From Chrysiogenales bacterium (GTDB taxonomy: Bacteria > Acidobacteriota > Aminicenantia > UBA2199), in NCBI GenBank assembly GCA_963700535.1, contig CAVOXU010000002.1, forward strand, positions 18,063 through 82,062: 64,000 bases of DNA. Reading direction: 5' to 3'. The position numbers and the translations under genes are program-made. The notes beneath the pieces are model-generated. The model saw only the letters and a list, made by a program, of their open reading frames with translations. It was not told the DNA's origin and ran no database searches. Positions 1 through 64,000 of this stretch are shown piece after piece (position 1 is the stretch's first letter; every line of letters starts with the position of its first letter).

Positions 1-70
1 TCCGATGTTTTACGGATGAGCTTGAAAAGAAGTGTCCGGATTTGGCCAGCGACTGTCCGCCAACGGACAT

Positions 71-167
71 AAAAACGCAGACCGGAGACCGCGGACAGCA
101 GACCGGAAAGATTCGGAAAGATATTCTTTCTTTTCATTCCGGTTTCCGGCCTGGGCCTGCGGTCTCC
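71..167 (-). terminator. Long imperfect hairpin with heptad-periodic GGAGACC-type arms followed by a T-run, directly 3' of the permease stop; candidate intrinsic terminator
   Basis: On the minus strand: GGAGACCGC...GCGGTCTCC arms (137-167 pairs with 77-110), then GTTTTT (plus-strand AAAAAC at 71-76). It starts 2 nt after the stop codon at 170-172. Confidence 0.3.
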
Positions 168-169
168 TT

Positions 170-2798
170 TCATTCGTATCTCAGGCTGTCGGCCGGGTTG
201 GCGCGGGCGGCGCGCACGGCCATGAAGCCTACGGTCAGCAGGGTGACGACCAATGTCAACCCCGCCGCTTGGACAAACAAGCCGGGTCCGATGCCGACCT
301 GATAGGCGAATTCCCGCAGCCATTGATGGATCAGGTAATACGCCAGCGGCCAGGCGATCAGGTGGGCCAGCGCCACCCATTTCGACGAAGTTCAGCGATA
401 TTCATCCAGGCGATGCCGGATGATGGTGGCGCCGAATACGCGGCGGATGCCGATCTCCCTGGCCTTTTGCTCGACCGTGTAGGCAGTGAGGCCGAACAGT
501 CCCAGGCAGGCGATAAAAAGCGCCAGCAAGGTGAAAGCCTGCAGCAGCTTCCCCAGCACCCGCTCGGATGTATATTGCCCCTGGTAGGCGTCCTCGTAGA
601 ACATGAACTCGAACGGGTGTCCCGGGACATGGCGTTTGAATGTCTTTTCGATCGCCCGCACTGGCCGCGGCCGCTTTTTTTCCGTCGATCTTGACGAAAA
701 CCAGATTATGCCATGGCCGGTAGATGCGGAAAATGAACGGGCGGATGGCCGTGTGCAGGGTGCGCGCGTGAAAATCCCTGACCACGCCGATGACGCGGAC
801 CTTGCGGAATTCTTCCGGCCAGGCGGGGTGGGCCAGGTACAGGCTCATGCCGATGGGATTTTTCACTCCCATTTGCCGCACGGCCGTTTCGTTGACAATG
901 CAGGACTCGTTTTCATCGGCGGGAAATTGCCGGGAAAAATCACGGCCGGCGACGATCTTCATGGCAAATGTTTTCAGATAATCGTAATCGGCCACCGTGT
1001 AGTCGGTGCCCAGCGTTTTGTCGCCCTGGTCGCCTCTCCAGCCGAACATGAACGATTCACCGATCATGGTCGGCGCCTTGGCTGCTGCCGTCACGCTCAC
1101 GATGGCCTCTTTGCCCAGAAGCTCGTTCTTGAACGAGGAGAAATGTTCGGCCAGCAGCGGGTTGTTCATGATGCCGACGATGTTGTCCCGCTCCAGGCCC
1201 AGGTCGATGGTATCGATATACATAAGCTGCTTGCCTACCGCCAGGGTGAAGGTGAGCAGGAGCACCGAGACGGCGAACTGGAACACGATCAGAACGGTCC
1301 GCAGCCGGGACCCCTTGCCGCCGGGAAATGACTGCGGCTTCAGCACCTGGATCGGCTTGAAGCGGGAGAGGAGCAGGGCGGGATAAATGCCGGCCAGCAA
1401 ACCGGTGGCCAGGGTCAGCAGGGCCAAAGGCAGGATCATTTCGAGATTGGCCGCGTCGAAAAGCGCCAGCGACTTGCCGGAGAAGCGGTTGAATCCAGGC
1501 AGCATGATCTGCACCCAAAGCAGGGCCAAGGCCATCGAGCCGGCAGCGGTCAGAAAGGTTTCGCCCAAAAATTGCCAGACGATCTGCAGACGGGAAGCGC
1601 CCACCACTTTGCGCAGGCCGATCTCCCTGGCCCGCCTGAATGAGCGGGCGGTGAGCAGGTTGATGAAATTGATGCAGGCCAGGAGCAGGATAAAAACCGC
1701 GATCAATGAGAAAAGGAGAACGCGGTTGCCGTTGTCGGGACGGCCCGATTGCTGCAGGTTCACCTGGGTCAGCTCCTGCAGGACCGGGGCATAGTTGACG
1801 TTTGCGGCGATGTGCCTTTTATAGATATCCCTGATCTTGCTGCCGAAAGCCGCGGCGGAAACGCCGGGCCGGAGCATGATGTAGCAGGGACCGGTCCATT
1901 CCTGCCAGCGGTCCAGGCGGTCTTCCCCCAGCAGCTCCACCCGGGCCAGCAGGTCGAACTGGATGTGCGAATTGGCGGGAATATCGCTGATCACGCCGCT
2001 CACCGTGAAGTCGGACTGGTACTGTTCAAAAAACAGGGTTTCCCCCAGGGCGCTTTCGCGGTTGAAATATTTCCGGGCCGTGGATTCGGTCAGTACAATG
2101 GAATTTTTTGTGCTGAGCGCGGATGCCGCGTTTCCTTCGATGAAAGGGAAGGAGAACATGCGGAAAAAACCGGGATCGGCGAGGCCGATCCTGTATTCCT
2201 GGAAATGGCGTTCACCCCGGGTGACCAGCGATGCCTGCCAGGACCATACCCGGGAAAATTCCTCGACTTCGGCATAGGAATTTTTCAGTTCCGGCGCCAG
2301 GGCGTAGGTCGGGGTTGTGAAAAGCCTGCCGTCCTTGGTCCGGTTCAGGACCCTGAAAATCCTTTCCTTGTTTTCATGAAAGCGGTCAAAGCTCAATTCG
2401 CTTTTCACCCAAAGTCCGATGAGTATGAAACAGGCCAGGCCGATCGATAAGCCGGTGATATTGATGAAGGCATAGACCTTTTCGCGGCGAATGGCGCGCG
2501 CGGCCACCTTGGCGTAGTTCCAGAGCAGCGCCGGCACGAAGCGCGGCGGCTGCCAGGGCGGCCGGCCCGAGCGGCGTACTGTGTGGGCCTTGTAGAATTC
2601 GCCGCCGATTTCTCCGGCTTCGCCCATGGCGTCGACCACTTGCCGGAACGCATCTTCGCCGGCGACGCCCTGTCCGGCCAGTTCTTCGACGCGGTCGCGC
2701 AGATGTGCCTCCAGTTCGGCGATATAGCCCTCTTCCATGGCCGGGTTGGCGGCCAGGTCCTGTTTCCATTTTTTTATGGCCTGTTCAAGATCAAACAT
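170..2798 (-). pseudogene. FtsX/MacB-type ABC transporter permease, ADOP-like paralog 1; reading frame disrupted near the C-terminus
   Basis: ORF fragments 402..2798, 392..661 and 170..376 align colinearly with the intact paralog 2889..5573. They share the N-terminus MFD.E.AIK.WKQ.LAA.PAMEEGYIAELE.HLRDRVEEL and the C-terminus ..AARANP.DSL.YE. There is a frame change in the T7 run at 675-681 and a garbled stretch with an in-frame TGA (392-394). Confidence 0.8.
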
Positions 2799-2813
2799 GA
2801 TTCACCTCATAAT

Positions 2814-2885
2814 GGAGACCGGAGACCGGAGACTGGAAGATTTAAAGATAGGAAATTCTTTTCCGGTCCCGCGGTCTGCGGTCTT
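2814..2885. repeat. Heptad-periodic inverted repeat (GGAGACC x3 / GGTCxxG x3) between the two permease paralogs
   Basis: GGAGACC GGAGACC GGAGACT GGAAGAT at 2814-2841 faces TTCCGGTCCCGCGGTCTGCGGTCTT at 2861-2885. It is homologous to the element at 77-167, including the shared GGAA(A)GAT...ATTCTTT core. Confidence 0.6.
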
Positions 2886-2888
2886 TTC

Positions 2889-5573
2889 TCATTCGTATTT
2901 CAGGCTGTCGACGGGATTGGCCCGGGCGGCGACCAGGGCTTTGACGCCCATGGTCAGCAGGGCGAATGTCAAGGCCAGGAAGACCGAAACAAAAAACGTC
3001 CAGGCGCTGATGCTGGCTTTATAGGCAAAATTGTCCAGCCACTTGCCGATGGCGATATAAGCCAATGGGCAGGCAATCAGATAGCCGAGCAAGACCAGCC
3101 GCAGAAATTCCGAGGTTAGCAGCTGCACAATGCCCAGGTTCGAAGCGCCCAGCACTTTGCGGATGCCGATCTCCTTGACCCTGGATTCGGCGGCCAGCGC
3201 CGTCAGACCGAACAGGCCCAGGCAGGCAATGCCGATGGCGATGATGGAGAATATTTTGAACAATGCAAAAATCCTGTTTTCCATTTCGTAGTTCTGATCG
3301 AAGACGTCGTTGACAAAGCGGTAGCGAAACAGGGTCTGGGGAGCGATCTCCTTGAATTTTTTCCGCAATTGCTCCAGGACTTCCCGGTAGTGATCGCCTG
3401 AGACCTTGACCAGCAGGAATTGCGTCATGGCGGGAGAATATTCCAGCACCAGCGGCTCGATCGGGCTTTGCAGGGAGGCGAAGTGAAAATCCTTGATGAC
3501 GCCCACGATCGGCGCCTCGCCGTCATGGATGTCGGAGCGGCACTTGATGCCCAGGGGCTGTTTCAGGTTGAGAACGGCCTGGGTCGATTCACTGATAATG
3601 TATGCTGTTTTTTGCAGCGCCCGGTTTTGGAAATTCTGCCCTTGAACCAGGGTCAGACCCGCGGTTTTAATAAAATCCTCATCGACCCGCAGGAAACGCA
3701 GCATGGGCAGGGTATTGCGGTCGCGAACCCAGACCGGCGTCAGGCGTTCGTTGCTGAACGGAGTTCCAAACAATTGCGACACCAAGGCCGCGTCGCTCAC
3801 CCCGCGCTGGCGCAGGATTTCGTTTTTCAGGGGTTGGCGCACGTCCGCGGCCAGGCGCCGGGTGGTTTCATCCAGGTTCACGGCGATGAGCCTGTCCTTG
3901 TCAAAGCCGAGGTCCCGGCTGCGGAAAAAAAGCAGCTGGCGATTGATGGTCAGGGTGCCCAGAATGATGAAGGTCGAGACGGCAAACTGAAAAACGACCA
4001 GGCCCTTGCGCAGCCTCGAGGCCGACGGCAACGGCAGCCGGCCCGACTTCAGGGTATGGCCAATGTGAAATCCGGAAATGATGAAAGCGGGATAGAGCCC
4101 CGAAAGAATGCCCAGAAGAAGAACGAGTGCCAGGCAGAAAGCGGCATTGTGCATTGTCATAACATCGCGGAAGTGGAGCATCTTTTCGCTGATTCGGTTG
4201 TAAAGGGGAAGGGACAGAAGCAGAAATCCCAGGGAGCAGACGAAGGCGACGAGCGTGGTCAGAATGGACTCGCCCAGATATTGCTTGACGAGCTGTCCCC
4301 GGCCGGCGCCGAGCACCTTGCGCATGCCGATCTCCTTCATGCGCCGGCAGGCCTGGGCCGTGGCCAGGTTGACGAAGTTCACTCCGGCGATCAGCAGCAG
4401 CAGCAAGGCTGTAGCGGAAAAAATGTAAATATAGACGATGTCACTGTTGGGCTTGATCTCACCTTCAAGTTTGGAATGAAGATGGATCGAGCGGATCGGC
4501 TGGAGTCGAATCGATTCCTTCTGGCCGGGTTTTTCCGCAAGGAACGTCTTCATGAATGCCGGAGCCTTGTCCTTGAACCAATCCGGGCTTTGCCCGGGCC
4601 TGAGCAGGACATAGGAATGCATCAACTTCCAGGTGCGGTGATTCATCACCTCGGGAAATTTCAACAAGATTGGCAGGGAGGTCATGGACATCATATAGTC
4701 GATCTGCAAATGGGTGTTTCGGGGCAGGTCGCGAAAGACTCCGCTTACTTGCATGATAACTTTCTCGGGCCCACTTTCATTGACCAATGTTTTGCCGATG
4801 GGATTTTGCCCAGGGAAGTACTTTTTTGCCAGGCTGGCATTCAGAACGATCTTCATCGGTGTGGAGAGAGCGGAGCGTGGATCTCCCTGCAGGAATTTCA
4901 AATCAAACATTGTAGGGAACGAGGCATCGGCCATAACACCGTTCGTCTCTTCAAAACGGCGGGGTGTGCTGCTGTCGGCGTTTGCCACTAGGATACTTTC
5001 TCCAAGACGGATGATGCGTGCCGTACCTTCGATTTCCGGAAATGACTCTGCGAGCTTCGGTCCCAAGGCCGGAGCCGATGTGGCCCAATTTCTGAAATTC
5101 GATCCGTATTGGGAATCGGTCTGCACGCGATAAATTCTTTCCGCTTTGGAGAAACACTTTTCAAAACCGAGTTCCTCCTGTACATGGAAAAGCATCAGGA
5201 TGACACAGGTCAAACTGACCGCCATACCCAGGATGTTGATCAGAGAATATGTTTTCTGGGTGCGCAGCCGGCGGGCGGCGGTCTTGAAGTAATTCCAGAA
5301 AAGACCCGGCATGAAGCGCGGCGGCTGCCAGGGCGGCCGGCCCGAGCGGCGCACGGTATGGGCCTTGTAGAACTCGCCGCCGATCTCGCCTGTCTCTCCC
5401 ATGGCGTGCACCACTTGCCGGAACGCTTCCTCGGCGCCAATGCCCTGCCCGGTCAATTCTTCGACCCGGTCACGCAGGTGCCCTTCCAGTTCGGCTATAT
5501 AGCCCTCTTCCATGGCCGGGTCGGCGGCCAGTTTCTGCTTCCATTCCTTAATAGCTTTTTCAATGTCAAACAT
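2889..5573 (-). CDS. FtsX/MacB-type ABC transporter permease, ADOP-like paralog 2 (intact, 894 aa)
   Basis: Uninterrupted 894-aa ORF. It has an N-terminal soluble helical segment, then two FtsX-type membrane modules with large extracytoplasmic loops. The C-terminal motif is ..KEIGIRKVLGAS..ARANPVDSLKYE. It starts 12 nt after the PadR stop. Confidence 0.9.
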   Translation of the reverse strand: MFDIEKAIKEWKQKLAADPAMEEGYIAELEGHLRDRVEELTGQGIGAEEAFRQVVHAMGETGEIGGEFYKAHTVRRSGRPPWQPPRFMPGLFWNYFKTAARRLRTQKTYSLINILGMAVSLTCVILMLFHVQEELGFEKCFSKAERIYRVQTDSQYGSNFRNWATSAPALGPKLAESFPEIEGTARIIRLGESILVANADSSTPRRFEETNGVMADASFPTMFDLKFLQGDPRSALSTPMKIVLNASLAKKYFPGQNPIGKTLVNESGPEKVIMQVSGVFRDLPRNTHLQIDYMMSMTSLPILLKFPEVMNHRTWKLMHSYVLLRPGQSPDWFKDKAPAFMKTFLAEKPGQKESIRLQPIRSIHLHSKLEGEIKPNSDIVYIYIFSATALLLLLIAGVNFVNLATAQACRRMKEIGMRKVLGAGRGQLVKQYLGESILTTLVAFVCSLGFLLLSLPLYNRISEKMLHFRDVMTMHNAAFCLALVLLLGILSGLYPAFIISGFHIGHTLKSGRLPLPSASRLRKGLVVFQFAVSTFIILGTLTINRQLLFFRSRDLGFDKDRLIAVNLDETTRRLAADVRQPLKNEILRQRGVSDAALVSQLFGTPFSNERLTPVWVRDRNTLPMLRFLRVDEDFIKTAGLTLVQGQNFQNRALQKTAYIISESTQAVLNLKQPLGIKCRSDIHDGEAPIVGVIKDFHFASLQSPIEPLVLEYSPAMTQFLLVKVSGDHYREVLEQLRKKFKEIAPQTLFRYRFVNDVFDQNYEMENRIFALFKIFSIIAIGIACLGLFGLTALAAESRVKEIGIRKVLGASNLGIVQLLTSEFLRLVLLGYLIACPLAYIAIGKWLDNFAYKASISAWTFFVSVFLALTFALLTMGVKALVAARANPVDSLKYE

Positions 5574-5585
5574 GTTCTGCTCCTC

Positions 5586-5924
5586 TTATTCCGCCGAGGT
5601 TGCCGGTTCCCAAAGCCGCTGCAGCGCCCGGTGCACGCTCAGCCAGTGCTCTTTTTCCGCCAACAGCTCTTTTTTACCGGCAGCGGTGAGCCGGTAATAC
5701 TTGCGCAGGCGGTTGACCTCGGAGATCTTCCACTGTGATACGACCAGCTTGTCTTTCTCAAGGCGATGCAGCACAGGGTAAAGGAGGGCTTCCGACCAGT
5801 CCAGGGTGCCCTGGGAAACCTGCTTGACACGTTTGAGAATTTGATAGCCGTAATTTTCCCCGGACATCAGCAGCGCCAGTATGACCGGCTTGGCCGCTGC
5901 CGCCACCAAGGCTTTCGATATCAT
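5586..5924 (-). CDS. PadR family transcriptional regulator
   Basis: Winged-helix PadR signature ..ILALLMSGENYGYQILKRVKQVSQGTLDWSEALLYPVLHRLEKDKLV...RKYYRLTAAGKKEL. Start chosen at the internal ATG (5924), which has GGAGG 7 nt upstream. The longer 151-aa ORF-track N-terminus is non-homologous. Confidence 0.85.
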   Translation of the reverse strand: MISKALVAAAAKPVILALLMSGENYGYQILKRVKQVSQGTLDWSEALLYPVLHRLEKDKLVVSQWKISEVNRLRKYYRLTAAGKKELLAEKEHWLSVHRALQRLWEPATSAE

Positions 5925-5943
5925 GCATACCTCCAAAACGATA

Positions 5944-5964
5944 ATACCTAACGCAATTAGGTAT
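5944..5964. promoter_or_regulatory. Perfect 8-bp inverted repeat ATACCTAA-N5-TTAGGTAT; candidate PadR operator
   Basis: The palindrome lies 20-40 nt upstream of the padR start codon, in the padR/6170 divergent intergenic region. Confidence 0.35.
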
Positions 5965-6169
5965 GCAAATTCAATGCCAAGCCCGACAAGCAGGCTGCCA
6001 CTGTGTTTTCTTTTTTGCAGGCATCCCGGATCTGTTCGCAATCGGACATTCTGTGTTCGCTCACGGACGATTTTTTTATCTTCAGCAATTTACAATCCGC
6101 GACAAACCATCTACAATAGGTTGGTTGCCTCTGTTATTGAACGAGATCATCAAGAGTGGAAAATAAGGA

Positions 6170-6595
6170 ATGCTGCTTAAATTATTGACCATTTTTGCCC
6201 TGGGAGTCGCCGAACTCTGGGCGGCGGCACCGACCGGAGCCGTCATGGGCCTGGACCCGCTGCTGGTCTGCCTTGTGGCCGCGGCCGGTGCGCTCAGCGG
6301 CGGCACGGTGGTGGTGCTGCTGGGGGAGCGGGTGAAAGCGTGGCTGGAGCGCCGACGCAAGCGCGAAAAACTGGAGGAGCGGCGCGGGCTGCTGTTCCGG
6401 GTCTGGCTGCGTTACGGCGTGGTCGGCTGGGGGCTGCTGGCGCCGCTGCTGGTCGGTTCGCCCCTGGGTGCGGCTTTGGGGCTGGTCCTGGGCGCCCCGC
6501 CCCGGCGCCTGCTGCCCTGGCTGGCGGCGGGCTCGGTCCTGTGGAGCATTGTTTTTTCGATTTTGACCGTCCTGGGGAGCCATTTTTCACGATAG
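6170..6595 (+). CDS. Small integral membrane protein (small multidrug-export-like family)
   Basis: 141 aa with 4 predicted TM segments separated by a basic loop (RRRKREKLEERR). The layout resembles the putative small multidrug export protein family. A purine-rich stretch (AAGGAA) lies immediately upstream of the ATG. Confidence 0.55.
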   Translation: MLLKLLTIFALGVAELWAAAPTGAVMGLDPLLVCLVAAAGALSGGTVVVLLGERVKAWLERRRKREKLEERRGLLFRVWLRYGVVGWGLLAPLLVGSPLGAALGLVLGAPPRRLLPWLAAGSVLWSIVFSILTVLGSHFSR

Positions 6596-6653
6596 TCAGG
6601 TTTGACATTTTCGGCCGGATGCAGTACTCTTTAGCGTCATCCTGCGCGGATTT

Positions 6654-7604
6654 GTGAGGTATTCCATGTTTTCGCTTAAAAATCATTTCAAGAGCATCGC
6701 GGTTTTGGAGATCATCTGTTTTTTCTTTTTGCTGGCTGTCGATTCGCGCCCCCTGGCCGCTCAAGCGGAATTGAAAAAGCCGCCTGTCATGGCAAGCTCC
6801 CAGGCTGCGGCCACCCATTTTGTCGAGCAGGCCGGCAACAGCGTCAAGGCGCGGCAAGGGAAGAGCCGTTTGCTGCCCAGCCTCCTCGGTCTGGTCGTGG
6901 CCGGCGCGGTCGTCGCCGTCCTGGTGCTGCAGGTTTTCAAGAAAACAGGATACAATCCGCATATCATTCCCCTGGATTTCGTCCAGGGGGTCGACCACCC
7001 GTTTTTCCCGCTGCTCAGCGGCCAGACCAGGCATTACCAGACCACTCAAGACGAATACTCTGCCGAGGTGACGGTCACGGCCACCGGCAATACCCGGCTT
7101 ATCATGGGTGTCCTCTGCCTGGGAGTTCAGGAACGGCTGGTTGCCGACCTGAGGCTTTTCGAAGACACCTGGCGCTGGTACGCCCAGGACCAGGACGGCA
7201 ATGTCTGGTATTTTGCCCGCGAGACCAAGAAATACGATTATGACGTCGTGACCGAGGATTGGTCCTGGCAGGCCGGGGTCAATGGCGCCAAGCCCGGCAT
7301 GGTCATGGTCGGCCAACCCGCGGACTATCTGAACAAGGAGTACCGTGAGGTATATGTCGCCGGGGTGGAAGAAACAAAGGCCCAGGTCCTGAGCCTGAAC
7401 GAAACGGTGACCGTCCCCTTCGGTACTTTCAGCGGCTGCCTCAAGATCAAGGTCTATTCCGACCTTGAGCCCGGCCGGGTCGAACACCGCTACTATGCTT
7501 CCGGCATCGGCCTGGTGCTCAGTGAAACCGTGCCGGAAAGCGGCAAACGCCTGGAGCTTGTCAGTATGGACAATGAATTGCCCACCACGCCGGCAAGCCG
7601 CTAA
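6654..7604 (+). CDS. Hypothetical exported or membrane-anchored protein
   Basis: 316-aa ORF with an N-terminal signal-like segment, a second hydrophobic anchor (LLPSLLGLVVAGAVVAVLVLQVF) and a beta-rich C-terminal domain. I recognise no family. Confidence 0.5.
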   Translation: MRYSMFSLKNHFKSIAVLEIICFFFLLAVDSRPLAAQAELKKPPVMASSQAAATHFVEQAGNSVKARQGKSRLLPSLLGLVVAGAVVAVLVLQVFKKTGYNPHIIPLDFVQGVDHPFFPLLSGQTRHYQTTQDEYSAEVTVTATGNTRLIMGVLCLGVQERLVADLRLFEDTWRWYAQDQDGNVWYFARETKKYDYDVVTEDWSWQAGVNGAKPGMVMVGQPADYLNKEYREVYVAGVEETKAQVLSLNETVTVPFGTFSGCLKIKVYSDLEPGRVEHRYYASGIGLVLSETVPESGKRLELVSMDNELPTTPASR

Positions 7605-7731
7605 TCACTGCTTTTGTCCGCGGCTCGCCTCATTCCCGAGAAAAAGACTGGAATTGCGCCTGCTGTTTTTACTTAAGTCTATGAAACGTCAATTGGCCAA
7701 GTGCATGCGGACCAATGATTTCTAGTCCTTG

Positions 7732-7772
7732 GTTGAAAAAAGGAAAAGTTGGGGCGACCGGTTGGCCGCCCC
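7732..7772 (-). terminator. Rho-independent terminator downstream of the beta-barrel gene
   Basis: Minus strand: GGGGCGGCCAACCGGTCGCCCC hairpin followed by AACTTTTCCTTTTTTC, about 70 nt after the stop at 7844. Confidence 0.55.
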
Positions 7773-7843
7773 ATGGCTCGAACTACTCTTCTCCCTTTCC
7801 CCGGTCCTGAATAAAGCTCCGGCTGCCTCTTGGCTAAGAATCT

Positions 7844-8455
7844 TCAGCGCAGAAAGTAATATGCCAGGCCCACGCTGCCATAACTGCGGGAGTCATCGTT
7901 CAAGGCGATGCCGACCTCGGCCAGGAAATCGAGGTCATCGCTGATGCGGTACTCGATCCCCGGTACGATATGCACCAGGGTGTAGTTGATATTCGTATTA
8001 TTGACCGAATCGAAGGCGAGCATGAGGCCGCCGTAGATCTCCAGGTTCTTTGCGGGTCTGGTGCTGGCCATAAGCGCGGCATCGATGCCCTTGCTGTCCC
8101 CGCCGCCCTTGTAGTCCGTAATGTGCCCGCCCACCGCCGCCGAGGCGTTGAACTTATCGCCCTTAAGCAACCAATACTCGATATCGGCCCCGAAATATTT
8201 GAGGCCCTTGAAGAACGCGGCCTTGGCTTCGATGTCGATGCTCTTTGTCAGTCCGTATCCGAAGCGACCGGCCACGCCCCACACTGAATCACCACCGTTC
8301 TTGCCGAAAAGAACGGTCGGGAAGATACCAAGCTTGAGGTTGCCCTGGTTGATGGTCTCGGCCGAGTTCATCAGCACTTGTTGAGCGGAGACCGGGAGGG
8401 CAGCAATGGCGAGGAATATCACCGCGGCCAGAATGATCATGATCTTTTTACGCAT
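7844..8455 (-). CDS. Outer-membrane beta-barrel protein (small porin/OmpW-like fold)
   Basis: Signal peptide MRKKIMIILAAVIFLAIAALPVSAQQ, alternating-hydrophobic beta strands, and a C-terminal aromatic end ..GLAYYFLR. Start set at 8455, which has AGGAGAGG upstream. Confidence 0.7.
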   Translation of the reverse strand: MRKKIMIILAAVIFLAIAALPVSAQQVLMNSAETINQGNLKLGIFPTVLFGKNGGDSVWGVAGRFGYGLTKSIDIEAKAAFFKGLKYFGADIEYWLLKGDKFNASAAVGGHITDYKGGGDSKGIDAALMASTRPAKNLEIYGGLMLAFDSVNNTNINYTLVHIVPGIEYRISDDLDFLAEVGIALNDDSRSYGSVGLAYYFLR

Positions 8456-8702
8456 ATAGCACCTCTCCTGATTTAAGGTTTCAATTGATCCACTATTCAA
8501 CAAGCATTTGTTGCGCCATGTGGCAGTATTTTTCCCGGAGTGTCCGGAAAAATCATTTTCACTTGGCAGATTTTCAGGAAAAGGTCCATGCGGATTTGAG
8601 TTTGTTTTTTAACTTGTCCCCAAAAACGAGACAATTCTTATTTAATGATATTTTTACTGTTTTTCAGATTCAATTTCAACCCGTTTCTCTTAGAGGCCAT
8701 GA

Positions 8703-9122
8703 TCAGGAATTGCCGGGAGGGCGGCCGGCGGCAACTGGAGTTGGCGGCGGGCCATGAGGAGTCCGGATCATTTTGGCAATAATCTGATTCAGCTCCGAGA
8801 AATCATCATTGACCTGGCTTAAGAACCGCGGCCTTAAAAGATGAGCAAGTTTGATGGTGCTCTCTTGGCGATCGGGGAGAACCAGGATAATGAAAATCTC
8901 TGTCAGCATGTCGCGATATGCCTGCAATTCCAACAGCTCTTCGCGGTCGACCGCTGCCAGGACCATGATGGAATTTGGTTCGATGATGCTGCGCAGTCGG
9001 TTGCGAAAATCTTCCAACTTGACGAAACGTTCGATCGTTCCTCCCGGGGCCACGGAGCGGATCGCCGCATCCAGTCTATTTTCATTTTCGTCATTTTTAC
9101 TGGCATAAAAAAGGAGTTGCAT
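8703..9122 (-). CDS. Hypothetical protein, divergent CheY-like receiver fold
   Basis: 140 aa from the ATG at 9122 (AAGGAGGG RBS). The beta-alpha periodicity has an Asp at the end of strand 3 (VLAAVD) and a ..LRPRF.. position equivalent to the KP motif. It lies immediately downstream of the sigma54 activator. Confidence 0.5.
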   Translation of the reverse strand: MQLLFYASKNDENENRLDAAIRSVAPGGTIERFVKLEDFRNRLRSIIEPNSIMVLAAVDREELLELQAYRDMLTEIFIILVLPDRQESTIKLAHLLRPRFLSQVNDDFSELNQIIAKMIRTPHGPPPTPVAAGRPPGNS

Positions 9123-9177
9123 GTTCGTATCCCTCCTTAAAAAAAGATCATTTTTCTTCGTTTTCAAGAAATTTCAA

Positions 9178-9192
9178 ACAAGAATGATGCCA
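9178..9192 (-). promoter_or_regulatory. Weak sigma54-type -24/-12 candidate (TGGCAT-N5-TTGT)
   Basis: Minus strand TGGCATCATTCTTGT, about 60 nt upstream of the ATG at 9122. The -12 element is GT rather than GC, so confidence is low. Confidence 0.25.
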
Positions 9193-9239
9193 ATTCAATA
9201 TACCGGGGACGCTTCCGGGGATGACCGGGATCGATCGGG

Positions 9240-10655
9240 TTACCAGGTGGAGGGCAGCCGGTATTTTTTTAGAAGCGCGTACAGCCGGGAACGGGACAAG
9301 CCGGAAATCCGGCAGGCCTCATCGATATTTCCGGAGACGGACTCCATCAAGTTCTTGAAATACTGCTTTTCCGCTGTCGAAACCGCGGTCCGGTGAAACT
9401 CCTTGAATGTGGCCGGCGCCGCGGGAGCGATCGTGCCGTTCTCCGGTATTTCCTGGCCGCCATGTTGCTTTTGAATGCCGTTGCGCGCCACCTGGATGCG
9501 GATATAAGTGGGCAGGTGAAGCGGGTAGAGGATGGGTTCCTCCTTGGCGGCGAGCAAAGCTTTTTCCAGGGCCTGGATCAGTTCCCGCACGTTCCCCGGC
9601 CATTTGTAATTGCTGACGGTATTCCAGAATTCCTGGGAGAATCCCTTGGGTTCCAGCCCGAACCGCTGGCACAGTGTGCCCATGTAATGCAGGGTCAATT
9701 CCTTCAGGTCGTCGCGGCATTCCCTCAGGGGCGGCAATTCGATCACCAGCGACCGCAGCCGAAAAAGCAGGTCTTCGCGAAATTGCCCCTGTTGCACCAG
9801 GTCTTCCAGGCTGCGGTTGGTCGCCCCCACCAGCCTGAAATCGCTGCTGATCTCCTGGCTGCCTCCTACCGGGCGGAAGCGGTGTTCCTGGATGACCCGC
9901 AGGAAGCTCTTCTGGATGGCCAGCGGCAGCTCGCCGATCTCGTCGAGGAACAGGGTCCCCTTGTCGGCCTGCTTGACCAGCCCTTCCTGGCTGACATAGG
10001 CCCCGGTGTAAGATCCGCGCACATGCCCGAAAAGAACGCTTTCCACGAGGGTTTCCGGCAGCGCCGTGCAGTCGACGATGACAAAATTACCCTGGGCCCT
10101 CCGGCTGTTGCTATGGATCGCCTTGGCAAAAAGCTCTTTCCCGGTGCCACTCTCCCCGGTGATGAGGATATTGACATCGCTTTGCGCCGCCTGGCCCAGG
10201 AGCTCGAAGCTGTCATCGAGCCGTTTCGAGCTGCCGATGATATCCTTCCTCTCCAAAGCCACGGGGGTGGTTTTAATTCCCTTGTCGGACTTGTATTCCA
10301 GGATCCGCGCAATGTGCATTTTAATGATTTCCAGCGAGACGGGCTTCTCGAGGTAATCCCAGGCGCCTTTGGTGATGGCGAACTCCGCTTCGTCGGGATT
10401 GCCGAAACCGGTGATAATGATGATTTCCGGGGCGTGGCCGCTGGACTTGATTTTTGCAATGCTGTCCAGGCCGGAGCCGTCGGGCAGCTGAGCCTCGAGG
10501 AAAACCACGGCGAAAGGCCCGGATTGAGCTTGCTGGAGCCCTTCTGTTAGAGTAGGCGCGACAAACGCCGTATGGCCCATCTGGCTCACGACATTACTGA
10601 TCCTTTCGCTGCTTACCTGGTCGGAATGAATGATTAAAATATTTACCATGGTCAT
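9240..10655 (-). CDS. Sigma54-dependent Fis-family transcriptional activator (REC-AAA+-HTH, NtrC class)
   Basis: Walker A GESGTGKELFAKAIH, a GAFTGA-type loop (GSYTGA), ESVLFGH, and a C-terminal Fis-type HTH (..NIDEACRISGLSRSRLYALLKKY). The N-terminal receiver has E where the phospho-Asp is expected (VVFLEAQLPDGSG). Confidence 0.9.
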   Translation of the reverse strand: MTMVNILIIHSDQVSSERISNVVSQMGHTAFVAPTLTEGLQQAQSGPFAVVFLEAQLPDGSGLDSIAKIKSSGHAPEIIIITGFGNPDEAEFAITKGAWDYLEKPVSLEIIKMHIARILEYKSDKGIKTTPVALERKDIIGSSKRLDDSFELLGQAAQSDVNILITGESGTGKELFAKAIHSNSRRAQGNFVIVDCTALPETLVESVLFGHVRGSYTGAYVSQEGLVKQADKGTLFLDEIGELPLAIQKSFLRVIQEHRFRPVGGSQEISSDFRLVGATNRSLEDLVQQGQFREDLLFRLRSLVIELPPLRECRDDLKELTLHYMGTLCQRFGLEPKGFSQEFWNTVSNYKWPGNVRELIQALEKALLAAKEEPILYPLHLPTYIRIQVARNGIQKQHGGQEIPENGTIAPAAPATFKEFHRTAVSTAEKQYFKNLMESVSGNIDEACRISGLSRSRLYALLKKYRLPSTW

Positions 10656-10673
10656 GCATATCCCATTGGAAAT

Positions 10674-10703
10674 ATTATAGTAAAAAGTTTTTTAAGATTG
10701 CAA
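10674..10703 (-). promoter_or_regulatory. Sigma70-type promoter candidate for the EBP operon (TTGCAA-18-TATAAT)
   Basis: Minus strand TTGCAAtcttaaaaaactttttacTATAAT, ending about 19 nt upstream of the ATG at 10655. Confidence 0.4.
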
Positions 10704-10865
10704 TAGTTTTCCAAAAAAAAAAGCGGTTTTCTACCTATGGCTCTTTTCCAGCACATAATTCGGCTAATGGGTTTATAAAGGCCGTTATAAATTCCGGACC
10801 GGGTTATGGCGGACACTCGTTCTGAGGCCGGGCCCCGGAGAATTGATCCTGGTTTTTTGGATGAC

Positions 10866-11177
10866 TTATCCGAGCTTGAAAATGATCATGAGAATTCTGA
10901 TAAGCAATAATATCCAGGCTGCGCAAACAACAATCCAGACAATTTTCTTGAGAGCATCCATGCTGACCAGAAACATGAACAGGGTCAATATGGCCAGGAA
11001 TCCAAGGGGATCGATAATGCTTTCCGGGAAAACCGTGCCGGAAAATATAGCCTGTATGACCTTGAAGATTCCCAGACCGATCTGATGGGCAAGATAATAG
11101 ATGAAGGTGAGGATGTGGTGCAGGATCTCATTCAGTGGTTTAAAGTTCGCTGTTTCCAGAACAAATAAAGTATTCAT
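10866..11177 (-). CDS. Small integral membrane protein, hypothetical
   Basis: 103 aa with 3 hydrophobic segments. It starts 18 nt downstream of the BON gene on the same strand, with an AAGGAGG RBS. Confidence 0.5.
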   Translation of the reverse strand: MNTLFVLETANFKPLNEILHHILTFIYYLAHQIGLGIFKVIQAIFSGTVFPESIIDPLGFLAILTLFMFLVSMDALKKIVWIVVCAAWILLLIRILMIIFKLG

Positions 11178-11195
11178 TTTGTTTGGCCTCCTTGG

Positions 11196-11570
11196 CTACT
11201 TCGTCAAATTGTGAGGGCCCGGTGCTGAAATAGCAGAATGGGTTCTTACCGCCAGCCGGTTGTCCACGCGCTTGACCCCGGGCAGATCGGCCACCGTCTT
11301 GGCGGCTAATGATAAATGGGGCTCCTCGGCAACGGTTCCCGTCAACGTGACCGCGCCGTCCTGGGAATGAACCTGGATATCATCGCCTTTGAGATCGCTT
11401 TTCAATGCGAACGATTCCTTGGCGGCCGCCGTGATGTGATCGTCCGAATCGGCGTTGAACAAATAGCCGGTGACCATCAGCAAAATCAACAATCCCGTCA
11501 TGAGCAGCAATGATATTACTCCCGATATCAGCGTTTCCCGGGCCGATATTCTTAACAGACCATTTTTCAA
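11196..11570 (-). CDS. BON domain protein (OsmY-like), membrane-anchored
   Basis: N-terminal TM segment, then a BON signature ..DDIQVHSQDGAVTLTGTVAEEPHLSLAAKTVADLPGVKRVDNRLAV. TTG start with AAGGAG 8 nt upstream. Confidence 0.8.
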   Translation of the reverse strand: MKNGLLRISARETLISGVISLLLMTGLLILLMVTGYLFNADSDDHITAAAKESFALKSDLKGDDIQVHSQDGAVTLTGTVAEEPHLSLAAKTVADLPGVKRVDNRLAVRTHSAISAPGPHNLTK

Positions 11571-11597
11571 GATGGATCTCCTTCTAAAAATAAACCA

Positions 11598-11613
11598 TGC
11601 ATGTTATATACCA
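11598..11613 (-). promoter_or_regulatory. Sigma54-type -24/-12 candidate (TGGTAT-N5-ATGCA) for the BON operon
   Basis: Minus strand TGGTATATAACATGCA has correct GG-to-GC spacing. The predicted TSS falls just upstream of the RBS of the TTG start at 11570. Confidence 0.35.
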
Positions 11614-11762
11614 AATCTTTTTTCAGCTTGGCCGCTGTTCGATGCCGTGAGCATGCCCGTCTCTGATCTTCGCTCATCTCCCGGCCTCCAGAAGCGTCCC
11701 AAAGCTCTCTTTATTAAAAACCGATGATGATAATTCGAATATTCTTCTGGGATAGGGAGGCA

Positions 11763-11793
11763 AGAAATGTCCTGCAAAACAGGAAATGTCCTG
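11763..11793. promoter_or_regulatory. Direct repeat 2 x GAAATGTCCTG with internal dyads; candidate enhancer (UAS) for the sigma54 activator
   Basis: Copies at 11764-11774 and 11783-11793 (19-nt register). Overlapping dyads are CCTGcaaaaCAGG and CAGGAaatgTCCTG. The repeat lies about 150-165 nt upstream of both divergent -24/-12 candidates. Confidence 0.4.
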
Positions 11794-11928
11794 TTTTACA
11801 ATCCAAATTGTTGATCCGAAAAGCGGCTCAATTTGTCTGAATTGAAGTTTTTGATCGCCAGTCTACTGCCATTCCCCCTTTCCAGAAGGGCGATCCGTTT
11901 TCTGCCGCCCTGTCACTGTGAAAAAATC

Positions 11929-11944
11929 TGGCATGATAAATGCA
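11929..11944 (+). promoter_or_regulatory. Sigma54-type -24/-12 candidate (TGGCAT-N5-ATGCA)
   Basis: TGGCATGATAAATGCA has canonical spacing and sits 93 nt upstream of the ATG at 12037. Confidence 0.45.
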
Positions 11945-12036
11945 ATACAATTATCAACTTCTCTATTGTGCCTGTAGTGCCGTTCAGCAACGGCAGGGAA
12001 CAGGACGGCGAGAGGCAAAGGAAAAAGGAGGTTGAC

Positions 12037-12183
12037 ATGCTTGGAACAATTTTAGTTATCTTGGTCGTTCTGTGGGCTCTGGGATTTTTCGCTTTTCACG
12101 TCGGTGGCTTGGTCCATGTCCTTCTGGTCATTGCCTTGGTGGTCGTGATCCTGCGATTGCTGCAGGGTAAAAAAATCTTTTAG
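12037..12183 (+). CDS. lmo0937-family small membrane protein
   Basis: 48 aa: MLGTILVILVVLWALGFFAFHVGGLVHVLLVIALVVVILRLLQGKKIF. AAGGAGG RBS. The longer ORF-track N-terminus (from 11833) is not supported. Confidence 0.7.
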   Translation: MLGTILVILVVLWALGFFAFHVGGLVHVLLVIALVVVILRLLQGKKIF

Positions 12184-12198
12184 CAGACCATCCTAAAA

Positions 12199-13236
12199 AT
12201 GATCCTGGCGAAAGTCCGGGCTTCAAGACGGACATGGAGTTTCCTCGCTGGCATGGGATTGATCGCTCCCTGTCTCTTTTCCGCCCAGGTTTTTAAATAC
12301 AAAAATGCGAAACCCGAGAAGGGATACCTGATTCAGAACATTGCCGGCGAAAAATGGTTGAAAAGGAATTATTGCGGCCCGGCCTGCCTGGCCATGGTCC
12401 TCAACTACTGGGACAAAGCGCGCTCCTTTAGCCAGCAGAAGATCACGGACGATATCTTCGACAGCGAGAACCAGGCGACCTACAACTCCGAGATGGTCCT
12501 CTATCCGCGGAGCAAGGGATTCGCGTGCTACTCTTTTCAGGGCGACCTGCGGATCCTGAAGGAGGTCGTCGCCAAAGGCATACCGGTGATCGCCCTGACC
12601 AGGCCTATCAAACAGATCGCCAAGGGGCACTACCGGGTGGTCATCGGCTATGATGACGACAAAGGCCAGGTCATTTTTCACGATCCCTTCTTCGGCAGCC
12701 GCTATGCCATGAAGTACAAGAATTTCATGAAGGTCTGGGAATTGGGCAAGGGGCGGAACCAGTCCCGGTGGATGTTAGCCGTTGTCGCCGGTCAAAGCCC
12801 CTTCCCTTTTCCCGCTTTGCAAAATGACCCGCTGACCGCCATCAACCTGGCCACGGCATATTACCGCCGAGCGGATTTCACGAAATCGAAGGAACAATGG
12901 GAAAAAGTCAGGGAAGCGCTGGCTGCCGATCCCTATCCGCTGTACAGCCTGGGCATGATCAGCTTGAGAGAAGGCAAGTTCGCGGAAGCCGAGTCCTATG
13001 CCTTGAAAGCGATCAGCCTGGACGCGAAGAGCGCCTATGCCCATGATGTCCTGGGCCTGGCCTACGCCAAGCAGGAAAAGATCGAGCAGGCGCTGCGGTC
13101 CCTGGAGCAGGCTCAGCGGTTGGCCCCGCGTGAAAAATTCATCCGCAAGCATTATCTACAGGTCCGGGCCCTGCGTATCGAAAGGGCCCGGCCTGACAAA
13201 ATAAAAAAGGAGAAACAAAATGAAAAAACAGACTAG
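12199..13236 (+). CDS. C39-like (papain-fold) cysteine peptidase domain protein with C-terminal TPR repeats
   Basis: Catalytic-Cys context NYCGPACLAMVLNYW and His context GHYRVVIGYDDDKGQVIFHDP. Three or more TPR-like repeats lie in the C-terminal half. N-terminal signal/anchor. Confidence 0.75.
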   Translation: MILAKVRASRRTWSFLAGMGLIAPCLFSAQVFKYKNAKPEKGYLIQNIAGEKWLKRNYCGPACLAMVLNYWDKARSFSQQKITDDIFDSENQATYNSEMVLYPRSKGFACYSFQGDLRILKEVVAKGIPVIALTRPIKQIAKGHYRVVIGYDDDKGQVIFHDPFFGSRYAMKYKNFMKVWELGKGRNQSRWMLAVVAGQSPFPFPALQNDPLTAINLATAYYRRADFTKSKEQWEKVREALAADPYPLYSLGMISLREGKFAEAESYALKAISLDAKSAYAHDVLGLAYAKQEKIEQALRSLEQAQRLAPREKFIRKHYLQVRALRIERARPDKIKKEKQNEKTD

Positions 13237-13456
13237 GATCTGGAGTGCCCTGTTGATGATCGTGCTGGCCTCGTCCCTGGCCATGGCCGCTGAAAAAACA
13301 GCGGAACTGCAGACGGATACGACGATCCAGCTCGAGATCGGTACGCAGGATGTGATCACGGCTTCCGATGCCGGGGGAGGATATATGTCCACCAGGGATA
13401 TCCTCCTTGTCGTGATCATCATATTTGCGATTATCGGCCTGGCCGCTGTCCTTTAG
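13220..13456 (+). CDS. Small secreted, C-terminally anchored protein, hypothetical
   Basis: 78 aa with signal peptide ..LASSLAMAAE and a C-terminal TM segment ILLVVIIIFAIIGLAAVL. AAGGAG RBS. It overlaps the preceding gene by 17 nt. Confidence 0.45.
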   Translation: MKKQTRIWSALLMIVLASSLAMAAEKTAELQTDTTIQLEIGTQDVITASDAGGGYMSTRDILLVVIIIFAIIGLAAVL

Positions 13457-13623
13457 AGCCTTATAATAAATTTTCTGTGTTTTTCAGCAAAGAAAATTTG
13501 TTATTTAAGGCTCTTATTCCCCCTTGCAGGGGACTGGGTTAATTTGCGTGCGTACGGCGCCTGCCTTCTTGCGGAAGCTGGGGCAGGCAGCCGTTTTCTC
13601 GACATGAAGGGAGGTATCATTCC

Positions 13624-13836
13624 ATGAAACTTGCAGGCATTATTTTGATCATTCTGGGAGTACTGGCCCTGGTCTACCAGGGGATACGCTATACAACCAA
13701 GGAGAAGCTGGTCGATATCGGGCCCCTCCAGGTCACAACGACAGAGAAGAAGACCATTCCGCTGCCGCCGATCGTAGGCGGAGTCGCGCTCATCGCGGGT
13801 ATCGCGCTGATCCTTGCCGAGCGCAAAAAGAAATAG
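13624..13836 (+). CDS. Small two-TM membrane protein, hypothetical
   Basis: 70 aa with GGGAGG upstream of the ATG. Two hydrophobic helices flank a polar loop. Confidence 0.5.
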   Translation: MKLAGIILIILGVLALVYQGIRYTTKEKLVDIGPLQVTTTEKKTIPLPPIVGGVALIAGIALILAERKKK

Positions 13837-13920
13837 CGTAGTTTTCGCGCAATCAGGCGTGCCCTTCACTAACGAATGGGAACACGATGGCGCGAGGTTA
13901 AGAGAAAGAAGGAGGATATT

Positions 13921-14589
13921 ATGAAGAGAATTGTGACCCTGCTCGTTGTGGTGGTTTTTTTATTGGCGGCCGTTGGCTGCGCGTCCTGGAGCAAGACCGC
14001 AAAGGGTGGCGTGATCGGCGGCGCCGGCGGTGCCGTCCTCGGCGGCTTGATCGGCCATGCCGCCGGGAACACCGTGCTTGGCGCGATCATCGGAGCGGCT
14101 GTCGGCGGAGCGGCCGGTGCCGTTATCGGGAGCTACATGGACAAGCAGGCCGCGGAAATGCAGCGCGATATCGAAGGGGCCGAAGTCCAGCGCATCGGCG
14201 AAGGCATCAAGATCACCTTCGACAGCGGGATTCTTTATGATATTGACAAGTCGGACCTGCGGCCGGTCAGCAAAACAAGCCTGGCCAAGCTGGCCAAGAT
14301 CCTGAACAAATATCCCGATACCAACATCCTGATCGAAGGCCACACCGACGACAGCGGCTCGGATGAACACAACATGAAGCTGTCCAAGGAGCGCGCCCAG
14401 TCCGTGTCCTTGTACCTGGCGACAATGAATGTGCAGTCGGCGAGATTTTCCGTAACAGGCTACGGCGAAGCGCAGCCGATCGTTGTCAACGATACGGTTG
14501 AGGGCAGGCAGAAAAACCGCCGGGTGGATATCGCGGTGATCGCCAACGACAAGTTGAAGAAGGCCGCGAAAGACAAAGTGAAAGGCTGA
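13921..14589 (+). CDS. OmpA-family lipoprotein (glycine-zipper N-terminal region plus OmpA C-terminal peptidoglycan-binding domain)
   Basis: Lipobox LLAAVGC. Gly-zipper GGVIGGAGGAVLGGLIGHAAG. OmpA_C motif ..ILIEGHTDDSGSDEHNMKLSKERAQSV...NRRVDI. GAAGGAGG RBS at the ATG at 13921. Confidence 0.9.
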   Translation: MKRIVTLLVVVVFLLAAVGCASWSKTAKGGVIGGAGGAVLGGLIGHAAGNTVLGAIIGAAVGGAAGAVIGSYMDKQAAEMQRDIEGAEVQRIGEGIKITFDSGILYDIDKSDLRPVSKTSLAKLAKILNKYPDTNILIEGHTDDSGSDEHNMKLSKERAQSVSLYLATMNVQSARFSVTGYGEAQPIVVNDTVEGRQKNRRVDIAVIANDKLKKAAKDKVKG

Positions 14590-14616
14590 ATCTTGTAATC
14601 ATTCAAAGGAGGTCCC

Positions 14617-14862
14617 ATGAATATTTTATGGATCATCATCATCGGTTTTTTGGTCGGGTTCATCGCCAAGCTGCTCATGCCGGGGCGTGACCCGGGCGGA
14701 TTCATCATTACGATCCTTCTCGGCATCGCCGGCTCCTTCGTGGCCACCTACATCGGGCAGCACTTCGGCTGGTATCGCCAGGGCCAGCCGGCGGGGTTCA
14801 TCGGGGCGATCCTGGGAGCCATCTTGCTCCTGGTGGTTTACCGATTGCTCACCAGGAGATAA
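14617..14862 (+). CDS. GlsB/YeaQ/YmgE-family stress-response membrane protein
   Basis: 81 aa: MNILWIIIIGFLVGFIAKLLMPGRDPGGFIITILLGIAGSFVATYIG.., typical of the transglycosylase-associated protein family. Confidence 0.85.
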   Translation: MNILWIIIIGFLVGFIAKLLMPGRDPGGFIITILLGIAGSFVATYIGQHFGWYRQGQPAGFIGAILGAILLLVVYRLLTRR

Positions 14863-14934
14863 TGACAGCCTGGTTCATCGCGCCGGCAAACAGGTTGGGC
14901 AGATGATGAGTAGCACAAGAAAAAGGGGGTAGTT

Positions 14935-15033
14935 ATGTTTTTGAAAATCTTCGTCACTATTGGTGCGATCTGTGCCATGGGATTCTTTACATACAACTTT
15001 GTTCGGCTGCTTATGGGGAGAAGAACCTTCTAG
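14935..15033 (+). CDS. Possible 32-aa hydrophobic peptide
   Basis: MFLKIFVTIGAICAMGFFTYNFVRLLMGRRTF with a GGGGG RBS-like run 5 nt upstream. It falls below the ORF-track cutoff and I recognise no homology. Confidence 0.3.
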   Translation: MFLKIFVTIGAICAMGFFTYNFVRLLMGRRTF

Positions 15034-15058
15034 GGAGGAAACGTATAAAGAGGTGGTC

Positions 15059-15862
15059 ATGAAAAAAATACAAACCGGATTGTTTGTCATTGTGATCGCG
15101 GCGTTCCTGTTGCAATCCTGCAGCCTCGTGCCGCTCACCGGCCGGCGCCAGCTCTCGCTCGTTTCTGATGCCGACATGCTTTCCATGAGCTTCAGCCAGT
15201 ACGACCAGTTCCAGAAGGAAAACAGGATGAGTTCCAGCTCGGCGGATACGAATGAAGTGAAACGTGTCGGCAGGAACATCCAGAACGCGGTGACAACCTA
15301 TTTCGCCCGGAACAACATGTCCAATGGGCTCAATGGGTTCGCCTGGGAATTCAACCTTGTCGAAAACAATGAAGCCAACGCCTGGTGCATGCCGGGAGGG
15401 AAAGTGATGGTATATTCCGGCATCCTGCCCTTCACGCGGAACGAAACCGGCCTGGCCGTCGTCATGGGGCATGAGATCGCCCACGCCGTGGCCAAGCACA
15501 GCAACGAGCGGATGAGCCAGGCGCTGGTCGCGCAACTGGGCGGACAGGTGCTCTCCCAAGCGCTCAAGCAGAAGCCCCAGCAGACCCAGCAGATCTGGAT
15601 GGGCCTATTCGGTGTCGGGGTCCAGCTGGGCGCGGTCCTGCCCTACAACCGCCTCCAGGAAGGCGAAGCCGACCGTCTCGGGCTGATCTTCATGGCCATG
15701 GCCGGGTATGACCCCCATGCCGCCATTGGATTCTGGCAGCGCATGTCCCAAAAGGCCGGGAATCGGCCGCCGGAATTCCTGAGCACGCATCCATCCGACA
15801 AGAAGCGCATGACGAAGATAATAGCGGTGATGCCTGAGGCGATGAGGTACTATAAAAAGTAG
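15059..15862 (+). CDS. M48-family zinc metallopeptidase lipoprotein
   Basis: Lipobox LLQSCS and an HExxH motif (VMGHEIAHAVAKH). Downstream Glu and GEADRLG..STHPS motifs are typical of M48 (Oma1/YfgC-like). Confidence 0.85.
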   Translation: MKKIQTGLFVIVIAAFLLQSCSLVPLTGRRQLSLVSDADMLSMSFSQYDQFQKENRMSSSSADTNEVKRVGRNIQNAVTTYFARNNMSNGLNGFAWEFNLVENNEANAWCMPGGKVMVYSGILPFTRNETGLAVVMGHEIAHAVAKHSNERMSQALVAQLGGQVLSQALKQKPQQTQQIWMGLFGVGVQLGAVLPYNRLQEGEADRLGLIFMAMAGYDPHAAIGFWQRMSQKAGNRPPEFLSTHPSDKKRMTKIIAVMPEAMRYYKK

Positions 15863-15892
15863 CGATGAAAAGTAAAAAAGGAGGATAACAAA

Positions 15893-16057
15893 ATGGCTAG
15901 ATTTAAACTGACAAAGAGCTTGGGGATGATCCTGCTGGGCATCTGGCTCATCATGACCGGGCTGATTCCGCTGCTCAATTTGAACTTTGAGGGCCTTCCC
16001 TTGATCATGGCGATCCTGGCCATTGTATCCGGCGCTTTGGTTTTACTTGGCCGGTAA
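15893..16057 (+). CDS. Small two-TM membrane protein, hypothetical (54 aa)
   Basis: MARFKLTKSLGMILLGIWLIMTGLIPLLNLNFEGLPLIMAILAIVSGALVLLGR with an AAAGGAGGA RBS. Below the ORF-track cutoff. Confidence 0.45.
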   Translation: MARFKLTKSLGMILLGIWLIMTGLIPLLNLNFEGLPLIMAILAIVSGALVLLGR

Positions 16058-16236
16058 ACTCGTGGGCCCCAGGTTGAGGTTCAGGAGGGCAGGAGAATTT
16101 AGCTCAAACCTTCGGAAACAGGAGAAGGGCGGTGATCGGTCTGTTGCTCCAGGCACCGGTCCGCTTTGTCCGGGACGCTGCTTTAAATTACAACCAATTT
16201 CCCCTACCAGCCATTCATTGGGGGAGTCGATCTTCA

Positions 16237-17253
16237 ATGATCATGAAGAATAAGGGCATGGACCTGAAAGGCAAGAAGATCCTGGTAACCGGAGCGGCCG
16301 GATTCATCGGCAGCCATCTTGTGCGTGAGCTGCTGCGCAGAGGCAACCGCGTGGTTTGCCTGGCCCGGCCGGACGAAAACACTTCCCGTATTCAGGGCCT
16401 CGATTGCCGGGTCGTTTACGGGGACCTTCTCGAAAAAACTTCTCTTGTGGAGGCCGTGCGCGGTGCTGAGTACATTTTTCATCTGGCGGCCTTGCTGGGC
16501 GGGGTGACCCCAGACGCACTTTTCCGGGTGAATTTCGAGGGAACGAAGAATCTCATTGATGTCTGCCGCGAGCAGGGCGTGGTACTGGAGCGGTTCCTGT
16601 TCGCCTCCAGCGCCACGGTCATGGGTCCTTCGGGGAAAAATGATTTATTGAATGAAGAAATGCCCTGCCGGCCGGTAAGCGCTTACGGCAGGAGCAAACA
16701 GGCAGCTGAAGAATTCCTGGCCTCTGTGAGAAACTATCTGCCCTATACGATCATCCGCCTGCCCGTGGTCTATGGCCCCGGAAGCGATGGAGGGCTGTAC
16801 ATTTTTTTCAAACTGTTGAGCAAAGGTCTGCAAGTGAATGTCGGCAAGTTGGAGGCCACAGTCTGTTTCGTCTGGGACGTGGTCCGGGGGATGATCGATG
16901 CTGCCGAGAACCCCAGTGCCCAGGGAGAAATCTATATCCTGGGTGAAGAAAAAGCCTATCAGCTGAAGCAGATATATCAAACGATTGCCTCGATCCTGGG
17001 CAAGCACCCTGTCAAATTGCCGCTGCCCTATTTCGTGCTTCACTTGCTTACGTTTTTTATTGAAATCGTTTCCAGGCTGACGAAATCCATCCCGGTCCTG
17101 ACCCGGGAGGAATTGACCGTGTATTTGAAATACCGTTACTGGAAGTATGATACCCGCAAGGCGAGACAGGATTTCGGTTTTCAAAGCCGCTATCCATTTG
17201 AGCAGGGGGCGAAGATCACGATCGATTGGTATCGCCAGCAGGGCTACATTTAA
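16237..17253 (+). CDS. NAD-dependent epimerase/dehydratase (extended SDR)
   Basis: Rossmann motif ILVTGAAGFIGSHLV and catalytic YxxxK (YGRSKQAAE). Start chosen at the ATG at 16237; 16243 and 16258 are also possible. Confidence 0.85.
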   Translation: MIMKNKGMDLKGKKILVTGAAGFIGSHLVRELLRRGNRVVCLARPDENTSRIQGLDCRVVYGDLLEKTSLVEAVRGAEYIFHLAALLGGVTPDALFRVNFEGTKNLIDVCREQGVVLERFLFASSATVMGPSGKNDLLNEEMPCRPVSAYGRSKQAAEEFLASVRNYLPYTIIRLPVVYGPGSDGGLYIFFKLLSKGLQVNVGKLEATVCFVWDVVRGMIDAAENPSAQGEIYILGEEKAYQLKQIYQTIASILGKHPVKLPLPYFVLHLLTFFIEIVSRLTKSIPVLTREELTVYLKYRYWKYDTRKARQDFGFQSRYPFEQGAKITIDWYRQQGYI

Positions 17254-17271
17254 TGGCGTTTTTCATTTGTA

Positions 17272-18267
17272 ATGAGAAATAAAATGAAAGCGCTGGTGAC
17301 CGGGAGCAGCGGTTTCATCGGCGGCCACCTGGTGCGGCACTTGTTGGAACGGGGATACGCTGTATCCTGTCTTGTCAGGCCCGCCAGCGAGCCGCGTGCC
17401 CTGGCAGAACTTGCCGTTGCTCGCATCAGCGGCAGCTATTTTGACCTTGATTCCCTGCGCCGTGCCGTAGAGGGCATGGACTACATATTTCATGCCGGGG
17501 CCGTGCTGAGCGCGCCGGATTGGCCGGGCTACTTCAGGACCAACGTGGAAGGCACGACCAATATACTGGAGGCCTGCGCACAGGCAAATCCCGGACTGAG
17601 GAAATTGGTTGTGGTTTCCAGCATTTCCGCTGTGGGTCCGGCCCGGGATAAAAATCCTCTGCGTGAAGGGGACGATTGCCGGCCCGTGTCGCTGTATGGG
17701 AAAAGCAAATACCTGGCCGAACAGGCGGCGGCCGCTTTTTTCGACAGGCTGCCGATCGTGATCGTGCGCCCGCCGAACGTGCTGGGGGCCGGGCAGAGAG
17801 AGTTGCTTGCCGTCATGAACCTGCTGCGGCGGCGGATCGTGCCTCTGATCGGCCGTGGCGAGAAGCAGACCAGCATCTGCTTCGTGCAGGACCTGGTCCG
17901 GGCGCTGGTTCTGGTCGCGGAAAATGAGTCGGTCAGGGGCAAAACCTATTTCGTCGCGGCAGAGGAATTCTACTCATGGCGGGAAATTCTGAATCAGCTG
18001 CTTCTGGAAATGGACCTGAAATGCGTGCTGAAGATACCCCATCCGATCTTGCTGAGCGTGGCTTTTGTTTCCGAGGCCATCTCCAGGCTGACGGGAAAGG
18101 CGCCCCTGGTCACGCGCAGCGATCTGCGCAGCGCCCGCGACAATTACTGGCTATGCGACGCCGGCCTAATCCGGGAGGAGCTCGGCTTCCGGACCGAGGT
18201 GGAGTTCGGCCAGGGGATCCGAGATATCGTGCGCCAGTTCAAATCTGTCCGATCGCTGCCAAGATAA
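17272..18267 (+). CDS. NAD-dependent epimerase/dehydratase (extended SDR), tandem paralog
   Basis: ALVTGSSGFIGGHLV and YGKSKYLAE. Colinear with the preceding gene. Confidence 0.85.
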   Translation: MRNKMKALVTGSSGFIGGHLVRHLLERGYAVSCLVRPASEPRALAELAVARISGSYFDLDSLRRAVEGMDYIFHAGAVLSAPDWPGYFRTNVEGTTNILEACAQANPGLRKLVVVSSISAVGPARDKNPLREGDDCRPVSLYGKSKYLAEQAAAAFFDRLPIVIVRPPNVLGAGQRELLAVMNLLRRRIVPLIGRGEKQTSICFVQDLVRALVLVAENESVRGKTYFVAAEEFYSWREILNQLLLEMDLKCVLKIPHPILLSVAFVSEAISRLTGKAPLVTRSDLRSARDNYWLCDAGLIREELGFRTEVEFGQGIRDIVRQFKSVRSLPR

Positions 18268-18475
18268 CATCCAGCGCCAGGACAAGGTCGGAACAATAAC
18301 CATTCGAGAAACATGATTTCGTTAAATATTCCCGTATGTTCTCTAGTTTTTTTTTGGGAAGTTAAAGTGGAGTAGAGAAGAAACGAAGCGGCGCGATTCC
18401 CGCGCTTAAGGTAAAAATAAAAAGGAAAAAGCCAAAAGTGCGGAAAAAGTGATTTAAATGGGATGGAAGTAAAAG

Positions 18476-18548
<73 letters not shown>

Positions 18549-18609
18549 ACCAGGTGGCTAATATAACATAAATTCGATCATAAATCAATAAGGTTCGAAG
18601 TGAAGGAAT

Positions 18610-18640
18610 CGGTTTACGGTTTACGGTGTACGGTATACGG
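18610..18640. repeat. Heptanucleotide tandem array, CGGTNTA x4.5
   Basis: CGGTTTA CGGTTTA CGGTGTA CGGTATA CGG. Confidence 0.75.
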
Positions 18641-18696
18641 CAAGAAAAAAAATTTGCTGGGACGATCCGCAGGATCGCTCTCGCTCCGCATCTTCC

Positions 18697-18726
18697 CCTG
18701 TACCCTACACCCTGTACCCTGTACCC
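18697..18726. repeat. Heptanucleotide tandem array, CCTGTAC x4
   Basis: CCTGTAC CCTACAC CCTGTAC CCTGTAC CC. It is separated from the 18610 array by a 56-nt spacer containing the hairpin CGATCC-GCA-GGATCG. Confidence 0.75.
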
Positions 18727-18740
18727 TTGCCTTCACTTCC

Positions 18741-18769
18741 TTGACAAAAATAGCGCCACTGGATAACAT
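18741..18769 (+). promoter_or_regulatory. Sigma70-type promoter candidate for the kinase/regulator operon (TTGACA-17-TAACAT)
   Basis: TTGACAaaaatagcgccactggaTAACAT, ending 22 nt before the ATG at 18791. Confidence 0.45.
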
Positions 18770-18790
18770 GTTTCAACATAGAGCGAGGTA

Positions 18791-21194
18791 ATGCCGCCAA
18801 TGGACGAAAAAGAAAACACGCGCGAACTGGTCGTCGTCGACGTCAAGCGCTATAAAAAGGTAAAAAAGGCCCTGGCCGAGAGCGAGGAGCGCTACCGCCA
18901 GCTCTTCGAAAACGTGCCCATCGGCATCTACCGTACCACCCCCGACGGGCGTTTCGTCGATGCCAATCCTTCATTGGTCAAGATGCTGGGCTACGGATCC
19001 TTTGAAGAGCTGGCCGCCAGGAACCTCGAAAAGGATTATTTTGACGTCGAATATCCCCGTTCCCACTACGTGGCCAGGTTGAAGCGCGAAGGCGAGATCA
19101 AGGGCTTGGAGGCGGTGTGGCTGCGGAAGGACGGCTCCAGGATCGATGTACGCGAAAATGTGAAACTGGTTTCCGGCCAGGACAGGGAAGTTTTTTACGA
19201 GGGTACGGTCGAGGACATCACCCAGAGCAAGCTGGCCGAGGCGGCGCAGCGCGTCCGCACCCAGCAGATCGAGATCCTGAACTGCATCATCTCCAAGGGC
19301 AACCTGGCCGAGTCCCTGGCCGACATGCTGGAGGTCATCCTCGATTGCGTGACCCTGCCGCTGGACTTCGACACGGCCGCCGTTTTCCTGTACGATCCCG
19401 GGGCGAAGAAGATGAACCTGCTTGCCGCCCGGGGGGGAAAAAAGAACCATCACCTGAAAGAAAAATACCTCGCGGTGGAAAACCTGCCCTTCGCCAAGGT
19501 GCTGAAAGGGGAGCCGGTCTTTGTCGACCATGTCCGGGAAACCATTCCCGACCTGGCCAAGTCCTGGGGCTGGCGCATGGCCAGCAGCATCCCCCTCCTT
19601 GCCAAGGGCCGGGTGATCGGCGCCCTGAACATGGCCAGCTGCAAGCGGCAGGTTTTCAGCCCCGAGGAAAAAAGCATCCTGGAAATGATCGGCAAGGAGG
19701 CCGGGACCCTGATCTCCAAGCTGCAGACCGAGACGGCGCTGCGCGAAAGCGAAGAATACTACCGTACCCTGATCGATATCTCTCCCGATATCATCGTGGT
19801 ACTGGATCTCAACGCCAAACTGCTCACCATCAACCAGCAATTTTTAAAGAGCGGCGGATATTTTTTCGATGAAGTGATCGGTGCCAGTTCTTATGATTTC
19901 ATCGCCGGGCTTGAACATGTTGTTTTGGAGAAACGAACAGCGGCTTTCATTAAAAAAAATAATAATGTCCAAATCGGAATATTCTTTCAGGAAAAAAGAC
20001 GGCGGCAGCATTCCCCTGGAAGTGTCGGCCACGCTGCTGAACGATGCCAAGGGCCGGCCCAAGGGCATCATCGCCATCGGACGCGACATCAGCGAGCGCA
20101 AGAATAAAGAAGAGGATTTGCGCCAGAGCGAGGAGACATTCCGGCGTACGTTCGAAAATATCCCCGATCCTGCTTATATCTGGACGCACCAGGGCGATCG
20201 GCCGCATCATCCTGACCAATGCCAACCAGGCGGCGTTCAGGATCACACAGGAAAAAATCAAGCAATACTTCGGTGTCGACGTTGAAAAACTTTTCAGCGA
20301 AAATCCGGATTACGTTACCCGGATCAGGCAAGTCATGGACAATGGCAAAAACCAGAATCATGAGATCGAATATAATTACCTGAGCACAGGCGAAAAAAAA
20401 TGGCTGCAGGTGGACTATGTGAAGACGGCCGAGAACAGCGTCATGGTGATCACCAAGGACGTCAGCGAGCGCAAGGAGGCCGAAGCCAGGCTGCTGGCCT
20501 ACCAGGAGCAGCTGCGTTCCCTGACCTCGGAACTGACCCTGATCGAGGAGAAGGAGCGGCGCCGCATCGCCTCCGAGCTCCATGACCAGATCGGGCAGAA
20601 CCTGGCCCTGTGCAAACTGAAGATCGCCACCCTGGAAAAAGGCATGGATCGCTGGTGCCGAAAAAAATGAAATGGCCGCTGTCGGCCGCCTGCTGGAGTG
20701 CAGCATCCAGGACGCCCGCTCCCTGATCTTCGATCTCAGTCCGCCGGTCCTTTATGAACTGGGCTTCACGGCTGCGCTGGAATGGCTGGCCGAGCGGATC
20801 CAGGAGCAGTTCCATGTCCCGGTTGAATTCGAAAGCCGTATTGGCGAATCCTGAATTGGATAATGACCGGCAGGTGATCCTGTTCCAGGTTGTGCGTGAA
20901 CTGCTGGTCAATGTGGGCAAGCATTCGCAGGCCAGCCAGGCCAAGGTCATCCTTTCCCTTGAAGAACCGTTCCTGAAGATCCAGGTCAATGATGACGGGG
21001 TGGGATTCGATGCTTCGCGGATCTTCAGTCCCAAGGGGCAGAGCGGCGGCTTCGGCTTTTTCAGCATGCGCGAACGCCTGAATTATCTTGGCGGCGGCCT
21101 GGAGGTCAAATCCAAGCCCGGGAAGGGTTCGCAGATCGTACTGACCGTTCCGCTGCATGAGCGCGGGGCGATAGCCAGAAAGGAGAATTCATGA
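18791..21194 (+). pseudogene. Cytoplasmic PAS-GAF-PAS-PAS HisKA_3/HATPase sensor histidine kinase (NarL-class partner), split by about 4 frameshifts
   Basis: Fragments 18791..20107, 19881..20285, 20044..20670, 20672..20854 and 20754..21194 read through colinearly. Landmarks: PAS (..YRQLFENVPIGIYRTTPDGRF..), GAF, PAS x2, H-box ERRRIASELHDQIGQNLA, and N/G boxes ..LLVNVGKHSQA..DDGVGF..GGFGFFSMRERL. Frame changes at the A8 run 19952-19959, about 20196-20201, about 20636-20640 and about 20846-20851. Confidence 0.85.
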
Positions 21195-21835
21195 GCGTCA
21201 AGATCCTTATCGCCGATGACCACAAGATCATGCGTGACGGCTTGAGCACCCTGCTCGAAAAGGAAAAAGGCCTGGAAGTGGTCGCCGAAGCCAAGAACGG
21301 CCGTGAAGCCATCCGCCTTGCCGAACAGCTGCGCCCCGACATCATCATCATGGACATCTCCATGGATGACCTGAACGGCATGGACGCCACGCGCCATATC
21401 GTGGCCAAGGAATGGGGCTGCCGCATCATTGCCCTTTCCATGCACGCTGACAAACGTTTTGTGGCCGGGATGTTCGAAGCCGGGGCCATGGGCTACCTGC
21501 TCAAGGACTGTGCCTTCGATGAAATGATCCAGGCCATTCGCCAGGTGGTTTCGGGGCGGACATACCTTTGTTCCATGATCTCGGGGGTGGTTATCCGCGA
21601 TTACATCCAGCGCATGCGCAAAAGCAATCCCTCATTGCTCAGCCCGCGCGAAAAGGAGATCCTGCAGCTCCTGGCCGAAGGCAGCACCACCAAGCGCATT
21701 GCCGCTCAATTGAGCGTGTCGGTCAAGACCGTTGAAACGCACCGCCAGCACATCATGGACAAGCTTGAAATATTCAGCATCGCCGAATTGACCAAATACG
21801 CCATCAAGGAGGGTATCACCTCCCTGGATATGTGA
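21191..21835 (+). CDS. LuxR/NarL-family response regulator (REC plus HTH)
   Basis: ILIADDH...IIIMDISMDDLNG..; C-terminal LuxR HTH ..LSPREKEILQLLAEGSTTKRIAAQLSVSVKTVETHRQHIMDKL. ATGA overlap with the kinase stop. Confidence 0.9.
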   Translation: MSVKILIADDHKIMRDGLSTLLEKEKGLEVVAEAKNGREAIRLAEQLRPDIIIMDISMDDLNGMDATRHIVAKEWGCRIIALSMHADKRFVAGMFEAGAMGYLLKDCAFDEMIQAIRQVVSGRTYLCSMISGVVIRDYIQRMRKSNPSLLSPREKEILQLLAEGSTTKRIAAQLSVSVKTVETHRQHIMDKLEIFSIAELTKYAIKEGITSLDM

Positions 21836-21839
21836 AGCA

Positions 21840-21874
21840 CAGTAGACAGTAGACAGTAGGCAGTAGACAGTCGG
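21840..21874. repeat. Heptanucleotide tandem array, CAGTAGA x5
   Basis: CAGTAGA CAGTAGA CAGTAGG CAGTAGA CAGTCGG, starting 5 nt after the regulator stop codon. Confidence 0.8.
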
Positions 21875-21900
21875 AAGAGGCTAGGGGGCAAGGTGGAAAT

Positions 21901-21935
21901 CGGTGTAAGGTGTACGGTGTACGGTTGACGGTGAA
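21901..21935. repeat. Heptanucleotide tandem array, CGGTGTA x5 (same unit family as 18610-18640)
   Basis: CGGTGTA AGGTGTA CGGTGTA CGGTTGA CGGTGAA. Confidence 0.8.
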
Positions 21936-21937
21936 GA

Positions 21938-21972
21938 AAAATCCCAAATCCCAAGCACCAAATCACAAATAA
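21938..21972. repeat. Degenerate heptanucleotide array, CAAATCC x5
   Basis: AAAATCC CAAATCC CAAGCAC CAAATCA CAAATAA. Confidence 0.6.
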
Positions 21973-22010
21973 GCAACAGGCAAATTAAGGATTTCGTCTA
22001 AATGCAGTTA

Positions 22011-22099
22011 CTAATACTAACACTCTTGCTTCTTCCTAACACTAACACTAACACTTTCTTACTTCTTCCTAACACTAACACTATCACTAACACTTCTTC
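22011..22099. repeat. Hexanucleotide CTAACA arrays nested in a higher-order unit of about 38 nt (x2)
   Basis: CTTCTTC-CTAACA CTAACA CTAACA C-TTT.. is followed by ..CTTCTTC-CTAACA CTAACA CTATCA CTAACA C-TTCTTC. Confidence 0.8.
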
Positions 22100-22553
22100 A
22101 ATGCACCTAAGGTTTTTCGAATGCCGAAATCAGATATTTCCCGATTGTTTTGACGGTTGCTTCAAAGTATTTATTAAGTAATTAATTTTTAAGGGTCACA
22201 ATGAAAGGGGGGAGAGAGGGATTTTTTAAGGTATTCAAGCGCTCCAGTCCCAAATTCCTCTGAATCGTGGTATGATCACGGTTGGAGAAACATGGGCGCC
22301 AAAAATTTTGTCAACCAGTTCAAAAACACCCGCCGCCAGGCGGGACTTCAGGGCCGCCGTCCCCTTGGGGGACAGGCGCGGGTGCAAATCAGCAAAAGCG
22401 AAAAAAATTCCGGCCGCTCCATGAAGAATTCGCAAACGACGCAACGGCCGTTTAAAAAATATTCCGGACCCAAGGGCAAATAAACGCGACCCGATCCCCA
22501 GCTTTGGTGCGGCCGATGTTGATTTATGGTTGAATTTTTAGTACATTATAACC

Positions 22554-23759
22554 GTGTTGAAACGTTTATTGGGAATATACTTCATGCTGGCGGTCTCACT
22601 GGCCCTGCCGGCCAGGGGACCGGTCAATCTGCAGAACATCCGCTATTATTCTTATCCCGAATACACGCGCGTGGTCCTGGATCTCAGCGCCGAAATCAAG
22701 ATCGCCGAAAAAACCCTTAAGGGCAGCAGCAGCGGCCGCCTGTTTTTTGATCTGAAAAACTGCCGCTTTGCCGCTGATTACCCTTTTGAAAAGAAGAGTG
22801 AGATCAAGATCCAGGCCGGGAACCTGCAGAGGATACGTATCGGCAAATGGAACGCCCAGACCATCCGCGTGGTCTTTGATTTCGACCAGATCGGCAAATA
22901 CAACCGTTTTTACTTGACCTCCCCCTTCCGCATCGTTTTTGACATATACAGTCAGGCCGAATTCGTCAGCCATGCCCAGCAGACGCGGGAGCAGAATCTC
23001 CCCGTGGTTGAGGGCAGCCCCCCAGGGGGACGCCAGTCCGCTGGACCTGGCAGCCCTTCCATCGCCCGCCAGCTCGGGCTGGGCGTGCACCGCATCGTCA
23101 TTGATCCGGGCCACGGTGGCAAGGATCCCGGTACGATCAACCGTCGCCTTGACTTGCAGGAAAAGAACATCACCCTGGATATCGGCAAAAGGCTGAACGC
23201 TATTTTAAATGAACATGTGGAATTCGAGATCATTCTCACCCGCTGCCGCGACGAATATGTGCCGTTGGAGGAACGGGCGGCCATAGCCAACTCCAACCAG
23301 GGCGACATATTCGTCTCAATCCACACCAACTCGGCGCCGCGGCTGACCGCCCGCGGCGTGGAATCGTATTACCTGAACATCACCACCGATCCCCGGGCCA
23401 TGGAAGTGGCCGCCCAGGAAAATGCCATGAGCAGCAAATCCATGGCCGATATGCGTACCATCCTGAACCAGATACTGCAGAACAGCAAGATTTCCGAATC
23501 CAGGATCCTTTCCCAGTCGATCCAGAGGGGCATGGTCGCCAACCTGAAGCAAAAATACGATGCCGTAGACGATCTGGGAGTGAAGAAGGCGCCTTTCTAC
23601 GTTCTGTTGGGCGCGCAGATGCCTGCGGCGCTGATCGAGGTCTCCTTTCTCAGCAACCTGAACGAGGCCAAGCGGCTGGCCTCGCCCTCATACCGCCAGG
23701 CCGTTGCCGCCGGGCTGTACCTGGGAATCATCAATTTTATCCAAAGTCTGGGCAAATGA
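22554..23759 (+). CDS. N-acetylmuramoyl-L-alanine amidase (AMIN domain plus Amidase_3, AmiC-like)
   Basis: N-terminal AMIN-like region (..YTRVVLDLS..RIVFD..). Catalytic domain RIVIDPGHGGKDPGT..DIFVSIHTNS..ESY..PALIEVSFLSN. Confidence 0.9.
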   Translation: MLKRLLGIYFMLAVSLALPARGPVNLQNIRYYSYPEYTRVVLDLSAEIKIAEKTLKGSSSGRLFFDLKNCRFAADYPFEKKSEIKIQAGNLQRIRIGKWNAQTIRVVFDFDQIGKYNRFYLTSPFRIVFDIYSQAEFVSHAQQTREQNLPVVEGSPPGGRQSAGPGSPSIARQLGLGVHRIVIDPGHGGKDPGTINRRLDLQEKNITLDIGKRLNAILNEHVEFEIILTRCRDEYVPLEERAAIANSNQGDIFVSIHTNSAPRLTARGVESYYLNITTDPRAMEVAAQENAMSSKSMADMRTILNQILQNSKISESRILSQSIQRGMVANLKQKYDAVDDLGVKKAPFYVLLGAQMPAALIEVSFLSNLNEAKRLASPSYRQAVAAGLYLGIINFIQSLGK

Positions 23760-23818
23760 TGAAACTTTATCAGGTTTTTTTACGTCTTGATATTTCTAGA
23801 TAAGATAAGGAGGATCAC

Positions 23819-25249
23819 ATGAAAAAAATAGGTTTAATCGCCGGGACCAGTTTTCTGGCCGGAGCGCTTTTTTTCGCCTTAAGTTTCGGTTTCCTGCAAA
23901 AATCGGTCAATAACGAGCCTGTCATCAGCCCGGCCGTGGCCAGGGCTGAATCAGTTTCGCAGGCGGTCGTTCCCAACAGTTTCGTCGACATCGTCCGCAA
24001 AGTCAAACCGGCGGTGGTCAAGGTGATATCCGAGTCGATCGTGGAGAGGCGCTCCAGGTTCGGCGACGATTTCTTCGACCAGTTTTTCAATACTCCGCGG
24101 CGCCAGGAAAAGCGTTCCGGCGAGGGTTCGGGATTCTTCATCTCGGCCGACGGCTATATCCTGACCAACAACCATGTGGTCAGGGATGCCGTCAAGGTGA
24201 AAATTTTCAATCTCGACAATGCCGAGTTCACCGCCAAGATCATCGGCACCGATCCCAAAACCGATCTGGCGTTGCTGAAGATCAACAGCAAGAACGTCCC
24301 CTTCATTGATCTGGGCGATTCCAATGCCGTGGAAGTAGGCGAGTGGGTGCTGGCCATCGGCAACCCCTTCGGCCAGGACCTGACGGTCACTTCGGGGATA
24401 ATTTCGGCCACGGGCCGGCATCTCGGCCTGGCCCAGTACGAGGACTTCCTGCAGACCGATGCTGCCATCAACATGGGCAATTCGGGCGGGCCGCTGATCA
24501 ATATGAAGGGCGAGGCCATTGGCATCAACTCCACCATCCTCACCCCCAGCGCCGGTAATATCGGCATCGGCTTCGCCATTCCGGCCAACATGGCCAAGAA
24601 AGTCGTGGCCGACCTGAAAACCAAGGGCAAGGTCGTACGCGGCTGGTTCGGCATCCAGATCCAGAACATCAGCGCCAGCGATGCCAAGGACCTGGACCTG
24701 CCCACTGCCGGGGTACTGGTTTCGCGGGTTGAGGAAAATTCCCCGGCCCAGAAAGCCGGCCTGAAACGCTATGACCTGATCGTGGCCATCAACGGCAAGG
24801 CGGTCAAGTCGGCGGCCGACCTGCAGATGGAGATCGCCAATTCGACACCCGGTGATGAGATCAGCGTCGCCATTTTTCGCAACCGCGACAAACAGGTGCT
24901 CAAGGTCAAGGTCATCGAGGCTCCGGAAGAAGCCCGCGAACAAGCTGTGGCCGAGAGCAAAAACATGAGCCTGGGCATGGCCCTGGTCAAGAATACCCCG
25001 GGCCTGGCCCGCGAATATGGATTAAAAACGGCCAAGGGCCTGGTGGTCGAGAACGTGGAACGGGGCGGCGCGGCCGCCGAGAACGGCATCAAACCAGGTG
25101 ACGTGATTTTGGCCGTGAACCGCACCGTACTGGAAAGTGTGGCTCAATTAAGAAGCTTCCTGGCCGGACGGCGCAGCGGTTCCATGGTCCTGCTGCTGAT
25201 CAACCGCGACGGCGATGAGGTGTACATCCGTTTTGCCCTGCCTGAATGA
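23819..25249 (+). CDS. htrA: Do/DegP/HtrA-family periplasmic serine endoprotease (trypsin-like domain plus 2 PDZ)
   Basis: Catalytic triad contexts TNNHVV, DLALLKI and GNSGGPL. Two PDZ regions follow (..GVLVSRVEENSPAQKAGLKRYDLIVAING.. and ..GLVVENVERGGAAAENGIKPGDVILAVN..). Confidence 0.95.
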   Translation: MKKIGLIAGTSFLAGALFFALSFGFLQKSVNNEPVISPAVARAESVSQAVVPNSFVDIVRKVKPAVVKVISESIVERRSRFGDDFFDQFFNTPRRQEKRSGEGSGFFISADGYILTNNHVVRDAVKVKIFNLDNAEFTAKIIGTDPKTDLALLKINSKNVPFIDLGDSNAVEVGEWVLAIGNPFGQDLTVTSGIISATGRHLGLAQYEDFLQTDAAINMGNSGGPLINMKGEAIGINSTILTPSAGNIGIGFAIPANMAKKVVADLKTKGKVVRGWFGIQIQNISASDAKDLDLPTAGVLVSRVEENSPAQKAGLKRYDLIVAINGKAVKSAADLQMEIANSTPGDEISVAIFRNRDKQVLKVKVIEAPEEAREQAVAESKNMSLGMALVKNTPGLAREYGLKTAKGLVVENVERGGAAAENGIKPGDVILAVNRTVLESVAQLRSFLAGRRSGSMVLLLINRDGDEVYIRFALPE

Positions 25250-26130
25250 TCTTTTACAAGACCAGTTCCTTCGGCAACGATTTCATCGAGATCGACTGTC
25301 GTGATCTGCCGGCCGCTGCCGCGGACAGCGCAGGCCGCAAGGCCGCCTTCCCCTTGGGGGACAAAGGCGCGCTGGCCAAAGAGATCTGCGACCGGCAGCG
25401 CGGGGTCGGCGCCGACGGAACGGTCTTCTACCGGGTCGGAAATCAGGGGATTCATTTTGAGATATTCAACCGCGACGGCGGCGCGGCCGAATTGTCGGGA
25501 AACGGCATGGCCGGACTGGCCGCGGTCCTGTTCCAGCGCCGCCTGGCGGCTTCGCCGCTGCGGCTCCTTACCGCCGTGGGTTCACGGCGGATCGACCTCC
25601 TGGCCCGCCGCGGTCCGGTCTTCCAGCTTGATGTGGAGATCGGCCGGCCCGATTTTTCCCAGCGCCGGTTTTTTCCTTTTCTAAAGGACGGGCAGGAGCG
25701 TTTCCGCTGCGCCGGCCTGGAATTTTATCCGGTTTCCGTGGGCAATCCCCATGCCGTGGTCCTTTGCCGGGAGCGGCTTGCCCCCGGGCGCTTGGCCGCC
25801 CTGGGGAAAAAACTGGAATGCAACCCCATGTTCCCCGAGAGGGTCAATGTGGAATTCGTCCATTTCAGCAATGCCGACCCCCCCCCTGTGGGCACGGCGG
25901 CCTTGCAGCCCCCAAGCTGCCGGGTCTTTTTCTATGAGCGGGGAGTCGGGGTGACCCAGGCTTCTTCTACCGGCAGCGCCGCTGTGTTCGCTGTTTTGCG
26001 GCGGCTGGGAAAGGTCCGGGACCGCCTGACCATCGACTGCGGCGCGGAAAAGATCGTCGTCAGCTGGAAGCAGGGAATTTTTGTTCACAATTTCACCCGC
26101 CTGATCTGCCGCGGTGATTTTTTTCTCTAA
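25246..26130 (+). CDS. dapF: Diaminopimelate epimerase
   Basis: ..TSSFGNDFIEID.., GADG.., SGNGMAGLAAV.., and FYERGVGVTQASSTGSAA at the second active-site Cys position (here S/T context). ATGA overlap with the htrA stop. Confidence 0.85.
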   Translation: MIFYKTSSFGNDFIEIDCRDLPAAAADSAGRKAAFPLGDKGALAKEICDRQRGVGADGTVFYRVGNQGIHFEIFNRDGGAAELSGNGMAGLAAVLFQRRLAASPLRLLTAVGSRRIDLLARRGPVFQLDVEIGRPDFSQRRFFPFLKDGQERFRCAGLEFYPVSVGNPHAVVLCRERLAPGRLAALGKKLECNPMFPERVNVEFVHFSNADPPPVGTAALQPPSCRVFFYERGVGVTQASSTGSAAVFAVLRRLGKVRDRLTIDCGAEKIVVSWKQGIFVHNFTRLICRGDFFL

Positions 26131-26437
26131 CCGATCACAAAGGCGGTTCAAGCCTTTTGATTTGATGAGAAAGGCTGGAGTGGAGGACTTCTCTCTGATG
26201 GATGCGCTGCATTCAGAAATGGAGAACATTTCCCACCTGGAAATCACGGTCGGCAAGAAAAATCACTTTGGCAGGTTTATATATGTTGAAAAATGTGTTA
26301 AGATAACGATGCCAAGGAGTCACCCAGCGACCGCAGAAAGTCCCTCGGAGCTGCCAACGGTCCGATGCAGACGGGATTCCTGAGCACGAAAACGCAGGAA
26401 GCGGTTCGCTGGCATGGAATTTGCTAAGGAGGCGTTC

Positions 26438-27064
26438 ATGAAAAAGCCGATAGGCTTGGTTTTACTTGTGCTTCTTTTTTCGGGCGTTGCGAGCGCTGCC
26501 GGGGACAGGGTCATCCTCACACTCTACGGCAACTACTTGAATATGGCCGCCAACAATTTCACTGGTCAGGCCAGTCAGAGCAAAATTTTTTTTGAAGCCA
26601 AGGCTGCGGTCGCGATTTCCGGGAACATATATTTGTGGGCCAGCCACGGCTATTTCCCGTTGCGCGACAGCTGGACAGGCTGGGATTCGAAAAATTCATT
26701 CGACGTGGACATCAATATGAAGCGAACGCTGACCAAGAGGGTCACAGCCGGGGGCTGCGGATTTTTTGCCGGTTATTTCCAAGAGAACCAGATCGCGATC
26801 AGGACGGAAGTCGGTATCTGCTCCATCAGCAATGACATCGAATCGACAATCAGCAAAATTGACTCGAATATCCGGCTCCGCTCCGATTCGGCCAAGCAGT
26901 CAGGTATCGGCGTGCGGGGAAATCTGGCTTTCACCTACGGGCTTTACAAGAATATTTTCGCAGAGGCATCCGTTGGTTACATGTATGCGTCCGATAAAAT
27001 TGATGACGTGCGCAGCAATTTGGGCGGCTTCCATCTGGCGCTGGGTCTGGGGATACAGCTGTAG
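26438..27064 (+). CDS. Outer-membrane beta-barrel protein (small, 8-strand-like)
   Basis: Signal peptide MKKPIGLVLLVLLFSGVASAAG, amphipathic beta strands, C-terminal ..GFHLALGLGIQL. TAAGGAGG RBS. Confidence 0.65.
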   Translation: MKKPIGLVLLVLLFSGVASAAGDRVILTLYGNYLNMAANNFTGQASQSKIFFEAKAAVAISGNIYLWASHGYFPLRDSWTGWDSKNSFDVDINMKRTLTKRVTAGGCGFFAGYFQENQIAIRTEVGICSISNDIESTISKIDSNIRLRSDSAKQSGIGVRGNLAFTYGLYKNIFAEASVGYMYASDKIDDVRSNLGGFHLALGLGIQL

Positions 27065-27070
27065 ATCCTG

Positions 27071-27967
27071 ATGAGGGTAAAAATGATAAGAAAAACAATT
27101 CCAGTCTTGGCCGCGGTCCTGTTGGCGGCGATTTTTTTGTTTGACGGTTGCAAGAAAGCGGCTGTGGAAACCTATACGGTGACGGTTACGGTATCCGTCG
27201 GTGTTTCCGGGACACCGCTTGCCGGAACATATTATTTGGATGCAGGCAATCAATTGACATACAGCTACAAACTTGATGAAGGGTATGCAAAATTGACAGT
27301 GCTCCTGGATGGCAAGGAAGTCGAGGCCAGCGGGACGATCACCGTATCCGGCGATCACACCTTGCGGGCATATTCGGACTCTAACACCGAATTCACCCTG
27401 ACCGTTATCAGGGGAACCGGAGTTAACGGAACTCCGGAGACGGGAACCTATACCTACCCGCAGGGCACTCTGGTCGATTACAGCTATGTTCTTGCCGAAG
27501 GCTACTCCTACCTGCTCGTGAAACTGGATGGAGTCGATGTCGAGAGCCATGGCACCATCACGATGTCGGAAGATTACAGCTTGAACGCCAGTGCTGTGGC
27601 AACAGACAATATCCAGGGCTCCTGGTCACTTTTCGAGTCCTATAACGATAACAGTTCATTCAATGTCACGCTTGTCTTCGTTGGTACCCATAAAAGCGGC
27701 ACCGTGACCGACAGTGACGGCGGCAGTGGGACCTATACTTTCAATGAAGGCATGGACGACGAAGTTGTCTTCAACCTGGCATTTCCCGACGTCACCTATG
27801 AATATACGGGGACTTTTTCTGATGCCAACACCATGAGCGGGACCTGTAAACGCTACCGGACATCCGATAACGTTATCAGCGGCACCTGGAGCGCGACTCG
27901 AATCACTGCGGCGGCCGCTGCCAGTTCATCGTCCCTGGCAACCAATCCGCGCCGACGTCGTTTTTAG
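27071..27967 (+). CDS. Lipoprotein with two tandem beta-rich repeats of about 70 aa plus a C-terminal domain, hypothetical
   Basis: Lipobox IFLFDGC. Internal repeat: YTVTVTVSVGVSGTPLAGTYYL..YSYKLDEGYAKLTVLLDGKEVEASGTITVSGDHTLRAYS versus FTLTVIRGTGVNGTPETGTYTY..YSYVLAEGYSYLLVKLDGVDVESHGTITMSEDYSLNAS. Confidence 0.6.
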   Translation: MRVKMIRKTIPVLAAVLLAAIFLFDGCKKAAVETYTVTVTVSVGVSGTPLAGTYYLDAGNQLTYSYKLDEGYAKLTVLLDGKEVEASGTITVSGDHTLRAYSDSNTEFTLTVIRGTGVNGTPETGTYTYPQGTLVDYSYVLAEGYSYLLVKLDGVDVESHGTITMSEDYSLNASAVATDNIQGSWSLFESYNDNSSFNVTLVFVGTHKSGTVTDSDGGSGTYTFNEGMDDEVVFNLAFPDVTYEYTGTFSDANTMSGTCKRYRTSDNVISGTWSATRITAAAAASSSSLATNPRRRRF

Positions 27968-28032
27968 GTTGCACTCGACGAAATTCGCAAGATCATTTTT
28001 TCCGGTTCATAGGCTGCGTTAAAAAAAGCGAA

Positions 28033-28950
28033 TCAGTTGCCTGGCTCGCTTTCGGGAATGACCAGGTAAGGCTTGAAGCTCAGGGATTGCGCTTCCTTCC
28101 GGGCGATGGCCAGCAGCTTGCCCTCGTCGTCGAAGATGCGGAAATATGCCGTGCTCGGGGCCGGGAATATCTTAAGGACATCCGCTGCTTTCAGGGCCAT
28201 GCCGTTGCAGATGCAGCGCCGGCCGGTCTGGTTGACGATCATTTTGGGATATTCATCCAGGAGTGATTCGATGGGGATGACCGCCTGCAGACCGCTCCCG
28301 GCTTCCGCCAGGGTTGCGATCTCGGCCAGGGTCTTTGCCTGTTCCAGGCTGAAAGAACCGATCTTTTCCCTTTTCAATTCCAACAGATATGCTCCGACGC
28401 CGACTTTCTGGCCGAGATCGTGGGCCAGGGAGCGGATGTATGTTCCCGACGATGTCAAGGCCCTGAATTCCAGGGTATCATGGTCGATCACCCGCCCGGT
28501 CAACTCGTGGATGCTGACTTCAACCGGATTAATGGGGACCTCCTGCTGACGGCGGGCATACGTATACAGCGGCTTGCCCTTGAATTTCTTTGCGGAAAAT
28601 GCCGGTGGCATTTGCATTTGTCTGCCCCGGAATCCGGCCAGCAGGGTTTCCAGGTTGATTTGTTGAAGGTCGATGTCCTGCTTGGCTTTCTGGGGCTTGC
28701 CTTCGGAATCATAAGTGCTGGTGGCAAACCCGAAACGGATGAGGCCGGAATACAATTTGTTCTGTTTGACATAAAAATCGAAAAAACGGGTGGCATGGCC
28801 CAGGGCTATGAGCAGCAGGCCGGTGGCGGTGGGATCGAGGGTGCCGAAATGGCCCGCTTTACTGGTTTTGAAGATCCGGCGGATGCTGGCAACCAGCGCA
28901 TGGGAACTGACGCCCTTTTCCTTGTTGACAGCTATCAGGCCATGGATCAT
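28033..28950 (-). CDS. truB: tRNA pseudouridine(55) synthase
   Basis: ..GLIAVNKEKGVSSH...AGHFGTLDPTATGLL.. (catalytic Asp motif) and a C-terminal PUA-like region. Confidence 0.95.
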   Translation of the reverse strand: MIHGLIAVNKEKGVSSHALVASIRRIFKTSKAGHFGTLDPTATGLLLIALGHATRFFDFYVKQNKLYSGLIRFGFATSTYDSEGKPQKAKQDIDLQQINLETLLAGFRGRQMQMPPAFSAKKFKGKPLYTYARRQQEVPINPVEVSIHELTGRVIDHDTLEFRALTSSGTYIRSLAHDLGQKVGVGAYLLELKREKIGSFSLEQAKTLAEIATLAEAGSGLQAVIPIESLLDEYPKMIVNQTGRRCICNGMALKAADVLKIFPAPSTAYFRIFDDEGKLLAIARKEAQSLSFKPYLVIPESEPGN

Positions 28951-29897
28951 TGGAATTGGTCAGCGACCAGCCTCAGGATCTCCTTTTTGGCGGCAGCCAG
29001 GTCGCCGCTGAAAAAGAAACCGGCTGCGTGATAATGGCCGCCGCCGTGGAAGGTCTGGGCGACCCGGCGGGCCGAAAAGTTGTCTCGGGAACGGATAGAG
29101 ACGCGGAAGTAATTATCGGCGATCTCCTTGAAGAACAGCAGTACCTGCACGCCGTCGATGGAGCGGGCGATGGCGATAATGTCTTCGGTTTCAATGTCTT
29201 TCAGCCTGAGCTGGCTTAAGAAATCCCGCTGGAAATGGATCATGGCCACACGTTCACCAATGGCCATTTCCAGGGTGGACAAAACCCGGGTCAGCATGCG
29301 GATCTTTTCCTGAGGGTTGGAGTTGAACAACAGGTTGCTGACTTCGAAAGGTTTGAAGCCGCCGCGGATGGTAAGATCGGCGGCGATGGCCAGTGAAGCC
29401 GGCGTGGTATTGGAATATTTGAACGAACCGGTGTCGGAGGCGATGGCCGCATAAAGGTTGAAGGCGATGTCGCGGCTGAAATCCACGGCCAGTTCCAATC
29501 CCAGTTCATAGACCAGTTCTCCGACCGCCGCGGCATCGGGGACCACCCAATTGATATCGGCGTCGTCGCTCGAGCTGGCATGATGGTCGATGTTGATGCA
29601 AAAATAATCCTTTAAATTTTTCTGGCCGGTCCTCTCCTCATTGCCGCCCTCGATCAGAATGACCAGTTCGAAGGTTTGCGGATAAATCTGACCGCTGCGG
29701 ATATGCTCATAGCCGGGCAAACGGCTGATGGGATAGGGGGCGGGATCGGTATTGAAAAAAGCCGGGGTTTTGCCCATTTGCCTGAGCATGAGAAACAGGG
29801 CCAAACCGCTGCCGATTGAATCTGCGTCGGGGCGGACATGCGAACTAATGGCTATATTTTTGGCTTGCCTGATCTTCTCAGCTACGCGTACTTTCAT
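28947..29897 (-). CDS. nrnA: DHH/DHHA1 phosphoesterase (NrnA-type oligoribonuclease/pAp phosphatase)
   Basis: ..ISSHVRPDADSIGS.., DHH motif INIDHHASS, and DHHA1 GGGHYHAAG. Start chosen at the ATG at 29897 (MKVRVAEK..). The ORF-track extension to 29960 overlaps rbfA. Confidence 0.85.
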   Translation of the reverse strand: MKVRVAEKIRQAKNIAISSHVRPDADSIGSGLALFLMLRQMGKTPAFFNTDPAPYPISRLPGYEHIRSGQIYPQTFELVILIEGGNEERTGQKNLKDYFCINIDHHASSSDDADINWVVPDAAAVGELVYELGLELAVDFSRDIAFNLYAAIASDTGSFKYSNTTPASLAIAADLTIRGGFKPFEVSNLLFNSNPQEKIRMLTRVLSTLEMAIGERVAMIHFQRDFLSQLRLKDIETEDIIAIARSIDGVQVLLFFKEIADNYFRVSIRSRDNFSARRVAQTFHGGGHYHAAGFFFSGDLAAAKKEILRLVADQFQ

Positions 29898-30225
29898 GAT
29901 CCCCTTCTTTTTGCAGGCGGGAAATTTGCTGCTCGAGTTCCTGGGCCGAATCCTTGACAAATTCCAGTTCGGGCATGTGGCGCAGGATCATTTTCCGGTC
30001 AAGCTGCCGTTTTATGAAGCCCCGGGAGCGGTTGAGCTGCTGCAGCACATGATCCTCTTTGCCTGATGGGCAGGAAATGGCAACGGTTGCCTTTTTCAGG
30101 TCGCGGCCGAGCTGGACCCTCAGGATGGTGACAAGCTTGAAATCCGGATTCAAACTGTCCCTGGTGAGAATCCCTGCCAAGGCTTGCTGCAGCGTGCTGG
30201 TGAATTTTTCCAGGCGAAAGGGCAT
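29878..30225 (-). CDS. rbfA: Ribosome-binding factor A
   Basis: 115 aa: ..RLEKFTSTLQQALAGIL...VTILRVQLGRDLKKATV. Canonical position between infB and truB. Confidence 0.9.
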   Translation of the reverse strand: MPFRLEKFTSTLQQALAGILTRDSLNPDFKLVTILRVQLGRDLKKATVAISCPSGKEDHVLQQLNRSRGFIKRQLDRKMILRHMPELEFVKDSAQELEQQISRLQKEGDHESTRS

Positions 30226-30226
30226 T

Positions 30227-30508
30227 TTAAAAATACTGAATATTTATTTTACTGATCTGCAGAGCGTAGTTCAGGAAAATGAAATCTTCGATCTGCTTGA
30301 ATGTATTTTCCAGGATAGACCGGTTCGCTCCCAGGGAAACGACTGACAGCTGGGCTTGCTGCCACAGGTCCTGAAAATCGCTTTCCATCACGGCGATGTT
30401 GAATTTATGTTTCAAACGCTCCTTCAGGCTGGAAAGCAGCCGCCTTTTCTCTTTCAGACTGTGAAATTGCTCGCTGAACAAATCAATCTCCAGCAGGCCG
30501 ATCATCAT
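30227..30508 (-). CDS. DUF503 (YlxP-like) protein
   Basis: 93 aa: [43 protein letters not shown].. Typical infB-downstream gene, with a 4-nt overlap with infB. Confidence 0.8.
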   Translation of the reverse strand: MMIGLLEIDLFSEQFHSLKEKRRLLSSLKERLKHKFNIAVMESDFQDLWQQAQLSVVSLGANRSILENTFKQIEDFIFLNYALQISKINIQYF

Positions 30509-33090
30509 GGGATGATGGACGTTTCATAAATTTCCAGGATATCTCCTGGTTCAATGTTGCTGAAATTTTTTATGCGGATGCCGCACTCGGTCCCGGCCCG
30601 AACCTCGGAAACTTCATCCTTGATGCGTTTCAGGGATTCGATCTCGCCTGCGAAGACCAGGTCGCTTTCGCGCATGATCTTGAGCTTGGATTTGCGGGTG
30701 ACCTTGCCCTCGCGGACCACGCATCCGGCTACGATTCCCACCTTGGAAATCTTGAATTTCTGCAGGATCTCCACCTTGCCGATCAGGCTTTCCTGGTATT
30801 GCGGGCCGATCTTGCCTTTGACGGCCTTTTCAATTTCTTCGACCAGGTGGTAGATAACGCTGTATAGCCTGATTTCCACTTTTTCCATCTTGGCCATAGA
30901 GAGAATCTTTTGCGGCGCCTTGACGTTAAAACCGAGAATGACCGCGCCGGCCGTCGAAGCCAGCAGGATATCGCCTTCGGTGATATTGCCGAGGCCGCTG
31001 TGCATGATTTCAATTTTCAATTTTTCCTGGCTGAGACGGTCGAGGATCTGTCCCAGAACTTCCGCACTGCCGAAGTTGTCGGCTTTGACGATCACCGGAA
31101 AAGTCTGGATCTTCTCCAGTTCGACCATCTGGAAAAGGTTTTGCAGGCTCAGTTTCTTTTCGACCAGAAAGTCCTTGTTTTGGGAAGCTTTCTGATTGAT
31201 CTGGCGCATCTCAATGATCTTTTTCGCTTTATCCAGGTCATCGACGATCTGGAATATGTCACCGGCCTGGGGCACGGCCGCAAAACCCATGATCTCGATC
31301 GGATCGGGAACCTGGGCTGAATTAAGCATGTTGCCGTTGTCATCGTAGATCGATTTGATCTTGCCCAGGGAATGGCCGCATATGAAATAATCCCCTTTTT
31401 TCAGCTGACCATGCTGGATCAGCACCGTGCCGATCGGTCCCAGCTGGGGGTCGAGCCGAGATTCGATAATGGTGCCACGGGCCGGGATATGGGGGAAGGC
31501 CTGCAGTTCCTGAATCTGGGCAGTGAGCTGGATCATTTCCAGCAAAGTGTCAAGGTTAATATTGTTTTTGGCCGATATTTCAACGGAAACCACTTTGCCG
31601 CCCCAGCTTTCTACAAGAATGTTATTCTTGTTCAGGTCCTGCTTGATCTTTTCTATGTCGGCTCCCTGGATGTCTATCTTGTTGATGGCTACGATCATCG
31701 GCACCCCGGCGGCCTGGGCGTGGTGAATGGCCTCAACGGTTTGCGGCTGCACGCCGTCGTTGGCGGCCACGACCAGGATGACCAGATCGGTGACCTTGGC
31801 GCCCCGGGCCCGCAGATTGGTGAATGCTTCGTGCCCCGGTGTGTCGACAAAGACAATAGTTCCCTCAGGCGTGCGCAGTTTGTAAGCACCGATCTTCTGG
31901 GTGATGCCACCGGCTTCCTTTTCGGCCACGCGCGTCTTGCGCAGTGTGTCCAGCAGTGTGGTTTTACCGTGGTCCACATGGCCCATGACGGTGACCACCG
32001 GAGGCCGCGGGGTCAATTTTGCGCCGCTCCTGGCCACCTGGGCCTGGAAGACGAAATCCTCGTAAGGGAGGATCTCGAGGGCCACTCCGAAATCGGCGCA
32101 TAATTTTTCTATGTCAGCGCTTTCCATGATCTGGTTGCCCATGTAGTTCATTTTCATCTGGGCTATTTTATCTTCCAGGAGCTTCAATTTAATGGTCAGT
32201 TTTTCTGCCAATTCCTTGACCGTGCAGAAATCGGTGATCTGGATCTTGGCCGGCAGGGACAGGGGCTCTACGATTATTTCCTTTTTGGGCGCTGGAGCCG
32301 GCCGCGGTTCGGAACGGCGCTGGGATTGCTGGTAGGGTGGTCTTCTGCCATGCTGCGCTGCCGGCCTGAAAATCCTTTGTGGTCCCGGTTGGGGCCTGGG
32401 CGCGGCGGGTGGGGAGGGCCTGGGTGGCGGAGCGGCGGCTGGCTTGGACGTTGCCGGGGGCTCAACCGCCGGCGTTGCCGGCCTGGATGGCGGAGCGGCG
32501 CTGGGCTTGACCACTGTCGGGGTCGAAGCCGCGTGGGCGGCGGCAGGCGCCGCAGCGGGCTTGGATGCTGAGGGCGCGGTCGGTTTGTCCGCAGGTGACG
32601 CGACTTGTTTTTCAGGGACAGTTTTCTTGCCTGCTGAAGGCAGCTTGCCCCCTGTGGGGGACGTGTCGCCTTTAGGTGGTGAAGCGGCCGCTGTTTTTTC
32701 GACCGCCTGCTTTTTCGCAGTCATTTTTTCGGGAAATTGTTTTTCAGCCGGTTTTTTGGCGCTTTCCTTTTTACCCGGCACCGGCTTCTTGTCGGCCGCT
32801 TTCTTTTTTTCCGCGGTCTCTTTGCCAGCCTCAGTAGGGGACGTGTCCTTTTTAGGCGCTGGTGCCGTAGACGCCTTTTTGCCGGTTCTGCCTTTGGCGA
32901 GTTCGGCTTCCAGAGCGCTGATCTTTTTGGGACTGGCGCTCAATTCACGCAGCAATTCCAGTTGATCGACCGTTATGACCGAGGAGTGCGACTTGACCGG
33001 CAGATTGATCTTTTCCAGAAAGTGCATGGCCAGTTTATTAGAGATCTTGAATTGCTTGGTGGCTTCATGAAGCTTGATTGTCGTAGACAT
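30505..33090 (-). CDS. infB: Translation initiation factor IF-2
   Basis: 861 aa with a Pro/Ala-rich N-terminal region. G domain [29 protein letters not shown], plus C-terminal beta-barrel domains. Confidence 0.97.
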
Positions 33091-33102
33091 ATTCTCGCCC
33101 TC

Positions 33103-34164
33103 CTATTGTTTGGTTTGCTTTTCTTCGCTGTGTTCGCTTTTGCGGTTGGCGATTTGGATATCCCACTGGGTAAGTTTGGAAGCAAGTTTTATATTGACTC
33201 CCTTTTTGCCGATGGCCGCAGATAGAGTTTCATCCTTGACGGTCACTTCGGCCACGTGGTTGACCGGGTCGACAAGGTGAACGCTTACCACTTCGGCGGG
33301 CGTCAATGCGGAAGCGATAAACCTTTCCGGGACATTGCTCCAGGCGATGACATCGATTCGCTCACCCCGCAGTTCCTTGGTGATGGCCAGCACCCGGTTG
33401 CCGTTCATGCCCACAATGGCCCCCACCGGGTCAATGGCCTTGTCGGTCGAATACACGGCCACTTTGGATTTGATCCCCGGTTCGCGGGAAATGGCGAATA
33501 TCCTGACAATGTTTTCGGAGACTTCCGGCACTTCCTTTTTGATCAGTTCGGCAACGAAATCATTCATGTAACGGGTGGCCAGGACCAGGGGCCCCTTGCC
33601 TTCGGAAAAAACCCTTTTGATCAGGAAATGGATGACCTCGCCGCGCTGGAAATTGTCCTTGGGAGAAAGTTCCTTGGGCGGTAGGATGGCTTCTCCCCAC
33701 TCCAGGCCCAGGATGATGTTGCCGTTTTCTATGCGGCGGATCTCGCCCGACATCAGGGTGCCGGCCAGCTGGAAATACTTTTCGTAGATATTCTCCTGCT
33801 CGGCCTTCAGTATCTTCTGCATGATGATCTGCTTGGCCGATTGGGCGGCTATGCGGCCCAGGGTCTCACTGGGGAGGTGTATTTTGATGACATCGCCTTC
33901 GCGGGCCTTGGAATCGTATTTCAAGGCCTCTTTCCAGTTGATCTCGGCCAGGGGATCGCTGACTTCCTTGACCACCAGCTTGGAGACAAAAACTTCGATA
34001 ATGCCTTTATTTTCGTCTATTTCTATCTGGATGGTGGCGTCGGGATCAAAATACTTCTTGGATACGGTCAGTAAGGCTTCCTTTATGGCAGAAAAAAAGA
34101 TGTCGGGATTGATGCCGCGCTCCCGGCTGATCTGCTTGATGCTTTTCAACAATTCTTCTGCCAT
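33103..34164 (-). CDS. nusA: Transcription termination/antitermination factor NusA (short form, S1 plus 2 KH, no AR repeats)
   Basis: MAEELLKSIKQISRERGI.. N-terminal domain, then an S1 and two KH domains (..IGKKGVNIKLASKLTQWDI..). Confidence 0.95.
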   Translation of the reverse strand: MAEELLKSIKQISRERGINPDIFFSAIKEALLTVSKKYFDPDATIQIEIDENKGIIEVFVSKLVVKEVSDPLAEINWKEALKYDSKAREGDVIKIHLPSETLGRIAAQSAKQIIMQKILKAEQENIYEKYFQLAGTLMSGEIRRIENGNIILGLEWGEAILPPKELSPKDNFQRGEVIHFLIKRVFSEGKGPLVLATRYMNDFVAELIKKEVPEVSENIVRIFAISREPGIKSKVAVYSTDKAIDPVGAIVGMNGNRVLAITKELRGERIDVIAWSNVPERFIASALTPAEVVSVHLVDPVNHVAEVTVKDETLSAAIGKKGVNIKLASKLTQWDIQIANRKSEHSEEKQTKQ

Positions 34165-34199
34165 TGAATTTCCTCAATTTGCTCATATTTTAACGGCTA

Positions 34200-34228
34200 A
34201 TTATAAAGGATTTTTAACCAAAAAGCAA
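34200..34228 (-). promoter_or_regulatory. Sigma70-type promoter candidate for the nusA operon (TTGCTT-17-TATAAT)
   Basis: Minus strand TTGCTTtttggttaaaaatccttTATAAT, about 35 nt upstream of the nusA ATG. Confidence 0.45.
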
Positions 34229-34298
34229 ATTCGCGGCCAGGTTGGGCCAAATCCGCCCGGTTGATGAGGTCGGCCATGATGTTTTTTTATTGTGGGTA

Positions 34299-34327
34299 TT
34301 GACTTTCGGTTGCTTTTAAGGTAAATT
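34299..34327 (+). promoter_or_regulatory. Sigma70-type promoter candidate for HU-tRNA-thrS (TTGACT-17-TAAATT)
   Basis: TTGACTttcggttgcttttaaggTAAATT, 28 nt upstream of the HU ATG (AGGAGG RBS). Confidence 0.45.
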
Positions 34328-34355
34328 CACCTTTGTCAATCAGGAGGAATTAAAA

Positions 34356-34631
34356 ATGAATAAGAATGAAATCGCCCAGCTGATGGTAAAAGATTCCAGT
34401 ATTATCAAGAGCAATGCGCTGAAGGTCATCGATACACTGGTTACGGTGGTTGGTGATGTGCTGAAAAAGAAGCAGGGCAAAGTAACATTGGTCGGCTTTG
34501 GAACCTTCAAGGTGATCGAGAAAAAAGCCAAGGTGGGCAGAAACCCCAAGACAGGCGCCAAGATCAATATTCCCAAGAAAAAAGTACCCAAATTCGTGGC
34601 CGGCAAAGAACTGAAATCACTGGTCAAGTAA
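34356..34631 (+). CDS. hup: HU-family DNA-binding protein
   Basis: 91 aa: MNKNEIAQLM...VTLVGFGTFKVIEKKAKVGRNPKTGAKINIPKKKVPKFVAGKELK. Confidence 0.9.
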   Translation: MNKNEIAQLMVKDSSIIKSNALKVIDTLVTVVGDVLKKKQGKVTLVGFGTFKVIEKKAKVGRNPKTGAKINIPKKKVPKFVAGKELKSLVK

Positions 34632-34644
34632 GCGGGGAAGATAC

Positions 34645-34718
34645 AGGCGCGTAGCCCAGTTGGTTAGAGCGCTACCTTGACACGGTAGAGGTCGGCGGTT
34701 CGAGCCCGCCCGCGCCTA
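34645..34718 (+). tRNA. tRNA-Val (anticodon GAC)
   Basis: AGGCGCG TA GCCC AGTTGGTTA GAGC G CTACC TTGACAC GGTAG AGGTC GGCGG TTCGAGC CCGCC CGCGCCT A. Full cloverleaf; no CCA is encoded. Confidence 0.9.
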
Positions 34719-34726
34719 TTTTATTC

Positions 34727-36583
34727 ATGGAAAAAGAAAAGGCGATTTTGCTTAAAATAAATGGCGAACTTAGAGAGATAGGAGCGCCTTCAGTTCCCGG
34801 CGACAGCGTGGAGGAGATTTATCCTCGTTCGCCAGAGGCCCTGGATGTCTATCGTCATTCGGGAGCTCACCTGTTGGCCCAGGCCGTGCTCGAATTGTTT
34901 CCCGGAACCCAGTACGGCATAGGTCCGGCCGTGGAAAATGGTTTTTACTATGATTTCCTGACCGACCGGCCCTTCAGCGAAGACGATCTGACGGAAATCT
35001 CAAAGAAGATGGCGCACCTGGTCAAGCAGAATCAGCCGATAGGCAGGGAGATCTGGTCGAAAAACCAGGCCAGGGATTATTTTTTCGAGCGCCGGCAGAT
35101 GCTTAAAGTGGAACTGCTGGAAGAGAAAGTCGGCGGTGATGAGGTCTCGGTTTTTAAACAGGGCGATTTTGTCGATCTGTGCCGCGGTCCCCATCTGCCC
35201 TCGACCGGATTGCTGAAGCATTTCAAGCTGCTCAGTGTGGCCGCCGCTTACTGGAAGGGCGACGAAAAGAGTCATTCCCTGCAGCGGATCTACGGGACGG
35301 TTTTTGCCGATGCCGAGGCCTTGAGCGAGCACCTGCGATTTCTTAAGGAAGCCCGTGAGCGCGATCACCGACTGCTGGGCAAAACCCTGGATCTTTTCTC
35401 GCTTCAGGAAGAAGCTGGTCCGGGGCTGGTATACTGGCATCCGCGCGGGGCGCGCATGCGCCACATAATTGAGTCCTACTGGAAACAACGGCACTATGAA
35501 GGCGGGTACGAACTTCTTTTTACTCCCCATATCGGCCGCGAGTGGCTGTGGCAGACCTCCGGCCATCTGGATTTTTACAAGGACTCTATGTATGCCCCCA
35601 TGGCCATAGATGACCTGAATTACTACCTGAAGCCCATGAATTGTCCATTCCATATCATGGTCTACAAGTCCCGGCAGCGCTCCTACCGCGACCTGCCTCT
35701 GCGCTGGGCCGAACTGGGGACAGTTTACCGCTATGAACGGAGCGGCACGCTGCATGGACTTTTACGAGTACGCGGCTTCACCCAGGACGACGCTCATATC
35801 ATCTGCACCCCCGAGCAGATCGATGAGGAGATCCTGCGCGTGCTCGATTTCTCGATTGATTTGCTCAAATCTTTCGGTTTCAGCGAGTTTAAAATTGAGC
35901 TTGCTGTCCGTGACCCCCGGATCACCGGCAAGTATGCCGGCAGCGATGAAATGTGGGTCCAGGCCGAAGCCTCCCTGGTCAAAGCCTTGACTGTCCGCCA
36001 GCTTCCGTACCAGCGCATGGAGGGCGAGGCTGTTTTTTATGGCCCCAAGATCGACATCAAGATAAAGGATGCCCTGGGCCGCTTCTGGCAATGCACCACC
36101 ATCCAGTTCGATTTCAACATGTCGGCACGTTTCGCCATGAAGTATATCGGCGCCGACGGCGCTGCCCACCAGCCTTACATGGTGCACCGGGCCTTGCTTG
36201 GCTCTCTGGAGCGTTTTTTCGGAGTGCTGATTGAACATTACCGGGGCTTTTTCCCGCTTTGGCTGGCTCCGCTGCAGGCCCTTATCGCTCCGCTCAATGA
36301 CGATTGCCTGCCCTATGCTCGCGGCGTGCTCGAAAAGCTGCGTGGCGGCGGTTTGCGTGTGGAACTCGATGCGCGCGCTGAAGGGGTCAACCGCAAGATC
36401 CGTGACGCTGAAATGCAGAAAATCCCATATATCATCGTACTCGGTGCCCAGGAAGAGAAGGAGGCGAACATTTCTTACCGAATTCATAAAAAAGGAGATC
36501 AAGGCAAGATAAACTTGTCCGAATTCATGCAAAAAATCAAAATTAAAATCGAGGAAAAGAGTTTGAATTATGAGATACAATAA
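34727..36583 (+). CDS. thrS: Threonine--tRNA ligase
   Basis: 618 aa with the editing-domain motif RHSGAHLLAQAV, class II motifs (..FRDLPLRWAELGTVYRYERSG.., ..GFTQDDAHI.., ..GPKID..) and an anticodon-binding C-terminus. The N-terminal TGS region is short. Confidence 0.95.
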   Translation: MEKEKAILLKINGELREIGAPSVPGDSVEEIYPRSPEALDVYRHSGAHLLAQAVLELFPGTQYGIGPAVENGFYYDFLTDRPFSEDDLTEISKKMAHLVKQNQPIGREIWSKNQARDYFFERRQMLKVELLEEKVGGDEVSVFKQGDFVDLCRGPHLPSTGLLKHFKLLSVAAAYWKGDEKSHSLQRIYGTVFADAEALSEHLRFLKEARERDHRLLGKTLDLFSLQEEAGPGLVYWHPRGARMRHIIESYWKQRHYEGGYELLFTPHIGREWLWQTSGHLDFYKDSMYAPMAIDDLNYYLKPMNCPFHIMVYKSRQRSYRDLPLRWAELGTVYRYERSGTLHGLLRVRGFTQDDAHIICTPEQIDEEILRVLDFSIDLLKSFGFSEFKIELAVRDPRITGKYAGSDEMWVQAEASLVKALTVRQLPYQRMEGEAVFYGPKIDIKIKDALGRFWQCTTIQFDFNMSARFAMKYIGADGAAHQPYMVHRALLGSLERFFGVLIEHYRGFFPLWLAPLQALIAPLNDDCLPYARGVLEKLRGGGLRVELDARAEGVNRKIRDAEMQKIPYIIVLGAQEEKEANISYRIHKKGDQGKINLSEFMQKIKIKIEEKSLNYEIQ

Positions 36584-37139
36584 ACCCATCCCTAATAAGA
36601 AAAGGAATCCGCACCGGATCAACGAAGAGATCCCGGCCAAGGAAGTCCGTTTAATCGATGAGGAAAAGACCCAGGTCGGGATAATTCCCATTGCGCAGGC
36701 CCTGGAGATTGCCAGGGAAAAGGATCTGGACCTGGTCGAGATCTCCCCGGAAGCCAAGCCGCCGGTATGCCGCATCCTGGATTACGGGAAATTTCTTTAT
36801 TCACTTCAGAAAAAAGCCCATGAAGCCCAGCGCCATCAACGCAAGGTTCTGGTCAAGGAGATCAAGTTCACGCCGGTAATCGGTGAGCACGACGTTGAAG
36901 TCAAACTGAAAAAGATCAGGGAATTCCTGGCCGAGGGCAACAAGGTCAAGGTGACGGTCTGGCTGAAAGGCCGCCAGAAAAGAAAACCGGAAATGCTCGA
37001 AGTGATGGTCAATCGCATCATGGAAATTTTAAAGGAAATGTCGGAGATCGAATCGCCTCCCAAGCGGGAGGGTTTTTTCTGTCATATCATGATTGGAGCG
37101 AAAAAAGGAGGCAAGGATGCCAAAATTAAAAACCCATAA
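36570..37139 (+). CDS. infC: Translation initiation factor IF-3
   Basis: ..[60 protein letters not shown].. The start is uncertain because IF-3 often uses atypical start codons. The ATG at 36570 overlaps the thrS end by 14 nt. Confidence 0.9.
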
Positions 37140-37317
37140 AGGTGCCAGCAAGCGGTTAAAAGTGACCGCTTCTGGGAAAATCAAACGCAGCAAGGCTTTC
37201 GGTTCACATTTACTGACCAAGAAGAGTTCCAAGCGCAAACGCAACCTGAAGCAATCTACACTGGTGGTTAAATCAGAGTTCAAGAAAATGAAAGAACTGC
37301 TGCCGTATTCAAAATAG
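37117..37317 (+). CDS. rpmI: 50S ribosomal protein L35
   Basis: [24 protein letters not shown].. with a GGAGG RBS. The ORF-track TTG at 37093 is probably upstream of the true start. Confidence 0.9.
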
Positions 37318-37326
37318 GAGGACATT

Positions 37327-37680
37327 ATGCCGCGAGTTACCAGAGGAAACAAAAAACTTTTACGCCGCAAGAAAATACTGGTCATGGCCAAGGGATTTTG
37401 GGGCGCCAAGCGCAAGAATTATCGTTCGGCCAAGGAATCGGTGGAACGGGCAATGGTCTATGCTTACCGCGACCGGCGCAACCGCAAGCGGGATTTCCGC
37501 ACCCTGTGGAATGTTCGCATCAATGCGGCAATCCGTGAATTTGACATGAGCTACTCGGTGTTCATCTGCAAATTGAAAAAAGCCAATATTCAGTTGAATC
37601 GTAAAATGCTGGCCAACCTGGCTGCCAATGAACCCGAAACGTTCAAATCCATTGTAGAAAAAGCCAAATCAGTGGTATGA
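37327..37680 (+). CDS. rplT: 50S ribosomal protein L20
   Basis: MPRVTRGNKKLLRRKKILVMAKGFWGAKRKNYRSAKESV..RDRRNRKRDFR.LWNVRINAA. Confidence 0.95.
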   Translation: MPRVTRGNKKLLRRKKILVMAKGFWGAKRKNYRSAKESVERAMVYAYRDRRNRKRDFRTLWNVRINAAIREFDMSYSVFICKLKKANIQLNRKMLANLAANEPETFKSIVEKAKSVV

Positions 37681-38804
37681 TCGATGAACTTAAAAAAGAG
37701 ATTGAAGGAGTCCGACGGTCTTTTTTAAATGAAATAGAGCAAATTCAATCTCCCGAAAAGTTGGCCGCCCTGAAGGAGCGGTTCCTTAGCCGCAAAAAAG
37801 GGATTGTCGGCCAGCAGCTTCTGAAGCTCCGCGATTGCACAACTGCGGAAAAACCTGTTGCCGGGCAACTCATCAATCAGCTCAAGCTGTTCATTGAGAC
37901 CGAGTTGGCCGGGACAGAGGCAAGGATCGGCGCCCGCCCAAGCAGACAGGAGCAATGGAGCGACTGCTCCCTGCCTGCTTCCGAGCTGCCCATCGGCCGT
38001 TTTCATTTGATCGCCGCAATCCAGCGCCAGATAGAGGAACTATTCCTCAATCTCGGCTACGAGATCGCTTACGGACCGGAAGTCGAGCTGGAAGAATACA
38101 ATTTCACCGCCCTGAATATCCCCGAATTCCATCCGGCCCGTGACGAGCAGGATACTTTTTTCCTGGACGGTTTTGATAACATGGTGCTGCGCACCCACAC
38201 ATCCCCGATGCAGGTACGCTACATGCTCGCTCACCGGCCGCCGCTCAAGATCATCTCTCCGGGCAAAGCGTTCCGCAAGGACGATCCCGATGCCACCCAC
38301 TCCCCGTGCTTTCACCAGGTGGAAGGCCTGCTGGTGGACCGCGGCGTCAATTTTTCCCACTTGAAAGGGACGCTGGAGATTTTTTGCCGTTCATTTTTCG
38401 GCCCCGACGTGAACCTGCGTTTTCGTCCGGGTTATTTTCCGTTCACCGAACCGTCGGCCGAAGTTGACATCAGCTGCTTCATGTGCTCCCCCCGACAGGT
38501 GATTCCCCCTGCCGGGACTTCCCCCGCGGGGACATCGGGCGCAGGAGCGCCCTCGTCGGCGGTCAAGGCTGCCTCGCGGGTCCAGTCTGACTGCAGGGTC
38601 TGCAAGGGCAGCGGTTGGCTGGAAATCCTGGGCAGCGGCATGGTCCATCCCCAGGTACTGCGCAACTGCGGCATCGATCCCGAGATCCATTCCGGGTTCG
38701 CTTTTGGCATGGGCATCGAACGGGTGGCCATGATCAAGTTCGGTGTTCCCGACCTGCGACTGCTGTATGAGAACGATCTGCGCCTGCTGGGTCAGTTCGG
38801 GTGA
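37677..38804 (+). CDS. pheS: Phenylalanine--tRNA ligase alpha subunit
   Basis: Class II motifs ..HPARDEQDTFF.., ..LRTHTSPMQVR.., ..FRPGYFPFTEPSAEVD.., ..GFAFGMGIERVAMIKFG.. It carries a Zn-knuckle insertion of about 33 aa (see findings). Confidence 0.95.
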   Translation: MIDELKKEIEGVRRSFLNEIEQIQSPEKLAALKERFLSRKKGIVGQQLLKLRDCTTAEKPVAGQLINQLKLFIETELAGTEARIGARPSRQEQWSDCSLPASELPIGRFHLIAAIQRQIEELFLNLGYEIAYGPEVELEEYNFTALNIPEFHPARDEQDTFFLDGFDNMVLRTHTSPMQVRYMLAHRPPLKIISPGKAFRKDDPDATHSPCFHQVEGLLVDRGVNFSHLKGTLEIFCRSFFGPDVNLRFRPGYFPFTEPSAEVDISCFMCSPRQVIPPAGTSPAGTSGAGAPSSAVKAASRVQSDCRVCKGSGWLEILGSGMVHPQVLRNCGIDPEIHSGFAFGMGIERVAMIKFGVPDLRLLYENDLRLLGQFG

Positions 38805-38807
38805 ATC

Positions 38808-40832
38808 ATGAAGATTAACATCGCTTACCTGAAGAAGTTCGTTGCCTTTGAATTGGATGACGCTGCCCTGAAGGAGCTCCTGGCCGCCATCGGCCTGGAA
38901 GTGGCCGATTCACAGGTGATCGAAGGCCAAACTGTTTTTGAGATCGAGATCACTCCCAACCGGCCCGATTGGCTTTCCCATTACGGCGTGGCCCGGGAAA
39001 TCGCCGCCAAGAACGGACAAGAACCATTTGTGCCCATGACGGTCGACGCAGTGGCGCTGGGCAAGGGCGAAAAAGGATTTGCCATCACAATTGAGGATGC
39101 CGCGGATTGCTGGCGCTATTCCGGTGCCATCGTCCGTGATGTGCAAGTGGTGGAATCGGATCCGGCGGTGCAAAAGCTGCTGATCAGCCTCGGATTGCGG
39201 CCGATCAACAACATCGTTGATGTTTCCAACCTGGTGATGATGACCTGCGGACAGCCGCTGCATATTTTTGACCTGGAACAGCTGCAGGGAAAGCAGATCC
39301 GCATCCGCCGCGCCAAAAAGAATGAGAAGATCCGCTTGCTGGATGAACGCGAAGTCGCCCTGAACGAGAATTTTCTCCTGATCGCCGACGCTTCGCGGCC
39401 CCTGGCCCTGGCCGGAATTATGGGCGGTCTGGAATCGGGCATCAGCCTCAGCACCCGCCATATTTTCATCGAAAGTGCCTGTTTCAATCCGCTGGTCGTA
39501 CGTCGCGCTTCGCGCCTTCTTGGTTTTAAAACAGACGCCAGCTACCGCTTTGAAAGGGGCATGGACGTTGAGGCCACCATCCCGGCTTTGAAAATGGCCC
39601 TGCTCCTGCTCGGCCAAACGCAGCCCCCGGCCTATTTTCAAGATGTCTATCCCCGGCCCCTGACTCCCACGGTTGTCCCTTTGGAAAAAGATTACCCCAG
39701 CCGGCTGACCGGTATCAATATTGAACCGGATGACAGTTCCGCCATTTTGCAGCGCCTGGGCTTTAAACTGCAGGACCAGGGCAGCCGCTGGCAGGTGCAG
39801 GTGCCCAGCCATCGCGTTGACGTCTCCTGCAAAGAGGACCTTGTCGAGGAGATCATTCGCATCCACGGCTACGAGCACCTGCAGGCGCAGATGCCGCTGT
39901 CGGCCAATCCGATTTTGCGCATCGATCGCGAGCGGGAGATCGTGCAGCGCTTGAAGAACCAACTGGCCGCCAGTGGTTTCAACGAAGTGATCAATTACGT
40001 TTTTCAGAGTCCGGAAGAAAACGCGCTGTACGACCCGCAGCTGCCGCCCCTGGCCCTGAAGAATCCTTTGGGGAAAGATTTTTCCGTGATGAAGAATTCC
40101 CTGCTGGCCGGCATGCTGAAGAATACCGCTCTCAACGCCAACCAGTACTGGGAAAGGATCGCCCTTTTTGAAATCGGCAATGTGTTCGACCAGCACGAGG
40201 GCATGATCCTGGAAGAAAAAAGACTGGCCATCAGCGCCTATGGCCTGAAGCAGAAAAAGGATTGGCGCAGTCGGGAAGAGGTATTCGATTTTTCTTATTT
40301 CAAATCCCTGCTGGCCATGCTCGGCAGGCTCGTGCGCCTGGACTTCGCTTTTAAAAAGCAAACGCACCCGGCTTATATCGACAGCTGCTGTTTCGTAATT
40401 GAAATTGACGGCCGGCCCTGCGGTCGGCTCGGGGAAATGACCCCGGAATTCTGCCGCTATTTCAAACTGGAGCGGCCGGTTTTTGCTGCCGAGATCGATC
40501 TGCAGGCTTTGGTCGCGGCAGTAGGTGAAAAATGTTTCAGCGGCATGAATCGTTTCCCGGCCGTTCGCCGCGATTTCACTTTCCTGATGGCCAAAACCGT
40601 CAGTTATGAGGAGTTGCGCTCCTGCCTCGATCGTTTGCAGCCCGAGGTTCTCGAAAGTTTCGAGTTGACCGATGTTTTCCAGGGACCATCCGTCCCGGCC
40701 GACAAGGTCAGCTTTTCCATGGGATTCACCTACCGGGCCCAGGACCGCACCCTGACCGGAGATGAGGTGAACTCCATCCACCTGGAATTCACCGCGAAAA
40801 TGGTGGAACAGATGCACTTAATTCAAAGATAA
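38808..40832 (+). CDS. pheT: Phenylalanine--tRNA ligase beta subunit (674 aa, lacking the N-terminal OB-fold tRNA-binding domain)
   Basis: B1 start MKINIAYLKKFV.. runs directly into ..EIEITPNRPDWLSHYGVAREIAA. B3/4, B5 and FDX-ACB C-terminal regions are present. Confidence 0.95.
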   Translation: MKINIAYLKKFVAFELDDAALKELLAAIGLEVADSQVIEGQTVFEIEITPNRPDWLSHYGVAREIAAKNGQEPFVPMTVDAVALGKGEKGFAITIEDAADCWRYSGAIVRDVQVVESDPAVQKLLISLGLRPINNIVDVSNLVMMTCGQPLHIFDLEQLQGKQIRIRRAKKNEKIRLLDEREVALNENFLLIADASRPLALAGIMGGLESGISLSTRHIFIESACFNPLVVRRASRLLGFKTDASYRFERGMDVEATIPALKMALLLLGQTQPPAYFQDVYPRPLTPTVVPLEKDYPSRLTGINIEPDDSSAILQRLGFKLQDQGSRWQVQVPSHRVDVSCKEDLVEEIIRIHGYEHLQAQMPLSANPILRIDREREIVQRLKNQLAASGFNEVINYVFQSPEENALYDPQLPPLALKNPLGKDFSVMKNSLLAGMLKNTALNANQYWERIALFEIGNVFDQHEGMILEEKRLAISAYGLKQKKDWRSREEVFDFSYFKSLLAMLGRLVRLDFAFKKQTHPAYIDSCCFVIEIDGRPCGRLGEMTPEFCRYFKLERPVFAAEIDLQALVAAVGEKCFSGMNRFPAVRRDFTFLMAKTVSYEELRSCLDRLQPEVLESFELTDVFQGPSVPADKVSFSMGFTYRAQDRTLTGDEVNSIHLEFTAKMVEQMHLIQR

Positions 40833-40843
40833 GGAGCACGAAG

Positions 40844-41047
40844 ATGAGTTTCAAAGAGTTCGATAAACTTGAAGAAAAGATCAACCGCCTGATTGCCGGA
40901 CTGAAAGCCCTGCGGGATGAAAACCAGAAGTTGAAAAAGGAATTGCAGGGAGTCAGGCAGGATTCTTCCCAGCGTGACAGTGAAAAGAGCGAGATCCGCA
41001 AAAAAATCGCTTCGCTGATCGACCTGGTTGATTCGATCGGGGAATAA
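40844..41047 (+). CDS. ZapB-like coiled-coil cell-division protein
   Basis: 67 aa: ..FDKLEEKINRLIAGLKALRDENQKLKKEL.. resembles the ZapB N-terminus. It lies directly upstream of zapA. Confidence 0.5.
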   Translation: MSFKEFDKLEEKINRLIAGLKALRDENQKLKKELQGVRQDSSQRDSEKSEIRKKIASLIDLVDSIGE

Positions 41048-41352
41048 TGTCCAGAGAAATTGAAGTTCAGATCACCGGCAAGAAATTCGTTTTTCAGCTG
41101 GCCGACGATATCCAGCCAGAGGAATTTCTGCAGGTGGTTGAATATGTGGAAAATAAGATCAACAAAATCAAGAGCAGGATGAACGAATTGGACTCCCTGA
41201 AATTGGGATTGTTAACTTCGATAAACATTGCCCAGGACCTGTTTTCCTTGAAAAAGGAAAATGCGAAACTGGCGCAGATACTTGGGAGAATCGACACCTT
41301 GTTGTCGCCTGAAAGTGAGGATGGAAAGTTAACTGTCAGTTTGTCATCCTGA
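41047..41352 (+). CDS. zapA: Cell division protein ZapA
   Basis: 101 aa: ..IEVQITGKKFVFQLADDIQPEEFLQVVEYVENKI...LLTSINIAQDLF. Confidence 0.8.
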   Translation: MSREIEVQITGKKFVFQLADDIQPEEFLQVVEYVENKINKIKSRMNELDSLKLGLLTSINIAQDLFSLKKENAKLAQILGRIDTLLSPESEDGKLTVSLSS

Positions 41353-41367
41353 AAAAGGAGGAAGACA

Positions 41368-42921
41368 ATGTCCGAGATCGCTTTTTTGCTGTTCGGCATT
41401 TTACTGGGCGGCGGTGCGATATTTTTATTAAAAAAGAAGATCTTTGCCGGTGAATACAAAAAAGTTCAGGTTTATAAAAATCAACTGGAGGCCAGGAACC
41501 TGGAAGAACTGGAGCGGGCCAAGAAACAATCCCTGCTTGAGTTGAAGGAAGAATTCGCCGAATGGAAGAACGAATACAACAGCCGGCACAACGAAAAGAT
41601 CAACCGCCTGAATGTCATGGAGAAACGTCTTATCCAGAAGGAAGAAAATCTGGACAAACGCTACACCAACCTGGAAAACAAGGAAAAGGAATTAAAGAAA
41701 AAAGAAAGGGACCTGGCCATTCAGGAAGAGGAAAACGCGGCCGTTAAAAGCAGCGTCAACAAGCTTTATGAAGAGCAGCGGCTGAAGTTGGAAAAAATTT
41801 CCGGGCTTTCCGTTCAGGAGGCCAAGGAATTGATCATCAAGCAATATGAAAGTGAAGCCAGGCTCGAATCGGCGCAAAGGTTGAAACTTATCGAAGAGGA
41901 GTTAAAGGAAAAAAGCCAACAGCTGGCCAAGGATGTAATATCCAACGCTGTGCAGCGTATCGCCACCGAGCACGTGGTTTCCTCATCGGTTACGGTCATC
42001 GATCTGCCTTCGGATGAGATGAAGGGCCGGATCATCGGCCGCGAAGGCAGGAATATCCGCGCCCTGGAAAATGCCACGGGAGTGGATTTCATCGTCGACG
42101 ACACCCCGGAAGCGATCCTGGTCTCTTCTTTCGATCCCATCCGCCGCGAAATGGCCAAACAGGCCATTGAAACCCTGATCGCAGACGGACGCATCCATCC
42201 GGCCCGGATCGAAGAGGTCGTCGACCGCATCAAGGGCAATTTCGATACCTACCTGCGCAAGCAAGGCGAAGCCGCGGTCACGGAGCTCGGAATCAGGGAT
42301 CTGAACACTGAGCTGTATTTCTACCTGGGCAAGCTGAAATTCAGGACTTCCTTCGGCCAGAACGTGCTGGAGCATTCCAAGGATGTGGCCATGATCGCCG
42401 CAATGCTGGCCCGCGAGATCGGCGCCAATGTCAATATCTGCAAGCGCGCCGGTTTGCTGCATGACGTGGGCAAGGCCATTGACCGCGAAACCGAAGGCAC
42501 GCATACGTCGTTGTCAGTTGACCTTACCAAGAAGTTCGGCGAATCCGCAGCGGTCCAGGACGCCATCGCCTCTCACCACATGGATACCGAGTTCACTTCT
42601 ATCGAAGCGGTCCTGATCCAGGCCGCGGACAGCATTTCCGCCGCCCGGCCCGGGGCCCGGCGCGAGATCCTGGAAACCTACATCAAGAGGCTGGAAAAAC
42701 TCGAGGAGTTGAGCAAATCCTTTACCGGGGTGACCAAAGCCTTCGCCTTGCAGGCCGGGCGCGAAGTACGCGTCATCGTCAACGCCAACGAGCTCGATGA
42801 CAACCGTACTTTTTTGATCTGCAAGGACATAGCTAAAAAGATTCAGGAAGAGATGGAATATCCAGGACAGATCAAGGTTTCAGTGATCAGGGAAGTGCGG
42901 GCCATCGAATATGCCAAATAA
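41368..42921 (+). CDS. rny: Ribonuclease Y
   Basis: N-terminal TM segment, coiled coil, KH domain (..MKGRIIGREGRNIRALENATGVDFIVDDTP..) and HD domain (..HSKDVA..LLHDVGKA..). Confidence 0.95.
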   Translation: MSEIAFLLFGILLGGGAIFLLKKKIFAGEYKKVQVYKNQLEARNLEELERAKKQSLLELKEEFAEWKNEYNSRHNEKINRLNVMEKRLIQKEENLDKRYTNLENKEKELKKKERDLAIQEEENAAVKSSVNKLYEEQRLKLEKISGLSVQEAKELIIKQYESEARLESAQRLKLIEEELKEKSQQLAKDVISNAVQRIATEHVVSSSVTVIDLPSDEMKGRIIGREGRNIRALENATGVDFIVDDTPEAILVSSFDPIRREMAKQAIETLIADGRIHPARIEEVVDRIKGNFDTYLRKQGEAAVTELGIRDLNTELYFYLGKLKFRTSFGQNVLEHSKDVAMIAAMLAREIGANVNICKRAGLLHDVGKAIDRETEGTHTSLSVDLTKKFGESAAVQDAIASHHMDTEFTSIEAVLIQAADSISAARPGARREILETYIKRLEKLEELSKSFTGVTKAFALQAGREVRVIVNANELDDNRTFLICKDIAKKIQEEMEYPGQIKVSVIREVRAIEYAK

Positions 42922-43726
42922 TAAGGTCAGGCTCATCATGATCGGCGATGTGGTCGGCCGTTTCGGCCGCAAATTCGTCCAGGCGGTCCTGCCGCTGATC
43001 AAAGCCAAATTCAGTCCCGACGTGGTGATCGCCAATGGCGAAAATTCGGCCGGCGGCCTGGGTGTCATCCGCCGCACCGCCGATGAACTGTTCGAAGCCG
43101 GAGTTAATGTCCTGACCGGGGGCAACCATATCTGGGACAAGAAAGAGGCGCTCGATCTGCTCAAAACTGAAAGACGCATACTCAAGCCCCTGAATTACCA
43201 TGTTTCGACCCCGGGCAACGGCTCCATGGTCTACAAAACCGCCGAGGGTAACCCGGTGGTGATAATCAGCCTGCAGGGGCGGGTATTCATGGAGCCGGTG
43301 GTGGACAATCCGTTCACAACCATAGACGAATTTCTGAAAAAGAATTCCCATTCGATCGTGCTGGTCGATTTTCATGCCGAGGCCACGGCCGAAAAACAGG
43401 CCATGGGATTTTTTCTTGACGGCCGGGTCAGCGCCGTGCTGGGCACTCACACCCACGTGCCCACCGGCGACGCCCGCCTGCTGGAGAACGGCACGGCCTA
43501 CCAGACCGATGTCGGCATGACCGGCGCCCTGGATTCGATCATCGGCATGAAGCGCGAGCCCATCATCAGCAAGTTCTATAACGGCATTCACCAGAAATTT
43601 GAGGTGGCCGGGGGCAGGCAGGTTCTGGACATGACCATGGTCGATGTTGACGCCACAAGCGGCAAAGCGCTGCATATCGAGGCCCACCGCTATAACGAGG
43701 CGACTTACGGCCAACAGCTCGCTTGA
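42911..43726 (+). CDS. ymdB: YmdB-family metallophosphoesterase (2',3'-cyclic-nucleotide phosphodiesterase-like)
   Basis: ..VRLIMIGDVVGRFGR...VIANGENSAGGLG...LTGGNHIWDK...VDFHAEATAEK...GTHTHVPT. rny-ymdB synteny as in Firmicutes. Confidence 0.9.
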   Translation: MPNNKVRLIMIGDVVGRFGRKFVQAVLPLIKAKFSPDVVIANGENSAGGLGVIRRTADELFEAGVNVLTGGNHIWDKKEALDLLKTERRILKPLNYHVSTPGNGSMVYKTAEGNPVVIISLQGRVFMEPVVDNPFTTIDEFLKKNSHSIVLVDFHAEATAEKQAMGFFLDGRVSAVLGTHTHVPTGDARLLENGTAYQTDVGMTGALDSIIGMKREPIISKFYNGIHQKFEVAGGRQVLDMTMVDVDATSGKALHIEAHRYNEATYGQQLA

Positions 43727-43745
43727 AGAAGGATCCTGGATCAGT

Positions 43746-44036
43746 CTATTTTTTATTTTTTTCAGGCCATTGGCGCGCGCCATGGAAGATGCGCAGGATT
43801 TCCAAGCGATTGCCTTTTACGCGGTAGATCACGATATAGGGCGTTCCGGCGACAACCAATTCCCGGGTTTTCGCGACTCGTCCGGCCTTGCCCAACGCGG
43901 GATTCATGGATAGCAATTCTACTGCTTCTAAGACCTTATTGATCTCACTTGCGGCTGCCGGCGGGTTTTCAAAAAAAATATACTCATAAGCCTCTTCCAG
44001 ATCAATGGCCGCTTTTTCCAGCCAGAATATTTTCAA
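43746..44036 (-). CDS. parE: ParE/RelE-family type II toxin
   Basis: 96 aa: ..AAIDLEEAYEYIFFENPPAAASEINKV...LGKAGRVAKTRELVVAGTPYIVIYRVKGNRLEILRIFHGARQW. 4-nt overlap with the upstream antitoxin. Confidence 0.85.
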   Translation of the reverse strand: MKIFWLEKAAIDLEEAYEYIFFENPPAAASEINKVLEAVELLSMNPALGKAGRVAKTRELVVAGTPYIVIYRVKGNRLEILRIFHGARQWPEKNKK

Positions 44037-44299
44037 GGCTTTTTCTCTTGCCGCTGCGCCATTCGCGTTTTCAATTTGTTCACCACATCCTCATGCTCGA
44101 TGAATTTGGCATGAGACGAATCGGCTTCTTTTACCGCCTCCTGGATCGCCTGTATCTGCCATTCCTGGGTGACCACGAACTCCTCTATGGCTTTGGCGGC
44201 CCAATAGGCTTTGGTTCGCTCAGTCGCTTCGGCCAAATGTTTAAGCTTGTCCTTTATGGCTGAGGGTAACCGGATGGTTATAGTCGATGTTTGCGACAT
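44033..44299 (-). CDS. Ribbon-helix-helix (CopG/ParD-like) antitoxin
   Basis: 88 aa with an N-terminal RHH (ITIRLPSAIKDKLKHLAEATERTKAYWAAKAIEEFV). AGGAG RBS. A TTGTAA-16-TATAAT promoter-like sequence lies upstream at 44317-44344. Confidence 0.75.
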   Translation of the reverse strand: MSQTSTITIRLPSAIKDKLKHLAEATERTKAYWAAKAIEEFVVTQEWQIQAIQEAVKEADSSHAKFIEHEDVVNKLKTRMAQRQEKKP

Positions 44300-44581
44300 T
44301 GTGTTCTCCTGTGTACATTATAGTATAATAAATACAATTTACAACTTTTATTTAAAATAAGTCTGCCGATATTGTCATTTTTGATGTGGGTCGGGACTTA
44401 CGATTTTTATTGACATTTATCGCAATCACTCCTACAATTTGTTCTACGTGCAGAAAACAGCATTCTTCCCACCTGTTGGCCTGGCCTTTTGGGTATGGTT
44501 GCCACATTTTTCCGCTGCGGCAGGGAAAAACCACGGCTTGTCCTTACTGGGCAGAAATCCGTTCCTGACGCCAATCCGGCA

Positions 44582-45610
44582 ATGCAGCAAAAAATAATTA
44601 AAATTTCCGCCTTCCTCTGCCTGGGGATGTTCATCTACTTCATCATTCGCGCCAATCCCGGCGAACTGTTGCGTCTCATCGGCCGTCTACCACTTTTTGG
44701 GATCATGCTGCTTATCTTTCTGCGCTTCGTGTTCTGGATAATCCGCACGGTTTCCTGGCGGCTCGTTCTTGCCCGCTGCAGCAGTGATCGTGTCTCCTTC
44801 TCCACCCTGTTCTGGGCCGAACTGGCCGGGCATGCCATGGGATATTTCACCCCTTCGGCCAAGCTGGGGGGCGATGCCATCCGCGCCATGATGCTCCACC
44901 CTGTCCCCAAGAACCAGGCGCTGGCCTCGGTGGTGATAGACAAGACGATCGAGCTGATCGCCACCATCCTGATGATGAGCCTTGGTCTGTTCATTACACT
45001 GGTGCGTATCCGCATGCCCGCCACGCAAAGACTTGTTTTTCTGTCGCTGACGGCGCTGATGGCCCTTTTCATTTTCATTTTTTTCCGGAAACAAAAGAAA
45101 GGACTCTTTATCTGGATCCTGGATTCATTGAAAAAATTGCGCATCAAGTCGAAATACTTTGAGCGGAAGCGGGAACGCCTGATTGAAACCGACAAGATCA
45201 TTGCCGATTTCTATTCCAGCCATCGCCGGCCTTTTCTTTATTCTTTCATCCTTTACATCTCTATGGTCTTGCTTTGGGTGGCGGAAATGCACCTGAGCTT
45301 CCTTTTCCTCGGCATGAGCAGCATCACGTTGCTGAAAAGTTTTCTGATAACTACCCTGGGCATCGTCGCCAATATTGTGCCCGTGATCCCGGCCGGAATC
45401 GGGATCTATGATCTGAGTTACCTGCCCATATTCGCCATTTTCAGGGTTCCGTTGAGATTCGGCATCACCGTCATTTTGCTGCGTCGGTTGCTGAATCTGC
45501 TCATGGCCGTCATCGGCCTGCTACCCATGCTGCGGATGAAATCGCACCAGGCCCTCAAAGGGGAAGCTGCTGCCGTTCAGATCTCCAACCCGTCAGCAGG
45601 AAATAACTGA
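44582..45610 (+). CDS. UPF0104 / lysyl-PG-synthase-TM-type (flippase-like) integral membrane protein
   Basis: About 8 TM segments with the family-typical ..W(R)LVL......S......F.....G.......P.AKLGGD..RA.. block (FWAELAGHAMGYFTPSAKLGGDAIRAMML). Start set at the ATG at 44582; the ORF-track start at 44489 adds a non-hydrophobic leader. Confidence 0.75.
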   Translation: MQQKIIKISAFLCLGMFIYFIIRANPGELLRLIGRLPLFGIMLLIFLRFVFWIIRTVSWRLVLARCSSDRVSFSTLFWAELAGHAMGYFTPSAKLGGDAIRAMMLHPVPKNQALASVVIDKTIELIATILMMSLGLFITLVRIRMPATQRLVFLSLTALMALFIFIFFRKQKKGLFIWILDSLKKLRIKSKYFERKRERLIETDKIIADFYSSHRRPFLYSFILYISMVLLWVAEMHLSFLFLGMSSITLLKSFLITTLGIVANIVPVIPAGIGIYDLSYLPIFAIFRVPLRFGITVILLRRLLNLLMAVIGLLPMLRMKSHQALKGEAAAVQISNPSAGNN

Positions 45611-46266
45611 CACGATAGATCAGATTCAATACCGTTTCCGCCAAAAGCGCATAGATGATCAGATCCAGGCGGTTCAGTAGTCCCATGACGAAAATAAAAA
45701 AAATGGCCAGGGCGCGGCCTTCGCCGCTTTCACCGCTTTTCGCATCGTGAAAGCGGTTGAAGATGTAGTAGAGGATGACCTGAAGCAAATACAAGGAAAG
45801 GACGAACAAGCCCAGGATCAGCCTGTTTTTGTCTCCGTTGCCGGCGCGGTAGAAACCGATGGTGATCCCCAGAAGCACGCAGAAATCAGATATGCGGTCG
45901 AGGAACAAATCAAGGAAAGTGCCGAAACGGCTGCAGGTGTTCCGGACTCGGGCCAGCATGCCGTCGGCGCAGTCAAAGATCAGGGAAACTTCGATCAACA
46001 CGCCTGCCCACAGGATGGTGCCGGCTGTGTCCCCAGGCGAAGAGGGCCGCGCCGGAAATGCCGAAAATGAAGGCCATGACTGTGAGCTGATTGGGAGTGA
46101 TGGCGGTGGGGAAAACCAATGAAACCAAAATGGAAGCAAGGGGACGATTTATCCATTTCTCAAAATTCAGGAAACGTACCAAAAAACCTTTGCGATCCTT
46201 CTTCAACTGGGCCTGGTAAAACGTATTATCTGCTTTTCTCTTTCTTCTTAGCCATTGTTTCAGCAT
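45555..46266 (-). pseudogene. CDP-alcohol phosphatidyltransferase-family enzyme, one frame disruption
   Basis: Fragments 45973..46266 and 45555..46139 join at about 46030-46035. The complete motif D-x2-DG-x2-AR-x8-G-x3-D-x3-D is present (DCADGMLARVRNTCSRFGTFLDLFLD). Confidence 0.8.
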
Positions 46267-46330
46267 ACATTATATCCACGCTGGGGATAAAAGTCAAAAA
46301 AAGGGGCGGAGTTCGTCCTCAGGTCCCGCT

Positions 46331-47454
46331 TCATTCCTGGGGGGAATTGAGGATTGCTTTCAGGATGGCTCGAACGTCGGCCTTGTTTCAGGGCGACGAT
46401 ATTGTTGTCCATACGCCCCTTGGTAAAAGATTCCCGCACCAGTGCATCCAGATCGGCGGGAGCAACGCCGTAAGCGGAGAGGGAAAAAGGCATTCTGGCA
46501 GCTACAAAGCGTTGCATCCGGCCAAGGGCTTCTGCGACATCGGTTCCGTCAAGAAGAATACGCAGCCGTTTCGCCTTGGCCGGGATTTGCGGCGCGTTGA
46601 TGTTCCAAAGGGGCAGAAGGGGCAGCGAACAGGCAATTCCATGGGGAATGCCAAAACGCAGCGTCAAGGGGTAAGAAATGGAATGGGCGGCCGCGGTCTT
46701 GGTGTTGGAAAAGGCCAAGCCGGCGAAAAGAGAAGCACGCAAAAGGTTGGCGCGGACCGCATCCGGAACAGGATCAGCCAGGCGCTCAATGTTCTCGAGA
46801 ACCAACTTCACAGCAGCCAGGGCAAATTCATCCGACAGCGGATTTTCATTGCGGTTCCACAGCGCTTCCATGGCATGCGCCAGGGCGTCGAGGCTGGAGG
46901 CAAAGGACGCGGACAACGGCAGGCTTCTTGTCAAGGCAGGGCAGTACACAGCAAAATCCGGGAACATGCCCGGGTGGGAAAGCGAATGCTTGCGGCTGCC
47001 TTTTTTGTCCCAGATTGTCGCCCACATGGTCAGCTCGGCGCCCGTACCGTGCGTGGTGGGAGCGGCGGCCAGCAGCGGGCCGCGATTGCCAATCCCGGTG
47101 GGGACTGCAGCCAGCAGATCATCTATGCGCGTGCGACCACAGGCCAGGGCCAGGCGGACAACTTTGGCCGTATCCAGGACCGAACCACCGCCGATGGCCA
47201 GTATCCAATCGGGAGCGATCCGCTGCGCGAAATCAAGCGCCTGCTGCATATTGCCCTCAGTGGGATTCGCTTCAATGTCGCTGTACACCGGAACCCGGCC
47301 GAGCCATTCCAGGCTCGAGTCGGCCGCGATGAGCGTCCAGGAAAGCAGGTGAATAAACGAACAACAACCCTTTGCCGGGAATGATCAGCGCGGGCAGCGT
47401 TGCGGCCAGGTCGTCTGTCCAGTGGATGACGACGGGATTGGTGTAATGCCACAT
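46331..47454 (-). pseudogene. Iron-containing alcohol dehydrogenase (FomC/PhpC-like phosphonoacetaldehyde reductase candidate), two frame disruptions
   Basis: Fragments 47272..47454 and 46260..47288. Landmarks: ..ILAIGGGSVLDTAKV.. and metal-binding His contexts (..LDALAHAMEALW.., ..AAAHSISYPL..). Shifts at about 47340 and about 46380. The corrected C-terminus reads ..ALKQADVRAILKAILNSPQE*, ending at 46331. Confidence 0.8.
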
Positions 47455-47457
47455 GGA

Positions 47458-48552
47458 TCAATCCAGAAAGGTCATCAAGGCATCGCGCATCTGTTCGGGA
47501 GTCTGTTCGGGCCGCGGCAATCCGGCGGGTGTGCCTTGGCTGATACGTACATGGACGAATAGGGGCTTGGCTGCATGGGGCAGGGTGGATAAAAGTTTCT
47601 TGAACTGGCCGGTGGTGGTGACTTGCTCCTGAGCCGCGTAGCCGCAGGCGCGGGCCACGGCGCAGAAATCTATCCCGGCGGCTGTGGAAGGCTGGCCACC
47701 GGTGGATTCGTAGGCCTGGTTGTCAAACAGTACATGCACAAGGTTTTTAGGCTGATAGTGCCCCACGGTAGCCAATGAGCCCATTTTCATCAGCAGGGCG
47801 CCGTCTCCATCGAGTACGAAGACTGTGCGCCCGGGATGTTGGTTGGCCAGGCCCAATCCCAGGGCGGGCAAACAGCCCATGGAGCCCATCATGTAAAATC
47901 TGCCCCGGTGATCGGTATACTGCTGAAGTTCACGACCTGAAAACCCGGTAGCCCCCAGCAGAATGTCTCGAGGGTCAGCCATCTCTGCCAGCAAATTGAT
48001 GTAAGCCAGGCGCGGGGCGAATTCTTCATCGATCGGGGCGGTGGACTTTTGCTCGGCAGTAAAAAAATTCTTGGGGATAATGAAGGCGAACGGTGTGGCC
48101 GCGGTACGGCAGTGTTCTTGCGCCTGCGCAAGCGCTTGGCAAAGTGCCGTGTTTCCCTTTTCCAGGACCAGATGCGGCACATGCAACTGCTCCAGCAATG
48201 CCTGCAGGACATCCCCCATCACCCGGTGCTGAGGAGCGTCCTTCTGCCCCGGTTCACCTCGCCAGGAAATCAGCAGCAGTGCCGGCAGTCGGTAGAGCAA
48301 TTGCAGGGAGGAAAGGGGGTTGACGGCGTTGCCGAAACCGTCATTTTGCATATATACTACGGGCAGTCGTCCGGACAGGGCGAACCCCGCAGCCAGGCCC
48401 ATGGCTTCGCCTTCGGAAGTGCAGATGTAGTGCTCGGTTTCTGCAGCGGCCGCCAGGTGATGGATCAGGGTCGAGAAAACGGAACAGGGCACTCCCATGA
48501 ACGGGGAAAACGATGCGGAGCGCAAGCTGCGGATGAAATCGGCAGCGTTCAT
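47458..48552 (-). CDS. ppd: Phosphonopyruvate decarboxylase (ThDP-dependent)
   Basis: 364 aa: ..FMGVPCSVFSTLI...TSEGEAMGLAAGFALSG...GNAVNPL...; ThDP motif ..VLDGDGALLMKMGSLATVG...VLFDN.AYESTGGQ. Confidence 0.9.
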   Translation of the reverse strand: MNAADFIRSLRSASFSPFMGVPCSVFSTLIHHLAAAAETEHYICTSEGEAMGLAAGFALSGRLPVVYMQNDGFGNAVNPLSSLQLLYRLPALLLISWRGEPGQKDAPQHRVMGDVLQALLEQLHVPHLVLEKGNTALCQALAQAQEHCRTAATPFAFIIPKNFFTAEQKSTAPIDEEFAPRLAYINLLAEMADPRDILLGATGFSGRELQQYTDHRGRFYMMGSMGCLPALGLGLANQHPGRTVFVLDGDGALLMKMGSLATVGHYQPKNLVHVLFDNQAYESTGGQPSTAAGIDFCAVARACGYAAQEQVTTTGQFKKLLSTLPHAAKPLFVHVRISQGTPAGLPRPEQTPEQMRDALMTFLD

Positions 48553-48556
48553 TGCC

Positions 48557-49835
48557 TTATTCCCCCCCCGGAATCAGTTGGAGGATCTCCTTGATCGGCA
48601 GGCAGTTCTTTTCGCATTCGTAGGCCCGCTGATATCGCAGAATGGATTCGGCGGTACGCACCATGCTTGGATAAGCGCTGCGCAGAAGTTGGTTGGCATA
48701 AATAACCATGCGCACGCCCGCAGCGACCAGATCCTTTTCAAATGTCTGGCTGTACGTGGATGGGACCGCCACCAATGGCACACAGTTGCGGAATGACGAA
48801 TATTCTCTGGCAGAAGCGGATGATCTCGGCGGGATTCTTGCTTTTGCTGTGAATCATGATGGCGTCGGCACCGGCGTCGATGTAGGCTTCGGCGCGACGC
48901 AGGGCGTCGTCCATGCCGGCGCCGAGGATCAGGCTTTCGATGCGGGCGATGATCATGAAGTCATCGGTCAGCTGGGCCTTTTTGCCGTTGCGGATCTTTT
49001 GGGAAAAGCCGGCGATCGAATCCTGCTGCTGCTTTCCGCTCGTCTCGAGCAGCGAGTTTTCCTTCAGGCCTACCTTGTCCTCAATGATGACGGCCGAAAT
49101 GCCCATGCGCTCAAGGGTCTTTACCATGAGGTAGAAGTGCTCGGGCACTCCGCCCGAATCACCGTCGAAGACAATCGGCTTGGTAGTGATTTCGAGGATG
49201 CTGTTGAGCGTAAGCATTCGTGAAGTGAAGTCCACGCTGCCGTTGTCCGGGCGCCCCTTGGCCGTGGAATCGGTGAGGCTGCTCAACCAGATGGCGTCAA
49301 ACTCACGCGTCTCATTATCGACCGTCACCCGGGTTTTTTCCACTATCAGTCCAGCCAGGCCGTTGAAAGCCTCCAGCACGCGCACCAGGTCCTTGGCCGC
49401 CAACAGGCGACGCAGCATTTTTAAGCGGGTCCCCGGCGTCGTCCCGATCTCCTTCAGAGAGTTGTTGAGTTGCGTGGAAGAGATGCCCATGGTATATCGC
49501 GGCTCGATGAGCTGGCCGCCCCACTCTTTCAATGTCCGTACCACCCGGTCACGTATCTCGTGCTGCACTCCGGTCCGCCAATCGTCCCCATGCACCACGA
49601 AATCCGGTTGCAGGCGGCGCAGGTTCGGCACGTAATCAAGGGTTTCCTGCAGGACCACCCTTGATACGCCCTTGATGTTTTCCACGATCAGCCGGCGCTG
49701 TTCCATGGACATGTAGGGCAGGCGTTTGTAACTGGCGATGGCGCTGTCTGTCAGCAGGCCAATGACGACCCGGCCATACTTTTGGGCCTCGCGGATGATG
49801 TTGAGATGCCCGGGGTGGATCAAATCGGCGCTCAT
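48557..49835 (-). pseudogene. Bifunctional cytidylyltransferase-phosphoenolpyruvate mutase (Fom1/PntC-Ppm-like fusion), frame-disrupted near the C-terminus
   Basis: N-terminal HxGH nucleotidyltransferase ([13 protein letters not shown]) and a PEP mutase/isocitrate-lyase-fold core (..[36 protein letters not shown]..). The C-terminal fragment 48557..48781 ([20 protein letters not shown]) joins at about 48806-48812. The N-terminus may extend to the ATG at 49890 through the T9 run at 49867-49875. Confidence 0.85.
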
Positions 49836-50035
49836 GGCGACATAGACTGTTTTTGTGGCCTTTCGCTTTTTTTTTGCTGTTGGCGATCATTTTTTTGCAC
49901 CTGGATGTTGGCGTTTTCTCCAATTCAAGTTGTTATTCTTGCATATTTTTCAGAAAATAAAAAGACTTTTTGGCTGGATAATAAATAACCTTGTTGGTTT
50001 CCCGCAACCGGGTCGTTTGTTTCAAGCCTGGCATA

Positions 50036-50064
50036 TTGCCGATTGCCGGCTGATGCGCTATAAT
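50036..50064 (+). promoter_or_regulatory. Sigma70-type promoter candidate for xseA (TTGCCG-17-TATAAT)
   Basis: TTGCCGattgccggctgatgcgcTATAAT, about 70 nt upstream of the ATG at 50133. Confidence 0.45.
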
Positions 50065-50132
50065 CAAGCCTGGAGAAAATATGTCTTTTCCCGAAACATG
50101 GTGATCAAGCGGAGAAGGCCATAAAAAGCGAT

Positions 50133-51480
50133 ATGTTACCCATTGAAGAAAAAGTCTACAAGGTGTCGGAGCTGACCCAACTGGTCAAGCTGACTCTGGA
50201 AACCCAGTTCTCCGCCATTGCGGTCCTGGGCGAGGCTTCTGGCGTGGTCCTGGCCAGTTCGGGCCACCTCTATTTCACGCTCAAGGACGGCGCCGGGGCT
50301 ATGAAAGTGGTCATGTTCCGCGGCCAGCTGCAGAAAAGCGCACTGAACCGACTGGAAAACGGCCAGCAGATCATTGTCCAGGGGACGCTTTCCGTATATC
50401 CCCTGCGCGGCGAGATGCAGATCATCGCCAACAATATGCGTCTGCAGGGCATCGGCGATATTTTTGCCGCCCTGGAAAAACTAAAAAAAACCTACCAGGA
50501 ACAGGGTTATTTCGACGAGCGAAGGAAGAAACCACTGCCCTTGCTCCCCGGCCGTATCGGCGTAGTCACCTCGCCGACCGGGGCGGCGGTGCGCGATATC
50601 GTGCGCATCCTGCGCCGCCGTTTCCCGGGCATTGCCATCGTCATTTTTCCGGCCAAGGTGCAGGGGGAAGGAGCCGCCGCCCAGATTGCCTTGGGCATTG
50701 AATATTTCAACAACGCCGACCAGGATGAAAAGGTGGATGTCTTGATCGTTGGCCGGGGCGGGGGCAGTTACGAGGACCTGTGGGCTTTCAACGAGGCGCC
50801 TGTGGTCGAAGCCATTTACCACAGCCGTATTCCGGTGATCTCCGCGGTCGGCCATGAGATCGATTTCACCATCGCCGATTTTGTCGCTGATATGCGAGCG
50901 GCCACGCCTTCGGCCGCGGCCGAGATCGTGGTGGGGAAAAAGGACGAATTCATGAGCCGTATTGATTTTTTGCGCCACAGCCTCATGCGCCACATGGAAA
51001 AACTGCTGCACGAAAAAAAATCCACTTTGGGAGCAATTGCTCATGGAATCAAGTCTGGCCTATTTCCCCGGGCACTTGCAGGAGTTGGACCAGCGCTTGG
51101 ACAGCGGCGAGTTCACCTTGAATCGCCTTTTCCAGCAATCACTGAATCGCGGACTCAGCCGCTGGAACCAAGCCGTGCAGCGCTTTGCCGCTTTTGACTT
51201 GGGCGCCATGCTGAAAAACAGGGATCTGCAGGTTCAGAACCTGGGCACAAGCTTGGCTGCGAATTTTTCCCAAAGGCTGCAGCAGCGGCGGGAAAAAATC
51301 AATGTGCTGGATTCCAAGTTGGCCGGCATGAACCCTGAAAGTGTTCTGGCCAAGGGCTATTCCATTACCACCGACCAGCATCAGCGACTGGTCAAGGATT
51401 CTTCCGTTCTGGCCGCGGATGAAAAGATCTCTATCCGTTTTGCCCGCGGCATGACCGCTGCCAGAGTGATCAAGGAGTGA
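50133..51480 (+). pseudogene. xseA: Exodeoxyribonuclease VII large subunit, one frameshift
   Basis: Fragments 50133..51197 and 50962..51480. OB-fold N-terminus (..VYKVSELT..LK..LE..F....V.GE.S), catalytic core ..IGVVTSPTGAAVRDI..RGGGSYEDLWAFN..ISAVGHEIDFTI.., and the C-terminal coil in the second fragment. The shift is in the A8 run at 51013-51020. Confidence 0.85.
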
Positions 51481-51483
51481 ACC

Positions 51484-51723
51484 ATGAAAAAAGAAACCCC
51501 TGATTTTGAAAGCGCCCTCAGGAAACTCGAAGCCATCGTGCAAAAACTTGAGAATCCCGAAGTTCCCCTGCAGGAGGGTTTTGCATTGTATGAAGAAGGC
51601 ATGAAATTGACCGGGCAGATGAAAAAGGAGCTCAACGACATCGAAAAAAAAGTAAAAATACTGCAGAAAGGCGCCAAGGGCGACCTGCAGGAAGCCGACT
51701 TCGAGCCGTCGGACAATGACTGA
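51484..51723 (+). CDS. xseB: Exodeoxyribonuclease VII small subunit
   Basis: 79 aa: ..FESALRKLEAIVQKLENPEVPLQEGFALYEEGMKL. Confidence 0.9.
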   Translation: MKKETPDFESALRKLEAIVQKLENPEVPLQEGFALYEEGMKLTGQMKKELNDIEKKVKILQKGAKGDLQEADFEPSDND

Positions 51724-52571
51724 TTACCTGCAGCGACTGACCACGGCTGTCGATCGCGAACTCCTTGATGGTATCCAGCCCGGGAACGGTACGCTGGAAG
51801 CCGCTATGCACTACGCGCTGACCGTGCGCGGCAAGCGTCTGCGGCCGCTGCTGTTCCTCACCCTGCTCGATGCCAGCCGCATTGAGGCGGAGCGCTTCAT
51901 CGGCCTGGCCTCCGCCCTGGAGATCATCCATACCTACTCGCTGATTCACGACGATCTGCCGGTGATGGACAATGATGACCTGCGCCGCGGCATGCCCACG
52001 GTCCACCGCAAGTTCAACGAAGCCGTGGCCCTGCTGGCCGGCGACACGCTGTTGACCTTTGCTTTTGAAAAGATCACTTCCGCCCCACTGGCCGCCGAAA
52101 AGATTGTGGCCATCATGGGCATCATTACCCGCTGCATCGGCAAGCAGGGCATGGCCCAGGGGCAGGCCCTTGACCTGGAATTTTCTGGGCAAGCCGAGAT
52201 CATCGACGACATCCACCGCCTTAAAACAGCCGAATTGATCAAGGGTTCGCTCCTGGCGGCCGCCCAGATTGCCGATTTCGACAGACCATCGCCAGCAATT
52301 GCTGGCCCGGGCCGGCATTGCCCTGGGCATGGGTTTTCAATTGGCCGACGACCTGCTGGACATCACCGGCGCCGAAGACAAGGTCGGCAAGAAATTGAAC
52401 AAGGACCAGGCCAACCGCAGCCCCAACGCCGTTCTGTATTTCGGGGAGCAGGCGGTCAGGGAGAAAATAGACTCCTATTACCGTGAGGCGCAAGCCCGGG
52501 TCGGAGAACTGGGGATCGAATCCCCTCCCTTCCTGTTTCTGATGAAAAGCATGTTGTACCGGAGCCAATAA
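51716..52571 (+). pseudogene. ispA: (2E,6E)-farnesyl/geranyl diphosphate synthase, one frameshift
   Basis: Fragments 51716..52486 and 52269..52571. First DDxxD (LIHDDLPVMDNDDLRRG) and second DDxxD (FQLADDLLD). Shift at about 52281-52286. Confidence 0.85.
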
Positions 52572-54511
52572 TGGCATTGCTCGAAAAGATACTTTCTCCA
52601 GCCGATATCAAGGGACTTACCCTGGAAGAACTGTCCCGATTGTCGGCGGAGATCCGGGAATTGCTGGTGCAGGTGGTCTCGCAGAACGGCGGGCACCTGT
52701 CATCCAACCTGGGGGTTGTGGACCTGACCCTGGCCCTGCACCGGGTTTTCGCTGCGCCGCTGGACAAGATCATCTGGGATATCGGACACCAGAGTTATAC
52801 CCACAAGATCATTACCGGCCGCCGGGAGAAGATATTCTCCATCCGCAAGAAAGACGGCCTGCTCGGTTTTCCTGACCGGGCCGAAAGCGAATACGATGTA
52901 CTGAACACCGGGCATGCCTCGACCTCGCTCGGTTTTGCCTCGGGCCTGGCCATCGCCCGCGACCGCCGCGGTGAAAACTTCCATATCGTCACCGTGATCG
53001 GCGACGGGGCCCTGACCGGCGGCGTGGCCCTGGAAGCCCTGAACCACATCGGCCAGGTCAAGCAGCGCTTGATCATCATTCTCAACGACAACAAGATGTC
53101 GATCTCTCCCAATGTCGGCGGCATATCCCGCCACTTGAACTACCTGGTTTCCGGCCGGCCCTACATCCGCATGAAGGAAGTGATCCAGAATATTCTCAAG
53201 TCCATTCCCGGCCTGGGCCCATCGATGTATGAACTGGCCAAAAAATTGGAAGTGCTGATGCGTACCATGATGGTGCCCGGTTCGCTCTTCGATGAACTGG
53301 GCATCAAATATATCGGCCCGGTCAACGGCCATGATTTCGGCGAAATGTTCAAGGAGTTCCAGGCGGCCAAGAAGCACGATTTTCCGGTCCTGCTGCACGT
53401 GGTGACCCGCAAGGGCCAGGGCTATGTGCCGGCCAGTGATGATCCCAGTTCCTTTCATTCCTCAGCCCCCTTCAATATCGAAAACGGCAAATTCATCGGC
53501 GGCTGCAAAAGCCCCTCCTATTCGGAAGTTTTCGGGCAGACGGTCCGGCGCCTGGTCGAACGGGACCGCCGACTGGTAGCGCTGACCGCGGCCATGCCCG
53601 AAGGCACCGGCCTGGACGCCGTGCAAAAGGAATTTCCGGAAAATTTCTTCGATGTCGGCATTGCCGAGCAGTATATGTTCGATTTCGCCGGCGGCCTGGC
53701 CTTGGGCGGCTTCAAGCCGGTGCTGGGTGTATACTCCACTTTCATGCAGCGGGCCGTGGACCAGATCATCCACGATATTTCGCTGATGCGCATTCCGATC
53801 CTGGTCGGGATTGGACCGGGCCGGACTGGTGGGCGGCGACGGCCCGACGCATCAGGGGCATTTACGACATTGCCCTGCTGAATCCCGTCCCGGATATCGT
53901 GCTCATGGCTCCCAAGGATGAAAATGAGCTTCAGCACATGGTTTACTCCGGCAGCCTGCTGCCCAAGCCTGTTTTTATCCGCTATCCCAAGGAACCGGGC
54001 CGGGGAGTGCCCCTGGATAAGGATTTGCTTGAAATTCCCGAGGGCAAGGCGGAAGTGCTGCGCCGCGGCGGCCACGCCCTGATCCTGGCCGTGGGCCCGC
54101 TGGTGTACCGCGCCCTGGAAGCAGCCGAGCAGCTGGCGCTTCAGGACAAGAATCGAAACAACCGTGGTTAATGTCCGTTTCATCAAGCCGCTGGACCGGG
54201 AACTGATCTTTTCCCTGGCGGCCGGAATCAACAAAATCATCACCGTGGAGGATGGAACGGCCATGGGCGGTTTCGCTTCCGTCATCCACAAGGAATTCCT
54301 GCAAACCGTGACCAACAGACACGAATTTCTCACCTTGGCCGTCGGGGCAGGCGTCATGCCCCTGGCTTCCCGGGAAGAGCTGCTGGAGCATTTCGGTTTG
54401 AACAGCGACGGCATATACCGCCAGGTTCGCGCTTTCGTCAAAGGCAGGCTAGGGGAGGGTTTTACTCCTGAACGCCTCCCTCTTACAAGAGCAGCTGGAA
54501 CGTATCCTTGA
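52571..54511 (+). pseudogene. dxs: 1-deoxy-D-xylulose-5-phosphate synthase, three frame disruptions
   Basis: Fragments 52571..53881, 53899..54171 and 54164..54511, plus a short middle frame encoding DRAGLVGGDGPTHQG. ThDP motif GDGALTGG..LNDN. Extra G at 53813-53814, the G4 run at 53855-53858, and an indel at about 54148-54152. TAATG overlap with ispA. Confidence 0.9.
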
Positions 54512-54541
54512 CAGTAGGTAATTATTATTTATGATTGAATC

Positions 54542-54874
54542 ATGATTGTGGGCTACAACACCGATATCAAATACCGCAAGGAGGTCTTTCATATCCAGAC
54601 CGAGGACAAAGGCCAGGGCAATCCCCTTATCGAAACCCTGGTTTACCTCCATGGCGAGATCCTGCTCTCCCGCCGCATCTCCTATGCCCACTTGCTGCCG
54701 GCGGCGGAAAAAACCAAAAAGGTGAAGAGCCTGATGAAAAGCCAGCATGACCAGATCATCGCTGAATTAAAAGAGGGACGTTTCTCGCACCTGATGTCCA
54801 TGGATACCCAGGACATCGAAGACCAGACCCTTGATGAAATGGTGTTGCAATATTTAGTCGACGAAAACCCCTGA
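54542..54874 (+). CDS. Conserved-looking hypothetical protein (110 aa)
   Basis: An ORF with good coding character between dxs and polA, 3 nt before the polA ATG. I recognise no family. Confidence 0.5.
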   Translation: MIVGYNTDIKYRKEVFHIQTEDKGQGNPLIETLVYLHGEILLSRRISYAHLLPAAEKTKKVKSLMKSQHDQIIAELKEGRFSHLMSMDTQDIEDQTLDEMVLQYLVDENP

Positions 54875-54877
54875 TTC

Positions 54878-57565
54878 ATGCCCGAAAACATTCTCCTCAT
54901 CGACGGCATGTACCTGGTTTTCAGTTCATTCTACTCCCACCATGCCATGCGCACCCGCAAGGGTGAGCCCACCGGGGCCATTTTCGGCTTCATCAGCCGG
55001 ATGGAAAGCCTGATCCATGAACTGCAACCCCAGCGACTGGTAGTGGCCTTTGATTCCAAGGAAAAGAATTTCCGCCGTGACCTGTATCCCGCATACAAGG
55101 CCAAGCGCCTGCAGCCTCCGGAAGAACTGATCCAGCAGCTGCCGGCCATCCGCGAATACCTGACCTGCCGCGGCATCCATTTTTTGGAAAAACCGGGTCT
55201 GGAAGCCGACGATATCATTGCCTTGCTGGCCCGGCGTTTCGCCGCCGCCGGCAGCGAAGTGCTGATCTTCAGCGCCGACAAGGACCTGTTTCAATTGGTG
55301 GCGGAGCGGATATTCATTTTTCACCCCAAGCTGAAAAGAAAACTTGACCGCGGCGATGTCAAGGAATTCTTCGGGGTTTTTCCCGAGCAGATCGTCGACT
55401 ACCTGGCCCTGGCCGGAGACGCTTCAGACAATATTCCCGGCATCCCGGGCATCGGCGATAAAACCGCGACAAAACTGATCGAAAAGTTCGGCAGCCTGGC
55501 GGCCATGCTTGCAGGACTCGACCAGGTCGAAGCCAAGTTGCAGGAAAAGATCAGGGCCAATATCCATCTTTTCGAGCTGTGGCAGCGCTTGATCGATTTT
55601 TCCAAAATCCCGGCCGTGGATCTTGACCTGCAGGTGCCTCCATTTGTTGGCAGTGCCGCAGAGCCCCTGATTGAGCTGTACCGCCGCTTCCAGTTCAACA
55701 GTTTGCTGAAAAAAATGGACGCCGCTCCCCTGGCAGCCGATGCAGAACCTGCCATAGCCGCCCGCCTGGTCGAGAATCCCGCCCAGCTTAAAGAACTCGC
55801 CGGAAAAATAAAAGCGGCCGGAAGTTTCGCCTGGGATATCGAGACCACGGCGATCGAATTTTTCAGGGCCGGGCTTGTCGGCCTTTCGGTTTTCGTAGAC
55901 GGCGCCGGGTATTACGTTCCTTTTTTGGTTCCCAAGACGGCTGCGGCGCGTTTCCGTTTGACCTTAACGGATTTTCAAAATGAAATGGCCGGGCTTTTTC
56001 ATGACGCCAGGATAAAGAAAACCGGGCACAACCTGAAGTTCGACATGCTGCACCTGCGGCGCGAGGGCATACCGGCCGCCGGCATCGAGCACGACACCAT
56101 GATCATGTCCTATCTTCTTTTTCCCAACCGCCGATCCCACCAGTTAAAGGAATTGAGCGCCGAATTCCTGGGGGTCAGACAGACAACTTATGATGAATTG
56201 GTCGGCAAGGGAAAAAGCCGGGTCAAGATCACTGAAGTGGATGTGGAACAGGTTGGCAGCTACTGCGTGGCCGATTCCCGTAGTTCCTGGCAATTGGTGG
56301 AGAAACTGCTGCCGATGCTGCGGGACAAACAACTGCTGGATCTTTATCGTGAGATCGAAATTCCGCTGCTCCACGTTCTGCTGAACATGGAATGGCACGG
56401 CATCGGCATCGACCGCGCTTTCCTGAATAAGGCTGCCACTCGGTTGCAGGAACAGATCGCTGCGACCGAAAAAGAGGTCCAGGAACTGGCGGGCTACGAA
56501 TTCAATCTGAACTCCTCCCAGCAACTGGCCGAACTGCTCTTTGAAAAAATGAAACTGCCGCTCAGTAAAAAAACCCGCAAGACCAAGGTCCAATCCACCG
56601 ACATTGACGTGCTTAACGAGTTGAAGGGCTTTCCCATCGTCGAAAAGCTGATCGCCTACCGGACTTATAAAAAGCTGCATTCCACCTACGTCCAGGGCCT
56701 TCTGGAAAATCACGATGAAAATGACCGTGTTCATACATCGTTCAACCAAACGGTCACGGCCACCGGCCGCCTCTCTTCGTCCAATCCCAACCTGCAGAAC
56801 ATCCCGGTTGGTGAGATCGCCGGGCTCAACCTGAGGCGGGCATTTGTCGCCGCCAGGGACAGGCTGCTGCTGTCGGCCGATTATTCCCAGATCGAACTGC
56901 GTGTCATGGCCCATTTTTCCGGGGATGCAAACCTGCTGCAGGCTTTTGTCGATGGCATGGACATCCACCAGCACACCGCTGACCTGGTCTTCGCCGCTGA
57001 TCTCTTTTCGCCGCGGGCCGAGTTGCGCCGGCGTGCCAAGATCATCAATTTTTCGATCATTTACGGCAGCGGCGCCTATTCCCTGGCCAGGGAGTTGGGT
57101 GTGAGCTTCGCCAAGGCCAAGGAATTCATCGACAGTTACTTTGAAAAATACAGCGGCGTCAGGCTCTTCATGGACAAAGTAATCGCCGCTGCCGAGAAGG
57201 ATCCCGAAGTGAGGACCATTTCCGGGCGCGTCCGTCCCATTCCCGAAATTTTAAGCTCCAACCGCACGGTCAAGGAGAATGGCAACCGCATGGCCATCAA
57301 CACCATCATCCAGGGCAGCGCCGCCGATATCATCAAGATCGCCATGATCCGCATCCAGGGGCACCTGCGCTCCATGCAGAGCCGCCTGATCCTGCAGGTG
57401 CACGATGAACTGGTTTTTGAGTATCCTTCCGAGGAAGAAAAAAAGTTGATCGCATTGGTTACAGGGGAAATGGAAAATGCCCTGAAATTGAAGGTGCCGC
57501 TGCAGATCAGTTTGAAAAAGGGTCTGAACTGGGCCGATATGGAGGAGATCACAGCGCAGCCATGA
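54878..57565 (+). CDS. polA: DNA polymerase I (5'-3' exonuclease, 3'-5' exonuclease-like and polymerase domains)
   Basis: 895 aa with the 5' nuclease ..LLIDGMYLVF..; polymerase motif A ..LLSADYSQIELRVMAH.., motif B ..RRRAKIINFSIIYG.., and motif C ..LQVHDELVFE. Confidence 0.97.
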   Translation: MPENILLIDGMYLVFSSFYSHHAMRTRKGEPTGAIFGFISRMESLIHELQPQRLVVAFDSKEKNFRRDLYPAYKAKRLQPPEELIQQLPAIREYLTCRGIHFLEKPGLEADDIIALLARRFAAAGSEVLIFSADKDLFQLVAERIFIFHPKLKRKLDRGDVKEFFGVFPEQIVDYLALAGDASDNIPGIPGIGDKTATKLIEKFGSLAAMLAGLDQVEAKLQEKIRANIHLFELWQRLIDFSKIPAVDLDLQVPPFVGSAAEPLIELYRRFQFNSLLKKMDAAPLAADAEPAIAARLVENPAQLKELAGKIKAAGSFAWDIETTAIEFFRAGLVGLSVFVDGAGYYVPFLVPKTAAARFRLTLTDFQNEMAGLFHDARIKKTGHNLKFDMLHLRREGIPAAGIEHDTMIMSYLLFPNRRSHQLKELSAEFLGVRQTTYDELVGKGKSRVKITEVDVEQVGSYCVADSRSSWQLVEKLLPMLRDKQLLDLYREIEIPLLHVLLNMEWHGIGIDRAFLNKAATRLQEQIAATEKEVQELAGYEFNLNSSQQLAELLFEKMKLPLSKKTRKTKVQSTDIDVLNELKGFPIVEKLIAYRTYKKLHSTYVQGLLENHDENDRVHTSFNQTVTATGRLSSSNPNLQNIPVGEIAGLNLRRAFVAARDRLLLSADYSQIELRVMAHFSGDANLLQAFVDGMDIHQHTADLVFAADLFSPRAELRRRAKIINFSIIYGSGAYSLARELGVSFAKAKEFIDSYFEKYSGVRLFMDKVIAAAEKDPEVRTISGRVRPIPEILSSNRTVKENGNRMAINTIIQGSAADIIKIAMIRIQGHLRSMQSRLILQVHDELVFEYPSEEEKKLIALVTGEMENALKLKVPLQISLKKGLNWADMEEITAQP

Positions 57566-59338
57566 AGGAAATCGATGCCGGGAAGTTCAAGGATATCTGC
57601 AAGCGCGGCATGGAGAACCTGTTCCAGGACCGCGCTCCTGCTCAACAAGATCAATGTTTTTCCGGTTGCCGACGGCGACACCGGCGACAACCTGACCCAT
57701 ACCCTGAGGCCTGTTTACGAGCAGATCGACGAGATGAGCGAGCCGCGACTGGATGACCTGGCCGCCCGGCTGGCGGCGGGAATGCTGATGTCGGCCAAAG
57801 GCAATTCCGGGGTGATCTTTTCGCAGTTTTTCTTCAGTTTCGCCAAGGCTCTGAAGGGCAAGGCCACCATCGGACCGGCCGATTTCAGCCTGGCCATGGA
57901 AAAGGCCGTGAACGAAACCTACGCTTCCATCGCCCAGCCCAAGGAAGGGACCATCCTTACCGTACTGCGCCACAGCGCCGAGGAATTCAAGCGCCTGGCC
58001 ATGGAAGGCGAATTGTATCAAGTGATCTTTGAAAAAGTGATCATCAAGGCCAAGGAAATCCTGGAAAAGACCCGCGATATCCTGCCGCAACTGAAGAAGG
58101 CCAAGGTGGTCGATGCCGGCGGATTGGGATTCTTCCTTTTCTTCAAGGGCATGGCCGCCGCGGTCCAGGGCGGGCGGGAAGATGCGCCCGGAACCGACAG
58201 CGTGGCTTTTGACCAGGTTCCGCAAGCAGTGGAGGCGTCCGAGCGGGCCTATTGCGCCGAATGGGTGTTCCGGCCGCGCGGCCGCGGCAAGGATTTTTTC
58301 ATGGCGCAGCTGAAAAAATGGGGCGATTCGCTGCTCATCGCCGGGGACGCCGACATGCTGCATCTCCATATTCATACCGACAGCCCCGAAAGCGTGGAAA
58401 AAGAATTGCACGGACATGGTGAAATCGTTTCCCGCAAGGTCGACTCGTTGCGGGAACCGCAAGCCCGTTGTCCTGAAATCGACGTCGCCCTGATCATGGA
58501 TTCGGCGGTGGACATTCCCGAACAGACGGAGAAATCCCTGGGCATCACCATCGTGCCCCTGCAGATCCTGCTTAACGATCGCTATTGCCGCGACCGCTTC
58601 GAGATCGGCAAGGAGGAGCTCTACCGCCGCATGCGCAGTGAAAAGGACCTGGTGGTCAAAACTTCGCAGCCGGTGCCGCTCGATTTCAAGACCGCTTTCG
58701 AATCGGCCCTGGCCCGCAAGAGACAGGTACTTTTTTTCAGCCTGTCGTCGCGCTTGAGCGGCTCATATCAAAACGCGCTGGCGTCGCTGCGCTCTCTGCC
58801 TGCCGCCGATCAGGCCAGGATCCGCATCATCGATACAGGCAATGTTTCGGCCGGCAGCGGCCTGCTGCTCGGCAGCGCCGTGCAGCTCCTGCAACAGGGG
58901 CGGGACCTGGACCAGACCGTTGCCGAGATCGAATCACGGCGCCGGGAGGTCGTGTCCCTGGGTTATGTCGAATCCCTGGAATACGCCGTGCGCGGCGGCC
59001 GTTTGCCCCCCTTGGCCGGCTCCCTGACCCGCCTTTTGGGGATCAAGCCTCTGGTGGCCTTTGAGAACGGGGTGCTGGTGAAAAAGGGGATGCTGTTCAG
59101 CGACAGGAACAAGGAAAAAAAAGTTGTGCAGCGTTTCCTGAAAAAACTTGACCTGGTCAAGTCCTATTCCGTGGGCGTGGTGTACACTGACAACCCGCAG
59201 GCGGCCTTGCTGCTCGAAGACGAACTGGCCAGATCGCCGCTGAAGATCTCGTCCATCTACCAGGTCGTTGGCGCGGCCGTTCTCGGCGCCCATGCCGGCC
59301 CGGGAACGTTTTGCCTGTTCGCTCTGGCGGACAGCTGA
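57562..59338 (+). pseudogene. Dak2 (FakA-like kinase N-terminal and middle domains) fused to a DegV (FakB-like fatty-acid-binding) domain; one N-terminal frameshift
   Basis: The first 25 codons MKEIDAGKFKDICKRGMENLFQDR (57562 frame, ATGA overlap with polA) continue in the 57575 frame as LLLNKINVFPVADGDTGDNL (Dak2 signature). The middle region is ..GDSLLIAGDADMLHLHIHTDSPE.. The C-terminal DegV is ..ALIMDSAVDIPE..TSQP..LSSRLSGSYQNA..IDTGNVSAG..GGRL..LGIKPL..GAHAGPG. Shift at about 57631-57636. Confidence 0.8.
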
Positions 59339-59360
59339 TCCGCCGGCCGCGGGAGGAAGC

Positions 59361-60311
59361 ATGGAAGAAAAGATAAGCTGGGCATCAGCTCCTGCCTGCT
59401 GGGCAACAAGGTGCGTTATGACGGTGGCCACAAGTTCGACCCGTTCCTGGTCAACACCCTCGGACAATTCGTAGCAGTACGTACCGGTCTGCCCCGAGGT
59501 GGAATCGGGATTTCCTGGTGCCCCGTGAAGCGTTCCGCCTGATCGGCGACCCGGCAGCGCCGCGGCTGATCACCCGCCAGGGCGGGGTCGACGCCACGCG
59601 CAGATGGAACGCTGGATAGAAGAGAAGCTGCCGCAGCTGGAAAAAGAGGAGTTGTGCGGCTTCATTTTCAAGAGCCAATCCCCCTCCAGCGGCATGGAGC
59701 GGGTCAAGGTCTACAATGAAAAAGGCCTGGCCGAAAAGAAAGGGACGGGAATTTTCGCCCGGGCCCTTATGGAGCGTTTGCCGCTGCTGCCGGTGGAAGA
59801 GGAAGGCCGCCTGCAGGATATCCAGCTCCGCGAAAACTTCATCGTGCGCATCTTTGTCTACCGCCGCTGGCGCGAATTGCTGGCCGGCGGGATCGCAAGC
59901 GGGCGCCTGGTCGATTTCCAGCGCCGTCACAAATTGCTGCTCATGGCCCACAGCCCTGAAATGGCCCGGCAGCTCGGCAGGCTGGTGGCGGGCACCGGAA
60001 CGCGTCCGGCCGCCGAGGTCTTCCCCGAGTACGAAAAACTGCTCATGACCGCCCTCAAGCAGAAGGCCACCGTGCGCAAGAACGTCAACGTGCTGCAGCA
60101 CATGTTCGGCTATTTCAAAAAACAGCTCGACGGTTTTGAAAAGAAGGAATTGCTGGCTGCCATCGAAAACTACCGCCAGAACCTTGTGCCGCTGATCGTG
60201 CCGCTGACATTATTGAAGCATTACATCGACAAGTTCCAGCAGCCTTACCTGAGCGAGCAATATTATCTCGATCCCCATCCCCTGGAACTGAAACTGCGCA
60301 ATCACGCCTAG
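59361..60311 (+). pseudogene. DUF523-DUF1722 (YbgA-like) protein; N-terminal DUF523 part broken by four or more frame changes
   Basis: Stitching three frames across 59361-59610 gives MEEKIKLGISSCLLGNKVRYDGGHKFDPFLVNTLGQFV.YVPVCPEVESGFP..PREAFRLIGDPAAPRLITRQGGVDATRRMERW.. This continues into the intact ORF 59604..60311 (DUF1722-type C-terminus). GGGAGGA RBS. Confidence 0.7.
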
Positions 60312-60525
60312 GGGCGGCCTGCGTCATCGCAAAGGCAAGGTGGGCGAGGGTCCCCCCAGGCCGGGATACGCGTGAACCGCCTTTCAAAAATAAATTCTCT
60401 ATGAAATAAAGCAAAGCGCATGCCGAAAGCAAAGATATTCATCCTTAAGCGGATGCTTTGCGACGGAAACAGTGCTTGTTATTTTCAAGCCAATCCCATA
60501 AAATGGAAAACGGAGGTACTCCATC

Positions 60526-63500
60526 ATGAAGGCAAAAAAAACAGCTTTGATTTTGATGCTTATGTCGATCGCCGCCTGGGCCTTTGCGGCCGAGGCGCGC
60601 TTCATGACCTATCCCGATATCCATGGCGACAAGATCGTTTTCACCTATGAAGGGGATCTCTGGCTGGCGACCGGCAGCGGCGGACCGGCCACGCGCCTGA
60701 CCAGCTTTCCCGGCGACGAGTACGCGGCCAAGTTCTCCCCGGACGGCCAATGGATCGCCTTTACCGGCAGCTATGACGGCCAGCCCGCCGTCTACCTGAT
60801 GCCGGCCTGCGGCGGCGAGCCCAAGCGGCTCACTTATCAGCCGGGAAGTATCCAAACCGTGGCCTGGACACCTGACGGCCAGCGCATCGTCTTTCGCTCC
60901 AACCTCGAACAGTTCATTACCCGCGATCCCAAGCTGTTTTGGGTCAGAATAGATGGCACGGCCGCTGAGCGGTTGCCGGTCGACCGCGGCACGCTGTGCA
61001 GCTTTGCCGCCGACGGCGGCGAAATGCTCTACAATCGCCGCGGCAACGAAGAATATCAGTGGAAGCGCTATAAAGGCGGACAGCATACCGATATTTGGCG
61101 CTACAATTTTACCAGTCGAAAATTCACTGCGATTTCCGATTATGTCGGTAAAAACGCCTACCCCATGTGGATCGGCAACACCATGTACTTCGTATCCGAT
61201 CGCGGTGCCGGCGGGGTCGCCAATCTATTTTGCCAGGACCTCGAGACCGGGATCGTGACCCAGGTTACGCGCCATGAAAAATATGACGTGATGATGCCTG
61301 ATAGCGACGGTGAGCGCATCATTTACGTGCAGGACGGTTATTTGCACCTGCTGGAAGTCAAGGGCGGATCGACCAAAAAAGCCGCGATCAACCTGCCCAG
61401 CGACCGCTGGCGTATGCGTGACCGCTGGCTTGATCCCAGGGAATATATCCAGGGCATGGATGTGGGCGGCGACGGCAGAACAGCGCTGCTGGAAGCCCGC
61501 GGCGATCTCTTTCTGCTGCCGGTCAAGTCCGGACAGACGCGCAACCTGTCGCAGACGCCGGGCTCGCGGGAGATCTACCCGCGCCTTTCGCCAGATGGGC
61601 AATGGCTCTCCTTTTTTTCCGACAAGAGCGGCGAATACCAGCTCTACAAGCAAAAGACGACCGGCGGCGAATGGCAGCAGCTGACCAGCACCCTCGACCG
61701 CGCCGTCTATCGCCAGGCCTGGTCGCCCGACGGCAAAAAGATCCTTTTTGGCAACAAGGAAATGGCCCTCTATTGGCTCGATGTGGAAAAAAAGCAGTTG
61801 ACGCCGATCGACGCGGTTCCGCAGTTGAAAAACGACGAGTTCAGCTGGGAGATCGACGATTACGGCTGGTCGCCGGACAGCCTCTGGGTCTGCTACACCA
61901 TGGTGGCCTACAACCGCAACAGCCAGGTTTTTCTCTATAGCCTGGAGCAAAAAAAGAAATTTGCCGTGACCGACGATTTCTACAACAACCTCAATCCCTG
62001 CTTCGACGGCAACGGCGATTATCTCTACTACCTCTCCAGTCGCAATTTCGACATCACCATGGATTTCTACGAGGACAACCACGTAATTGCCAATCCCTAC
62101 AAGGTGATGGCGGTGCAATTGCAGGGCGGGCAAAAACCGCCCTTTGCCGAGGGCGAAATGGATATGGCCGAGTCCAAAAAGGAAAAAACTGAAACCGGCA
62201 AGGCCTCCATCCCGGCCCAAGCCAAGCGCATAAAAATCGATCTGCAAGGCCTGGCCATGCGCACCTTTGCCCTGCCGGTTGCGGCCGGAAACTACTTTTT
62301 CCTGCGCGCCGGCCGGGGCAAGGTGCTCTGGTGCTCGGTGCCGGTGTTCAGCGAGGACGAATACGAGGAGATCTTCAAGCCGGGGCGCGACAGCAAGTGG
62401 CAGCTGCACAGCTTTGACATGCAAGAAAAAAAGGAGACGGTGCTGGCGGACAAGATCCGTGACTACGCCCTTTCGGTGAACGGCGAACAGATAATATTGA
62501 ACCGGGAAAGGGATTTCTTCATTGCCGGGCTCGCCGACCTCCTGGACGCCCAGAAACTGGCCGGCGATAGATATCCATAAACTGAATCTCGACGGCATGC
62601 TTTATTACATGGACACCCTGGCCGAATGGAAGCAGATTTTTTCCGACACCTGGCGCTGGTACCGTGATTTTTTCTATGACGCCGGCATGCACGGACAGGA
62701 CTGGAAGGATGTCGGCGATCGCTACCGCTCCATGATCCCGGAGCTCAGCTCGCGCGCCGGCCTCAATTGGCTGATGTCGCAGATGGTCGGTGAGTTGTGT
62801 GTCGGCCATGCCTACATCGGCGGCGGTGACATGGGGCCCCTGGCTCTGCCTGAAACTCCTGTTTACACGGGACGCCTGGGTGCGGATCTGCTGTATGATG
62901 CTGCGGCCGGTTTTTTCCGATTTGAAAAGATCTATGGCCCCAGCGAGTACAACCTGGAGCTCAAGTCGCCACTGGTCAGGCCCGATATCCTGGTCAGGGA
63001 GGGGGACTACCTGATCGCCATCAACGGCAGCACCCTGCAGAAAAACGAGGATTATAACCGGCACCTGCAGGTGACGCGACGGCCAGAAGCTGTCGATCAC
63101 CGTCAACGCGGCACCGACCATGCAAAATGCCCGGACCTACGAGATCGAGCCCGTGCGCAGCGACCGTGCTTTGCGCTACAACCGCTGGCTTACCGAGAAC
63201 ATCCGCAAGGTGCTGAAAGCAACGGACAACCGCGTCGGTTACATGCACATCAACAATATGGGCTCCCGGGGTATCGGCGAATTCGACAAGTTCTGGCGCG
63301 CTTTCCGCAACCTCGACGGCATTATCATCGACGTGCGCCGCAACTCGGGCGGCTGGACCGAATATTTCCTCATCGACAAGCTGGAACGCCAGCAGGTGGG
63401 CTTCAACGTGCTGCGCGGCATGAAGCCTTTCCGCTACCCGGGCAGCGTCGGTCCGCAATGCTATGTCGCAGTGTCCAACGAGGACAACGGTTCCGACGGC

Positions 63501-63833
63501 GAGGCCTTCATCCAGCATTTTCAGGATCGCCATCTGGGCCCGGTGGTCGGTGTGCCTTCCTGGGGCGGCCTGGTCGGCATCATCAACGGCCAGCGGACCG
63601 TTGACAACGGCAGAGTTCATCAGCCCAACAACGCTTTTTACGGCCAAACTGGCCAGTGGTGGGTGGAAAACAAGGGTGCCATTCCTGACATCATCATCGA
63701 CAACGATCCCGCTTCGGTCATGGCCGGACTCGACCTGCAGCTGGACAAAGCCATCGCCACGATACTGGCCGCGATCGAAAAAAACACGAAAAACAAGTTC
63801 CCGCCGCAGCCGGCGTATCCGGACAAGAAATAA
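60526..63833 (+). pseudogene. Tricorn-protease-like S41 peptidase (beta-propellers plus PDZ plus C-terminal peptidase), two frameshifts
   Basis: Fragments 60526..62580, 62522..63604 and 63120..63833. Signal peptide; ..YPDIHGDKIVFTYEGDLW.. start typical of tricorn homologs. The S41 core is ..GYMHINNMGSRG..IIIDVRRNSGGW..VSNEDNGSDGEAF. Shifts at about 62560-62568 and about 63068-63078. Confidence 0.85.
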
Positions 63834-63852
63834 CGCGTTATTGAATGAGTAG

Positions 63853-63918
63853 GGGCGTATAAACATACGCCCTAAAGATCTATTGTCGTGATATCGGGGG
63901 CGAATAGTTATTCGCCCC
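63853..63918. repeat. Two related GC-rich palindromes (REP-like), the second followed by a T-run (possible terminator)
   Basis: GGGCGTAT-aaac-ATACGCCC (63853-63872) and GGGGCGAATA-gt-TATTCGCCCC (63897-63918), then TACCGTTTTAT. Both share a (T)AGGGGCG..ATA core. Confidence 0.5.
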
Positions 63919-64000
63919 TACCGTTTTATCGCCGGGGGAACCAGGGGAAAAAGACAGGGGTCCTTTTCTTGTATGCCTCGAAATCGGGGCGGCCGCTGTA

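Follow-up and report, generated by a model that had tools for sequence, protein, structure and literature searches.

A conserved gene cassette predicted to build a 2-hydroxyethylphosphonate head group in an uncultured Aminicenantes-like bacterium

Layout of the cassette

Five adjoining genes in the stretch of DNA analysed here (the window, 64,000 nucleotides) can be read as a functional head-group module of an uncultured Aminicenantes-like bacterium, which would use CMP-2-hydroxyethylphosphonate (CMP-HEP) as donor and give a membrane-associated product; we put the chances of this reading at about even. Profile searches of the window ORFs placed four co-directional minus-strand genes and one convergent plus-strand gene at 44582-49890, flanked by housekeeping genes, and all five had the identities and positions given by an earlier reading made from the sequence only:

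48557-49890, minus strand: fusion of cytidylyltransferase (CyTase) and PEP mutase (Ppm), ~443 aa after removal of two 1-nt insertions (Pfam and NCBIfam matches)
47458-48552, minus strand: ThDP-dependent phosphonopyruvate decarboxylase (Ppd), 364 aa, intact (TIGR03297, PF02775, PF02776)
46331-47454, minus strand: iron-type alcohol dehydrogenase (Fe-ADH), 373 aa after removal of two 1-nt insertions (PF00465 and PF25137; TIGR03405 as best NCBIfam model)
46269-46297, minus strand: promoter-like site TTGACT-17-TATAAT in the gap between the Fe-ADH and transferase genes (consensus match only, 11/12)
45555-46255, minus strand: six-helix CDP-alcohol phosphotransferase (CDP-OH_P_transf), 232 aa after removal of two 1-nt insertions (PF01066 and signature)
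44582-45610, plus strand: flippase-like membrane protein of the LPG_synthase_TM/UPF0104/PplT type (LPG_TM), 342 aa (PF03706, TIGR00374)
44410-44438, plus strand: promoter-like site TTGACA-17-TACAAT upstream of the LPG_TM gene (consensus match only)

The gaps are 4 nt between CyTase-Ppm and Ppd and 3 nt between Ppd and Fe-ADH, while the LPG_TM gene converges on the transferase gene with a 3' overlap of 56 nt. The range of 3-64 nt given earlier holds at its lower end, whereas its upper end was counted from ATG 46266 (minus strand); comparison with relatives, whose transferases start MAKKKEK(K/R)DNTFYQ, places the true start at ATG 46255 (minus strand; MAKKKEK...) and widens that gap to 75 nt.

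Enzymes of head-group supply

The CyTase-Ppm fusion matched PF01467 (1.5e-13) and PF13714 (2.5e-41) and contains the motifs HPGH and RYTMGISST, so that the HxGH and RxxGISST signatures of the CyTase domain are intact, together with the Ppm-specific EDK-x5-NS. In the window, the frame-split Ppm fragments scored 288 and 75 bits in the NCBIfam search, and the intact orthologue in the related locus L010 reached 382 bits with TIGR02320 (cutoff 319.55). With the Fom1 CyTase structure 5x3d, the CyTase domain shares 64% identity (E 2.4e-55), and the Fom1 domain cytidylylates HEP (PMC6697681); this likeness does not by itself distinguish specificity for HEP from specificity for 2-aminoethylphosphonate (AEP). 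Ppd scored 376.4 bits with TIGR03297 (cutoff 312.5) and was also matched by both PF02775 and PF02776.

For the Fe-ADH, the top NCBIfam model was that of phosphonate-associated iron alcohol dehydrogenases (TIGR03405), at 260 bits against 142 for the runner-up, a score below the equivalog cutoff of 423.7 bits. A GGGS motif and D/H/H/H metal ligands can be read off its sequence, and its true C-terminus, ...ADVRAILKAILNSPQE followed by the stop, is masked by the frameshift at 46385. An orthologue with 91% identity (P0121) is named phosphonoacetaldehyde reductase at NCBI, and the enzyme is probably a reductase of the PhpC/FomC type. The earlier proposal that it occupies the slot of the AEP transaminase agrees with this name and with the absence of a class-V aminotransferase among the large window ORFs scanned.

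Frame breaks

As noted before, three of the four enzymes are broken in frame, each by two 1-nt insertions:

49875: A/T run of 9 near the 5' end of CyTase-Ppm (alignment to L010)
48808: C-terminal part of Ppm (absent in L010, L011, L001, L012, L013 and L002)
47330: N-terminal part of the Fe-ADH (absent in six relatives)
46385: near the C-terminus of the Fe-ADH (comparison with relatives)
46232: directly after the true transferase start (comparison with relatives)
46029: between TM1 and TM2 of the transferase (comparison with relatives)

Six breaks across three of four enzymes would be expected if the mutations were real and the pathway dead in the source organism, a reading that we consider very improbable. 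All six are single-base insertions private to the window and absent in up to six relatives, and the same type of lesion splits the neighbouring xseA and the essential genes ispA and dxs (at least three times in dxs) within the same 8 kb, while no such insertion was found at 34.8-43.7 kb of the window. Every cassette gene is intact in relatives at 94-97% nucleotide identity, including L010 and L001, and dN/dS in the cassette is 0.08-0.24, compared with 0.03-0.20 in housekeeping genes. Since private insertions also occur in essential genes, relatives are intact and the genes are under purifying selection, the apparent breaks are, as judged from these sequence comparisons, errors of sequence rather than decay, and the cassette is not dead; the doubt about functionality raised by the sequence-only reading is thereby removed.

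The transferase and its flippase-like partner

The transferase carries the full eight-residue signature D-x2-DG-x2-AR-x8-G-x3-D-x3-D of PF01066 (motif DCADGMLARVRNTCSRFGTFLDLFLD). Searched against PDB sequences, it matched AF2299 at 2.6e-16 as a single sequence and at 6e-27 as a profile. A Foldseek search with the AF2 model of P0001, which is 93% identical to the window protein (pLDDT 85.8), ranked AF2299 (TM 0.64) before PIPS and DIPPS, then PgsA, then CHPT1/CEPT1/PSS. The enzyme thus belongs to a small six-helix subfamily whose closest relatives are AF2299, DIPP synthase and PIP synthase rather than PgsA, Pss or CEPT, and it is not of the Pss/Pgs/EPT kind with whose clades the earlier reading had proposed to compare it. 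Structural work ties the six-helix architecture to soluble acceptors: AF2299 and DIPP synthase "do not process lipids", and enzymes with diacylglycerol as acceptor usually have three or four extra helices (PMC4634129). Given this fold, the lipid or glycan acceptor proposed before is one that we infer.

LPG_TM scored 102 bits with PF03706 (4.3e-29; cutoff 33.4) and 86 bits with TIGR00374 (cutoff 43.2). Across the 62 loci of the transferase subfamily, an LPG_TM gene lies within ~3 kb of the transferase gene in 45, with the convergent, abutting layout in 34, and the trees of the two proteins mirror each other (Pearson r 0.82, 49 pairs), which bears out the flippase-like link to the operon suggested earlier. 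The gene is missing from 4 of 18 phosphonate-type loci, and in one lineage a secreted PTP-like phosphatase takes its place; a search for a fusion of transferase and LPG_TM found none. Proteins of the UPF0104 family accompany lipid head-group enzymes elsewhere, as in MprF, gpgSDF/hexSDF, clsB-ybhN and the inositol-lipid clusters of Bacteroides (PMC12713373; 10.1101/2022.03.11.483950; PMC9246714), and a conserved, co-evolving partner of this kind counts toward a lipid product.

Conservation and gene neighbourhoods

The arrangement of the cassette genes is far beyond chance. The four-gene core is kept at ~19 distinct loci in Aminicenantes/Acidobacteriota assemblies, some in differing genomic contexts, with transferase identities from 97% down to 43%; a survey of related genomes, proposed along with the sequence-only reading, therefore finds the same gene order. 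A nucleotidyltransferase gene is present within ~4 kb in 43 of the 62 subfamily loci. Paralogues of the transferase adjoin other genes for head-group activation, which are TagD-like or else IPCT-like and accompanied by inositol-phosphate synthase, and most of these paralogues also have the same LPG_TM-type partner beside them; transferase clades follow the type of the adjoining activation genes. In other phyla, the HEP core adjoins enzymes with CDP-type donors (LicD, TagF-like proteins and larger CDP-OH transferases). Together with the fusion of the next-nearest transferase relatives to NTP_transferase domains, these neighbourhoods count in favour of CMP-HEP as the donor.

Proposed pathway

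That Kennedy-type phosphotransferases use CMP-aminoethylphosphonate is established. In the proposed pathway, Ppm would convert PEP to phosphonopyruvate, and Ppd would decarboxylate this to phosphonoacetaldehyde, drawing the Ppm reaction forward. The PhpC-type Fe-ADH would then reduce phosphonoacetaldehyde to HEP, which the CyTase domain fused to Ppm would activate with CTP to CMP-HEP. With CMP-HEP as its "CDP-alcohol" donor, the six-helix transferase may attach the hydroxyethylphosphonyl group to a membrane-associated acceptor through one of the acceptor's hydroxyls, with release of CMP; diacylglycerol, or a lipid already present with its polar head, could serve as that acceptor. The UPF0104/PplT-type partner may then translocate or otherwise handle the phosphonolipid. 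HEP as product, CMP-HEP as donor, the nature of the acceptor and any flipping are what we infer from the gene set.

Alternative readings

The product might instead be soluble, following the logic of DIP synthesis, and this we consider unlikely but the most serious of the alternatives. CMP-HEP would again be the donor, but the acceptor would be an alcohol that is soluble and probably phosphorylated (inositol-1-phosphate, glycerol-3-phosphate, or HEP itself, giving a HEP dimer or oligomer), and the cytoplasmic or exported phosphonodiester would serve, for example, as an osmolyte or phosphorus store rather than as a membrane lipid. Of the relatives with solved structures, the nearest are AF2299 and IPCT-DIPPS, and both use soluble substrates, as is said of six-helix enzymes for their acceptors (PMC4634129). 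Two arginines invariant in the transferase family, one after D4 and one in GExRAL, have counterparts in the aligned sequences of AF2299 and DIPPS and may point to an anion-binding acceptor pocket (PMC6506517), which would suit a phosphorylated soluble acceptor. The next-nearest relatives of the transferase are fused to NTP_transferase domains, like IPCT-DIPPS, and at locus L006 an inositol-phosphate synthase and an IPCT-like gene lie immediately upstream of the cassette. Among NCBIfam models, the DIPPS domain gives the intact transferase its best match; however, the score of 65 is far below the cutoffs of the DIPPS and PIPS models (580 and 170). Against a soluble product there are also the lack of any phosphatase or exporter conserved alongside the cassette and the co-evolving LPG_TM partner, from a family whose known contexts are all lipid-related (PMC12713373; PMC9246714).

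A reversal of roles, with CDP-diacylglycerol as donor and HEP (HO-CH2CH2-PO3) as a soluble acceptor resembling a phospho-alcohol, as glycerol-3-phosphate is for PgsA and inositol-phosphate for PIP synthase, seems improbable. It would yield phosphatidyl-hydroxyethylphosphonate, whose terminal phosphonate no phosphatase could remove, and would reconcile six helices and a soluble acceptor with a lipid product and a flippase-like partner (PMC4634129); an arginine-lined pocket could also hold a phosphonate (PMC6506517). However, the intact Fom1-like CyTase domain would then have no function, and the frequent occurrence of paralogous transferases beside nucleotidyltransferases, or fused to them, would go unexplained. 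The pairing of the HEP core in other phyla with LicD and TagF-like enzymes also speaks against such a reversal. Least probable of all, and hardly to be expected, is a diffusible natural product of the antibiotic type (fosfomycin, dehydrophos or phosphinothricin) or a methylphosphonate pathway: the Fom1/Fom2/FomC-type early steps are in common, but no gene for a radical-SAM methyltransferase, epoxidase, HEPD/MPnS-type dioxygenase, NRPS or ATP-grasp enzyme was found in or beside the cassette, its flanks are housekeeping genes, and its fourth conserved gene encodes a membrane phosphotransferase.

Comparison with known systems

The cassette shares three enzymes and the CyTase-Ppm fusion with the early steps of fosfomycin biosynthesis in Streptomyces (Fom1 CyTase-Ppm, Fom2 Ppd, FomC reductase), including a CyTase domain 64% identical to the HEP-cytidylylating domain of Fom1 (PMC6697681). 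It differs in lacking Fom3, Fom4 and FomD, in an Aminicenantes-like host with the genes set among housekeeping genes, and in the predicted fate of CMP-HEP, which would go to a membrane transferase rather than to methylation and hydrolysis. The earlier conclusion that this is not a fosfomycin cluster stands, radical-SAM and epoxidase genes being absent from the cassette. It resembles the phosphonyl-tailoring (Pnt) pathways and the "Burkholderiales_CDP-OH"/group-1 phosphonolipid clusters (PMC6697681, PMC8942020) in having Ppm and Ppd, activation by cytidylylation and a phospholipid gene of the CDP-alcohol type; for both, the prediction is a phosphonate on the cell surface or on a lipid, neither with a chemically characterised product. 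The known clusters also encode an AEP transaminase, an alpha-ketoglutarate oxygenase and a second PntC, whereas in the cassette the Fe-ADH stands in place of the transaminase, which would give HEP and not AEP, the oxygenase is missing, and a single small transferase is joined by a UPF0104 partner.

In sequence and fold, the closest relatives of the transferase are the six-helix IPCT/DIPP synthase and AF2299 of Archaeoglobus (PDB 4mnd, 4o6m), where, as proposed for the cassette, a soluble CDP-alcohol is first formed by a cytidylyltransferase and then used by a membrane enzyme. The cassette transferase scores far below the cutoffs of these families, the cassette CyTase is fused to Ppm instead of to the transferase, a CMP-phosphonate would serve as donor, and there is a conserved flippase-like partner. 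Other UPF0104/PplT proteins (MprF, GpgF of gpgSDF, HexF, YbhN with ClsB) belong to the Pfam family of the cassette LPG_TM and stand beside an enzyme for an unusual lipid head group (PMC12713373; 10.1101/2022.03.11.483950), with flipping demonstrated for MprF only; in the cassette, the gene is convergent and overlapping, not co-transcribed or fused. The putative Kennedy-like inositol-lipid cluster of Bacteroides/Prevotella, a pathway itself unconfirmed, combines an NTP transferase, a CDP-alcohol phosphatidyltransferase and MIPS next to a "lysylphosphatidylglycerol synthase"-like gene (PMC9246714), and the paralogous "type IV" loci of Aminicenantes have the same gene set. The window cassette, with HEP in place of inositol as predicted head group and no HAD hydrolase, looks like this design with its head-group supply genes exchanged.

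Organization of the cassette

The cassette (window 44582–49890) holds four tightly packed minus-strand genes and a membrane-protein gene that converges on the last of them:

49890..48557, minus strand, cytidylyltransferase (CyTase, PF01467) fused to PEP mutase (Ppm), by Pfam/NCBIfam
48552..47458, minus strand, phosphonopyruvate decarboxylase (Ppd), by Pfam/NCBIfam
47454..46331, minus strand, iron-type alcohol dehydrogenase (ADH), by Pfam/NCBIfam
46255..45555, minus strand, CDP-alcohol phosphotransferase (hereafter the transferase), by PF01066 and signature
44582..45610, plus strand, LPG_synthase_TM/UPF0104 membrane protein (LPG_TM), by PF03706 and TIGR00374; convergent with the transferase gene, 56-nt overlap

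The sequence-only reading had described these genes correctly, since the domain matches are strong for Ppd, the Ppm part and the transferase. Ppd scored above its equivalog cutoff (TIGR03297, 376.4 vs 312.5) and has both ThDP domains (N-terminal PF02776 and C-terminal PF02775), and the window Ppm carries the EDK-x5-NS motif, by which Ppm is told from the remaining members of the isocitrate-lyase superfamily. The transferase reached 51.9 bits on PF01066 (cutoff 22) and has the full D-x2-DG-x2-AR...G-x3-D-x3-D signature on TM2–TM3 (DCADGMLARVRNTCSRFGTFLDLFLD), its eight residues being invariant in 55 homologues. The start assumed for the transferase was wrong: the related proteins start with MAKKKEK..., which matches the ATG at 46255; translation from the ATG at 46266 would run in a shifted frame. 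An Rfam scan detected two tRNAs as the only RNA elements and no riboswitch near the cassette; the promoter scan yielded nothing beyond consensus matches, and terminator-like sites did not exceed their frequency in shuffled sequence.

Origin of the frame disruptions

The functionality of the cassette had been doubted because of its frame disruptions. The closest relative, locus L010 (JBDRQC010000007.1), aligns with window 34.8–56.2 kb at 94–97% nucleotide identity and, judged against it, all frame breaks in the cassette are single inserted bases in the window. Insertions of the same kind split xseA, ispA and dxs, whose pieces were recognized by NCBIfam as parts of one gene each:

46029 and 46232, 1-nt insertions in the transferase gene (alignment to L010)
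46385 and 47330, 1-nt insertions in the ADH gene (alignment to L010)
48808 and 49875, 1-nt insertions in the CyTase-Ppm gene (alignment to L010)
51032, insertion splitting xseA
52281, insertion splitting ispA
53806, 53860 and 54150, insertions splitting dxs

Five further relatives (L011, L001, L012, L013 and L002) also lack most of the six bases inserted in the cassette. The single-base insertions private to the window crowd into approximately 8.5 kb (46029–54481), mostly outside homopolymers, and the adjacent 9 kb (34842–43719) contains essentially none, a pattern suggestive of locally poorer consensus quality. In both L010 and L001, all five genes are intact, encoding 443, 364, 373, 232 and 342 aa (258 aa for the transferase if counted from an upstream ATG). 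Once the insertions were taken out, comparison of the window with L010 gave dN/dS values of 0.08–0.24 for the cassette and 0.03–0.20 for housekeeping genes. Loss of dxs and ispA together with the cassette is impossible for the organism, so the frame breaks are errors in the assembly consensus over this stretch and not decay. The alignments to these six relatives, together with the dN/dS values, rule out a pseudogene reading, and the doubt about functionality falls away.

Enzymes of phosphonate synthesis

The intact Ppm orthologue of L010 scored 382.2 on TIGR02320, above the equivalog cutoff of 319.55; the two fragments in the window scored 288 and 75 bits. For the ADH, the phosphonate-associated model TIGR03405 was the best by approximately 120 bits, with scores (260.6 for the repaired window protein, 258.7 for L010) below the equivalog cutoff of 423.7. 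The catalytic residues are intact (GGGS motif and D/H/H/H ligands), and the gene directly follows ppm and ppd, a position it keeps in all loci with the four-gene core. NCBI names a 91%-identical orthologue 'phosphonoacetaldehyde reductase', as it does many relatives at 42–50% identity in Acidobacteriota, Spirochaetota and Marinimicrobia; a PDB search with the ADH returned generic iron-type ADHs only and no structure named as PhpC-type. Neither the cassette nor the large window ORFs scanned yielded a class-V aminotransferase. These results agree with the earlier view that an ADH occupies the slot of the aminotransferase, and a reductase-like ADH combined with the lack of a detected class-V aminotransferase makes 2-hydroxyethylphosphonate (HEP), rather than 2-aminoethylphosphonate (AEP), the expected phosphonate.

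The N-terminal CyTase domain (PF01467, 1.5e-13) matched the corresponding domain of Fom1 (PDB 5x3d) with an E-value of 2.4e-55 and 64% identity over 135 aa, and its HPGH and RYTMGISST motifs (HxGH/RxxGISST) are intact as read from the sequence. The Fom1 domain cytidylylates HEP (PMC6697681). CyTase-Ppm fusions of the same kind are also present in AEP clusters (PMC8942020), so the sequence does not decide between HEP and AEP or another phosphonate as the CyTase substrate.

Family and fold of the transferase

In a PDB sequence search, AF2299 was the closest match of the transferase (2.6e-16 with the single sequence, 6e-27 with a family profile), followed by PIP synthases and IPCT-DIPPS; Pss and CEPT1 were marginal, and PgsA was not matched. 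In the AlphaFold model of the 93%-identical protein P0001 (pLDDT 85.8), six transmembrane helices are accompanied by juxtamembrane ones, the transferase being 232 aa long, and Foldseek ranked AF2299 first (TM 0.64), then PIPS and DIPPS, then PgsA and finally CHPT1/CEPT1/PSS. No named equivalog cutoff in NCBIfam was reached. The scores were 21 against 109 for PgsA (TIGR00560) and 27 against 107 for PssA (TIGR00473); those for PIP synthase (65 vs 170), archaetidylinositol-phosphate synthase (65 vs 180) and DIPP synthase (65 vs 580) mark these three as no more than its nearest named families. Kinship with Pss, Pgs or EPT, clades against which the sequence-only reading had proposed to place the enzyme, was thus not borne out: the transferase lies below their cutoffs and nearer to AF2299, PIPS and DIPPS, and the NCBIfam scores, PDB search and Foldseek ranking together rule out an ordinary PgsA, Pss or EPT. 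An enzyme of the CEPT1/CHPT1 type, with ten helices and an extra C-terminal diacylglycerol module, was likewise rejected given the six transmembrane helices of the model and Foldseek E-values of 0.05–0.25.

The subfamily is small, as just 46 of the 1.84 billion representatives scanned matched at E <= 1e-30. Its next-nearest relatives often bear an N-terminal NTP_transferase domain, like IPCT-DIPPS. Only two positions, N30 and E206 (L010 numbering), separate the phosphonate-type transferases from their paralogues, too few for specificity to be inferred from residues.

Genomic neighbourhoods and the membrane partner

A tblastn census covered a sample of 9 metagenome loci and 80 genome loci, mostly from Aminicenantes/Acidobacteriota assemblies, in which the transferase gene occurs in the following neighbourhoods:

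Type I: CyTase-Ppm, Ppd, ADH and transferase in order; approximately 19 distinct loci, at least 3 genomic contexts
Type I': the type I genes, convergent
Type II: stand-alone TagD-like cytidylyltransferase adjoining the transferase
Type III: PF12804/PF00483 nucleotidyltransferase
Type IV: PF12804/PF00483 nucleotidyltransferase and inositol-phosphate synthase
Type V: transferase and LPG_TM alone

The transferase subfamily is modular. The recurrence of the four-gene core, with type I transferase identities from 97% down to 43%, bears out the expectation that these genes are syntenic in related genomes. Among the 62 non-redundant loci with enough flank, a nucleotidyltransferase lies within approximately 4 kb in 43 and an LPG_TM gene within approximately 3 kb in 45, convergent and abutting as in the window in 34; LPG_TM is also present in 14 of the 18 loci containing Ppm. 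Neighbour-joining placed transferases with the same type of neighbourhood together, type I as one clade. The LPG_TM proteins cluster likewise in their tree, and the pairwise distances of the two families correlate (Pearson 0.82, 49 pairs). At least 12 assemblies, told apart by record names, hold two different types, so that the transferase and LPG_TM have been duplicated as a pair and do not just share ancestry.

The LPG_TM protein scored above cutoff on PF03706 (102.4 vs 33.4) and TIGR00374 (86 vs 43.2) and below that of the HpnL subfamily (88 vs 195.65); a PDB sequence search returned no solved relative. No fusion of transferase and LPG_TM was found among the 120 transferase and 64 LPG_TM matches listed and 10 long relatives, the fusions seen there being with NTP_transferase, methyltransferase and DUF4202/HD only. 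LPG_TM is a putative lipid translocator, for which genomic association and co-evolution with the transferase were shown. Its published parallels are all lipid-related and include MprF, GpgF and HexF of the gpgSDF and hexSDF operons (PMC12713373) and YbhN with ClsB (10.1101/2022.03.11.483950). In Bacteroidetes, an 'LPG synthase'-like gene adjoins both inositol-lipid clusters, one of which corresponds to an unconfirmed route through an NTP-transferase and a CDP-alcohol-transferase (PMC9246714).

Several loci showed further arrangements. In one Aminicenantes lineage (L003–L005/L019), the LPG_TM gene is absent after the transferase gene, which is followed, with a 4-nt overlap, by a gene for a PTP/dual-specificity-type phosphatase with a signal-peptide-like N-terminus (e.g. 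L003 7122–7865). In L006 (1–8702), genes for an inositol-phosphate synthase, an IPCT-like nucleotidyltransferase (128 bits on the IPCT domain), LPG_TM and an Omp85-like protein lie directly upstream of the cassette in the same direction, and a second, shorter CDP-OH transferase is encoded downstream on the other strand. The records of the nearest assemblies (L010, L011 and L012), whose transferases are 96–97% identical, carry the names Chrysiogenia, 'Patescibacteria group' and Chrysiogenales, and those of the next ones (L013–L015; 72–80%) the name Aminicenantes; these taxon labels cannot all be right.

In other phyla, the HEP core has different companions, likewise enzymes with CDP-type donors. 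A Marinimicrobia contig (L091, 3273–10285) encodes CyTase-Ppm, Ppd and ADH flanked by LicD and two TagF-like CDP-glycerol glycerophosphotransferases; because CMP-HEP, the proposed activated donor, retains a free hydroxyl, as does CDP-glycerol, this arrangement hints at a teichoic-acid-like polymer that may be HEP-decorated or even HEP-based. A Spirochaetota contig (L090, 295–10885) combines the HEP core with three CDP-OH transferases of approximately 400 aa, a PLDc_2 protein and a Wzx-type polysaccharide flippase, and is a larger, different phosphonate surface cluster.

Proposed route and alternative products

The predicted route in the window would run from PEP through phosphonopyruvate and phosphonoacetaldehyde to HEP and CMP-HEP, the reduction of phosphonoacetaldehyde being assigned to the ADH as a predicted PhpC/FomC-type enzyme. 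The transferase would then pass the hydroxyethylphosphonyl group from CMP-HEP to an acceptor hydroxyl, releasing CMP. Kennedy-type enzymes accept CMP-aminoethylphosphonate, and the sequence-only reading was sound in stating that CDP-alcohol transferases can use CMP-phosphonates. The neighbourhood types fit a single design: an enzyme encoded nearby would supply the head group in cytidylyl-activated form, and the membrane transferase would hand it over. We tentatively propose, as a possible rather than a probable reading, a swap-in polar head-group system in Aminicenantes and relatives: an AF2299-like transferase and its co-evolving UPF0104/PplT partner, duplicated as a pair, would in each case be joined by another activation module, serving HEP (CyTase-Ppm-Ppd-ADH), probably glycerol phosphate (a TagD-like enzyme) or inositol phosphate (an IPCT-like enzyme with MIPS), and the window version would produce a membrane lipid with a C-P-bonded HEP head group. 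We know of no described lipid class with such a head group.

The acceptor is where other readings enter. We favour a membrane-associated product, by analogy, because the published UPF0104 parallels are all lipid-related and the unconfirmed Bacteroidetes route is essentially type IV. The enzyme could instead form a soluble DIP-like phosphonodiester, with a phosphorylated alcohol or HEP itself as acceptor. AF2299 and DIPP synthase do not process lipids (Clarke et al., PMC4634129), and six-helix members of the family take soluble acceptors, while those using diacylglycerol have three or four extra helices (PMC4634129). In the transferase family, the arginines following D4 and within GExRAL are invariant; AF2299 and DIPPS have arginines at the aligned positions, which fall where PIP synthases bind the phosphate of the acceptor (PMC6506517). 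This soluble-acceptor precedent and the invariant arginines keep the phosphonodiester live beside the favoured membrane-associated product. A reversal of roles, with CDP-diacylglycerol as donor and HEP as acceptor, would reconcile the six-helix fold with a lipid product; we rate its likelihood as low, since it leaves an intact CyTase idle and does not account for the recurrent nucleotidyltransferase neighbours and fusions.

Relation to known phosphonate clusters

As the sequence-only reading had stated, this is not a fosfomycin cluster: the Fom3 radical-SAM methyltransferase, the Fom4 epoxidase and FomD are all absent from 44.5–50.1 kb, and the flanks are housekeeping genes (xseA/xseB/ispA/dxs on one side; ymdB and rny, with a toxin-antitoxin pair, on the other). 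Nor does it belong to Burkholderiales_CDP-OH (group-1 phosphonolipid), whose seven-gene core includes an AEP transaminase, an alpha-ketoglutarate oxygenase, two PntC and two phospholipid genes (PMC8942020), whereas the cassette has a single CyTase and a single transferase, with no aminotransferase or oxygenase in it or in the scanned window ORFs. The known CDP-OH-associated phosphonate clusters are of the AEP type, with transaminase and oxygenase, and products are known for 2 of 10 HEP-type cluster families, neither of them a lipid (PMC8942020). Ppm, Ppd, cytidylyl activation and transfer to the cell surface form an established general logic (PMC6697681, PMC8942020), and each cassette gene is correctly named by automatic annotation. 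In the literature on phosphonates in Aminicenantes and on HEP lipids from CDP-alcohol transferases, we found no description of this HEP cassette, none of the AF2299-like subfamily of transferases and no mention of Aminicenantes phosphonates. What is new and of most use is the transferase/UPF0104 pair as a module, together with a minimal system that can be expressed to study CMP-phosphonate transfer.

Decoration of the cell surface is the role assumed for most bacterial phosphonate gene clusters; to our knowledge, the enzyme that transfers the phosphonate after cytidylyl activation, and its acceptor, are largely uncharacterised. Being minimal and self-contained (four enzymes and one membrane partner), with intact orthologues available, the cassette is a convenient expression system that could reveal the product of a CMP-HEP transferase. 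Should this product be a lipid, a phosphatase-resistant head group would be added to the known bacterial membrane lipids, and a widespread AF2299-like enzyme subfamily and its UPF0104 partner would gain a function; if the swap-in head-group reading is true, the long-missing acceptor step for CMP-phosphonates would be identified. Phosphonate synthesis appears common in Aminicenantes, an abundant uncultured sediment lineage, and bears on the source of HEP in environmental organic phosphorus.

Other genes in the window

Between ymdB and the LPG_TM gene, the window encodes a ParE-family toxin (43746–44036, PF05016) and a RelB-like antitoxin (44033–44299). This spot measures 863 nt in the window and 225 nt in L010, so the pair is an insertion/deletion difference between near-identical genomes. 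A tricorn-type protease (PD40/DPPIV_N, then Tricorn_C1/PDZ_Tricorn) spans two overlapping ORFs (60502–62580 and 62501–63604) and is probably split by another frameshift error. Directly after polA, a 590-aa ORF (57566–59338) joins Dak2, FakA-middle and DegV domains; its product resembles fatty-acid kinase A and matches DegV in full. Two paralogous genes for NAD-dependent epimerase/dehydratase proteins of 391 and 337 aa lie in tandem at 16078–18267, and two large MacB-type ABC permease genes (402–6089; 799 and 898 aa; MacB_PCD and FtsX) adjoin a PadR-family regulator.
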